Below, piece after piece: positions 1 to 64,000 of a stretch of 64,000 bases of DNA. The stretch comes from Raillietiella orientalis (lineage: Eukaryota), in contig JAYWIR010000016.1 in the NCBI GenBank assembly GCA_036172245.1, positions 2,046,001 to 2,110,000 of the forward strand, given 5' to 3'. Under the pieces are notes generated by a model. It was not told where the DNA came from and searched no databases. It saw nothing but the letters and a program-made list of their open reading frames with translations. The translations under genes were made by a program, and so were the position numbers. How positions within the stretch are numbered: the first letter of the stretch is position 1; the number at the start of each line of letters is the position of its first letter.

Positions 1-2261
1 TTCCTATAAGCAAAAAAAAAAAAAAAAAAAATGTGGGGCATTTGTTCGATTAAATACGGCAAAGTGACGTTTCTGAGAGATTTTCTCTGATTTGTGGATA
101 CCCCAAGCGGGGGAAGGCTATTTATAGATGCTCGCTAACAATGGCACACGGAAGAAGCTGTTGCCAGAGAGAGAGACGAGGCTATTTTTGGACACTCGGT
201 AACAATGGTCTGTAAACGTTCTCCGTGGACGGATGTCTCTCACACAAGGCTGAAGGGGTGTGCCCCGAGTAGGAAGGATGAGATCGTGCAGTTGGAGGAG
301 GCTGGTGTCTTCTGCGCCCTTGAATTCCGTGGAATTCCGTCAGGCAGGAATGCGAGAGAATGGGTCGCGTGCATGAGAAATCCATCCCCGCTCAGCCTTT
401 CAGAAGAATGTAATTTCATCCTCCGGGAGAGGGAGGAAAGGAAGGCAACGCGTTCCTCTGGCTAACCGTTCATCCCGACGCTCTCTTGATTTCACGCCGC
501 TCCTGGTAGGATGCTCCGCCACATTTCTCCAAAGGAAGCTCAAAGTTATTGCCCCTAGCTTTTCCCAGGACCAGCGGAGGCCTTCGGCGACATGTGGGAA
601 GGAAGGAGCTCGCTGGCCCCGCCGGGCAGACCTCCGCGATTCGCAGGTTCCTGCGGAGCCACACGTCTCCGGAAGGGTTCGCCAAGAGAATACGGGTGCC
701 TATCTCTGGCAACATGATGGAAGAGCCGAGGACTTGCAGAGAGCCTCAGTATGCCAGCGTGGGTCGCGAGTTCCTGGGAAAGAGAAGCCAAGGCAGCAAT
801 CGCTGCGGACGGGAAGAACTGGCGGGACATTCGAAGACGGCTCGGAACTTTCTCCCGGGAATGGAGGCTGCTCTCGAGGGAATTCGGCCGTCGAGAGAGA
901 AGTCCCTTTCGCGGTCCACGCATTCCCAGGGGCCGAGGGATCAGAGTTAAGGGAGGAAGGCGGTTGTCAGAGGGACGATGGTATGTACGGTCTGGCGTGG
1001 GGCAGAGAGGGAGAGGTGACCCATTGTGCGGCGAGTGTCGGAGGCCACGATGGAGTTCGTGCCCCATGCATGAGGAGGAGTGGAAAGGGGAAGGAAGAAC
1101 CGACGCCTCTCCCCAAGTCAGAGCTAAAAAGAAGTCCTCTGAACGGTCTCGAAGTCCTTCCGAGAACCAGAGATCCCATCTCATATCAGCGCCGCCAATG
1201 GGAGGGACACCGTCGGAGAAGGTTCTCAGGGAGAAAGAGCAGATGAATGCCAGAGGACTTCGTCTCCTCTCGTTCCTCTCTTGCACAGGGGAAGGAAGGT
1301 GGAAGGAGAGCAAAGTCAGGTGGACGGGAAAGGAAAATGAGAGGTCAGCATCTCTCGGAGAGAAAAAAGGGGGCAGGAATGGGGGAGGAAGAAAGAAGAG
1401 GGGACGGCTGCTATGCCAAGAACCGACCGGGAGAGCTGCTCCTCCCTCGAGAGAGACGAAAGGAGCGAAGAGACGTTCGTAGAACCGCATAGCGAGGCGT
1501 GCCTGCGACTCCATTCGTATGAGGGTATAGCAGGGAAAGGGGGGCGGGACATTCTGGATAAAAGACAGCGTAGAAGAGGGAACGCGAGCCAGCCAAATCC
1601 TTGTATCCGGCTCGCCAACCGGAAGACGCCATCAACCAGAAGTGAACCCCTCCTTTCCCTCTCCCGCAGCCCAGGATTCCGCAACTGTGAGAGCAGCTGA
1701 CTGGAAGGTTACCCCGAAACGTGAACTCCTTTTGCACTCACTGCTCCTGAGCAGTCCCGCAAGAACTCGACGAGGAATAACCACGCGGAGTGCCCCTGCC
1801 GCAGGAAACCTGAAAATTCGGTGATTCCCTTTCCTTTCCTCCGAAAGCTCGGTAGTGGCCAAGAACCCATGCCTTCCGCCGCCGCGCCAAGGGTTCTAGA
1901 CTCCTCTCCCTCCCGACGTCCTCTATGGCAGCTTCTGCGCTCCTCCTGCGCGTTCCCGAAAAGAGATTAAGACAAGAGAAGGGTGCGTTGCCCGAAGGAC
2001 GCAGCACCCATGTCCCGTGTGCAGCGATTCCTTGCTCTCCTCCTCTCCCTCTATCGCCATGGTTTCGGGTGGTGCGGATGCAGCGGAGTGCTTTCTGTTC
2101 CTTTCTCCTGTTATCTCCTGGTGTAGCCTCGCACGGAGCTGGTGCTTTTGGCGGACATGCCGCCCCATTCCCTTCATCTTCTGCTCGTTCTCTTTCTTAC
2201 CGAGGTGGAGAAGGACGACCTCTGCCTCCTACAAACACATCACCCTGATTCTCTTTTTAAG

Positions 2262-4981
2262 GAGCTTTGTGCTGCTTGAGCTGCCTGCTGTCCATGGCCT
2301 TTGCCCACGGAGCGGGCAACTACGTCTTCGTCCTCTTCGACGACTTCTGCGGCAACGTGCCTCTGCTCATCATCGCCCTCTTCGAGTGCATCACGGTCGC
2401 CTACGTCTACGGGATCAAGAGGTGAGGAGACGCAGCCCTCTCCCTTTTCCCTTCGTCTCCTATCACTCACACCTCGCTCCTTCTGGGACCGGTCGGTCTA
2501 TGCCCCGCGCATCCGTTGCTGCTGGGCGCAGTGAGGAGTACCGGTTTCGCCCTGGGCAGCTCGTCGATCCGAAGACGGAAAGCAAGGAAAGGAGGCGTTT
2601 GAGGGAGAGCGAATGGGAGCTTCAGAAAACACCTCACGATCTCCTCCCATTCCCAGGCGTAGGCCGACTCTCCCCAAAGTTCTTCCTTCTTCTCGGTGTC
2701 ACACTCGATCCACGCCTTCCTCGGAGTCCGTCTTCCTTTCCGTCCAAAACTCGACAGGCCACTTCCTTCCGGAGAGCCGTGTTGCTGGTGGATGGATGGA
2801 CGGACTCACTCACCTCAAGGGAGAATATGTCCTGGCCTTCTCTCTCCGGGAGGACTAGCTCTCCTTAGTTCTCTTAGCTGCCTCTCCCTCCACATTTCTT
2901 AGGACAGAAAGGGGAGGAGGGACAAAAAAGCAGTCGGCTCGGATGGCGCTGCGCTTCTGTGGGAAGGGCCTGAGCTCCAGGGAAAGCGTGGTGATGAGGA
3001 AGTGCGGGGCATCTCCGGGGACCTTCCTGCTTTCTCGGCGGCATTTCGTTCCTTCCTTCCCCCCCTTTCCCCGAGGCTTTCGCTCCCAGTGACCCTGCTC
3101 TCGTCCTCACCTACGCCGCGATGCTCCGAGGGTTCCGCGCAACGAGGTTCCTCTCTTTGACTCTCGTCTTGTCTCCATCTCGCAGGATCTCCGACGACAT
3201 CGAGCTGATGACGGGGAGGCGTCCGTCCATCTACTGGCTCCTCTGCTGGCGCTACATTTCGCCTCTGGCCATGCTCAGCATCCTCGTCGCCAGCATTGTG
3301 AAGATCGCCCTCAACGGTAGCGGCTACCTGGCCTGGGTCTCCAGCGAGGGGCGCACGGAGCGGCTGGAGTGGCCCACTTGGTCGCTGGCATTCATCGCCG
3401 TACTCATCCTCATGTCCACGCTCTGGATCCCTGGAATAGCCATTCTCAGGTATCGCCACGCCGAACGCCACCCGCCTGCAGGAGGAGGGAAGAGAGCGAA
3501 GGCTTGGGGAAGGGAAGGAGGAGCGGACGAGGGGGCGCGAGACCCGCTGCATCAACGTTCCCTGTTTTCCAGGAGCAGGGGAAAGGGAGTCACTCCTTAA
3601 AACGGGAATTGCTCCGCGGCGCAGCGAGCGCCAGACTCCATACGTGGGGAACCGGTTAGTCCGGAGTGTGGACCCGTTTCCCTCGACATCTCTCGACGTG
3701 GCAGGGAACAATCCGTGAGTCTCTCCTTCCTCTCGCTTCTAGGAGAGATCGTAGGGTGCGAAGGACAGCCGCGAGGTCCGGTGAGCGCTCCTCCTCGCGA
3801 GGAGGGCAAGCTGTTTGCGATAGGGCCACCCGCTGACGTCTCCGATGTTCCCCCTGGGGCAGCGCGGGAAGACGTTGAGGCGCGCGACCGCCGCATTTTC
3901 CGTTTGCTCCCGTCGCTCTACGCTTATCCTGCTCCCTTTTGATCTGGAAAACCCAGCGAAAGAAGGTGCGAAGGCTCCCCTTCGTTGTGCGACATCCCCA
4001 AACTGAATAGACCTTGCCTGTCGTAGATGCTGTTCCCTTTTGCCGGCAAGGATCGGGACCCACGGCCAAATCTTGCCATTGCAAACCCGCGCCCTTGGTG
4101 CCCCTAAGCTTTTCCCGCTCACCTTTTTTTGAACCAGAGGTCGAGAATAAGCAACCTGAGAATCCCGGGAATATTAAACAGGTGGCGCGTTCGAGTCACC
4201 ACCCGCGTGCTCCGAGGGAGCAACCTAAAGTTGGCGTGGAGCATGCCCCGGGACGACTCCGATCGCGTGCCTCATGCCCTCCCGGCTAATCCTGTCTCGC
4301 GTAACTCTGCTGCTCCCTAATGTCTCATCGGTTAGCGAGGTGGCACGAGAGCTACTGGTCAGTCACCATTCAAATTAATGAGACCAAGGAATGGACGTCG
4401 GCGAAGGGAAGGTAAGTGGGCAAGCGAAGCACCGAGAAAGAGACAATCTGAGTAGTCTGGAATCTCAAACAGGGGGAACCTTCAAGGTCACCTCCCGCGT
4501 ATTTCCTCGGGAGCCACTGGAAGATCGCGTGCCACGGGGTCTCCTTGCCAACTGGCTCGCGCACGCAAGGCTTAGATGCGGTTCTTGGACGGATGAACGG
4601 AATGGTGGAAGAGGCGTGCAAGGAGCGCCCGTGCAAAGGGGAGGAGAGAAAGGCGTCGGCTGCATGGCGCAACCCGAGTTGGGTCAAATGGGTCTTCTTT
4701 ACGCGCTCTTTACTTCACGTTGCGTGCCGCCGACCCTCCTGGTTCCTCGTTACAGATGGATGGGCATTTACACGTTCGACGAAGGAGAGCCTTCATGGTT
4801 TCCCATCGACGATCTCAAGGATTTCTGGAACGTTCAGGAACACATCCCGACACTGGTCGAGAAAGTCCTTCTCTGCATGGACGACGAAGGGAACGACGTC
4901 TGCTTCTCCTTCCTCAAAAAGAAACCCGACTCCGGGCGACAGCAGCGCTGCACACCGGAGAAAATCGTTTCTCTTTCTTGA
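2262..4981 (+). CDS. SLC6 (sodium:neurotransmitter symporter) family transporter, B0AT/SLC6A15-like, last three coding exons; 5' part not seen in this window
   Basis: Exons 2262-2421, 3186-3449 and 4756-4981 have GT-AG boundaries with consistent phase. They splice to ...AFAHGAGNYVFVLFDDFCGNVPLLIIALFECITVAYVYGIKR-ISDDIELMTGRRPSIYWLLCWRYISP...WPTWSLAFIAVLILMSTLWIPGIAILR-WMG..., matching the C-terminal transmembrane motifs of SLC6 transporters. TGA ends at 4981. Confidence 0.9.
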
Positions 4982-5357
4982 AGCCAGTGGGAAGAGGCGG
5001 CGGCAACAGCGGTGGTGGTGGTGGTGGTGATCGGAAGACGCCTGCAAGTGAGAGAGACCCCCCCCCGTCATGCGTTCTGTTCCGCGTCTCGTGACCCATT
5101 CCTCTGCCTGAGCAAGGAGAGGGGGAGGGAGAGAAACAACAGCAGCAACGACAGTGTCCAGAAAAACAGGGACCAGGAACTCACAGGGACAGCGCCTGCT
5201 CAGCAGCGGCGAAGTAGAATTCCCTAGCTTGCATGGAATCGCCGGAGACGTGCTGTCTCCGATGCGCTTGAGCAGCTCTCCCTCTAGCAATCGTCACCCA
5301 GCAGAGGACAAGGCTGCCGGGTGACTCTGCCTGTTGTTCACTACGTAGTGGGTGTCT

Positions 5358-5363
5358 AATAAA
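5358..5363 (+). promoter_or_regulatory. Candidate polyadenylation signal of the SLC6 gene
   Basis: AATAAA about 380 nt after the stop codon. Confidence 0.45.
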
Positions 5364-6199
5364 ACCTGTAACCTGTGCCACGGAGGGGAAGAATGCTGAC
5401 CTATCTCCACCAAACGCCCGCCTCGTACGCGCGGAACTCTTTCACAGATTCCCCTCCCTCTTGCACACACAGACACCACCCAACTGCAAGGGTTCGCCAC
5501 CGCGATCCAGGTCCTAGCCACTTGCTGCATTCACTTTCGCGTCCTGGGAATCCCAATCCCGGCGCTCCACGTTGAAGCTTCCCCCTCATGGCTTTGCGTT
5601 GTTAGTCCGCTCCCATCCCCACCCCAAACGGAATGGACCATCATCCTCCTCCCTTCCAAGAAGAAACGTCTCCGATCAGGCGGGCACGCGTGTAGATTAC
5701 CAGGGCAATCCGGGAGCAATTTCCACCCTTGTGAGGGAACGCCACTGAAGATTTGAGGAGGAAAAGGATGAGATTCGTGCTCCGCATCCCTTCGGAAAAT
5801 GTGAGCGTTCCGGAACCTTACCTCTTCGCGCAGCCTCCGCTCCTTTGCAGGAACCCGCTCCCCTCGGATCCCGCTGCCACGCAGCGGTTTGGGGGAAGCA
5901 GGCCTCGCACTGTGGTCGCTCGCGCCGCCCCCCGCGGAAACCTGCGTGCACAGAGACCGCAAGACTTCATTGGCTCCGCCGGCCACGAGTTTCGAAGGAC
6001 GCACACAACAGAAAACGAAGGAGACGCAGCCGATGCAAATCCAAAAGTCAGACAGGTGTCGCTCCCTCCCTTTTCCTCTGTTCTTCAGAGGTACACTCCC
6101 CCTGAGGGCTCCTGCCTCCACTCACTTCGTTTTCCCCCGTGGTTCGTCCGTCCGGTTGATTTTACGGAGGCTACAGAAGGATGTAACCATGGCAACCAA

Positions 6200-6900
6200 G
6201 GAAGAGGGTGTCTGCGAATTGGCTGATGAACCAGAGGCATCGAGGAGGGAGGAATGGGAGGAAACGAGGAGAAAACATACGAAAGACCTAATAAGGGCGA
6301 AGTTCAAACTGCAGACGCTCTGAGCATCCTCACGGAAGGAACATCACATCGATCGCAGGATGCATCGATTTCGGGAAAGGGGAAGGGAAGGGGGGAGGAT
6401 GAGAAGCATCCCGGGAGTTTGGGAGTGGTGCAGGGAGAGAGACAGGACGTTTCCGAAATTGGTTGCTGAATTCCTGGCGGGAAGTTCGTCCCGACAGGAA
6501 TCCGACAGGAAGTGTCACGTGATGGGGCTTGCGATGGCCCCCGTAACGTGTCAGCTTCCAGGGAAACGACGAGGTTGAGGACGCGGAAGACTCGCACCGA
6601 ATGCAAAAGAGAAAAAGCAAGCAAACAAATGGATGACAATTCTGCAGCAGGATCTGACAAGGGATGATCCACAAATCTCCTTCGAAGGCTCCGAGAAGAT
6701 GGCAATAAAGAAGATTTTGAGAGAGGAAGTCCGGGGAATCATCAAGCATCCCGCAAAGACCAGTTTCCCGGACTGCAGCCATCACTCGCATCCAGAAGAG
6801 CAGGGAGAATCCTTCAAGTGCTGTGGGCTCGTCTCGAGAGACGCAGAAACCCCGCACATCTCACGTGCGGGAGAAATCGAGTAGGCGGAAGCGACGGAGA
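6200..6900 (+). mobile_element. Heavily decayed non-LTR retrotransposon reverse transcriptase relic
   Basis: Across frameshifts, degenerate RT motifs occur in the expected order: DEK..GVW (D.EKAFD.VW), KLVAEFL, MGLAMAP (QGS.L.P), MDDNSA (YADD), IKHPAKT (IN..KT), FKCCGL...PHI (KYLG...HI). Confidence 0.35.
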
Positions 6901-7762
6901 TGGGTTCCTGAAGAATGGACCGGAAACCAAGGGAGGAAAACGGAAGAGCAGAACGAGGATTGAAACGGGAGCAGCTCGAGGGAGGATGGCGGAGAGCAAA
7001 TCATCCTGGAGCTGAACGCTCTCTGAATTTAAGCTTCCCTACCTTCCTTTACGAAAGCAGAATTGTCTTTGATAAGAAATAGTGGTAGAGATAGTGGTGG
7101 TCATTCTGGTTTTCACGTTTTGCGACGACCACGTCTGAACAGTCTTTGATGTTTTCAAATCCGGCTGTCCCTTTCTGAACGCCCGAGGAAACTCAACGAA
7201 GAGCACCCCGGATCGCGGAAGATGTAACTGGCGTCCCTCAGAGTCCAATTTTTCGGCCTCCATCCAACCGCGTCCAGAAGCGCTGCATCCTCGTTGCTCG
7301 CCGCGCAGCCACTGTGCGATGAAGTCCCGAGCTGCTTCCTGAGTGACCACCGGAATGCGTGCGGAGGCCCCCGCGTGGGTTCACAGCGCGCGCAGATGGA
7401 CAAAGGGAGCCGTCGGTTGAAATCAGCAACATCAAAGCGGGCTGTTGGAGGCGGCAGAACTGCGAACGGTTCGAGTCAGAGCAACCCATCCGGGCGCCAC
7501 GCAGGTGTCAGGGGAACGGTGAAGCTGCACGGAGGCGCCTTCCCTTCCCATCTGAGCGCGCCGACTTGAAGAGAACGCAGGTCCCCCACTCGTGCACACT
7601 CTGCCGACAACTCGAAGACGGTTGCGTTACTCAGCTCAATGTGTCAACCAGTGTCTGCAGGACTCATCCAGAATCACGATGACGCCAGCAGCGATTCGAC
7701 ACGGACAACTTACCAATAAAGGAATTTTCGAGAATTTTCCAGTTTTTCTGCTCATTTTCCAA

Positions 7763-8189
7763 GGCATCTTTCGCCGTGCACATCCTCACGCCCGTGCCTA
7801 TACCCCTGGAATATCCATCCTCAGGTACCGCCTCGCCAACTGCCACCCGCCTGCAGGAGGAGGGAAGAGAGCGAAGGCTTGGGGAAGGGAAGGAGAAGCG
7901 GGGTGAGGGGGCGCGAGACCCGCTGCGTCAACGTTCCCCGTTTTCCGGGAGCAGGGGAAAGGGAGTCACTCCTTAAAACGGGAACTGCTCCGCGGCGCAG
8001 CAAGGCGCCAGACTCCATACGTGGGGGAACCGGCTAGTCCGGAGTGTGGGTCCATTTCCCTCGACATCCCTCGACGTGGCAGGGAACAATCCGTGAGTCT
8101 CTCCTTCCTCTCACTTCCAGGAGACGTCGTAGGGCGCGAAAGACAGCCGCGAGGTCAGGTGAGCGCTCCTCCTCGCGAGAAGGCAAACT
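7763..8189 (+). repeat. Dispersed direct duplication of about 3387-3810 (3' end of an SLC6 exon, its splice donor and ~360 nt of intron)
   Basis: Long colinear match, e.g. ccacccgcctgcaggagg.gggaagagagcgaaggcttggg, agcaggggaaagggagtcactccttaaaacgggaa, tcgacgtggcagggaacaatccgtgagtctctccttcctctc and gtgagcgctcctcctcgcgag occur in both copies with scattered substitutions. Confidence 0.93.
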
Positions 8190-8634
8190 CTTTGTTTGGT
8201 GTCTACAAAAGTACTCCGAAAATGAGCTCATCCACATGGAACGTTGCTAGGGCGCCCGTTTCTGAAGCTACCTTCCATAACAACAACTCGTGGGCAATCG
8301 GGAGATTTCATATCTTCCGTGCCCCTCACCTCCTTCTGCCCCAAGGTTCCCAAGGTTCCTACCCTAATGAGAACGTGTTACGAACACACGTATCCGAAAA
8401 AGTGTTTTCGGGACATCGAATTCCCTCTTCGTGTACTCTGCTTCCCGTTAGCGCGATTCCTAAAACCAGAACTAGCGTGGTACATAGTACTGTACACAAT
8501 AAAGTAAAGCATAAGTAAACATGGAAGGAAAAGTGGCATTACTTAGTGTTTGAACTTTATTAGTAAGAAGAATCAAAGAGAAATCAAATCTTTTTTTTTT
8601 TTTTTTTCACAGGGAGAACGTTGCTACTGGCCTA

Positions 8635-9490
8635 GGATGCTGGCAATCCTTTGGGTTCCGCCGTTTCTGTTTTCTTCCCAGATGTTTTTTCTTCTTTGGG
8701 TTTTCTCTTTTTTGGTTCTCCAAATGCCGAAGAACCGCTCGCCCCCTTAGGGGGCTCCCAGAGCTCGTTAAGAACTGTCCACTTTACCCAAGGGCATGTG
8801 CAAATGTCCAAGTTAGGGGGAACCACCCTATGGATGCAGGAAGGGTCTGGAAGAAAGAGTCCATTCCTCTTATGCTTGGGAGAGGAACCCGAAGGGAATC
8901 CTCCATTCTTGGTTGTCTCGGAAGGGAACTCTGAAAGGAACCTCTTCCTTATTCTCTCCGGAGGCCACCCGGAGAGGATCCGCTCCTGGAACTTCTTATC
9001 CAAAAGGAACTCTCAAGGGAGCCGTCCCTTGTTAATCCTCTGAGGAGAAACCCGAAGGGACGCTTCCAGATTTCTTTGGGAAGGATGTTTCCCCGAAGGG
9101 AGCAGAGCGCTTCTTCCACTCTGAAGAGGTATCAACAAGCTCCATGGAACGCGGTGGAGGGTCCCCCGAGGAAGGAGAGGGTGGGGGACGGCTCCATTTG
9201 CACAACCGGAGGGGAATTCCGAAGGGAACCGGCTCCTTGATTCCCGGAAGCACCCCGGAGGGTCAACTCCAGTCCTGGCTAGTTAATGGGGGCATCTGGT
9301 TTCCGGCTGCTTCCACCAGTGCTGCACCCGAAGCTGTGGTTGGCGTACAGCCAACCAGAGTCATCCTGCGGGGGTGACTCAAAACCCACGACGCACCCAT
9401 TTCTAGGCATCGATTTTTCCCCTCCCGGTGGGATTCGAACCCTCAACACTTGGTACCACGCGCGGAGACCACAGTCACACGGTCGCCAAC
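8635..9490 (-). mobile_element. tRNA-headed SINE-like element with internal hairpin array, copy 1
   Basis: The minus strand has a perfect B box GGTTCGAATCCC (plus 9430-9441) in a tRNA-like head. The body holds ~40-nt modules GGA(A/G)...CCC-GNA-GGG...TCC and the minus-strand 3' end is A-rich. It is colinear with 19652-20683. Confidence 0.7.
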
Positions 9491-12400
9491 GAGGGCTGCG
9501 TGGGCGGCCCTGTGGCTACGGTCAAATCCCTTCATCGGTCAAATGAAGAGAAAACCCTTGCAGTGATGCCTTTCGGGAAGAGGGGAGAGTGAACCTTTGT
9601 TTCTGGAACACCAGTGCTCCCTATCCTTTTCATCTTTAGAACAAAAGTGCGAATCGATCTGGAAGCATATGAAGTCCACGGGTAGTCATAAAATTGCAAC
9701 AGCGTAGCATACGGATGCCGATCACACAGAATTCCCCAAAATTCCAATGACAAAGGAGCGGATCAAGTTTCAAGGTGATGGTATCCTTCAAGGATGGCGA
9801 GGGGACATTAAGCTGCGCAGGAATGACAGCAGCGCAACCTTCGTTAGAGGAATCGTGCGGATACGAAATTCGCCCGAAACCCAAGTCGAAGAGAACAGGG
9901 GCAAACGGAAATGCAATTTTTGTTAACAGCGGGGCAAGGTAAAAAAGGCCGCCGCCCTAAATGAAAACTTAACACGGACCCGTGATGAGGAGCCAGAAAA
10001 AGGCCGTGCTCTGAAACACGAAAACGACCCCCCCCCCCATCAAAAGAAAGGCAGATGTCGAAAAGGGTCGTTCCGACTGGATTGCTGAAAAGGAGAATGC
10101 GACTTGCTTTACGGTTGAAGCAACCTTCAGACCGAGAGGCCAAGCTGAAAAATTGAAACATTCAGGATGTAGCCGGAAGATTTGTGGGGAAAGCCTAACC
10201 GATTATGAGCAGCCAGTCAGATCCCAATAACGGGGAGGGCGTTTCGCCATGATGCCCATGAAATACACTCGTGGAAAACGCTCTGCCTATATTGTGAGGC
10301 ATAAATTTCGGCTTCAGTGTTGCTGAAACGGCGGAAAAATCAAGTGGAAAGCGTCTCAAGGGAATGGAAGTGAGCTGATGAGATGGGAGTTTGTTAAATG
10401 AATCACAGTTTCATTCCGCTGAGAACCTTTTGAAAAATTCGGTTTCTGAAAAAAAAAAAAAAAAAGCCCCATTGTGTCAATGTGATCAAGTTCAAATCAC
10501 TTCTGCTCGTAGGGAGAGGGTGGCGGGAGAGGGGGGGAACCTGACTGAAAGAAACGCACACACGGTCAAGGCGACGACGAACTTTCCGCGCCAGAAAATT
10601 TCGGTTCCCCAATCTCTTCCGAACGAAGACTCGAGAAAACGACCGAACAGCGGCGAGTCGCTGACAAATTCTCATCTGGAAATACCCATGAGATCCGAAA
10701 AGGCTCCACTGTGGGGATCCCGAAACGGAGGCAGGAGTGTTGAGCACAACTTGGCTCGTTCCAGTCTGGAAAACACTGCTTCGACCCCTTCGCTGAATTC
10801 CTCAGACGCTACACGGATCGCACTCAAAGTTAGAATGCCGACGTGGAAATTATTGATCTCTTAATGGCAATATTACGTTCCCTACAAGTTAAGAAATAAA
10901 AGCCGAAAGCACAGACGAAAGTTAAGGCTTCGGATTAAAGAAATGAAAAGTCTGTCCCACATTTCGAAACAAGCGAAAGGCACAGAAGACATGAAAGACA
11001 CACATCGACCGTTCACGACGCTTGCAAAACTTTGTCACAAGCTAGTAGTCTGCTATCATTTTAAGAATGCAAGCTAAGAAAGATCTGAAAGCAATCACAA
11101 GGCAACGCGGACGAGAGAGAGCGACGCGGCGAAGCCCCCTGAAGTACAAGAGCAGGAAGAGGGAAAAGAACCGAAGCATCAATGAAGTCGGAAAGATTGC
11201 TTTTTCGCATTCAGGGATCACGTGAGTCCACGGAGAAAACGGAGCCGCTCGATTTCACAAGGATGCTGGGAAGCTCGAAGCATCCATCTTTGGCCTTCTT
11301 ACCCGAGTGCCGGCACAGGGAAAGCGCTCCAGGGGTGGTGGGGTGGGAGCGACACCTAGCAACGGACTCGTTCAAGCACTCATTTCATCCCCGGGCATCT
11401 GCTCCGTGACAAAAAGAGCCGCTCCGAATCGCTCGTGAAGACGCAGCAGCATCCGACACGGTGCTGACCACGTGCCCGGAGTGGGCCTTCGTCATCAAGC
11501 GGTTGAGCTGAGGGTGATGATTACTTTGGTCACTTTTTAACGGACTTCGATGAGTCATGGCACGGCTGCGACTTTGAAGCGTATCTTTTGCACCCAACCC
11601 AAAATCGAAGAACTCTGACGAAAAAATCGCTTATTCTTTTTTCTATTCCTACTATTAAAAAAAAAAAAAAAAAAAAAAGGAGAGAGAAAAAACAGTTTTC
11701 TGCGGACATGCATTTTCAGTTAAAAGCTCGATTCCAGAGTGATAATTCGCGGCGTGGTCGCGTGATTTCTTTTTTTGATCGGAAAACTGCTGCCAGTCGC
11801 GAAACGATAATTTGCCGCTGGGGCCGAAAAGAAAAGCGCGCCGCTCCCGGAGAAAATGAAAGGGGGCACAGGGGTAGCCGTACGATTTTTCACGTTATCG
11901 ATTCCTCCGATAACCCGAAAGCCTATCGATTCAACCAGAAAAAAAAAAAGAAAAAAGAAAAAGGCGCGAGTCATAACCGATACAAATGGGTTTCCGGTAC
12001 GTTTCACCCTCCGGCGCGAAAATCCCGTGGCACTCAGAGACGGAGCAGAGCGATCATCACTCCTGGCAACCCCGCTCGGATGCTGACGGATGTGCAAACG
12101 CGGCAAAAGAACGAGGATTTGCGGGGACCCCCCCCCCCCCCTTTCCCGCTGACCGTCACGACTTCCATTTTCGGCGTGTCACTGCTGATCGCAGCAGCGG
12201 CGCTCCATCTGCTCTTCGTTTGAACGGAAAATTAAAACGAAACCGCTTCGCGACGGGCACGGTTTAAAAAACTCATCTCTGCTGGACGGGGGGGGTGGGG
12301 GAGAGAGAGTGCAGGATCATCCTCCTGCTGTGGAGAGAGCCACGCACACGAACCACCGAGCCTTTTTCCAGGCTTCGAACAGATTGCTTCAAAAGATGGC

Positions 12401-13601
12401 TACGTTTTACGGCTGTAAAGACACACATTTCAAGTTTACGAACGCAGTCTCACTGCAGTTTTTAAACCTTGCGGTGCGTGCCTGATAAACACCTGTGGGG
12501 CCCAGCTCTGATTTGAGCCGACCCAGTTCATCCTGAAATGGGTTCCACGCAATTACATCGATCCTGCCATTTGGTCATTATTTTCTTGGTCTTACTTCCT
12601 GAAAACCCAGTGAATGAGGGCAAGTACTAAATTGGGTTGTGTTCACTGCGGATGAGGTGATGTAGCAGGGCATTTCCTACGGCATAAGGGACACGACAAC
12701 ACTGCGGAAACACTCTCTGCTCTTTGCAGAGCAAAACCACTCAGCTTACACTAAGGCATTATCAACTTTTGTGCTTCAAACGCATCTAACAAATCTGACT
12801 TGGCTACTAAACTGGGGTTCTGCTGTACAAAAAAACTAACACATAATGCATGATGGACCATTATAAGAAATGGGGCAGACGGCTTATACCTAAGAAAGAA
12901 TTCCCCAAAAACCTGAGATTATAACAGAATTTAAAAAAATTTGAAACTAGTATATTTGCAAATCAAATAGATTTTAACCAAAACTGCTTGAATTCTTGGA
13001 TGAAATCTACTGTAACGCACACAAATTCTTATCAGCTTCAGTAGCTATCAACTCCATATTTCTTTCTCATTTCAAGTACACTTTCAAAATAGCTTACTGT
13101 AATTTTTGAAACTTCATGAAATCTGCAACTATTCAGTTTCTTCTAGCATTATTTTAAAAAATATATATATATATATATATACTCTTAAAGACTTGCAAGA
13201 TCAACCTCAAAGTGCTTCACTTTCCCCTTCATCACTTGGCACCTCTAGTAGCTAGGATGCAAAGCATTCTAATGATAAGTTTAGTGCCATTTTAAGATAT
13301 GAAATAAGCATACTCTGCAAACTAAGTGCAAAACCATTACCTTCTTGATTATACTGTAAACATAATTTCATATGCTGCACTGTTAGATCAATAATCCATA
13401 TCATCACATTGTCAGTAAAATATTACAGTCTTTTTACACCAATTCCTTCACCGATTCCTTTCAGTACTAAATTAGAAAACTGCAGGCATATATGGCGGCT
13501 AAATGTTATTCATGTACTTCCTGACACAAACTTTCATCAAAATTAAAACTATACACTAAAAAGTTGTAGTTGCTCAACAGTACACATTTGTGAAAAACTT
13601 T

Positions 13602-14882
13602 TTAAATCGTGAACTTCCGAAATATGACTTCCAAGAAATGCTGGACACACAGATGAGTGTAGAGATATAAATGGGTAGATACAAGAACAGTGATGACTAA
13701 TCCTGCATAAATTAGGACACAGCAAGTTAGTACCTGAACAACACAATAGCATGTTTTTCCTTCTAGAATTTCCCTTACCCTGATTATTATTGTTCCCATC
13801 TCTGTCTCCCAATGCAACAAACATGTTAAATCAGTGTAACTGAACCATCCCCTCCAGGACCCCCTCTTGAAAGCTATGTGACGCTCAACTGATTGCAGCA
13901 TTTCCAAAAACTGGGAAGGAGTGACAAACAAATCCCAATGCTGGAAAAAAAAGTGAGACTGTGTTGTCAATTTCTGTGACTCACAATAGCATCAAGAAAC
14001 TGCTTTTCCAGCTGATTCAACTGATCAACATCAAGACTAGCAACCAGTGCCCATTCCCCATTGTAAGGGCCTTCCTTTTCACCTTCATCAAATAAAAATT
14101 TGGATGCCACCATCTGTGGAAAAATCAGGATCAAATGTTTACGAACTGTTTGATTACCACAGACACTAAGAACAACTTAGAAGAAGGCACTGAGTACATA
14201 TAATCTCTGCTTATGTTCCTCAATCGGTCCATGTATAAGAAAGCCATCATCACAGAACATGGGCTAATGGTAACCTGATGTGAAACTTCAGCAGCATATT
14301 CAAATGTTATGCTTTCCAACTGCTTTTCAATATTGAACTGTGAAAAGTATTGAACTAACAAACCTAAAAAAGGACTGAAATCAAAAACTTACAGTATGGC
14401 TTATTGTATTTGGATACAAAGTATATTATAAAAAAAAAAAAGGCTCATACATGTCAGATCATGACTACAACCATTTGTTTTTGAATATCTGTCATAATAC
14501 AGAGTTTTCCTCATTCTTTTCCTCATGTCCTCATGATTTGGTAAAAGCTAGAATTACACTCAAATAAAAAATCTCGCAGGAAACGAAATTTAAGCGGATG
14601 AGAACTTCACCACCAAATACAGCCAATGAAACAATAGGATCCACTTGCCTTTTTTGCAGCAACATCTGAATGATGGACTTCATGTTTGATTTTTTCAGGT
14701 ACTGATTTGCAATTCTTCTGTCCACATACATTGGCTACAGTTATGCTGTCTGATAGCTGTTTCGTCAGGGACACAGGTTTTTTCGGATAACTTGAATTTT
14801 TGTAAGTACTTCTTTTGCTCTTGACGTGGCTTTCTTTAGGCGGTACATTGATGTAGCACGTAAGAACGCCTAAATCGATCAT
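13602..14882 (-). CDS. CNPPD1: CNPPD1 (cyclin Pas1/PHO80 domain-containing protein 1)
   Basis: Exons 14547-14451, 14363-14158, 14113-13985, 13940-13779 and 13733-13602, plus a tentative first exon 14882-14649. They splice to LPNHEDMRKRMRKTLYY...ISPCSVMMAFLYMDRLR...SSKLFLVSV-MVASKFLFDEGE...EW...LNQLEKQFLDAI-HWDLFV...RGWFSYTDL, the CNPPD1 signature. The start and extreme 3' end are less certain. Confidence 0.9.
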
Positions 14883-16149
14883 CTTCAAGATGTTTGGTTC
14901 CCCAACACAACGCACTGCAACAACAAATTCACCGTTAGTCGATCAAGAATGGTCACTGTTATGACACCCTCCGGACAGTTAGACATTCAATTCGCAACAC
15001 ACCACAACACCAGTATGCGAACAACACGCACGACCACCACCACCACCACTTGCTCGCAATGAGTGTACACCGCAGCATCCCAAGTGCGACACGAACATCG
15101 CGCCGTCCTTGGTGCCCTTTGGAGATCACGTGCGGAATGCGCGCGCCGCCCCAACACGCGCGGACATGGCAAGCCAACCGCTTCAGCATTTGTCTTCGGA
15201 GAATCAGGGGAGCCTACGTGATTTGTTTTTGTTTTTCCTTTTCCTTTCATAACAGAAGTTTACACGTGAAGGGAAAGCCATACATAAGGCATCCTTCGGT
15301 AAGCAGAGATCCCACAAAAATCGAATTCGCTCCTCTAGCAGTTTGATAGAATGCGTGCATAAAAAACAGCGTAGATCGATCTTCATCGGATTTATACTCG
15401 AATGCACTCAAGAGCCTCGTTACACCATTCTAAGGAGCACAAAGCACCGTGGTAGCGAAAATTCAGGGTGGTGAGCTTTTTTAAAAAAAAAAAAAGACAA
15501 GATGTACTTATTTGTTGGTAAATGAGTGCACCTTATCTTTTTGTGCTGTTGTGCTGTTGGGGGCAATGCTGCATTGAATGGAAGCTGGGAACAGTGCTTG
15601 ATGATTCATCGAGTTTTTTTGCAGGTTTTCGAATTCGTTTGGTGACCCAGCACTTATTAAAACGAAGATATGACTTTCGAAATATTGCAAGAATAAAAAA
15701 AACACACACACACACACATCAGCAAACCTGCAAGTTAGTCGCATCTTACTTTTTCTTGAAAAAAACGCATCAGAGGAATATTGTGAGTCTGGATATGAGA
15801 GGCTCCTTTTCCTAAACGTAAGAAGCTGTGCACTACATTTTGAAGCATATTTTTATGAAGTTCCTTCTTCATGCACTTCATTCTTAGAGATGTCATCGTG
15901 TGCATACTATGGTTTGTTCTTATGGATTACTTATCTGCTAATGCTTCAGTAAACTGAACATTTAGAAATTTCGAAGAAATGAAGACTGCGACACAACTTT
16001 CAAAAAAGTGCATTCAGATCAGTGTACTCTTCACCTGATAAAGTTTTCTCGATCTCAATTTTAGCATCAAACTTTTTCTCAGTTCCCTCATGCCGAACAT
16101 CTTACAAAAAGTAACAAACTGTTCCTGCCTGGTGGAGAAGTTCAGTTGG

Positions 16150-16800
16150 AGATGAAAGATCGAATCGGCCCCCTCCCAGATTGAAAGAAGTTCATTGGCC
16201 ATGAAGGACAAAATTGAAGGATTAAATTATAAGACTGAAGGATTTGTTCACACTACCAAATGGACTCCAACTAATGCACATAACATGCAGACTTTGAAAC
16301 ATAGCATTTCCAGACTGCTATAAGTTTTCCCCAAGCTTGCATTGCTTTTATTCCCTGGACTTTCCATCCACAGAAAAGACGGTTCATGGCAAGCCAGATG
16401 CTATGGATTTACCCCAAGCTTCTCCCAAGGGTGCATCTGAGTTTATCCATTCAAGAAAAAAACACTTCTACAGACACTGTATGTTTTGTAGCACTCCTCA
16501 GTCGGTGTGCTGTTTTATCAGAAGCAAGATCAGGTGCATGGAAGAGCAACTCATACAATTACCCAGGTGATTAGAATCTTTCTATCCAGAAGTATTTCAT
16601 TTTCCATTACATCGTATCATGTCTCTGCTGCAACAAAAATATTTACTTTTGTAACCCAAACAGCACTTCATGGAACAATTACGAAATGACTCTTTTGAGA
16701 CGAGTTACACTGTGCTGCCCCAATAGAGATTTTGCATCTTTTTTTGAAACATTATTACTACCATCGATGAAGCCTTTAACATTTTAGTTTCGTTTTCATC
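16150..16800 (+). mobile_element. Possible decayed CR1/L2-like RT relic
   Basis: Only weak motif echoes (LNYK for NYRP, MDLPQA for LDLSKAF) across stops and frameshifts. Confidence 0.2.
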
Positions 16801-16867
16801 AGCATGCACGCAGAAAGGGCTCGTTTTTGCTTAAAGTCCTTTCTATCCTCGGTCTCATCAGCTAAAA

Positions 16868-16897
16868 TGTGACCACCCCGGAAGCAGGGTGGTCACA
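16868..16897. repeat. Perfect 11-bp inverted repeat with 8-nt loop
   Basis: tgtgaccaccc-cggaagca-gggtggtcaca. Confidence 0.85.
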
Positions 16898-18649
16898 AAT
16901 TCTTGCCTGCATCGTGTTTGCTCCGCATCTTGAAATTTCGACTTGAGCTGCAGTGGCAAATTTGTAGTAATATCATGTGGCATTTTTCGTGTGCAGCTAA
17001 CCCCAATAGCAGCATTGGGAACGTGCGAATCCCTTTATTTCACAGCGAAATTGGAATGGGAACTAGCAGTCATCCAGGAAAGCGGGAGATTCTTCTCAGG
17101 TTAGCTCATGAAGCTATTTTTGTTTTCTTCTTCCTTTCTTTCTTTGATAAATACACTTCCTGAAATAAGCATATGCAGTTGGGTTAGGCAGTTCAGTACG
17201 TAGAAAGTTACATCTCTGAGTATCAGCGAAAACTAGAAGATGACTTTTCTGCTGCGGATACTTTTCATCAAACCGTTGTTTGGTTTCAGAACATCGGAAC
17301 TGCAGTTCGACTTCAATCTCCCAAATATTATCGTAACCAAAGCATTTCGTTTTCAATCCAAAGCATTCATACTTTGGGCGTTGCTGGGAGCAACACAAGT
17401 TTAGCTCAAGTCGAAGCACCAAGTTTAGCTGAAGACTCTGAATCCAGCGCTGAAAGTTTTGGAAATTTGATCTGAAAGTGCAGCTGCAGGACGAAATTTC
17501 AGCACAAAAGCAAGCAGGAGTGGGGGGGAGGGAACCCACTCGGTCTTATGCAGGGTTCCGCAGGCGTTAACCACGTGGATTCGATTGCAGGATTTGCCTC
17601 AAAAAGTGATTGCAGGAAGACCACCATGGAAGGATATCTGAATGAGTTGAGCATTAAAAAAAAAAAAAAAAACTGTCTCCTCCGTTCGACTATGTCCATT
17701 TACTATCTTGTGTGGACATTTGGCAATCGGATCATGACTCAAGGGGCTGGAAGGCATCGCGCACTCACTTCGGTGCCTGTGCTCCCGCCGGAGGCACTCT
17801 GGTCCAGCGACAGGACGGGGAAACGTAGCACAGCTTCGACTGTGATCATATACAATGCTACGTGGAAAAATTTCCATTTACCTAAAATTTCAAACATCGA
17901 TTTTCAAAGTGTTGTTTTTTGGCTTTTTTACTCATGTACGCCATTTACACTTTCGTGAGGAAAAGCCTTTTGTGTGTGTGTGTGTGTGCTTTTCGAAGTT
18001 TGCTACAGTTTATATGATTATCATCAGAATCAAAAACTCCAGCTCGTGCTCTTTAGAGTTTATTTGTATTTTTGTCGAAATCTGTCAAAACAGTTTTCGA
18101 AAACTTATTTTACGATGACTCTACCATAGCGATGGTTTGGAGATTTTCGGTAGGGAGGGGACAAAACCGTACCGAATTCTGTGTGATTTCTCTCTCGCTT
18201 TCTCTCATTGGAGAAAAGTTTCCTTTGAGGATGAAAAATTGCATGAATAAAGATACCGAGCTATCCCCTTGGTTTCCCAAACGAAGGAAATGCCACGACT
18301 TGGGAAAATGGACGTGGCCCAACCAGATTCGACATTCCCAAGTACCAAAAGCCATCCATTTCCAAACCAAGATTAGTAAGGCACCGCCTTGAGTAATAAA
18401 TAAGGAAAACTAAAAAGAAAGCATGACACGGAAAACGTGACCTGAAATCAGACTTGCTAAAGGACGTATGCGGTGGCGTGATGACAAAGGAAAAGGAAAT
18501 TCCCTCAGAAAATCTGGACACAGGGCATCTTCTCATACAAATAGCAGTCCGACTAAAGTATAGAGCGTCGCTTTGTATTCCACGAGGACGAGGTTTCAGT
18601 TTCATGCTACACAGGCTAATGTTACAAAGAGAACACAAGATTCGAGAAT

Positions 18650-19500
18650 CTCGAGCTGCACAGTCAAATCATAGAGATGGAGGAACTAACAGGAGCATCC
18701 CTCTTATCAATTGGATGAGCTTTAAAACGGATAAGTAAATTCCAGGCTTGATAGTCTTCTGGTGAGCTTCAAGCTTGGGAAGTGAGCGTGCCATAAACTT
18801 AGAGCATCCGTCCTCCGCCATCGAATCTCAGCATCCGAATTCTGCGTACATTCTGGACGTCTGCGGTCACGAAAATCCATGAAATGCCGCGGAGAAGTGG
18901 ACACGAACCAGTAGCATCATGTGAATCAGATTTTGCAAACTGGAAAGCAAACAAGCAGAGAAGGATGCGTGCCCGTAGGTTCTCGTAAGAACGGCAATGG
19001 AAGCAGAGCTCAGATACGCCGACAACTTGACTTGCAAAAGGGTGCTGCAGAAGAGTCTTTCTTTCTTTGCCAGCATCCGTAATGAGAGCAACGTGTCAGT
19101 GCACACAGCAGCCCGAACGTTTGAGAGTAGGAAAGCGGTGTCGCTTTAGTGTACACGTAGAGATACGGATTGCTTCGAATGAGATGTGCTCTTTCTGTGC
19201 GCGTGCGTTCGTTTAATAACAGAGCCAGAAGCGTTCTCATTTCACGGCATTGAACAACTGTGATACGGAAGATTACTGTGCAAAGCTCCCAGACTGGCGA
19301 CGTCCACTCGGATTGCCTGAGTAGGTTCCCTCTCACAGTAAGTCGTGATCACAATCCCGTGTAGATCGCAAAAACGGTTTGAAGATTCGGGACGCGCAAA
19401 TAGGAGGAAAGTACTGAATTGTGCCAGGCCGACGTACTTCTTCGTTGAAAGAGGGTCTGTCAGAATGGATCGGGAGCCAAAGTGCAACAACCACTTCGCA
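18650..19500 (-). mobile_element. Decayed Bel/Pao LTR retrotransposon integrase relic
   Basis: Ordered degenerate motifs across frames: LRQSEW...VI...QCR (zinc-binding region), LALLLNER (M.LP.ER), LCLF...IHM.L...FSAAFHGF/RRRP/RMYAE.G (CLF.C..RAIHLE...F..AF.RF..RRG.P..MYSDNG), VPPS. Confidence 0.45.
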
Positions 19501-19651
19501 GGCTCAAGTGTCTTCTCATGAGACATTCATGCGTAATTTAGCGAGGAATCTGTAATATCCTGATATTGGATAGTGGTCAATAGGTAGTGATGCGTTGTTA
19601 CTGCCTATGAATTACATTTACCGGTTTTTTTAATGCATAAAATCCATCTAC

Positions 19652-20683
19652 GATGATGGTGGAAATCCTTGGGTTCTTCTTTTTCTTCTGCCTTCGCTGT
19701 TTATTCCTTCCAGCTTTTTTTTTTTTTTTTTTAAGAGTTTTCTTTTTTTTGGTTCGCTACGTAACCTCAAGAGCCGGTCGCGTGCCTCGCGCCGCACGTG
19801 GCTCTTTTTAAACATTAAACACACGGTTTTGTTTCCACGCCTCTCCGCCTGCGGCAACCCGCAGGGGGGCGTGTAATTCTTCAGCGTAATTCTTCAGGAT
19901 AAGGGACACCCCGGGATGAGGGTCCGCCCTATGAATCCAGGAAGAACTCGGAGTTCGCTCCTCTCACGCTTGGAGAGGGATCCCCCGGAGGGGAGGATCG
20001 CACCTCCCACCCTGGTTGTCTCCGAAGGGGAACCTCGAAGGGAATCTCCTTCCTCATTCCCTCCGGAGGGACACTCCCTGGGAAGGGGGTGGTCCTCTCC
20101 ATTTCAACTTCTCCGAAGGGAACCCGGAAAGGATCCACTAGTAGGAATTTCTTCTCCGGAGGGAGCCCTCAAGGGAACCGCTCCTGTTCACTCCTCTGAA
20201 GAGAACCCCGAAGGGACGCTTCCGAAACTCGGAAGGGGCGCTGCAGCTTCCCGCAGGGGGATCGCTCTCGCTTGCTTCCTTGCACTCTTCTGGAGAGGCG
20301 GCGACTCGGAGGGTCCCCCCGCAACAGAGGGGTCCGCTCCTTTAAACAACTGGAGAGGTCCCTGTGAAGACTCCTGCTCCATCTTAAACCGGAGGGGTCC
20401 CCACGGTGTGGGGGGTCCGCTCTCCGTCGCACGACCGGAGGGGGAACTCCCCACTCCTCGAATCCTGGAAGGACCCGAAGACTCCCGTCGTTCCGTTCTT
20501 CATCGTGGGCCTCCGGTTTGGACCGCTACCGGTGCCGCGCCCGAATGTTTGTAGGCCAACCAGCGCCATCTTGCAGGAGGAACTCGGAGCCCGAAGAAGC
20601 AGTGGCGTCGGTCTCTGCCGGAGTATTCGAACCCGCGACGCATGGTACCACGCGCGGAAGCCTTAACCACAATCCATCTACCA
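19652..20683 (-). mobile_element. tRNA-headed SINE-like element with internal hairpin array, copy 2
   Basis: The minus-strand head GTGGTTAAGGC..TCCGCGCGTGGTACCA..GGGTTCGAATAC shares TCCGCGCGTGGTACCA and the B box with copy 1, and the hairpin modules are the same type. An 11-bp direct repeat AATCCATCTAC sits at 19641-19651 and 20671-20681. Confidence 0.7.
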
Positions 20684-21734
20684 TCCTGGGAAAATGCTTT
20701 AGTCGATCTACAAATGCTCGATTCAGTTCCTTTTTAGAAAGTTCGAATAACGCTACCGCTCATTTAGGTTAGCTATCTTGTCCAAATGTGCAACAAATCG
20801 GAATGTAGTAGCTCATGGTATTAAAAATGTGTTTCCAGATGCCTTTAAAAACCTCCTGCGACTGACACGAAGATGTCGATGGCGCCGGAAGTAAAGCACC
20901 CATGAGAAACATGTCAAGACACAGAAACCACTGAACGGTCAGACTTCTGAAGTCTCGGTCCGCAGCCGGGCGCCCAAGTCAACACTTGCTTTCGAACACC
21001 GCCAACGGCCACACGCAAGGAATGTGTTGGTGTACAAACACGAGCAAGGAGCACACGATCGGCGCCTACCTGTTGGTTTGAAATTCGCACTTTCGGAGGA
21101 TTCATGGCACAAACAGAATGCAAAGTGGGATGCCACGCGTGTGTGTGTTTTATTCGACTTTTACGATGATGCATACCTTATCCCACGGGACACCGGAGCG
21201 AGGGAACTTCTTGCAAGGCAAACCAAATGAAGAACGCCTGCACATCTGGAAAGCACCGTGGTCTCCTGCGGCATCTGCTAATAAGGCAGTTTTGGATGAA
21301 TGTGCTTTTACGACGACGATACCCTTGTAGAGTTCAAGGGAATTGAGGCTGCTATTCGTAGCCGCGGCACGTACCAAATGCAAACAGTAGTGATGCCAAA
21401 GGCTGATCGAAACAATCACTTTTTTTTTTTTAACGATAAAACAGACAAAACCACAGACTGTATAGAAATGACAAAGGAAAATTTATTACACTATCTTTCC
21501 TTTTGTGTAAAATTAGTGTCTACAAGAAAAATAAATATAAATTTTTTTTTTTTTTTTTTGCCAATTTTCCTGTTTCGAAATTTCCGTAGCTGTGGAAACG
21601 ACGTGGTTTTAGCCTTATTGAATCGCGCCTGCTCACTTCCTGGTGATGATCCGGCTGACCCGCGTCTCTCGAAATTTTTTCGGATGCATGAGATCTGGAT
21701 CCAAAGATCCCCAGAACATGACACAGAGAACTGC

Positions 21735-24700
21735 TTATTTTCTAATGTGTTCCGCAATCACTTCCATATCTTCTTTCCCTTTAGGTATGTACAACGTCGC
21801 GCAGGCGTGTTCCCAAATTTCCTGCGGATACTGCTGCTCGACTGACCACTTTCCATTTTCCAAATCGTATGATTCAATCACACCTATTAAAGCACTGAAC
21901 TGCAACTGAAGAGCAATGTTTATCTTACGGGATGCACGATCAAAGACGCCATCACTGTGGAATCCACCAATGATGTACAGCTTGTAGTCGATAATGATGA
22001 TGCCAGCATGATACCGAGGCGTGGGAACGTATGTCACATGCTCCCAGCAATTCGAAAACGTATCATAGACAATTACGGAGTCAGCAAGGACACGATTTCC
22101 TGAAAGAAAACGAATCAATACATACCAACCCAATGGAAAGATCTCTGGACTGAATGCCAAAATTGATGCAGAATTCTGAACGCTGGCGGCCTTCTCTCTC
22201 ATGCTCGCCCGGAAACTCACAAGGGAAGCTGATTAGCGGCAAAAAGGCACAGGTCACAAAGATATAAAGACCATGCATATACTAGGACGATTAAGGAGGA
22301 GAACCTGGGCATCCGCTGACCTTCGAAGGTCGTTCGGCATGGGCATTAATGCTTCTGAACGTAAGCCGAACTCCGATTTTACGCGAGTACCCGGCAGGCC
22401 GTTCACCGGAGCCGCTTGCAGGAACTCTGGATTTTTACCTTTGGGGATAGGTTCAATCTCTGGAAAACATAACCTTCGCCCTCGTCCAGGAAATTTTCTT
22501 CTAATTAGGAAGCAGATTCCCTCCCATTTTTGTTCTGAATATCCAGCACATCCTCCAAAGCTCTAAACCTCTAAAGATGCTTAGTGCTTAGCATTCCCTT
22601 TACGCCACCATCCACGGCAAAGAAGTTGCATAGTCCACAGCAATAGGTTTACATGACGGAAGCCCAGTTTGATCTCAAGATGCAAATTTCGAAGACTCGC
22701 TGATAGAGGTTTAGTGATCTCAGCATACACGAAGACTTCTGCTTTCATTCATTCACTTTCATAATCATCCGCATTTTTTTTTTAAGAACTGATCACCCAA
22801 AGTAAATAATACCCATAAGGGCAAAGCTGCAAACCCACGAATCCTGGAGAAAGAACCGCAAGGATGGATACGTGGTTTATTACCTCCATCCATAAATGAA
22901 AAGTAGCACATGAATGTGAATGCACGCGTACATGTACGCACGTATGCCCGTTACGTGTGGACGGAGGTGCCACTGCAAGCCACCACTGATTAACCACGCA
23001 TCCACATCACATCGCGCAATACACACGGAGATGCACTACGTATGCTATACGAAAAAAAAATTATTCTGACTGACGTGTGAGACGTACACAAAAATGACCA
23101 TGTACACACTTCAAAAAACATCGAAGTTCGCATTCAAGAGGGTCAAGGGTCACACAGAACCAAGTCTTTTACACAAGGAGAAGAAGTAAAGCATGCCTAG
23201 GAATGATTTCGCGGGCAGCTTCCAAGAGTGAAACCATTTGCTCGGTGCGTGCACACTTCAAAGTATTATCGCGTATACAGTATTTGCGTAGAATGGACGT
23301 GGTCCATTATACGCAATAGGAATCCGAAATAATTCCGGTGTTCAAGTCCTCAAGCAATCGCACCCGTGTCAGGCATGCTTTTCCTACCTAAATAGTGCAA
23401 TCAAAATTAAATGTGCTGTGGTAGTACGTAAAATTAAATTTTCTTTCCTCACTGACGCTCGCCTTTTATTAACTTATTAGAAATCAATTATCAAACAAGA
23501 GGATGCTTCAAAATCTATCAAGAATTTGCCAATCGCCAAGATGCACAAAAAATGGAGATCAGAATCAGCATCCAGAAATTCTGTAAGACGGCATGTTACA
23601 GCTTTGCAGCTTCACAGTATGAGCGCTTCACAGATCTCATGAAACTATTCGATTCGGAGTCACCTTTTCCGACGAGCCCGTCTACATGATCATAAGATGC
23701 ACAACAACTAAACCTACATCATCCACGACAATTTAACCTTGCGTCTCGTCATCATCCTTCTTCCTGAAAATGGCGAGGGCATGTTAAAGTGACCCAGGAC
23801 CAGCTGCACCCGTGTTCCAACAGTCCGGATGAAGTCTACGTAAGCGAATTCTAATGGAATACCAGCATCTTCTCAACTGGAAAGACACCAAGAAGAATTC
23901 AGCAATGCCATCGAATGATACTGATGGCTTTCGGAACTGACGAGCGGTCACTTTCTCCTCAAGGTCGAGCTGCTTCGAGTCGGTTCATCAGCGACTTCTT
24001 TCTTGATTCGCCTCCGGGTTCCAGCAGTACACATTTTTCAATTACAAAAATCCAAAGTCAGCCGATTCTCAGTGAATGCAGAAGGCATTGATTTTCCTTT
24101 CAAAACATCGAGTCGTCACCTAATTTCTTTTTAGTCGCCTCCCTCAAAGCGCATACGAATATTTCCGCGGGTCGCATCGCTCTCGCCACGTTTCCCTTTT
24201 CATTCTTTTGAATCAGAAAGAACACAAATGCTTTCCAAGCTCTATGCTCCGAAACCTCTTCCCACGACTCCATTTACTAGGTGCACTGCTATTTTCTAGG
24301 GGTTTTTTTGTCTTCTTTTTTCTTACTGGGCACCATTGCCAAAGGCTACGCGAATGCCCACGGGATTTACTCCCGTTCCCTCAAATTTGCTATATGTATA
24401 AAGAAAAGTCTACAGAATCACCTGCTACTTTATCTACAGCTCTCGCAAAGGACTTGGCATATTTCCGCTTCACATCCATGAATTCGGATATGATGCTCTG
24501 TGAAGGGCTTCTAAAGTTTCCTCGTTCCGAGGTCAACCTCGATTCACGCATTCAATTTTTAAGCTCGCTGAAAATTCTATGAGAATGATTAAGTATTCCC
24601 GATGCTGCCTTTCAATGGGCCTCTCATCTCCAACAAAAATGCTTTCAAGCAGCGATGTGTGGGTATTCGCGTCCAAAGTCTCATTGACTCGGAGGTTTCT

Positions 24701-27700
24701 GCTCCCTCTATCCTAACAGTTTTGACCACGTTCGCTCCAAGAAATGAACTGTTAATCCCCGAGTTCTTCATTTCCTCAAGCCAATCGGAACACACACCGG
24801 AAACGGAAAACCAATTTTCTAGTTTTCCATTTTTCTTGCATACACTTTCGAATTTCGTTCTTCCAAGTTTTTGATGAGCTTAAAGAAATTCTTCTTTGGA
24901 GAACACATCACTCAGTGCCTCGAATACGCCGCGAGATGACCACCTTTGTAGAACGTACGTCGGGTCTCCCACGCAGAAGGGGCTGGGCTGGTGACTGTGG
25001 CTGTTTCCAATGTATGAGTGCTTCCGAAACAGTTGGGGCAGGTCACGACACACATTATGCACCGTTGATAAACGAACGAGCTTTATGAAATGCAATTCAA
25101 CACTTCTCTAACGAAAACGGTTTTTCCTCCAAACAACATTTTCAGTTTCCTGCTTGATGAAGGGGCGAGAACTTGACAAGCACGAAAACTGTGAAGTACG
25201 AGGACCTGCTGGAAAACTCCAGAGAAGGCTACTTGACGACCTCCGCGGTCTTACAAGCACGAAGAACTTTACAGCCTTCAACAACCAGCTAATGCTCAAA
25301 AGTTAACCGACTTAGTATACAAGAAAAACAGTCTTAAGTTTGCAGGTTAAGACGGTTTTTCTTGCATGATGATTTGGAATTTACATTGAAAATTTTTCTG
25401 ACTATATTAGGAATGCAAGAACTTTTACTGAAAGGCACATTTTTTTTTCTTAAAGAAAACTGAAGTATTTGGATAGAATCTCCTAAAAACTAAATAAATC
25501 CATGTGATCACTATCAGTTGGTATGACACATTCTCATAGCATTCTCATTTAACACTTCCAAGACTCGAACCTCTTCCCAACGATAAAAAAACCATTCATA
25601 GTTTTCCCCTATAGTACTCCTGTTCATTCCTTATGGAATGTTTAGTTTTCAAGTTTTCCCTTCTACACTGCCCATTGCATCTCATCAGTTGTACACTAAT
25701 AATTAATTTACCTTACTACCAACATTGATAAATCATGGAAAGAAAGCTGCTGAAGGTTAGTTTCAACAAATCAGATAATACTTAAGTCTCATCAGTACAA
25801 CTGATTATTTTACAAAAACCGTGCATTCACTTTAGCCTACTGACTAGATGAAAACACATGCTGTATATATATCTTTTTTTCATGGATCAATAAAAAGTGG
25901 TTTGGAAAAGTGAGATAAGGATGGGGATGAGGTACTAGGAAGTATGCAAGTAAGGCATGCATTCATTCTGTTCCTATTTCTGAATGAAGAAAAACATCAA
26001 TGGAATGTTTGCAACAGCTTAATTTTTTTAAATATTTTCCATATAACGCCAAAAATGTGTAACTGAGAATAATAATAATATTTATCTAAGTTACATAAGA
26101 TGAATGTAAATACACTGAGTTATGATCTCAAGACTTGGAGAAAACAACAATAATATGACACCCAACACAACTTCCTCATACTTAGTCCTTAGTCATCTTT
26201 CATGCTCCTTGTTAGATTTAGATCACTAAATAAAGGCAAGTTCATTTTAATTCCTCGATTCTAGATAAACAGAAATGAATGGAAGGAACAGAAATGTACA
26301 GAAACAGTATAAGATTACAATTTTATTCAGGGCAATACAACAAAATATTGAATCAACAGCTATAAATAGACTTCATACTGATTAATTAAATGCATGTGCA
26401 AAGTGAAGTGCCTCAACCTCACTACATAAATTTGATGTGAAAATCACTTACCCAATGAATTCGTCAGCATTATGTACTTTATTTACTAAAACTCAAACAG
26501 TAAAATCAAATGTTTCCAAATAGAAAGCTTATGCAGAAATTCTTTAAAAGGAAATTTTGGTAGTTTTTTTTTATTTATAATTTAACCAATACCAAATTTT
26601 CTTCATATTGGATACAAATCCATGAGCTGTTTAAGTTATTAAAAATGAAATATTAAAAAAACAGTATTTGTACACTTGATTTTCAATTCACTAATGCATG
26701 TTCAATGAAAACAGAAATCACAATTTTGTATGATCACATTTAACTTACAAAGAACACACAAACCATTAACCTACAACAAAAAATACTAACTGTTTAAATA
26801 ACTCAACATATTCCCAAGCATCAATAAAAAAATGCATATGTTATCAATATACTAACCAGTAATCTCATCTTCATGCCATCCTCCACAAACATATAATTTG
26901 CTACCAAAGGTAAGCATTGCATGATCTGCTCTAGCAGCTGGAAGGGAACATTTTTTGTCCCATTTGTCAGTCACTGTATTATATGACAACATGGTGTCCA
27001 AAACTGAGTCTCTGTCTAATCCACCAGATATAAAAATATAATGCTGCCATGTGCATGCTGCATGCTGAGTTCGAAATCCTGGCAATGATGCAACAAATGT
27101 CCAAGAATCCGCTATAGGATCGTATTTTTCACATGAAGATTCACCACCCAAATGTTCCTCATCAGATAAACTCTCACTGGCTCCACCAATGGCATAAAGA
27201 TTTGAGCTAACCATGCTTAGAGTGAAACGGCAGCGTTCTTTTTGCATTGGTGCCATTGTGTTCCATTTGTTAAACTGTGGATTATAACTAAATCCAAATG
27301 GATGTATATTTTCTTGAAGGGATTGGTTAAAACAGCCACCCACAACGTACAATTCATTATTTAAAACAGCAGTCCCATAATTACACTGTTCCACATGAGG
27401 GATACTTGTAAGGTATTTCCAGCAACCACAACTTGAATGATAATAAGTTATTTGATTGGTAACTCCATTTATTCCGAAACCTCCAATTTTAACTAATGCC
27501 AATTCCATTCCTCTAGAATTAATTAAACCTGAATTGTCTGTAGAATATTTATTGCTTTCAGCAAATGCTTTACAATAAAGTGATGGGCATAGCAACATGA
27601 TAGTTCTGAACAGTTTGGAAACCATAAAAGTTCTAAGATATGAATGAGAAATTTGATGGAAGCGGATGTTTTTGAGGATATCATTTGCATAGGAAGATCT

Positions 27701-28456
27701 ACGGCTATCATGTTCCATCCACCTGATAACTGTTGCAAGTATTTCAGCTTCTGAACAGTTCACAGGATAATCACATTCCAACAAATATTCTAACTGTGCT
27801 AATGACAGCTGATTTAACTCAACTGAATGAGAGAATTGCATAAAATTATCACAGATAAACTGGTAAACACGTTTTATTAAATGAGTTAATGAGTAAGTTT
27901 CTGCAATTGTTAAGACATCAACACAGTTTTCGAGATCCAATTGCGTCTAGTAGAATATGCAAATTAACATTTCCTCAAAGTTCATTTCAACATACCTGTA
28001 AATATGCTGCACATGCCTCAACAACTGAAAAGACTTGTACATGGCTCGCAGCTGAAAGAACATCTTGGATATTTTCTACATTAAGTGTCAAAGTAGAAGT
28101 GTATGCATATTCCAACAAATACTTCATTCCCTTTGCAGTTACACCATTAAGATAAATTTCCTTCTGTTGACTTTCTTTCATCTCATCTGTAAACATGGCA
28201 CGAAAATATTCACTACATGAAGCCAGAACAACTTTATGCGCCTAGAAAATTCGATAGGCAAATGACATTAAACACCATTTTTGACGTTCATCATCCTCAC
28301 CTCAAAAGTGATGCCATCTACTATTAAACTTACATCTAGGAGCAATTTTTTTTTCCTAAGCGTATTCAATCCATTCAAAAGGGTAGTGGTGTGATTTGTG
28401 GACTCGAACACGATGGTATTTAGTAGTTTTTCGCATATCTTTCGCTGTTTCGTCAT
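21735..28456 (-). CDS. Kelch-like BTB-BACK-Kelch protein (KLHL26/KLHL9-like Cullin-3 adaptor)
   Basis: Exons 28456-28301, 28241-27996, 27946-26857, 22099-21929 and 21883-21735 are GT-AG with matching phases. The protein has a BTB (LLDV...AHKVVLASCSEYFRAMFT), a BACK domain (ENCVDVLTIAETYSL) and six Kelch repeats with GG/Y/W signatures. A minus-strand AATAAA lies at 21482-21487. Confidence 0.93.
23100..24960 (-). mobile_element. Decayed LINE (APE endonuclease + RT) relic inside the 4.76-kb Kelch intron
   Basis: Ordered degenerate motifs: LQRWSSRG (QWN.RG), SDWLEE (ETWL), VAGD, AIFRKKD...NCRG (PIFKKGD..NYRG), FLIDFEA (FIDF.KAFD), ILY..DN (LYADD). There are many stops and frameshifts. Confidence 0.45.
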
Positions 28457-30999
28457 ATGTAGTCTTAAGGAACTCCCATCGTGGAACAACTGGTCACAAT
28501 TTGTCAAAGGGTATATCTCCACAAAAGTAACTTCTTGGTTTGTAATGGAGTTGAAATCATGAAACTTAATTGAAGCAACGATGTCTCACGTTTAGGCCTG
28601 CCATGGATAAACGTTGCACAACAGTTAACACAAATTATGTGGAGTCACACAGGAGTCGAAGGGTGGGCACCTAGCAGTCCCAAGCAATGCAGCATAACAC
28701 GAACGCTCGCACCCAACTCACAATTCCTTCACCCTGTTGAGTGTGCGGCGAAACACTGAACTCAGCCTTCGAAGTATACTCTGTCAGGATGCCCAGGAGT
28801 CCTAGGAGAGTCGCCTCGAATTAATATTCGTTTCTAACCCAGAAGGTCTATTAATTTGAACAGTTGAGATATGCATTTCGTTTCTCCGCATTGCTTTATA
28901 ATGAGTAAGCTGACAGACTCATTGCATTCCATCAAAATTAAAAAAATAAAAATCCCACTTTCTAAACTATGAAGATTGATTTCTTCAGATGCCCTTTTCC
29001 CCCCAAAACAAATAAATTTTCATATAGTTTCAAGAAATATCAATCTTTCATAAATATTGATTCTCATGAAGGAAAGGTAAATTAGGATTTATTCTGTTAT
29101 TTGGTTTCATGCTTGAATTTCACTTTGTGAAGCTGGAACAACTGTACATTTATTCATTTAATGAGAACCTCTGACATTTGATAGAATCGACCAGCCAGAA
29201 TCTGTAATCTTAGTCTAGTGATGCCCACAGTTACTTTGATCAGCAGTTTTCATTTCCTCCCCATTATCCTCAAAATGTTGGTGAGATCCTTGTGACCTGT
29301 ATCGTGCTCCGTGAAGACCAAGAACTGATAGTCATACTCCAAAGGAACGAGAAATACCTCCTAATTCTTGGAAAACTGGGTTTTCCCAAGATTCTGTTGA
29401 GCATCTCGTAACCGGAAGCAGTCGGACTGTGCCAGACCGCTTACTTTGTACTATGCCAGTACCAGGTGCCTTTTGAATGATCCATTAAGTCTGGTGATAG
29501 TTTGAAAGCACTACACAAGCACCCGTATGTATGGGGTGCACACCGCACAGGTTTGCATAAGATCGATCACCGATCTCATTGCAAGTTGTGGTGGGCGGGT
29601 TCAGATTTTCGCCAACCACTTGACATCTCCAGCACACAACAGCTCTGTTTTTGCCCCTAGAGACTCATGCAATACGTGACGCCATCACGGACCTTTGGGA
29701 TTTGCTCCGGAAGTATTTTAGGTATGGTAGGATCGAAAAGCTCCCACACCTCTTGCTGGAGTGTGGTCCGTTTTGTCACTATGGGAGAGACCAGCTGCGT
29801 CCAATCGACATCTTCCTAGACCTTGTGAGGTGTTTTTGTCTCCTTCAAAGACTCTCCTTGGCCGCGGTAGTGATGATACTGTGCCACGTTCGCGGCATCG
29901 TGTTAGCATGCCTGAGGCGAGAAACATGCCAGGAAGAGACCATTCTTCTGGATATTGTGCCACGTGCAGCAAGTAGCGTCACCTGAATTCATCCAACAGG
30001 GATTTTCCGACGTTGGAGAACTCAAAAGTTGTCGGACTTCATTGAGCGCACCCCGTTGATTCTGCTCTCCCTGGTGTCCTTTTATAATCATGCACTTTTT
30101 TTTCGGTATTTATTTATTACTCCCTCCCCTTTGTGCAACCATCTTTCTCTCCGAGTGGAGCTCTGAGTAGGCATTTCCCTTCATGGAAATGTTGGAGGAA
30201 ACTGACTTCTTTCTTAACTGTACGCTTTTTTTCAACTAACTTTTTGGAGTATAAATGGTTTTTAATTCATCTGACATCTGGATACAGGACTAGGATTTGC
30301 ATTAGCCCGGTAACTTTGGTGAAGTGATGCCCAAAGTCCAAGTCAAGCAATCGTGCTGTACCCTGCCGGTTAACTTTAAGATAGGATGTAGGATCTGGTT
30401 CTACACACAATAGATAGTAACGACGCCAAAGTGACCAATCGTGGCGTCTCTACTCTACAAGGTTAGGTCCAATATTCCTACCAAGGTATTATCCAGGAAT
30501 TTAGCAGCAGAAGCACTGGCTGCGCACGTATCGGTAAAGCACTCGTAAGGCACTCTAGCAACCTTCGTGGTGGACTCATTAGAGGGATGGATAAGGGAGT
30601 TTCCCAAAGCTAAAGATCTACTGAATACGAAGAGCAGAGTCTATCTACTAAGGTTAAATCATGCTTATATGTTGAGCGCTCTACATACAGCATGCCTGGA
30701 ATATAAGGTTCGCTGGGTAACGTCTTTGATGCATCTGAGTTCCTTATACGTAGTCGGGAAAAGTCATCACAAAAAGAAAAACCGGTCGGGATTGCCTTCG
30801 AGAGACGTGTCATCGGGATACTCGATCGTCTAAGAAAAGTGCACTGAAGAGGTGAACGTATTTGGATTTAAATGCATCTTCCAAGAGATATTTCGCTGCA
30901 AACTGACCTCTTCTATACGCTCTCTTCTGGTAAATTTTAAATGTTCGCCATGACTCTTGTACGTTGCCAAGGTCATCAGAAGAACTGAGAGCTGGTTCC

Positions 31000-31745
31000 G
31001 TAGGAGGGGGAAAAAGGAGGAAGGCTGACCCTAGGAAAAGTGTACCGTGATGGACCCATCTTTGTCGCTCCCCGCTGCCCATTTATGACATTTCCTGCTT
31101 ATTGCCCTCCGCGTGTGAGGAGCGGCTTCGATGCAGCAGATGTCCTGGAAATTCACTGGTTTGACGGGAAGCTTCCAGTTTACTGCGTGAATGGGAGGAT
31201 TACATGGAACAAAGGGGCTAGTATCTTTACGATTTCCACCATCTTCATCCTTTGTCCATCTTGTCCTGTTCATATGAAGTTATAGAATCGCTCTAAAACT
31301 CCTTCTTCAGCATCCGTATCAGTTGGTACTGCTCTTCTTGGAGTTGAGATTCCGTCGTCAGGGGAATGTTCCAACTTACGGATACAACAGAAGATATCAC
31401 GGCTATATTGCATGTTTCGCCAACCATAAGGGTCCTCATTTTCTGGAGGTACATCCGCAGGACACCTAGCTCCCACAACACTGCTTTTTGAGAATCCCAA
31501 GACTCCCCAGAGAGCCAACCACTAGGGCTCGGACGGTCACCGGAACATTCTTCGTTGATAGGGAGAAAGCAAGGTCTTTGTATTTGATCTCTCCAAATGC
31601 ACAAGACCTCGTAGGCTGGCTTGGCGGGAAAGTCCAAGCAAATTTCGCCCACGGCCTTCTTGTTCAGCGCTCCCATGCCAGCCAGAGTCACCGTCAGGGC
31701 AGTCTTTACACCTACTAGGGTTGATGTCCCCTTGCATCGCACTGC
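31000..31745 (-). mobile_element. Decayed Ty3/Gypsy integrase relic
   Basis: MQGDI..RCKDC (zinc-finger CxxC), GEICLDF...YEVLCIWRD...CFLP (catalytic core start), LWGVLGF, QLIRMLKK and CNPPIHA...P occur in integrase order across frameshifts. Confidence 0.5.
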
Positions 31746-33413
31746 ATTCATTCTCTACGTGTGTGGATTGTCACTGTTGTCTAGATGCTATTTTTTCTTA
31801 GAACTGCTTGCCTGCACCCACACAAAAATTGCTATAAGAAGGCCGCGGACGATTCCCTCATCGGCTTTAGGCGTAGTTCAGGAGAGCAATGGTTTAAGTT
31901 TTCGAATGGCAATGATCGCACCCCCCAAAAATCGTCTGCAGGGACGATATGGCTGCCGTGCCTGGCTGAAAGTCGTTTGCACAAAGTCATTCTTATTTCT
32001 TGGATCGCAAAGATTTGCAGCAGACCATGCAACCAAGCTTGCCGTTTTGCTTTCACTTCTACTTCTATTACGGGTTGCACTATTACATTTCTCTAAGAGT
32101 TACTTAGATGCTATAACTGTAAATCGATATTTGAAGCGAAACAAAATTAGCATTTTCGATGTCAAGCAACTCCTTTGGTTCTAGAAAAGTGATTACAAAT
32201 CTAATTCAAAGGCTGCACATACTTATACGCACACACTGACTATACATACACGTACGTACATACATATAAAGGCAAAAATTAAAGACCGAATCACATTTTC
32301 TAATTATTTCAGTTTTCCAAAATTCAACCCCAATTATATCCATTAAAATTAATTCCAATTAAAAAAATGAAAACAATATGAAAAATTAAAAAGGAAAACT
32401 TCATACTGTGTGATGAAAGGTAAGTGGGAATCCACTAAATAAAATCGAGTGATGCCGAAGGAGCATTCAAACCCCAAAATAATCTTTAAGAATGCTATGA
32501 ACGGATGCTATTGTGCAGACTGCAGTGCCGAGTATTTGTTTCCTATGCTATCAAATTAAAGCAAAACTCCATAACTTTCCTTAAAGCAAGAGCTCTCCTA
32601 CTCTATCTTATTTCTGGATTGAATATTAAGTTGGATGAATCGCTTCATCAGTAACCAGATTATTTCAGTTTATAAAGCAGTGATAACATTCATTCTTTTA
32701 TGAAGTTAGTGAAGTCTTTTCTTCAAATGTCTACAGTGAAACTGTAGGCATTTGAAGTAAATTTTCAAAACAAATAGTGATATATGCAGTTTTACGAAAA
32801 AACTCAAGAAATAAAAATGCACAACAAAAAACAGATTTCACAACAAACAAAACATCGCCCAATATAAGACATAACTAAAGATAATGGGAAATATTTTGGA
32901 GGGAAAGCATATGCTCTCCCCGTGCATGATACACAATTCATATATTCACTTCCAGCTGAAAAACCAAGCATATAAAACATTCAAGCTGCCAATGTGCTTC
33001 AAGTAGCCATGCTAGTAATGCTATAGTAATGCTAGTAATGCTGTAGTATTAACTTAATATCTTCATCAGTATTTTTTGTAACGAGAATGAAATTTTTGAT
33101 GCATTACTCTATGAATCAAAACACTGACAACACCTTTTAACTACGATTTGAATTGATGGCGAGAAATTTTTTACACTAGTGTGTGTAGTTCTGTAGATCA
33201 AACTGAGGCATACATGCTACTCCATCAGTCATTGGATCACTAAACACAGGATATAGCAGCAATCAATCACATATGGCTGATGTGCATGTTTGGCATAAAA
33301 TCGGAAACATTTATTTAAATGGCAATATACTAAACTATCAATCTAGATAATGAAGACACTACCAATTGAAGATGTTTACAGTCTGATGTATATTTAGTAT
33401 CATCATTATTAGA

Positions 33414-36400
33414 TTATTCAATAAATGTTTTAGTCTTTACACTAAAAAATTCTTCATTCACAGAATAAGTCAGATGACAATGCAAGTGGAAAGATTCCTA
33501 AAATACAAGATTATATAAATAAAAGATTGTAAAAGAATACTTCAGATGACATAAAGAAGGAAGCATACAAAACCTTGTGTGGATTTTCAATTAACAATAT
33601 TTGATTTACAGTTGGTGGTGGTAAAAATGGAGAAAATGCAGGTAGTTCTTTCAATGGAGCTTTGATTAATTTGGCTTTTAAAGGCTAAAATGATCTATCA
33701 TGTAGACAATCGAAAAATGTTTCTATTAAAGAGCTTACCTTTGGGACTGTAAAGTCAAGCATATATTGCGTTAAAGGTGACTTCACTTGATTTGTTGTTG
33801 AAACAACATATACAACAAAATTTTCTTCCAATTTATTTTCAGTGAAATGTAATGTGACACAGATTTCTTTTCTACATATAAGTATCAATGGTTTTTTATT
33901 TCCTTAATAATCATTTTCAAATATACTACATGGATTTGCAGAAACAGAGTTTACCTTACCTGCTTGAAGCATGTCAAAACTGGAAGAAAGCTTGTCAATA
34001 TCACTAAACACACCTCCATTACTGATATTTGTGTCATTGAAAGGCCATTTAAAATACTTTTCTATCATAGATTTTTCTACTTCTGGTTTTCTAAACACCT
34101 GCTCTAGGTCTTGATTCTCTTCATATTTACAATCAACAGGTTTATCCAACCTAGAGAAAAGATTACCAATTTGTGTAGTTTCATTACAATTTCCTGAATT
34201 CATTTTATAAATGAATTCAAGAAATTATGGCAAAATGGCCTGGAAAACTTCCCCAAAATATAATGTTTCAAATGCAAGTAATGAGGTTCCAGCTTCCAAT
34301 CCCTAAGAAACTTTAAAAATGCTTCCATTCACATAAAAATTCAGGTTTTCCTATTTGTCAGAAAAAGCAGAATGCTTTGAACTGATCGAAATATTGTAAA
34401 ATTTTTAAACATTTCGATCAATTTTTAACATTCGATCAATAGAGTTTTTTGACCAAAATTCCACTTGCTGAATGGAATAAAATACATTAAGGAAAATAGA
34501 AGAGAAAGTCTTACCACAAACTAACAGTTACAAACTATGTAGCACAGTGATATCATTCTGCAAATAAGGTGAAGCAAGCAACAATATCTGGAGGCAGCAG
34601 GTCACAAAAAATCAATGTTTTTTCATATGCACGTTGGAAGGTAAATAGGCAACTGTCTTATATTTTCGTCAAGAAATGTATTCTTGGAAAGTGCAAGCAG
34701 TAAAAGTTACAATGACTATGAGAAAACAATATACAACGATTAAGAGAAAATTAAATGCACATCACACTGAGTAGAAAGATTACATCATTCCTAGGTCTTG
34801 AAACAACTAATTTTTATCCAAGCCATCCAGTACTATCCTTTAACCAGATGCCAAAAAAAAAAGAATCGCAAAACATGCTTTTATTCCCATAAATCAAGAT
34901 TTCAACAGACATTGTTGATTGTAGTAAAATATTAGACTAAAGCAGGACTGTAAAATATAGATTAATTTATGAAAACTCACAAATGCATCTCTGTCTTGAT
35001 AGGCAAACACTGTGGCTTTACTTCCTCACTAAGTTCATCAAGGTCTAAAAGGTCTTTTGAGCTGGATTCTCTTGATGATTTGGAATGTTTTGTAATGTTT
35101 CTATTTTTATGTAAAGAATTGTCACATTCAACAGCAGAGTTTTGGGGGGAGTAAAAAATCACATGTTCATTATTGATTGATGATTCAATGTTAGTGCCAC
35201 ATGTTTCATTTAATGTTAGCAAATCACAGTCTTCATTTATTAATACTTTTTTGGAAACATCTGAAACATTTACCCACCTGTTTTATTACCATACATATCA
35301 TCAGCACAGATTTCACAGATTCATGTAATCTTTAGATTAAATTAATCCAAATACAATCAAAAAATTAAGAGACCAGGCAAATTCATGTAACTTTTCTTTC
35401 AGAAATGAGCTTGTGATAATTTGCAAAGTTATAAGAATTGCACTATAATCTGGTTAAATTCCAATGGAAAAATCAATATACATCCGACTTAAATATAATA
35501 AATCCCTTATGAAATCAAACCAACAAGGAAACCTTATGAATTTCCAAACTAAAAGTTGAACATGCAACTCATGGTTGTGAAAATGAAAAAGGAAAAGCTC
35601 AATTACTCACTAGCACTTGATTGAATGAATGGAAATGATGAAAACAAAAAGAAAAATTAGTTCCTTATGCACAAACATGTTGATTTTCATAGTAGCATTA
35701 AAGAATTTACAAATAGGAACAAACAACTGTTTAATTCTTTTAAAAAACCTGAAAGTTCTCAAGAACATAAGATCTAAACAACACGATGTGATCATAAAAT
35801 TTACTTAACATTCAAATGTACATTATGATTATATGATATTAGAGCTTTACAACTGAGACTTAAATCACATGTGCCCCATGTAATCATAATTCTTTAGGTG
35901 AAAATTAAAATGAAGCACGATCATTACGATAAAGGAATTCTGTGTATATATAATAGTTCTGCAATCTACCTATTCACAGATCGGAGAAAAAGTCTGTACT
36001 GCTATTAAAAATGTGATTTGGAAAATTTCATGAATGAGAATGAGAACTTTGTAATATTTGAAATGAAAGTTGCTTAGATAAGAAAGTAAAGAAATGAAAT
36101 CTACATTTACCAGGATTTGTTTGAATATTGGACAGCTGATCACCTGCACCATAAGGATCAAATGCTATATCCAGCAAAGGTAAATCCGATTTTATTAATG
36201 ATGTGCATCTCTCATCTATTTTTTTGTATTTGCACAAAACTGATTCCAACTGATCACTTTTCAGGAGTATACATTCTGAAAATTGAAAACGGATAGAGAT
36301 TATCACTTTTTTCATCTAGGAAACCTAATTCTTCAAAATTTTTGTCATCAACTTCCGATGCTAATTGTGAAAGAAGGTCTCTAAATTCTAGGCAAGAATC

Positions 36401-39400
36401 ATGTAACTCTCGCATTAGTTCTATCTCTTCTTTTGTGGTCATTTCCGAGAAATTTGTTATCATTTCATCCAAAACCACGATGCTATTTTGTATATTGTCA
36501 ATTTTGGCACTTCTTCTTGAAGCCTTCTCCATCTTCTGCTCATCCTGAATTTTTAAGAAATTGTAATTATCAACTGATCTGGCGAGTGTTAATTTGAAAA
36601 TAACATGATTTCGTTTTGAAAATGAAAGGCTTTCATATTTTAGGCCTCGAAATGAAATAAATGGAAGCTTTAATAATTAATGTATTTCAAGGATATGTTC
36701 TTTCAATTTTACCTACTGTAACTTTGGTATATGCAAATAGATGGGTTAGGGAAGGGGGCAATTTTGCTCCGATGTATAAATTCAAGAAAAGTGAAATCAA
36801 TAGTATGAAGCAAAGTAGTATGAAGATAGACTAAACACAAAAGTAATCTAACTAACTAATCGAAGAAACTTTCAAGAAACTTAATAAACTTCAAAGAAAC
36901 TTATTAAAAGAAACTTTTTGCTGAAAAGATGGGTTCCTTGCAAATGATCAATTAATAAGCTACATGAATAGTGAACCTACAATATTTTGAAATATGCAAA
37001 TTATTCATTCAATATTTATGTTCATTAAGATATTTCACTGCTTCTTATGCAGTTCTGCATAAAATGTTTTTTACAGCTGAGCTTTCAAAGTGTCTACATA
37101 GATGAGAAATCCAAAGTTTACTCGCAAATACATTTAAAAAGTAACCATTTTAATGTACAGGCATAATTCTTTGAAACAAAATGAAAAGATTCACTAAGTT
37201 CTATGAACCAGAAGAAAACACACCATACATTTGCTAGCCTACCTCAACTGATTCGAAGTACAAGCTTCAGATCAATTGGGGTATGGGAGAATGGAAAGCA
37301 CAAAAAAATGCACAAAACTTTCAGGCCACGGGAAACAGTGTTCACAAAGACTTAGTTTCCAGTGAAATCAATCAAATATAAAATACGGAGGGCAGTTTCA
37401 CTGATCACCACTCAAAACTAAACTTTACTGATTTTTAAGTGACTTTTTAAGAAGAAAGTGCAAAAACTCAAAATACTCCACCAAGACTACTAATAATTTT
37501 GGGAACGTGAATGGAGCTTTAACCAAAAGTTAACCTTTGGTTAAGAACAAAAGATTCTGACATGGAAGCATGAAGGAATAAAAAGAAATCCAAAATAGAA
37601 ATTATGGCTAAACTGAATCTGTTGCACAAATCAATTATTGACCACCAAAGGTATTAATTAAATTGCTAATGTATTCAAATGTTACTCCAGAATGCTACAC
37701 AAGCAAGAGAAGCTTTAAATATGAACACAAAAACACCAAATAGGTAGTGAATAGAAAACTGAAATGATGGAACAATGTACTGTGAATGGGAAAATATGAA
37801 TATGAAATGCTGGATTCTGCAAATTCGAAAACAAGTATTTGAAATAACGTGAAAGATATGAAAACAAACAATGGATACTTGCTATTTGCAAGATGAAAAC
37901 AAAAATGATGCATCAACAGCTAAGAAAGAATTATTTAAGAAAAATGTAATCAATGAGTCTCAGACCAGGAATGTAAAGTTAATCTAAGCATGCATCAGGG
38001 TTTTTGACTTTACTCATTCGAGAGAATCAGATATAAGATCCCATAACACTTCTTGAACCACTATGATAATGAGATAAAAACTCAGAGAGAAAAAGTAAGA
38101 GTCCAAAAACAGGTACCTGAAACATATGGTCAAGCACAGGAAAAAAAGAAGCAAAGGATGTATTACAAAGAATTGTGAAGCTTGAACTATCAGTAGCAAC
38201 ATCAAATAAAGAGGATATGCAACCTCCATGAAAACAGACATGATGAAATTGGTACTTCAAAATGTATAAATACGAAATAGCATTCAGCTCATATATTACT
38301 TCATTATTCTTCAAATTTGACTAAAATACAATGGCATGCACATGTCACTAATGCCATGTTCAATTTTGCTGGAGTACTACACCATTACTTAGAATGACAA
38401 AAGATATAGATAATAGAAAATGTTTGGTGGCTGAACAAAAATTTATGCACTAAGTTCAAGATTCAATATCATGCACATGCACGACAAATAAATATTAATT
38501 TCAAATTGGTGCATTTCAGAGTAAACCAAAATAAAAGTACACAAAAAAGTTCATTACCCTGTAGACGTCAAAAGCACTCATGATCAACACTTCTGAGGAT
38601 AAAGCAATGAAATTACAACCATTAAAGTCTATGTAAGTCTGCAAAACTAACAACTGATGATTTAAATTCACTGTTTTATCCTCAGAATTTCAGTGTTTTC
38701 CAACTTTACATGGATATAACAATACAAAATAGATTACAGGTTTGACATTCTATAGGTTCCATGAAAGATAAACTGCTGACCAAAAATATATTTATGCAGA
38801 CCAAAATCTCTTATTATATGACAAACTATAATAAAAATAATATTTAAACATACTTCACATAAATCAAGTCATTAAGTCAACAAGTTTTTTATTTTAATTT
38901 TTTTTCCAAATACCAACCAACAGATATTTATTCAATGCAGTATGAATTATTATAACTTTCAACAAGATCAACAATTAAATTTACTCAGCCAATTGTTCAT
39001 CGTCAAAATAGGAACTGTTGATAAATACAGAAAGAGTTTTCCAACAAGAATAATATCCTATATTGAATAGTGAAAACTGGAAACAAAAACAGCAGGAACT
39101 GAAATCATGAAGCAGAAAAGAAAAGTGCTGGAAGTTAACATTGATCTGAATTTGAAATACTAATCAGAGAAACATCAACTAATTGAAATGAGTCAGAATA
39201 GATCCTGATACCATCCATGTAATTTGTACTCAAAACTCAAGAGGACAACATATCATTCCTCTAAAGAACTAAATGCATAGGATACTGCAGTATACAATGA
39301 AAAACTATAAACTATCAAAAGAAATTAGTGGGCTGAAATAACACATTTAAATTTATTTTAATTTCTGCCGATAATGCACTTTTTATCGATGCAGTTTCTT

Positions 39401-40427
39401 AAATTAATGCTAAGTTTGAAAACATGTAATAAATACAATAACATTATTTAAAACACTTGGAAAATAAGAAACGAAAAAAAAAATGGCTACCTCTTGAACC
39501 ATATTTTTGATCAGTGCATTAGCTGTTTGCAGATCACAAGGATGCTTACTTTGTAACAGTTTTTTAAGAAGACGGATTTTGTCACTTTCAAACATGGGTA
39601 CACTACTTTTGAAAAATGCACTTTGTGAACTCTGCCTGTGAGCCTGGCTTACATACACAGGATCTTCCTAAATGGAAACGGTGTTTACACAGGAGAATAA
39701 ATAAAAAAGTAAATAATAATATGATACTCTGACAATCCAAAAAGCTGGTTATTGAACACATTTTTACAATACATAATAAATGAAGTTTTTTGAAATACAT
39801 TTTGTACTACTAACATCAATGGACAATTTGCACAAATATTCAGCAAGATCAAGATTTCATAAATGTAGTGACAGTCACCTTTATTAATCGTTGATGCTTC
39901 AACATATCATATATCATTTTTATTTTTGGTTCATCAGGAAATTCCTTACTCCATACATAGAGAAGGTGGATTATTTTGAGCTTAATGGGTGCTAACACAT
40001 AATTACCCAAATATTTGGATGAGACTAATTTAATCAATTCGTTCAAAAATCGAAATTTCGCTATTTCATCTTGCAATTTGATTCCACAATAATACACGCA
40101 AGAATCCAAAACCTTGAATCAACACCAATTAAGACCTTAACACAGACCCAAGTATTGATCTGATATACGAATAGGCATAAAAATGAACCTTTAATGCATG
40201 TAAGGCTTCAGATTCGTCTGATGTTTGTAATTTTTTGGCCAAATACTTGGTAAGCACTTGAGGAGCATCACTTTCTATAGCACAACAATCACTGATTTTA
40301 CGATACAGCTCCTTCTGAGTGTCAGTTGGTAAATCGCTGGAACCTGGAACAAATCCAAGAAAAATTCGGCTCGTGAGACAACGTGTATACCTAAAAGATC
40401 ATCCAAATACTTGACAACATTTGCCAT
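33414..40427 (-). CDS. GGA: ADP-ribosylation factor-binding protein GGA (VHS-GAT-hinge-GAE)
   Basis: Exons 40427-40391, 40343-40189, 40112-39879, 39667-39491, 36544-36325, 36275-36111, 35260-34981, 34150-33960, 33902-33739, 33684-33574 and 33497-33414. Motifs: VHS EIAKFRFLNELIKLVSSKYLG, GAT LLQSKHPCDLQTANALIKNMVQE, GAE VPK...ELPAFSPFLPPPTVNQILLIENP. Hinge exons are less certain. A minus-strand AATAAA lies at 33310-33315. Confidence 0.9.
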
Positions 40428-40429
40428 TC

Positions 40430-40780
40430 CTGGTTTTCGGCTTCCAGAACACGACACGGACACAAGACGATGGTACCGCCATCGAGAACGAAAATCCAAG
40501 AACCGACTTTTCAGAGTACGTGAAATTCGTGGGATGACCCCGGAGAATTCCACACTTCACATCGATTTACACCTTGACCCCAGCCAAAGGGCCGGGAAGC
40601 CACTCACGGAACCAAACTTTTTAAACCCAGATGACCAAAAGGGGAATAATGCTGCTTCGACACATTCAGCTTGTAAGGGAAAATAGTATATGTAAAGGCC
40701 AATCTGCTCAAGAAGACGAATTCGTATACATTACATAAGTATTACAGCTACTGCCGACGTGATTTGCTAGTATGTGTCCA
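40430..40780. promoter_or_regulatory. Probable promoter region of GGA, possibly shared with divergent PCID2
   Basis: A locally GC/CpG-richer patch in very AT-rich DNA, just upstream of the GGA ATG and between two head-to-head genes. Confidence 0.4.
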
Positions 40781-42351
40781 GCAGTTTCAATAAAGTTATA
40801 AATGTGATTCAAATTTTACTTCATTTAGGATGAAATATTTCACTGCTTATCATTTGAAAATAATTTCCTTAAACTCTAGAGACCAAAAGTGTTTTGGTTT
40901 ATAAAATCACGCCTCCTTGGGAAAATGACTGCTATTCCATAAGTACTTGTCCTCTAATCATGAAATTTCTCCTTAATTCTCACAAGCTAGTGTATCCATG
41001 TTTACGATGTGCATTATGTAGTTATTAATGAGCAAAATCATATTCAGTATGCACTGATAGTTTACAATAATAAATGAAAAATAAACCGACTGATCTCATT
41101 ACATATGTGTAATGTAAGGCTTGAATGCTTTGAGGCATGTAAGTCACTCCTTCTGTATATCTTATATTCTTGTCAGGTAGCCTACAGATGTTCGTCACTA
41201 CACTGCAATTCGAAAGTCTTCGGAAGTTTTCTTAGCGAAACACTAATACGTAGCATTACTGAAATATTTCTTAGACTTTTTGGCGAAGAGAAAAACTTCA
41301 TGTAGACTGTACTAAATTCTTCAGAGTATTCGTAAACTTCCACAAAAACATAAGCACTCTTTGGGAGTTCTTTTCTATAATAATGAAGAATCATCTTGAT
41401 ATCCCTAATAGTAGAAGTATAGAAATATCATACTCGTATGGCATATCCCAGATGAATAACAAATCCAATGAAAAAATTGACATTTTATTCGCTACTGATC
41501 ATTAAATCCAATAGGTATTAGAAAGTTTTTTTTTTATCATGGAAAATGAATTTGCAGCTTTTACAAGAAAACGAAAGAAATATGTTGTATATTCTTGTTC
41601 ACATCCAAAAGTGCATTTATTGCTACTTAAAAAATGCTATGTAAGTTTGTCCTTATGAAAACATTGTTAAAAAAAAGAGTAAGGTATAAATCAAAATTGT
41701 ACATCAGACATGGATCAGAAGGATTCACTGATGAATTTAAAGGTAAAATCGGTAGCTGAAACTAAGAAGTTGAATTCTTTTTCCTTCTATTTTCATTGTT
41801 ACCGACAATTTGTGAGCTCTGTCGCTTATATTCATATCTGAAGTTCCAAGGATTGGGAAAAGAGTGAAAGGAATGCTGTCGTGTTGACATTCACCATTCT
41901 ACAGAATTTGAAGTTCTCGGTATGATCAGATGTATTTCTCAGATGGATCATAAGTAAGAATGAATGAGCATGCTGCCTGTTGCCAAACTTGTGCAAGTAT
42001 AAGTAGTAGGTATAATAAATAGATGATAGAAATTCAGTGATGAATGCGGTATGCTTGGGTCTCGCGTTTTGAAAGTCTTTGGAACACTTGAGGAGTTTAT
42101 GCATGGGTTTGTGATTTGACATGAGTGAACCAGCTTTTAAGCGCTTGAAAGCATAAGAAGGAACCATATGGCTTACACAGCACACCACAATTAATGCATT
42201 TCTGTGATTTATTCAGATATTTTGAGTGCAGTGGTAATAAGGAAGTCATACTGCTTAAATCAAGATATTAATTAATGGACTTTTTATATTACATTTGAGA
42301 ATTGGTTATTCCAATTTTGCCTACAACAATAGAAAACTATTTAGTCTAGAT

Positions 42352-45300
42352 ATGGGAACGGATGCTTTTACAATTCATCAGTATTTGCAAATGGTAAGTG
42401 CCTGGATGGTGTTTTATATTAGCTGTTAAGACTTATTTTTAGCTGGAGAATGCCATTCAAGCAAGAAACGGAACGGAGACATCGGTTTGTGTGTTCTAAT
42501 ATCGGGGTGCTCTGTACTAACGTTTTTTTTTACAGGTCTTATTATCGTTTAAAGATCCACATGTGAGAAGTCAGAATTTGCAGCTCGAAAACCCCGAGTC
42601 CATTGTACAGAAGTTCATTGAACCTCCGTTTGTTGACATAGTTGCTGCACATTTAAGGTGTTAAGGTTAATATTATCTATATTTGTAAAGGATGCTTTAA
42701 TTTCTTCCATTTTTAATACGCTGATGTTGAATAAATTAAGGAAACTAACGTGTATGCCTAGAATGCAAATTAATATACCAATTTAATGTATGTTTGATGT
42801 AAGAAACTGTTTCTCGGTTTGTATGCATGAACATAATTTTTTACAGACAGTTAGCATTCTAGCATTAATTTTTTAAAATTCATCCTTTGTAAGTCTACTT
42901 ATTTGAGTCTAGTTCACAGTATTTCAAGCCATTGGAAATTATGGTTAAAATCTTGAAACAATTGTTCTTTATGATCATAGGGATGCGGATCAATGTACAC
43001 TGCGTAATTATTGTTCCACATTAGGTTGATTCGTCTTTGAATAATGATAATTGCCATATGTCAAAAAAGAAAAATTCATTTCTAGTTTCACTTGTTGAAA
43101 CTAGAAATGAACATGTTTAACATTTAGAATTTGAACCTTCATATTCTCTGTAATTTTCATTCAATGAAAGAAGTAAATCATGTGTTAAAACAAGGTGATG
43201 GTAATGATCAAGTTGGGAACCTAGTTGATCAAGTTTGATACAACACATTATTTGTTTTCCACTCGTTTTTCTAGTGAATTTTATTTTATTTTATAGTCCG
43301 CTTTTCAGTATGCCAAAACAATGTTTGAGTTTGATGTAGTTCTGCCAAATTCAAGTGTAAAATAATCATGTTTCCAGAAAATTATTAACCTATTATCGCA
43401 AATGTCTTATGCTATACCAATTTAGATCATTTGATTTGCAGTTCAGCATTTTTTTCTTAAATGTACCAAAAGGTATTTCCGATGTAAAAGTAATCTCTAC
43501 TTTTAATGTGAGGTATAGTGCTACTTGAAAAGGGTAATTTTACATGTACATATAGTGCCAATCAAAGCCAGAGGATGTCTTAGATTAATTCGTAGGTGGG
43601 TGCTTCTTGGGGATGAAAAAACTGGATGAATTGCAGCTTAGTATGTGTGTCTTTGAGTATGTATTTGAGAATACAGAATTTATACAAGATTATACAGAGA
43701 TAGTATATATATTTTATGGTATAATATGAGTATATATATAACACAAAAACCGATCTGGAATTGACAACTCTTCTTTACATTCTCTTTTGAACCATTGTAA
43801 GTCGTACTGACTGTCAAGTATTGTTGAATCACTTTGATATTTAAAAGTGTAAGATTGAGATGAAACTTGATCTACTCAAGGGCAGAATTAGTCTAACGAG
43901 CTGAAAATTTAAACTCTCACTTCATTGGAATTTTTTGAAAAGTTCCCATTAAAAGATGGATTAAAAGATGATTGCATCATTATCTCAATTTTTATTGTGA
44001 TTTGTCTGTTGTAAAAAGTAATGATCTTTGTTTTCATCTTGATTCTAGTTGTCTTTATTTCATAGGCATTGCTTATATTTAGTTTGTTTTGGATGCTTTG
44101 TTATTTCTCTGTAAGAAGTTCAGAAATTGTGCTTTGTCACTGTTCAGTGCAGTTGAAAAGAAGACTGCTTTTGATTAAAGATTGTAGTAGGCAGGAATGA
44201 TAAAAAAAAAAAAGAAAGAAAGAAAGAAATTGAGAAATTAAAAGAAAATACTGCTAGAATTTAAGAATTTTATATTGGGTGGATACTAGGAAACTTTATG
44301 TATGCATGCACATCATTTTGAGTTTCAAAGATTGTGCTTTTGTAGTTTGGATAGTTCTCTGATTGAGTATAATACATATTCTAAATAACAATCTCATGCT
44401 TAACTTCGGAAATCGATTTTTGGAGGAGAAAAAAATGTATTTTATATATTTTGTAGGGACACTGCAACCAGACTTGCAAACGTCACAACTCCATTAGTGG
44501 TGCTGATTATTTATTGTTATTATTATGTTAATCATTGTTTTCTTTGCTGGAATTAAGGATTCAAATGAAACTAATTACCAAGATTCTAAGACCGTTGTCA
44601 GCTGCAAATGATGTAAGAGATATTCAGTTGTAGCATAACTGTGCTGCGTTATTTTTCCCAAACTTTATATTAATTGAAAGGATTAATGCATTGACATGGG
44701 CATGAGTAATTAGAAAATTAGAAACTGCTATGTATAATTTCTTTTGCCTCGTAGAAAATTGCTATTTAGATGCTATTGAATACATTTAAGTGTTGATAGA
44801 TCTGGTTGTTCCAGCAAAAGCGATGAGTATACATACCATTTTAAATTAGTGTACATAATTTTATTTCCTGCCAACAAGTTGCTCTTAGATTTCAAGAGAA
44901 GATGTTGGTAATTATGTGTTTTTTACTTTTTCTCTAAATGTTGAAACAATGGGGATATTTGTTACCCACTTTTGTTTCAGCTTGTCCGGATTTTATTTGA
45001 AGGATTTAAGGTTTTGGAGTTATCTAAATATTCACGTTATTGGAACGTTCCAACAGGAAATTTCTGTAGTCATTATTTGGGGAAAAATTGGCAATGAAAA
45101 ATGTATGAACATTTGCTTGACTGATACCTTTGTATCAATGGAAATCGAAAATTAAAGTTTAGTTTTGCATAGCAGTTTACGTATTGTGATTACTTCTTCT
45201 CGGTGTATTTATTTATTTCAATTCATATTATGGTGCAGAAGTATTTATGCCTAGTATTAAGTTAATTATTCAGATTGTAATTTCTAGAAATTTTCTCTCC

Positions 45301-48300
45301 ATTTGTTTACTGTTTACTTCAATTTGGGCGAATTTTATTCTAATGCCCGTTTGTGTTTTGCTCTTATTTCGCCGATTTTATTTCCAATTTTGTACCATTT
45401 TCACCTTGAGCACCCTTTTGAGTGTGTGCATGTGCTTCATGATTTGAATCAATGGTTGGTGTAAATTATTCTAAGTCCTTTGGAAATAAATCGTACTTAC
45501 GCCCTTTTAGTTCATCCCCAAACTGTAATATTTCATGTTTACTTGTGATGATCCATTTATTAATTCATTCTTTATGCTACATTATAACATTTGTCTGCCG
45601 TATTTCATTTTATAAATCTATGGAATATTTTTAGTATTAGGGATTTCACATTTTATAATTGTTCAGAATATGCTACAAATGGTGTTTTTACTAGGTTTCC
45701 GTAGTAATGTCACATATAACTCGCATTTTACTTTGAAATCATACGATTCGTCGAAAATTGGATGTAAATTCATCATATTTCAGAATTATTAACTATGCAT
45801 CGTAAATTTCATGACAAGTCTGTGTATTGGATATCTCAGTTTCTGTCTTGATCAGATGTGAGTCCTTGTTTTACTAGTAAATATGATTTTGCTTCAGATG
45901 CTTACAAAGGGAACTAAAGTTATGTTAATCTTCGTAGTTTCAGGTGTTCTCTTTAGTCAGTAGTCTCAGTTGGATTTCAGAGTGCACTTCTTGCAGCTTA
46001 GTGTTACAGTTTGTTTTTCTAGAATTCCAATATGACATTTATCCTTGAAAAATTATTATCTCATAGTGGTAATTAAAAGATCTATATTATCAAAGCATAA
46101 GGGAGAATAATTTGTTTTTAATGCAGAAAATGATTAATAATTTTATGAAGCATGTTCTTTAAAGGAACATGTAATGGATGAGTTTTAATTAATGCATGCA
46201 TGCCTGCCCAAGGTTTAGTGGGTGATGAATTGGTGAATTAATTTGGCGCATCATAACTTTTGCTTATTTAATAGCAAAAAGTACACTCCAAGTGAAAAAG
46301 AAATGTGCCTAGGAGATCACAAAAATTATTAAAAGAATTGATGCTTTGGTTTCAAAAGAAATTTTCGATCTTTTCTGACTTTACATTTCTATAAATGTAA
46401 TGCGAAATTTCTAATTGGAGGCATTATTGTCTGACAAAGATTTTTATCTAAGTGGTTATCAAACATTCAATTTGAAGGGCATATGAAGTCTTTCTAGAGT
46501 TGTTAATACTTAAATGCACCAAGATAAAAAAAAAACAATTGGATCACCAAAAGATATTATGCTCTGCAAATGCAAAAGAAAGTTCTTTCTCTGTGAATGA
46601 AATTTGTAATCAATTTATTGGAAGTAAGTGTTTTGCATGTGATGCCTTATTCATCAGTTCGTATGCATGTTTGAATTTTGTTGTGTTACATTTCTGGTCA
46701 TTCATTTACAAGACACCTTTGTTCATTGTGGCTGAAATGATAGCATGTCCGTTATTTTTTAAATTCCTTGAATGCCGATCTGAATTATAAATAAAAATTC
46801 TGTCAATTCCTGGAGACAAATAATTGCTAGTACATTTAAGTTAATATTAATTAGGGGTAGTTCATTCAATACACTGGGTTAATTTGGTTCCAGTTTCTGT
46901 GGGTAAAATATAAAGTTTAATCAAAGATTAGAATCTCCTTTATGTTTTTTTTTTTTTTTCTCCAATAGATGAAGCCTATAGCCTCCATAATAGAGAAGGC
47001 TTTTTAAAAGAAGAAAAGCAATCCAATCTGTTTTATTTCGAAGAGTGTACTCTTGTTAATTTCAGGCTAACAACTCTTACATCATAATGTCATATGAATA
47101 TTCATTGAACCAACTTCATTAGATTTAATTGTCTTGAATTAGTAAAATTTTATGAATATCATAGTGCTTGGCTTAATTGTGCAAAGGTGAATGATGACAT
47201 TTGTAATCATAGATGTTGTTGGGCAGTACAGCAACAGGATTTTGTGAAATCATATCAGTATCAGGCTACATTGGTGCAGTCGTTTTTGAAAGTTTTCCAA
47301 GCTCAGAAAGAAGAGAATTGGGCACTCCCACTTTTGTACAAAATCACTGTCGATTTAAGAATTTTAGCAGCTAGTGCTGATGCACAGCTGACAAAACTGG
47401 GTAAAGGAAAACCATCTGAAGTTTTGGAAAAAGCTGCAGACATTCTGATGAGCTGTTTCCGTATTTGTGCAGCTGACAAGTAATTATGCATTTATTCCTA
47501 TAAATTAGCAATTCTTCCTCAGTCGATCTTCTGATGATGATACAAAAAGATGGGGTATGCTGAACTTGGTTAATCAGTTATTCAAAATTTACTTTAAAAT
47601 TAACAAATTGCACCTTTGCAAACCCTTGATACGGGCTATTCAGTCATCACCCCTTAAGGAACATTTCAGTTTGAGTCAGAAGGTTACATACCGTTACTAT
47701 GTGGGTAGAAAGGCAATGTTTGACAGTGATTTTAAAAGTGGTAAGATCATCAGAATAGAAAAAAAATTTTTTATGAACATCCCATATGTTTAGCTGAAGA
47801 ATATCTATCTTATGCATTTAGACATTGTCACAAGAAAGCAAGAGTTAACAAAAAGTTGATACTGTTATACTTAATCCCAGTGAAAATGCTGCTGGTGAGT
47901 TTTTAATGAGTGTTGAGAAAATAATTCGTTTATGTATGGTTTTCAGGGCTATATGCCAAAAGAAGCACTCTTGCATAAGTATGACTTGTTGCAGTTTTTA
48001 GAAGTAGTCCAATCAGTAAAGCAAGGAAATCTTCTCAGATTAAATAAAGCCATGGAAAAAAACGAAACCTTCTTCATTGGGTGTGGAATCTATTTGATCT
48101 TGGAGAAACTGAAAATCATCACATACAGGACTTTGTTCAAGAAAGTGTAAGAATTTAAATTTAAATATTTGTTTTCACACCTATTGTTATAGTTGTATCT
48201 TGATGAAAATTCACCAAATACCAGTAGCTGCTTTCCTAGTTGCTTTGAAAATAATGCAAATACCTGATATTGATCAAGAGGAGACTAACTGTATTCTAGC

Positions 48301-48412
48301 TAATTTAATTTTTGAAGGAAAGATTAAGGGCTACATTTCATATCAACATCAAAAACTAGTTATTAGTAAGCAGAATGCGTTTCCTCCATTGTCTAGTAGC
48401 AGTGCAGCTTAA
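42352..48412 (+). CDS. PCID2: PCI domain-containing protein 2 (TREX-2 subunit)
   Basis: Exons 42352-42393, 42443-42484, 42536-42657, 47213-47479, 47523-47740, 47794-47894, 47947-48146 and 48193-48412. Motifs: [91 protein letters not shown] occurs at 48438 and 48448. Confidence 0.96.
43075..43111. repeat. Perfect 16-bp inverted repeat with 5-nt loop in the large PCID2 intron
   Basis: ttcatttctagtttca-cttgt-tgaaactagaaatgaa. Confidence 0.9.
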
Positions 48413-48700
48413 CAAAACTTGCAGCATGCACAGTTGAAATAAATAACAATAAAGTTCTGCAATATTGGAACTTGTATGCCCAGATTTCTTAAATGAGATA
48501 TAATGGATTTGCTGCCCTTCATTATCATGGAGCTGCGTGTTTTGCATAGTGGTTTTTAAAATACTTTATGCAAAACGCAATGCACGAAGTTGTAACCACA
48601 TTTAAGGAAATTAGATCTGTTGAGAAAAATTTTAAGGAAACACAAGACGTGGACTTTATTCAGAAACGATCTGCGAAGGAAATGTATCAAGAATCTTTAA

Positions 48701-50093
48701 CCTGTTGAGCCAGTAACTTTTTTTCCAAAGTCCACCTGTGGGTGAGTGATAGAAATTGGCGAAAACGAAGATACGTCAAACGCACAGCAAATGTATCTAT
48801 TGTGAACTTCAAAGAAAAAACATTAATCATAATAACTTCGTTATTGTACAGAAAATAAGAAACTTTATACATAAGCAAAATAAAAAATCTCAAAGGAAAT
48901 TCAATCTGATTTCGCAGCATGACATGTTTCAAAGCAAGGTGCGACACAAAGAGGCACCTCCCAGGTTAACACCGCCAACATGGTGTTTCCTTACGAATGC
49001 CATTTTCTGAACACGCAATACATTTTCGCGGTGCATTAGTTTTTGATGGTGTAGGTGGTATAGAATTCGGATAATGTTCTCCGATGAGACGTGCAGGCCT
49101 GGCAGTCGTAGCTGGTCGACCAGCTGCCACACAGTTTCTTGAGTTGAGGATTCCTCAATAATTTGTTCCATACTCTCGAGCCAAAATTCAATCGATTGGA
49201 TTTTCCACTGTTTTTTCTTTATATAATAAATGTGAATTCAAGCAAATGACATCCAAAAGATGAGGAAATATCTTTTTGTAATACTTTAACCTCTTTCTTG
49301 CCCGCGTATATGCAGCATTTATACCATCGCTTCTGCTTACTTGGCCCATTTTTTTTCCATAGCCAAAAGCCACTTCAAGCTTTGTTTTTATAACACCTCG
49401 TTTCTCAGTTTCCATTGTATTGGCGCCATGTATTGTACTGAGGAACTGTGCATCCCTTTTCTCCCGCCACTTCAATAAAATTATTTTGTTATATCTTGCA
49501 ATGTACTGTCCTTTGGAAAGGTTGTTTTTATATCTTCAGGAATAACAAGTCTCTGCTGTCGCCAATAATGTCCGTCTTACAAGTACACAGTTTCTGTGCG
49601 AGTTCTATACTTGTATAGCAGTTATCCAAATGGAATTTATATCCCTGGTCTAATAGGTCTTGAGAAAGTTCAAGAACGATGTGAGTCGCGGTCTTATACG
49701 GAGGATAATTTTGACAATATTCTGTATTCTTGCCAATTATTATTTTCCTCAATTAAAGCTTCAATTGACCCAGCATGTAAAAAGCATGTAAACAAACCCA
49801 GTGTGTACAAAGAAAAAAAAAGAAGACTTCTTTGTTTGGTTGGCGTACCTTGCATCACTTCAAAAATGCTTTGATAAAAAATTAGTAAGGTGAAGTGCAC
49901 ATGGCAGTCCTGATCAGAATATAAGTAAAATACACAAATATATGGGAACTGTTTTAACTTTTTACGAAAATTTCGTATTTTGATAGCAAAACGTATTTTT
50001 TCTTTTTCTTTTCCACACCGCGTAAATATTTGCCAAAAGCACCACAATGGCGCCTCTGCAAAACCTATACACACGTCAAACTCGCTTAACGGG
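48701..50093 (-). mobile_element. Internally deleted, frameshifted piggyBac (PGBD4-like) DNA transposon
   Basis: Transposase fragments: LLDQGYKFHLDNCYTSIELA, KWREKRDAQFLSTIH, YGKKMGQVSRSD, KYYKKIFPHLLD..LNSHLLY and a Cys-rich tail. Ends are TTAA|CCTGTTGAGC (48697-48710) and GCTTAACGGG|CTAA (50084-50097), i.e. a degenerate TIR and TTAA target site. Confidence 0.85.
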
Positions 50094-51549
50094 CTAAAAT
50101 TAAGTTTCCAACTAATAAAATTTGCACACTGTTCTCAAAAAAGCCTAGGAAAACGAAGATAAATTTCCACAGCCTCAGGTGGCTCGCAAATTTTCGTAAC
50201 TATGCTGATATAGAAAGATCGTTTCGGATTATGAAGTAAATGAATTCTGTTTTTCCCTATCGAAACACTTCGAAAACACGCCCGATTCATATCTGGTATC
50301 ATTGGATCTCACGCTACGCTGCTTCTCACACAACTATTCTTTTTTCATTCGGCCCCCCATGGTTTTCATGCAGAACGAAATAAAAGTCAAGAAATGCATG
50401 TGAAATTTTTCTTATACGGGAAGGTCTTGGTTTTCAAAGAAAGTAAGCGTTCGTTCGGAAAAAAAATGTTTTCGGCACTCCTAGTTTTTCATATCTTAGG
50501 TGTGTATTTCAATAAATACCTTTCTTTACACTTGTGAATACGCTGGCAAGATCTTTTTCATACTTTCTAAATGTAAGTTGCAACTCGGTTTCCTCAAACT
50601 GAGGAAAAAAGCACTCAGACTTTTAACAAATGTATGGAGTCGGTCAGCAGGTCAACTACACTCTCAGAAAATTTAAAACAGTACTTCACACATAAATCAG
50701 AAGTGTGCTCGAAATACAGCATCTATCCTTGAAAATAATATGCTCACTAAATTTAGCAATTTGCTTTTTTCCAGTTCTCAGAAGTTGTGGGTGGTTGCTT
50801 CAGATTTCCTTGTGGTGTAAAAGAGTTTCCCCTGCCAGTTTAAATTTATGATATCTCATGATAACAAATTTATTCTATATTTTTGCCGTCTTTATTTTTG
50901 TTTCAGATCGTAAGGACTACTGCCTGTTTTCACATATGTGAATATGTTTCAAAGTATCTTTATAGTTGAGAGATGCGTTTTTATTACATGTATGCTATGT
51001 AATACTCCATGAATTTGAAGGAAGGGGGGGGGGGGGTGAGGAAGAGCTGTCCAGTGAGAATAAAATTTTTGACAACCTACTAGTTTAGATCCATGGGTTG
51101 TGCGTGTTTTCATTTCACTATGAATTTCTAATGGAATTTTCAATACATGGAAAAGCTGAGCAAAGGGCGTCGCTGTAGGAGAGCATACAATTTTGGAGGA
51201 TAAGCGGCCAGTCTTTGGACCGGTGACCGACAAGTTGCTGTGACGTGGTCAGCCGGAAGGTTCACCAGAGGGAAAATGTTGTGAACTTTTACTCTTAGGA
51301 ATAACTGCCCCGGAAAATCCGGGTGAGAAGGAGGATAAGCGGTACTTGTGCAAAATTATCGGTTTCACTTTCAGTTGGCAAAGATCGTCGAATAGAGAAT
51401 GCACTTGGGCATTTGAAAATTTTGCTTCTAAGCAGTAAACACCTTCGCCAAGTTATAGTATTTACCTATGATTTATATTGAAGATCGGATGTTTAAGCAA
51501 CGACACTATCTACGAGCAGAAAATTTTCTAATGCATCTTTCATGTTAAA

Positions 51550-52130
51550 ATTTGCCTCGTGGCAAGTTTTTCTCTTTCATGTGATTCAAACAAGACCATC
51601 CGTCTTATTCGATTCCTGCGTCGGAAAGAACGTGTGGTCATCGAAGCAGTCTTGCTGTTTTGTGCACTTGATTTAGTATGCCTTAATACATTTGTATTAA
51701 GTGTGTGTGATTCCCTTTCTAGACGTAACGTTGAAAGGAACTCCGGTGTCTGCCTGAGTTGACTGAGAGCACATTTTCTGCCAGACCAAACTTCACAGAA
51801 GCCTGAGATGAAGTGGTGATTTTCAGAACGAAGTTTCTCCGCATATATCACAAAGGAGACAAAAACACACATGTACACAGATATATTTGGACCACATGGT
51901 TCTGTATTTTCCAAACATCATGTTAAAACGTTGTTGGGTTTGAAGCACGAATTTATCATCATCAGGAGTACTGATAAGTGGTTTCTTCTTCTTCAGGCTA
52001 CGGTAAAGCCAATCCCCTACGTATTTTTTGGGAAAGCTCATGCAACGTTCTATGATGCAGCTTTATCTTCGTACAAAAATTTGCGTAGATGAATCACATG
52101 CCATTTCATCCAAAATTACTGCTGAAAACC
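51550..52130 (-). mobile_element. Decayed Mutator-like (MULE) transposase relic
   Basis: DDDKFVLQTQQRFNMMFGKY...IC resembles the F.L.IQT..Q..ML.KFG..ICID block, followed by HFISGFCEVW.G...L resembling FYNAW..V.G..RLLC. Confidence 0.35.
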
Positions 52131-53989
52131 AGATAACCAAGGAAATCGGAAGCATTTGAAACTAAATTTTTTTTTTCTTTAAAAAAAAAAAAGACACCAT
52201 GAAAACCCCAATACATATTAACAGTAGACGAAAATACTAATAAAATGATTGCAATATCTGAAAGAGGAAAACCTTTCTAGTCACAGCACAATGTACAAAA
52301 ATGTCCCCACTGAACCTTTCCTGACCCAATAATCCTTTCTTTATTGAATAGTGTAGAACTACACTATGCTTTACAATTGCATCAGATCCTGTTCCATGAA
52401 ATTCTATCAAACTGGAAAATTTCAATTTTTCAATTTCTGGAATTTTAATCACATACTTACATAGTTAATCCTTCTCCGACAAAATACCTGGAATCTACAA
52501 TGTGTTTTCCAACTTTTGACATGTGAGTTATAATCAAAAGTAACATGAACTATAACTAAAAATTTTGTAATTCTAGGAAAGGCAGAATTGTTTATTCTTA
52601 TGTACTTTTCGTAACTCCGAAAGTATGTTCCCTTGTTCACTGTGAAAGTTAGAAGATGGAAAAGTTTCTGAAGATTTGGGAAATGTGTATGACAAAACGT
52701 AAGGTACGACTCCAATACGAACGTGTCCACAGAAACAGGAAACGCACGAATGAAGCACGCAAGCTGTGCCGGGTATTCTGGTATTTCTGATTTCCATCAA
52801 ATAGGTTAATAACTTTCTGTAGTACTCGAAATTATATGCATTTAACGCATGAAACAGTAAAAGTTTTATACTTTCATATTAAAGTTTTCCTGCAGCATAC
52901 GAATATTCAGATTACTCAGAAAGCAATTCTGTGCACCTTTCATGCGTATTTCATTACACATCCATTTTCAGTTATTGATTGTGGAGTGCCTTTCTTCCCC
53001 CAAGCTGTAGGAGTCTTCCGAATTTCGCTTTACTTTGGGAATTCATATGCTATCGCAACACTCCACCCGAGAATCGGAAAAAATTATGGGGAAGCCGTTC
53101 AGATTTCCGTTGCTAGCCGAAAGGAACGAAGGCGCGAGCCGGGAGTCTGGAAAGTGCCAACCTCCTTCCGGTCGTTTGCAATTTCGGGAACGTGGGGACT
53201 TTGACAAGGTTGCGCATAGGGAACGAGCGTTCTACCCCACTGCCCACAAATCCGTTCCTTCCGTATGGAGATGAATTTTCCAGCCACCTGTCGATGGAGA
53301 CCACTGAACTCGCACGCAGATTTTTCAATGATTCAGCCATTGCTCATCAACAGAGCAAACAAAAACCATGGGAGCCAGAAAGAGGGAAATTCAGACAACT
53401 GTGTATATGACATACCTATAAATAGGGACGAGAAAGGAAGATGCTTAAAAAAGAATTCCGGATATGGTTTCTTGAATCGAACTGTGCTATTCCAAAATTA
53501 CCTGAACAACACAAAAAAAAAAAAAACGAAAATGAAAAGAAAAAAAAAAAAAACCCTGTAATCCCCTCCCCCCTCCAAAGGGAAGGGGGGGGGAAAAAAA
53601 AGAAAAGCGGCCATTTCATGTGTGAAATGTACACCAATCACTGAAAACAGAAAATCCTCCAAACAGAAACCCATTGTGATATAAAACACTTCCCAGCGTG
53701 CAAAGCTTTCATGGGAGAATCGTTTGGAATCGGGCTTCACTAAGGTTGAACGAACTCGAGCGGTTTTTTTTTTTTTTTTGTCTTGGCTTCCTTTCTTTCT
53801 TTCCTGCACGCACACATTCAAAAGCGTAAAAAGTGCTCGCGGTCCACGAAAGAGACTGCGAGAGGCGGCGATGCGCCGTGATTAATGCTTGGCGCGCTAT
53901 GATGATTCCGCAGTACTCGAAATGTGTGCGCGCACTTTTAGTTGGAAAAAATAAGAGCGAGCAATTCACTTATTTTGGACGCCTTCAGC

Positions 53990-54600
53990 GATGGATACAT
54001 AAAATTTTCCACACTGATGGAGTCCACCTAGGATTCCAAGATTACAGGCCCATCCACGCTGCAAGGCTAATCTTATTGCTGCCAATCACCGCCGGGTCAA
54101 CCAAAAAAGCACACGTCGGCGTTGCGGGACAGAGGATGAAACGCTGTCTCACGTGTTGAGCAGATGCAAGGAGCACGTTCCTCTGACTGTGGCACGCCAC
54201 GATGCGATCCAAGAAATCATCAGGAAGGCAGCAGTGGATGAAGCAAAGCGGAGTCTTGTGTCAGGAAACCGGACAGTGCTCCACCCTAAGACCGGATCCG
54301 GTTCTACCGAAAAAGGGAACCGGATGTGTGTGCTAGACGTCTGCTGCCCACATGATGATGGAAAGGAGGCGTTCAGAACGACCAGGAAGAACAAAGAAGA
54401 AAAATACAAGGATGATGTAGCAATGCGACTGGGAAGTGGTGGAAAACAAAGCACACGCGTTCATCGTCGGTTCTCTGGGAGCACGGGACCCTGGCAACGA
54501 GGAGGTATTGCAGCACATGGGAACACCAAAAAAGGAGCTGGTGGCGACTGAGGCACCGGATGGTGGCTACGTGTATCAAGTGCTATATATGCAACCCACG
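53990..54600 (+). mobile_element. 3' fragment of an RLE-endonuclease non-LTR retrotransposon (NeSL/Utopia-like)
   Basis: FQDYRPIHAARLILL, (C>R)RRCGTEDETLSHVLSRC (CCHC knuckle), ARHDAI, VLDVCCPHDDG.EAF...RKNKEEKY and AFIVGSLGARDPGNEEVL form the ordered C-terminal motif set of NeSL/Utopia-type elements, interrupted by frameshifts. Confidence 0.8.
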
Positions 54601-55003
54601 TCAAAAGGGAAACCGATAACCAACTGGACAATGGTCTCTCACCGGAGGAAATGGGACGAGCGGAGGAAGCACTGTAAAGAGGGGGCGAGGGCAACCCCAA
54701 GGGAAGAGAACCACATACCAAACTTGCAAACAAGCTATGTAATTGCACACAACAAAACAATAAAGTTGCTCATGAAGTATTTTCGTTCCCAAGGGCGCTT
54801 TCAGCATCGGCATTGCACGCATCGGAAATGATTACGCCGGTGTTGCAAGAACATCTCGGAATCCACAAACTCTATGTGAGGTCGGAGGGAGAAGTTACAC
54901 AGTCTGACGAAAGAATTCCTGATGCTCGAATGCGAAATTTGGGATGGAAGAACTCGAGTCCCATCCTTTGATCAGGGAATTTCACGCACCATGCGCCACG
55001 ACT

Positions 55004-57134
55004 TCACCATTCGATTTTTGACGAGCAAAAGTAGCCGTCTTTGGAAGAGGAATGCCGCAAGGATATGTGCAGCGCGTCCACAGCCATTTCGCCAAAGTCG
55101 AAATCAGAGAAAAGCTGCAAAACGGAATCCTCTTGAGTGATTAAACACGCAGTGCACAACCACCGCTTAAGACTTCGAAATCAAAGGCTAACCTGCATGA
55201 TCTTTCGTATGTCGAAGGTTGATTTTTCCTGCTGACTTTGCGGACCTTGGACGTTCTTACTCGCCTTCTTCCTAAAGCTGGAATTCATCAGGGTAAGATG
55301 AAGTTTTAGTTTTTCGTGCTGCTTCTGGATCATCCCTGAAAAAGGGAAAACAGAAACCGACGGATAGAAACACGGGTGATGAGAACACGAGCGCACCCAG
55401 CGAATCGAAGTGATTTTTTATGGATTCGGCCATGGATTCCAATGCACAGCTTTCCATACTAGGTTCTATCGTGGCGTATAAGACACTCACTTCGGATGGG
55501 TCGTCATTCATGTATTCGATCCCTCGAAATGCCACAGCAATTTTTCGCTGAGGTAGTCCAAGAAGTGTCGGCCTAACGACAGAAACTGAGCATAGTGAAG
55601 TTTCTAAGCCTTTCGCATCTTCGTGCAGTGTACGCAAGAGATGGATGGTGCATGCACACGCAACACTGGCACAAAATAGGAAGTCCGTCTGTTCCATCAG
55701 AAAGCGTCGGCAACTGCTGAGGCTTTCTGGTGCAGCATCAAATCAAATCGAAGCAAAAATTCGTAATCCCCAAGCTGCCGAATTAAAACTTACTTGACGA
55801 ATTTTTCCAAACAGACTTGCAATTCGTCCGATGCTTTTTTCCTCTCCTGCTCGTCCATTAGCAGGAGCAGTGCTATCGTGAGGTGAAGTTTCGATGGATT
55901 TTGAAAGATTGCTTCTTCGATGCCATGGCAATCGCCGCAGGATTCAAGGACTCGTTCCTTACAACCAAACACTTTTAGATTCAGTTTGAATGGGAATGTA
56001 CTGTCAATCACGCGAAAATGCACCGGACGCACTGAGGACGGAGCTACTCGTTACTCGTCTTCATTTATTTACCCGTCCAGAAACCCTATTCTTTCGCTAC
56101 AGGCAATTTCTTCTGCCGTGTTCTTAGCAACAGTATTCGCCTTCATACCTTATTTTCGCTTCTTCTTGAGCAGCCGAAGTGTGCTGTCAAAACAGAGACG
56201 TCTCTTGCAAAGTCGAGCTGACAGCACTGCGTGTCGAAATTTATCCATTGTGAGCACCACGCGCGAAAGAAGGCGTACATCCAAGCAGCCGACCGATTTC
56301 CGACCAAGACAGACTTTTTCTGGACATAGGAAAACCAAGCAATACCGCCCTCATTTCAGGAGCACCACGTTCCCGTACGAATGCTCCCTTAATAGAGAGA
56401 GAAAGAACGCTTACAGACTCGAACCACCGAAACCTCATAGTACTGATTGTGGTGAGCCGTCACACGGATCCGCACAGGGAACGTGCAGGCGTGCACCGGG
56501 ACTCCACTTATTGCACCACTTCGCATGCAGGAAACGCGGAAATCGACGGCGTGTCACCTTTTCTGGGGTGCTTGACACGGGGTTTGAGGCAGTCGCCACA
56601 CACCTAACGCTCAGAATAGGAGTGGTCAGAGTAAGAGCGACGACCCATTACCCTCGGAAAAACGAGGCACTTGACCCCCCCTACCCCCCAAAAAAAAGGA
56701 AAAGAAAAAAAAAACTCACGGGAGTGCTTACTTTGAAAATCGAAAATCGTTCTTTGATGGTAGTGCTGACCACCGGTATTGAAATGAAATGAGTAAACGG
56801 CTGTCGTTGGCGTGCGGTTGAAGCAATGATCTCAATTCTTCGGTAAGCAGAAATCACGGCGGACTTTTGATTGCCGGTGATTACTGATGACATAAAGTCA
56901 TTGACTGGACTTTCATTCTACTTGCAAGTATACCAATGTCACCAGAGGTTCCAGATTTGGGGATGACAATTTCAGTTTGGGTTTCCTTTTCGAGTCTCTG
57001 ATGGGTACATCCTTTGTGTCCCACTATGGCTCCAAAAAAACAGGATGGAACATTAATGCTAATCTGGTATTTCCCCGTTCTTATTTCTTGAATGTTCAGC
57101 TCCTCGTCAAATAACTCTGAACTTTCGCAGAGAT
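55004..57134 (-). CDS. ASCC1: Activating signal cointegrator 1 complex subunit 1 (KH + 2H phosphoesterase); first exon(s) unresolved, probably within 57440-57800
   Basis: Exons 57134-56934, 56883-56732, 55957-55794, 55572-55397, 55335-55193 and 55114-55004. Motifs: KH FGAIVGHKG..RLEKETQTEIVIPK, RQRQPFTHF, IFQNPSKLHLTI, GIEYMNDDP, KLHLTLMN (second HxT), LFSDFDFG...HISLR..DGY. Confidence 0.93.
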
Positions 57135-57989
57135 CTAACGAGGGAAAAATAAAACGTCACACACGTATGTGAACCGAGATTTTTTTTTGTAGAATGCTCG
57201 AGGCAATTTCTTTTCAAAGAGAACAACATCCGAGAGGTTTGCAGTTTGTATCAACAGATAGGCCATACATACGGAACAAATCAAGATTAATCACATAATT
57301 CGATACATATAATGCCAGACGAATTGTGAATTGTTCCATTAACCAACAGAAAAAATGGCTGCCAAAAAAAAAAAAAAAAAAAGGAAAAACGAAAAATTGG
57401 TGACAGGAGGTGACGTGTAAAGCAGTCAAAAACTGAAACCGTATCGACGAAGTTGATTCGAATTTATCTGTAAATGGCGACACGCAACAGTAATGGTACA
57501 TGTGGCTTATTACCTGTGGATTTGGCCACGAAGAAACGAAAACGGCGCCACGAGAGAATGTCCACTTATCCTCCTGTCAAAAGGAAAAAAGCATTGCAAA
57601 CGATCTGAAGACACGCTGCGGACCGGTCCGAGGGAAGCTGGAATCGCGAATCTCGCATCCAGAAAGCTACTGGACCGGACAAACGAAATTGGTTTCGTCC
57701 GTCTTGTGGTATTTACTCGGCTTTGCGGTTTTCGAAACTGAAGATGCGGCAAGATCGTTGCTCACAGTCCACGAGGACTGATCGGCAGACATGAAGATGC
57801 CACCGAATAATGCCACTTTTCCTGAAGCCAACGGTCAAAATCCGACGGCTGTACAAAGGAATCCGGCAATGGCACACTTCGCAAATTGTCATCCACATTG
57901 CGTGCGCCGAACTAGAAATCTAGCCAGAGTACGACACATTCTAAGATCACAATTTTTATAAAAGTTTCTCGAATCCATGGATGAGCGAT

Positions 57990-60020
57990 CATGCCACAAA
58001 AAAAATCATCCCCCTAGAGGATTCCCTAGGATTGGAAGGAGAATCTGCCGATACTTCTTCGTCGGTATCTTCGGCCAAGGAAATTGCGACATGCTGTGCC
58101 AGCCGCTGGAGACAACCGAGGTCGAAGTGGGGATCAACAACTTGTAGGTGTCCAACCACCGTGTCCGAACAAGGAAATTCAATCAGGCAATAACGTAAAC
58201 AGAATGCAGACTTCAGCACTGCTATCGATTCGTTTCTTTCACTGCACGGTTATCAACCGCGGAGAAGAAACCTCACATCTGCATCCATGTACCATGATTA
58301 GGAAATCATGAAGAATCATTTGATTTCTCTGCATTGGTTGACGGCGAACATTCCCGCCACCAGTAGCGCTTCGATCACGAAAATTCAAACTTTGAATCGT
58401 ATTCTCGGCTGCACCGCCTTTCTCGTGACTTTCAGAGCGCGGACCCCCAGAGGATATCTTGTGTTGCAACGAGAAGATTTGGACAAGCTTCAGCGAGAGA
58501 AAAGATGCCCTCAGGGGGGACCTGCACCTTCTTAAATGAAGATGACATCATGCACAGCGTCGGTGGCGATCCTTCCCCCTCCGCTCCCTCCCGACATCCA
58601 CGACCACCTCTCTCCCGGGGAACAAAACAGAGGCTGCTGCTCATGTACCGAAAACATCCAAGCACCTCAAAAATTTTACTAGCAGTCTCGAGCTTTCAGC
58701 AGCGCCATCCCTTGATTTCCCTCGTAGCCGGGGTGTTTGTGCTGCAAGCTCGTGGGCAGGTTCCTCTAGACCTGACAGAATTTGATTCACTCTACAAAAG
58801 CGAATCAACTTCATCGCGGAGTCTATTTTGGAATTCACAGCTCTTCACTTGGCAGAACGAAAAGCCACACGTGCACTCGGCTGCACACCTATTCGAGCCA
58901 AACAACACGCAATCGAGCACGCCATGTGAACTGCCATACGAGGCATAGGCGAGGAACCATGGAAACGAACTCGGTGCATGCTGCCTGCCGATCTCCGCGA
59001 TTCCATCTTCGTGAAGGGTAGCAACAGCTTTGCTTCGGCCAGCCAAAAATTTTTTCTTCCGGATGCACACCGGCTGACGGCAGGAGGCGAAAATCCCTTC
59101 TCCTCAAGTACTTATCTTCGCACCATGGACAAAACTCGTTTTTCGTCAGTTCTGCGAATGCACCTCAGCGTGCCCTGCACACCACTCGATGAGAATCCGA
59201 GTCTCCAGCGTAGGCCGGCGTCACATATAACCTATAAGATCAGTCGCTTTGAAACCGGGATGGGTAATCAGTGTTGTGATGCGGAAGAGTAAATCGTTCT
59301 CTGCAATCTTCATTGCTGACTCGGCAGCAAGCAAATTCTCTGTGCAAGCTCCTCTGCAGCGACCTTTACGCACTTCCTTATGCTGTTGTGGCTAATGGAA
59401 GTTTTCTTCGATTCCATTAATCCTCCCTGAGTGGACGATGATGATCCGCCGAGCCGCAGCATGCGACTAGAACCGGGACGAAAAGCGATATTTCACAGGA
59501 GGATGGGGAGCTACGAAAAAACGAAGTACAACACAGCAATCCGCAAGTTGTGGAGATCTCGCCCGGGAGGGATATTGCATACCACGGAGGGGAAAAAGCA
59601 CATTTGTTCTTTCGCTACTTGATTCACGTAGAATGCTGCTTCTGTCTGTTCATACAGGAGGGGAAAAGATCCGTCTTTGCCACCACCTTCTCCGTTCCCG
59701 CTTGATCTGAGATTTACGTCCGGGCAGTTCCAACCTGTGATCGTGCCATTCTTCTCACAACCTTTCCTTTCTCGCTTGCATGAAAATTCCGCGACTCGTT
59801 TCCAGTTTCGGCCTCTTGCAGAATCTTTTCTATCTATACCTCTGCTGGTAAGACCTTTCCTCACTCCGTCCTCCTCCAAGTTCCACCAAGCACTCTTGCA
59901 CGAGCAATTCCCATCTGCAATGCTGCTCTCCCCACATTTTCCTAACGTCAGTCTCGTATTGGAGGGTCTTTATCCCCAAAGACCGATTGTCTGATCCAAC
60001 ACATTTGGCTATTACAGCGA
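57990..60020 (-). mobile_element. Possible decayed RTE-like LINE relic (APE endonuclease to start of RT)
   Basis: Weak ordered echoes: SLGIKTL (TWNVRTL), LRSSG..GG (YSG..GVG), IGRQH (GSDH), AISL...V (ISLL..KV). It is very degenerate. Confidence 0.25.
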
Positions 60021-61699
60021 TTACAATCAAGAAAGGCAGAGAATGGATGAGCTGCAGGTCAGTGTGAATGGTCGCAAAGAGCCAACCTCGTTGAAGGATG
60101 CGTAGAAGGCAAGCAGCGTTTACGTCAGAAGTCCAAAAGTTGAGGCGAGCAATCAAATGTGCCCGACTTCCTGAGAGAGAGGATGGATTGGATTGGGATT
60201 GCGGACGTGTTGGAAAGGATGCCCGAGGTCCCACGGGCAGTGAGTTAGCCCATTAAGACATACACTCTTCGGGCACCTTACATGGACTATATAAAATCGC
60301 TGGTAGCACAAAGGAAACAAACTTAGTAAAGACGCACCGCAGCTGCGTGCTGGCGCGGTCAGAGAAACCTGGAAAGGCCGGCTATGCAGCAGCAAGAAAG
60401 AAGGCGGAAAAAACACGAAGAGTGCGGGCGACTTCCTTATTTGGAAAGTTTTCGCTCAAAGAGAACGAAACCATGAAAATGGAAGTCCCTTCCGGTATCC
60501 TCTCATGCAATCATGACATACTGAGGAAACGAACCTCCTCTTGTCCTGGAATGGAATGAGCTGCAGGTTCGAGGTCACTTCCGGGAAGTGTTTTCCTCGC
60601 AAGGCGAGGCATGGAATGCGGTCCTGCACACCTGAAAGTCCATCAGCATTGCATCCGTTAGCAGGTGTGTGCACACGCCGATGCTTGCAGTAGGCAAAAC
60701 TCCATTAGGAGAACATGGTAGTGGGCTTCTTCTACCACTGTGCCTTCTTGGGCGGAATTCTTTATTAGTCGGTACGCACGTGGCGTACATTCGAAATATC
60801 TTCCGCCTTCGTGGATTTTTCTTTCTTTTTTGGCTTTCGATGTTCACGGAAATTAAATCCGAATTTCGTAACCAATGTTCAAAACTCAAAACTTGGAGCC
60901 ATAATTATTTTAACAGGGCATCAGTGTTTGAAGACTCATCGAATGCTGAGAAAGTACTAAATTCTTTTACGTGGACCTTTCCGATGTGAAATTTTATTTT
61001 CTGGATTTTTTTTTCTTCTTCGAAAGTGCGTTCTGCAGATTCTCAAGAAAGAGGTCCTTTGTATTCTCAAAACACTAGAATCTCGTACCCGAAAGTGATT
61101 TATTATTTCTGGATACGGGAGAAGCACCTGAAAACCTTTCGGAAAAATTTCTTAGGATGCAAAGGCCCGACTCCGCCAGGCTTTTTCCTTTTCCAGCGAA
61201 TTAGCATTGCTATTTACATTGTGCATCTTCCCCTCGAAGTCCCCTGGGACATCTATCGCGCCTCAGTACATAAAAATAATCTTCCTCGTGCACAGATAGC
61301 ACATGGCATCCGCGAGCATCTGGACTTCCGATGTCTGAACTGATCCCACCTCTTACTCACACTTTTGACATGCAAAGACTTCCGAAAGCCCTGACTGAAT
61401 TCAACGCAGGATCGGGGGACAACCTGACTTACTCACCCAGCGGCAAGTTTCTCAGGAAGCCCAATCTTCCCGGAAAGGCAGTTTTCACATTTACTGTTGA
61501 CGGATGTGATAAAACCAATATCGTTAAGGATCCGTTACAGTTTCACCAGTACGGGTTTTGCACAAGTTTTGCCTTTCCCATTTATTATCATGCATACGCA
61601 TACATGTAGGTAGGTAGGTACATGTACAGACCCTCTATATGTCTACATCCTTCTTGTTAAATGTATCTGAATGCTTGCAAACATCTCGCCTTGGCACAC

Positions 61700-62450
61700 G
61701 ACAACATGACTTCGTATAATGAGAACACTCCCACAGAACAGGAATACCGTCTTAAGCTTGCAATCCAGAAATACCTCTGGATTCATATTCGGAAAGCTAA
61801 CGTCGCCATGTTTTCACTGCCTTTGGCACTTGCTTCGCAACGAGGTTATGTTCACTCTTATGGTGGCATTGCCCAAAGATGGAATCATTTTCGCTTGCGT
61901 TAATGATTTCCCATTGAACGTGGTGCTTGAAGCTTTTTGGCGGTCGGGATGTACGGACCTGGGTGGTCGTGTGATGCACGTTTTCCATCAACGCGAGCCG
62001 AGGGGCTGAGCGCTCTACGTGGAACACGTGAGGAAAGTTTAAAGCGCATACTGCTGACCGTCGTGAACCCGTTAGAATGTGACCACGGGTTCACAGCTTC
62101 TCTTTCGAAGAGATGTTAGTACCCGTAACTGCCTTTTCCAGAGGAGCTACTTTTCCTGCATGTATGTGATGAAACACCTTAGAGATGTCCACCGATGAGA
62201 AACCAAGGTCATGGGGCTTTCTTGCAACAACTGATAAGCTTGTGCGACAGCCATTCCTCGAACACGATTCTTGAAACTGGTGAGCCATGTAAACCTCTGG
62301 GTTACATGGCTCACCAGCAAGGAGTTTCCGTGAACATTCTTTGTATCTGCTCTGTGATCACTGAAGAAGTTCGCAAGATGGTTGACGTTGCTTCTTCTCT
62401 CCGTGTTTTCGCTTACTGTTCCAATGGCCATCCCCTGAACCCCCCGGTAA
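61700..62450 (-). mobile_element. Decayed non-LTR RT relic
   Basis: TQRF (Q.GF), VDISKVFHHIH (DISKAFD.V.H), VRTSRP (GV.QG.P) and TLAF (LAFADD) occur in order across frameshifts. Confidence 0.35.
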
Positions 62451-64000
62451 TCGGTTTGCCGCTCCTTTCTTGTTCCCCTTCGCTATGCACTTCCCCACTC
62501 GTGATTCGCAACCAAAGTTTTTCAGACTGTTACCCCAAACAGCCACGAATCAGCAAATGTCAAACTATGGTGGCAATGCAAAAAAAAAAAAAAAAAAAAA
62601 CGCACGCATACACACGAATACCTATGAAAGGGAAAACAGAGAACATTTGCTCAATTGACAATCACCAAAACGACGCGTTCCTTTAAATGAGATTTTTTGA
62701 TATTTGAACTGAATAACAGGAGACAATGATGGAATGTCCAGGAGAAATCGAGGGCGACCCAATGCCGGCAGCAGACTGCAAAGCAGTTGGCATCTCTACC
62801 AGCCACGGTAACATAAAAGCCTTCCAGTACAAAAAAAAATGTTGCTGACATCTTGCTTTCAGCTTAAACTTCCATCCAACTCGCTCACAGTGGCGAAGGC
62901 ACACTCTTCAGTTCTGTACTTCTTGAACGGCACTTCTCAGTGAACAACACAGCTGCTGTGGATTCTGTATGCATGTCCGGAGTAAGCGACACACGTGAAA
63001 AACACGCACACAACCTGCTCATGGTGTCAGATGGACCATCGGAAGTGCACCGTCTGGAAACGCCTCACCTTCCACAAACCAAAGGGGAAAAAAGGGAGCC
63101 AGGTGGCAATTTGAAAGGAAAAAAAAAATTCGTAGAAACCCGGAAGAACGATCGTAATGTAAGAAAAGATGCTACGCAATTCCAATCACCGGAAGAGATA
63201 GCAAAGAACTGAACGAAATACCTAAGGAGGAATGAAGGGAGTGGCGTTCCTGCATCTGACAAAACGGTACGACTCATCTTTTTCTCTCGAATCGATACGA
63301 ATACACTGATCCCCGTTTGTACACATAGTGATTTGGTTCGATCCATAAGGCGGATCACAGTTCATCCAGGACTGCAACCGTAGCAAACCCAGAGGGTTTT
63401 TTTTTTTTTTCCTTTTTACTCCACTTGATTTTCCTCTCGCTGCCAGTTGGTTCTCGGACAAGCTGGTGATCGTTTAAGACAAAGCCACGCAGCACATGCA
63501 CAACCGGAACCGAGTGTGTGGCAAAAACCGAGGTTCACTCGATTTCACGTTCGATGGATGTGCCGCCGCCGTCTACTTCCAAATCCCATCCCTACACATT
63601 GCAGCCCACACTTTGAATGAAAGCAGGTTAATGTGCATACTACTCGACAAGGCCGACATGTGGTACAGTGGATTCAGCAATCCTTCTGGCGCTACCACCT
63701 GCAGCAGCAGACACAAAAGGGAAAACAGGAGAAGGGCTGCGGTGACAAAGTTGACACTTTTCAATCATGTGAAAGTGCACACGAACTCTGCTCATTTGTT
63801 TCGAAATGTATATATGTTTTGGATTGGATAAGACCCGGTAATATTTTCGAAGTCAACCAAAGAGCTTCTTTTCCGATCTCTAAACAGTTTTTCTGATAAA
63901 GCTCTATCGCATGAAAGCATTTGAGGATCGATTTAAGTACCACCGGCCGATTCGAAGAAAACTAATGTTGGTATGAAAAAGCTAACTGATGATGAATGCT

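Follow-up and report, generated by a model that had tools for sequence, protein, structure and literature searches.

RNA that primes its own reverse transcription has figured among the suggested routes of retroposition since the early 1980s. Such self-priming is documented in vitro and in the cytosol, but has rarely been seen in genomes. Truncated genomic copies have since mostly been ascribed to target priming.

In the available extracts of the papers cited here, a junction between the base of a hairpin and an inverted terminus is the in vitro signature of self-priming, for which U3 pseudogenes are cited as the natural case (PMC4027162); self-priming of the U3 type is also treated in PMC1687206. 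The extracts further report that RNA hairpins, a uridylated Alu hairpin among them, are extended by L1 ORF2p (PMC10830420), and they discuss Alu self-priming for cytosolic cDNA (PMC11485995, PMC3820591). Copies truncated at the 3′ end are usually explained by internal target priming, which leaves duplications (PMC4476161, PMC5322556).

Here we describe a family of structured retroelements, two copies of which lie in a stretch of 64,000 nucleotides from Raillietiella orientalis (contig JAYWIR010000016.1; hereafter, the window). We consider it likely that the family is a tRNA(Arg)-derived SINE that is copied both by target priming and by self-priming from a Pol III terminal hairpin.

The family has several features in common with SINE2 elements, which are tRNA-derived, poly(A)-tailed and mobilised by L1-like LINEs, namely a tRNA head, a B box, no notable coding frame, thousands of dispersed copies, subfamilies, poly(A), an A-rich target, duplications and 5′ truncation. 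It differs from them in its length of 0.8–1.1 kb, compared to the cut-off of ca 500 nt cited in the available part of PMC5322556, in its body, which is an array of hairpin modules, in its terminator, which is internal and follows a terminal hairpin, and in a large class of copies that end at this hairpin without duplication.

A second comparison is with U3 pseudogenes (Bernstein 1983), BC1 (Shen 1997) and Alu cDNA (Fukuda 2021), in which a 3′ stem-loop or U-tract serves as primer for the reverse transcription of its own RNA, so that the copies end at the stem base. Unlike in those cases, as far as the accessible text of these sources describes them, self-priming would here have shaped much of a SINE family, and genomic junctions still carry the primer arm in inverted orientation; for BC1 and Alu, self-priming is described there as an in vitro or cytosolic process, and not from copies that have integrated. 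Like tailless retropseudogenes and SINEs, many copies are 5′-complete and 3′-truncated at preferred points beside a structure. However, most of the copies that end at the hairpin base (called base-ended below) lack duplications, unlike the tailless retropseudogenes in the sections of PMC4476161 and PMC5322556 at hand, which have duplications and are ascribed to target priming. Finally, one LINE lineage has a fixed site in a repeat, as Tx1-clade LINEs do (Tx1 in Tx1D, Keno in U2), but the fixed target here is a SINE, whereas the available text of PMC4494074 lists DNA transposons, snRNA, 5S and satellites. The literature extracts at hand contain no description of the present family or of inverted 3′-end junctions in a SINE, and supplements of genome papers may list the family.

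The length of the SINE and its array are unusual, and the fossil self-priming junctions are the stronger result. With hundreds of copies that break off at a defined point and are short of duplications, and with junctions that appear still to hold the RNA primer, the family makes self-priming a question that genomics and a simple RT assay can test. The family also extends SINE anatomy to more than 1 kb of modular structure.

The Family and the Two Window Copies

The family is a dispersed tRNA-headed SINE of 0.8–1.1 kb, in which three subfamilies can be told apart that differ in age. In the 210-Mb genome (491 contigs), a 27-mer taken from copy 2 matches at least 2,623 times when up to 3 mismatches are allowed (control 0), which places the copy number in the thousands, where the preliminary description had spoken of two copies. 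A metagenome scan with the SINE 27-mer gave 0 matches. The best matches to copy 1, which is of the old subfamily, are 68–75% identical; the corresponding values are 74–79% for the mid subfamily with its own query and 82–89% for the young one, to which copy 2 belongs. Each consensus was built from 30 of 40 scored loci. The three consensuses are 74–82% identical to each other and share the same starting base, and whole modules have been gained or lost between them.

The coordinates of the window features are collected in Table 1. The two segments had been described as colinear but clearly diverged, and they do align end to end, copy 1 going with the old consensus and copy 2 with the young one. 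Their limits had to be corrected, as copy 1 had been ended at 8635, which misses the terminal hairpin, and copy 2 had been placed at 19652–20683. Copy 2 has neither the first ca 17 nt nor poly(A), and it ends where the terminal hairpin would begin. A 98% identical relative lies 23 kb away, just outside the window (L082 and L083, at 2065640 and 2042431 of the contig). Its flanks differ and its 5′ start is intact; the two may go back to a local conversion or to a common source.

Table 1. Positions of the SINE features in the window.
Feature	Position	Strand	Basis
SINE copy 1, old subfamily, nearly full length	8608..9496	−	85% to old consensus over 832 nt; ends read
Putative tRNA-derived head of copy 1, B box 9431–9441	9425..9496	−	tRNA-Arg(CCT) best for young and old heads; folds
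Second conserved hairpin of copy 1 (consensus 140–186)	9295..9345	−	fixed insertion site of poly(A)-less LINE in other copies
Stem-loop module array of copy 1	8812..9290	−	folding and module scan
Internal A-rich tract of copy 1	8660..8720	−	internal priming site in other copies
Terminal hairpin 5′ arm and loop of copy 1 (8608–8636), then 17 A (8591–8607)	8591..8636	−	ends read
Inverted copy of first ca 30 nt of head, adjoining 5′ end of copy 1	9495..9523	+	3/132 heads flagged
SINE copy 2, young subfamily	19655..20670	−	92% to young consensus
Module array of copy 2	19895..20500	−	10 modules, shuffle mean 1.2
Target-site duplication of copy 2, left	19641..19654	.	13/14 identical to 20671–20684
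Target-site duplication of copy 2, right	20671..20684	.	13/14 identical to 19641–19654

The tRNA-like head noted earlier could be recognised in both copies by a 16-nt head motif and a B box (20623–20633 in copy 2). When the heads were compared with 62 host tRNA loci, tRNA-Arg(CCT) was found to be the best match, scoring 27 for the young and 25.5 for the old head, with a shuffled maximum of 22; the score of the mid head lies inside the shuffle range. The head is thus probably derived from tRNA(Arg). An origin from tRNA-His was also considered, but it was rejected, being outside the top seven for every head. All three consensuses have a B box, while the regular expression for the A box matched the mid one alone; the D-loop region aligns to tRNA-Arg. 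In all three, the first 42–45 nt are predicted to fold into one rod-like hairpin. The sense strand of the consensuses has no run of four T, compared to 2–8 such runs on the antisense strand, a pattern that would fit Pol III read-through, if weakly when taken alone. ARAGORN found no tRNA gene in the window, and Rfam gave no match in either copy. Only short stop-to-stop frames of 126–225 amino acids are present over the two copies, and they differ between the copies; the SINE is non-coding.

Full-length copies end with the hairpin followed by 2–5 T and then poly(A), and they have target duplications of 10–19 bp that mostly start with A. There are also 5′-truncated copies, and one copy (L151) has an inverted 5′ end. 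Because poly(A), an A-rich target, duplications and 5′ truncation or inversion are hallmarks of L1-type mobilisation, the SINE was presumably moved by a LINE of that type. The earlier suggestion of a structured non-autonomous retroelement agrees with these features. Nothing in the analysis indicates a host function of the two window copies. The inverted stretch that adjoins the 5′ end of copy 1 does not fold above shuffles, and a 5′-end fold-back as a general feature was rejected in view of the few heads flagged.

The Module Array

The modules had previously been given on the non-transcribed strand. In the RNA sense, each consists of a purine outer arm (often GGAG), a 5′ bulge, a GG/CC element, a small internal loop and a hairpin of a C-run and a G-run that is frequently closed by a UUCG-type loop. 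In a mechanical scan, copy 1 has 6 modules, copy 2 has 10 and every one of the three consensuses has 9, compared with 1.05–1.4 (ca 1.3) in dinucleotide shuffles (maximum 5; 40 shuffles each) and a background of 0.3–0.5 per kb in the window. By eye, the young consensus has ca 14 units. The array is thus real, and all five of the inner stems quoted in the preliminary description were located in the sequence. It is, however, not a regular tandem repeat, since TRF detected no array with a period of ca 40 nt in copy 1 or copy 2. The array probably grew by duplication of a ca 40-nt unit and was kept folded in the source genes.

The local folding of the consensuses is better than that of shuffles, with z values of −3.9 to −7.0. 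On the minus strand, z is −5.1 for copy 2 but −1.3 for copy 1, so that of the two window copies copy 2 alone folds better than shuffles; the intact terminal hairpin has a value of about −3.4 (L229, L231). The lengths of the C-run and the G-run agree within modules, and in folding energy the modules show no preference for the sense strand (9 of 18).

It is important to distinguish between the genomic copies and the source genes when selection on this structure is considered. In 40 young copies, rare changes (present in 1–2 copies) affect 2.5% of paired, 2.4% of loop and 2.0% of linker positions, and 95 of 294 changed pairs stay paired. The genomic copies are thus dead copies that decay neutrally. 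When all changes in the young copies are counted, including shared ones, paired sites change at 4.5% vs 6.6%, and 27 of 50 pairs are kept for changes common to at least three copies. Between the consensuses, paired sites change at 0.07–0.15 and unpaired ones at 0.18–0.30 in 6/6 comparisons, which are not independent, and five double compensations are found in each of two comparisons, some of them via double transversion. Pair-keeping was also assessed by an early Fisher test, in which 16/26 and 16/25 kept pairs were set against the 95/294 (p 0.004 and 0.002). This signal weakened under a spectrum-matched null, from which columns within 2 nt of gaps were dropped (p 0.05, 0.30, 0.04, 0.19, 0.92 and 0.44), and the null was taken as the fairer test. 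The idea of selection on structure in the preliminary description can be kept, with moderate support, for folding in the source genes, but not for the genomic copies. The covariation among modules that had been expected is weak against this null and absent in a test of 10 copies over two modules, in which 94% are paired, yet 139–152 of 500 shuffles are equally high.

The pairing could instead stem from the origin of the array and from C/G slippage, the array being a neutral palindromic minisatellite that rides on the SINE. This would agree with pair-keeping changes that are not clearly above the null, with the missing covariation signal and with the neutral decay of the copies. It would leave unexplained why source-gene paired sites change two to three times slower, which is not so for rare changes in dead copies, and it sits poorly with the double compensations and the matched run lengths. 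We regard such a neutral array as possible, though doubtful. Alternatively, the copies could be retropseudogenes of a functional non-coding RNA gene of the host, in the way that ID elements derive from BC1. The length and ordered structure, unusual for a SINE, and the conservation of stems at the source level would be in line with this, but the subfamilies differ by 18–26% and whole modules are gained and lost, as in selfish source genes, and Rfam gave no match in the window. We judge a host gene as the source to be quite improbable.

CCHC knuckles of the LINE ORF1 type bind GGAG. Such knuckles are present in the ORF1 of the local LINEs, and the consensuses hold 12–19 GGAG each. On these grounds one may guess, rather speculatively, that the hairpins and the GGAG-rich linkers serve to load the RNA into LINE particles and to keep it compact without long double-stranded stems.

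Two Classes of 3′ Ends

We now consider the 3′ end, which had been overlooked in the preliminary description. Among the first 30 listed of the 102 copies with an exact young tail, 19 retain both the hairpin and the poly(A), while 10 break off no more than 4 nt from the hairpin base and one does so inside the arm. Genome-wide, 73 of the 408 copies with the preceding 15-mer run exactly into the hairpin, a gap for which decay accounts in part. The upstream breakpoint of the base-ended copies is sharp, within ca 8 nt. All 11 mid copies are base-ended, compared to 9 of 27 young ones.

The two classes differ in their duplications. With a threshold of at least 10 matches, and for copies with intact heads, duplications are found in 14/18 of those that keep the hairpin but in only 2/20 of the base-ended ones; among these 20, L219 retains a decayed part of the arm. 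The mismatched-flank controls gave 19/306 and 1/380, respectively. For young copies alone, the numbers are 12/16 and 1/9 (p 0.004). A few other copies terminate in the internal A-rich tract, with duplications (L090, L099, L101, L109).

One possibility is that the base-ended copies are ordinary tailless retrocopies, for which the target DNA primes on a single-stranded stretch beside the hairpin. Such a route is known for snRNA and tRNA copies according to the available portions of PMC4476161 and PMC5322556, and three base-ended copies do have duplications and junction homology (copy 2, L222 and L198), which means that ordinary internal priming makes some of them. Internal target priming does not, however, fit most base-ended copies. 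The same portions of these papers report duplications in 70–100% of cases or require them, far from the 2/20 found here, and target priming offers no way for the 3′ terminus of the RNA itself to end up inverted at the junction. As the general explanation this route is very unlikely, and it is refuted as the sole route if the deficit of duplications holds over all 408 copies.

Inverted junctions of exactly this kind are present in the genome. A pattern in which the hairpin base is joined to the inverted RNA 3′ terminus has 11 exact matches genome-wide (control 0). Seven of these follow the inverted arm for 13–26 nt, vs 9 for the templated arm, while the other four are too short to be told from the templated arm. 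Locus L238 has ca 30 nt of the inverted arm with the loop, and L228 has an inverted upstream piece at the junction. At L260 a whole fold-back is found, with the sense element, the hairpin, two T and ca 150 nt of inverted upstream sequence up to an interrupting LINE. The joints consist of 2–4 A or T and never of a poly(A) tract, as expected if the primer was a Pol III-terminated RNA. Inverted remnants are found in a small share only of the base-ended copies, and several inverted junctions show TA microhomology.

The fold-backs can hardly be chimeras of amplification or assembly, and this reading was rejected on two grounds: separate loci repeatedly have their junction at the RNA end, and the arms of L260 are diverged, one of them being interrupted by a LINE. 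We have also considered normal insertion followed by a deletion or fold-back repair at the DNA level that removed the hairpin, the poly(A) and the 3′ duplication. This would be compatible with the TA microhomology and with L260, whose sense hairpin and inverted arm could also arise by DNA fold-back, and it is a possibility because older copies are more often base-ended. Resection should, however, scatter the breakpoints, and the upstream one is sharp. Furthermore, a break would be needed just past 2–4 T and before the poly(A) in every case seen, and in most cases a complete copied arm goes with a short primer arm, the opposite of a genomic fold-back. Loss at the DNA level is unlikely for these reasons, if slightly less so than tailless retrocopying.

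Two further candidates for the fixed 3′ end were rejected. A ribozyme cleavage would leave the inverted remnants unexplained, and no core was found: Rfam gave no match to a hammerhead, HDV-like or other ribozyme up to E 1 in the window, in which the terminal hairpin is incomplete, and a check of the consensus by eye showed no known core. A later LINE insertion does not account for base-ended copies in general, as their flanks are mostly unrelated sequences. The exception is L086, a base-ended copy whose 5′ and 3′ flanks are inverted copies of the same LINE stretch.

Proposed Mechanism

In the mechanism that we favour, Pol III, whose involvement is suggested by the B box, would produce an RNA of 0.8–1.1 kb. 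This RNA would comprise, in order, the rod-like head hairpin, ca 9–14 short bulged hairpins, the A-rich tract and the terminal hairpin ending in 2–5 U. The reverse transcriptase of a LINE would copy it by two routes. In the first one, which is directly reflected in the 10–19-bp duplications, polyadenylated or internally primed RNA would undergo target-primed reverse transcription at A-rich sites. In the second one, the 3′ arm of non-adenylated RNA, which ends in U, would pair back with the 5′ arm and self-prime cDNA synthesis at the hairpin base. The resulting RNA-cDNA fold-back would be captured in the genome, presumably at breaks and mostly without duplication, and the primer arm would be lost or kept as the short inverted remnant seen at the junctions, the order of these steps being our assumption.

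A more far-reaching version would make self-primed, endonuclease-independent capture the main route of the older subfamilies and the source of about one third of the tail-reaching young copies, with the array as a selected multivalent scaffold for LINE particles and with a LINE lineage that targets the SINE. We put forward this combination tentatively and doubt that it holds in full.

LINEs around the SINE

Homology to the SINE tail was not found in the LINEs of 30 RT loci with 1.5-kb flanks (out of 150 scored RT matches from 3,358 candidates) or in 14 longer LINE-array stretches. A different relation is seen for a LINE that lacks poly(A) and has a terminal hairpin, which is inserted in antisense at one fixed site in the second hairpin of the SINE. 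At L047 and L049, antisense LINE ends of ca 0.5 and 1 kb lie at the same SINE site with duplications of ca 9 bp, and L101 is a third such insertion, giving 3 of 10 LINE ends (L109 was dropped as SINE sequence). The pattern of the poly(A)-less LINE end has 502 matches genome-wide. By eye, 21 of the first 100 listed LINE ends adjoin the fixed SINE site, or 19 if three near-identical rows are counted as one. This suggests that a SINE can become a preferred LINE target. Two LINE ends were found in tandem, 557 bp apart, and other tail variants of the poly(A)-less LINE seem to prefer other targets.

At several loci (L142–L148, L153, L154, L157, L158), LINEs form tandem arrays ca 5.5 kb apart that are separated by RNA-like fragments, which we take to resemble U4 snRNA, U1 snRNA, 28S rRNA and one other RNA. 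An APE-RT ORF2 was confirmed in L142 and L144. On the basis of its domain order and behaviour, the LINE would belong to Tx1. Four young SINE copies (L062, L087, L094, L096) lie at the same site of another repeat with differing duplication lengths; this repeat resembles the 3′ part of the SINE-targeting LINE.

Other Features of the Window

A direct repeat of ca 430 bp, 89% identical, is present at 3387–3817 and 7763–8194 and was not found in the other fetched loci. Broken frames at 54018–54831 resemble the C-terminal end of a non-LTR retrotransposon; they have no Pfam hit, and similar DNA is found in L248. The window also contains exons of host genes, namely kelch-like 26 (26852–27946, −), an SLC6 transporter (2998–3600, +), an AKAP7-like gene (55272–55742, −) and a GAT-domain protein (36254–36676, −), and the best matches of the kelch exon are in arthropods, at 55–57% identity. 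The GC content changes in sharp steps, from ca 55% at 1–12000 to 30% at 13000–53000 and 47% at 54000–64000; the two SINE copies are within the GC-richer part or close to it.
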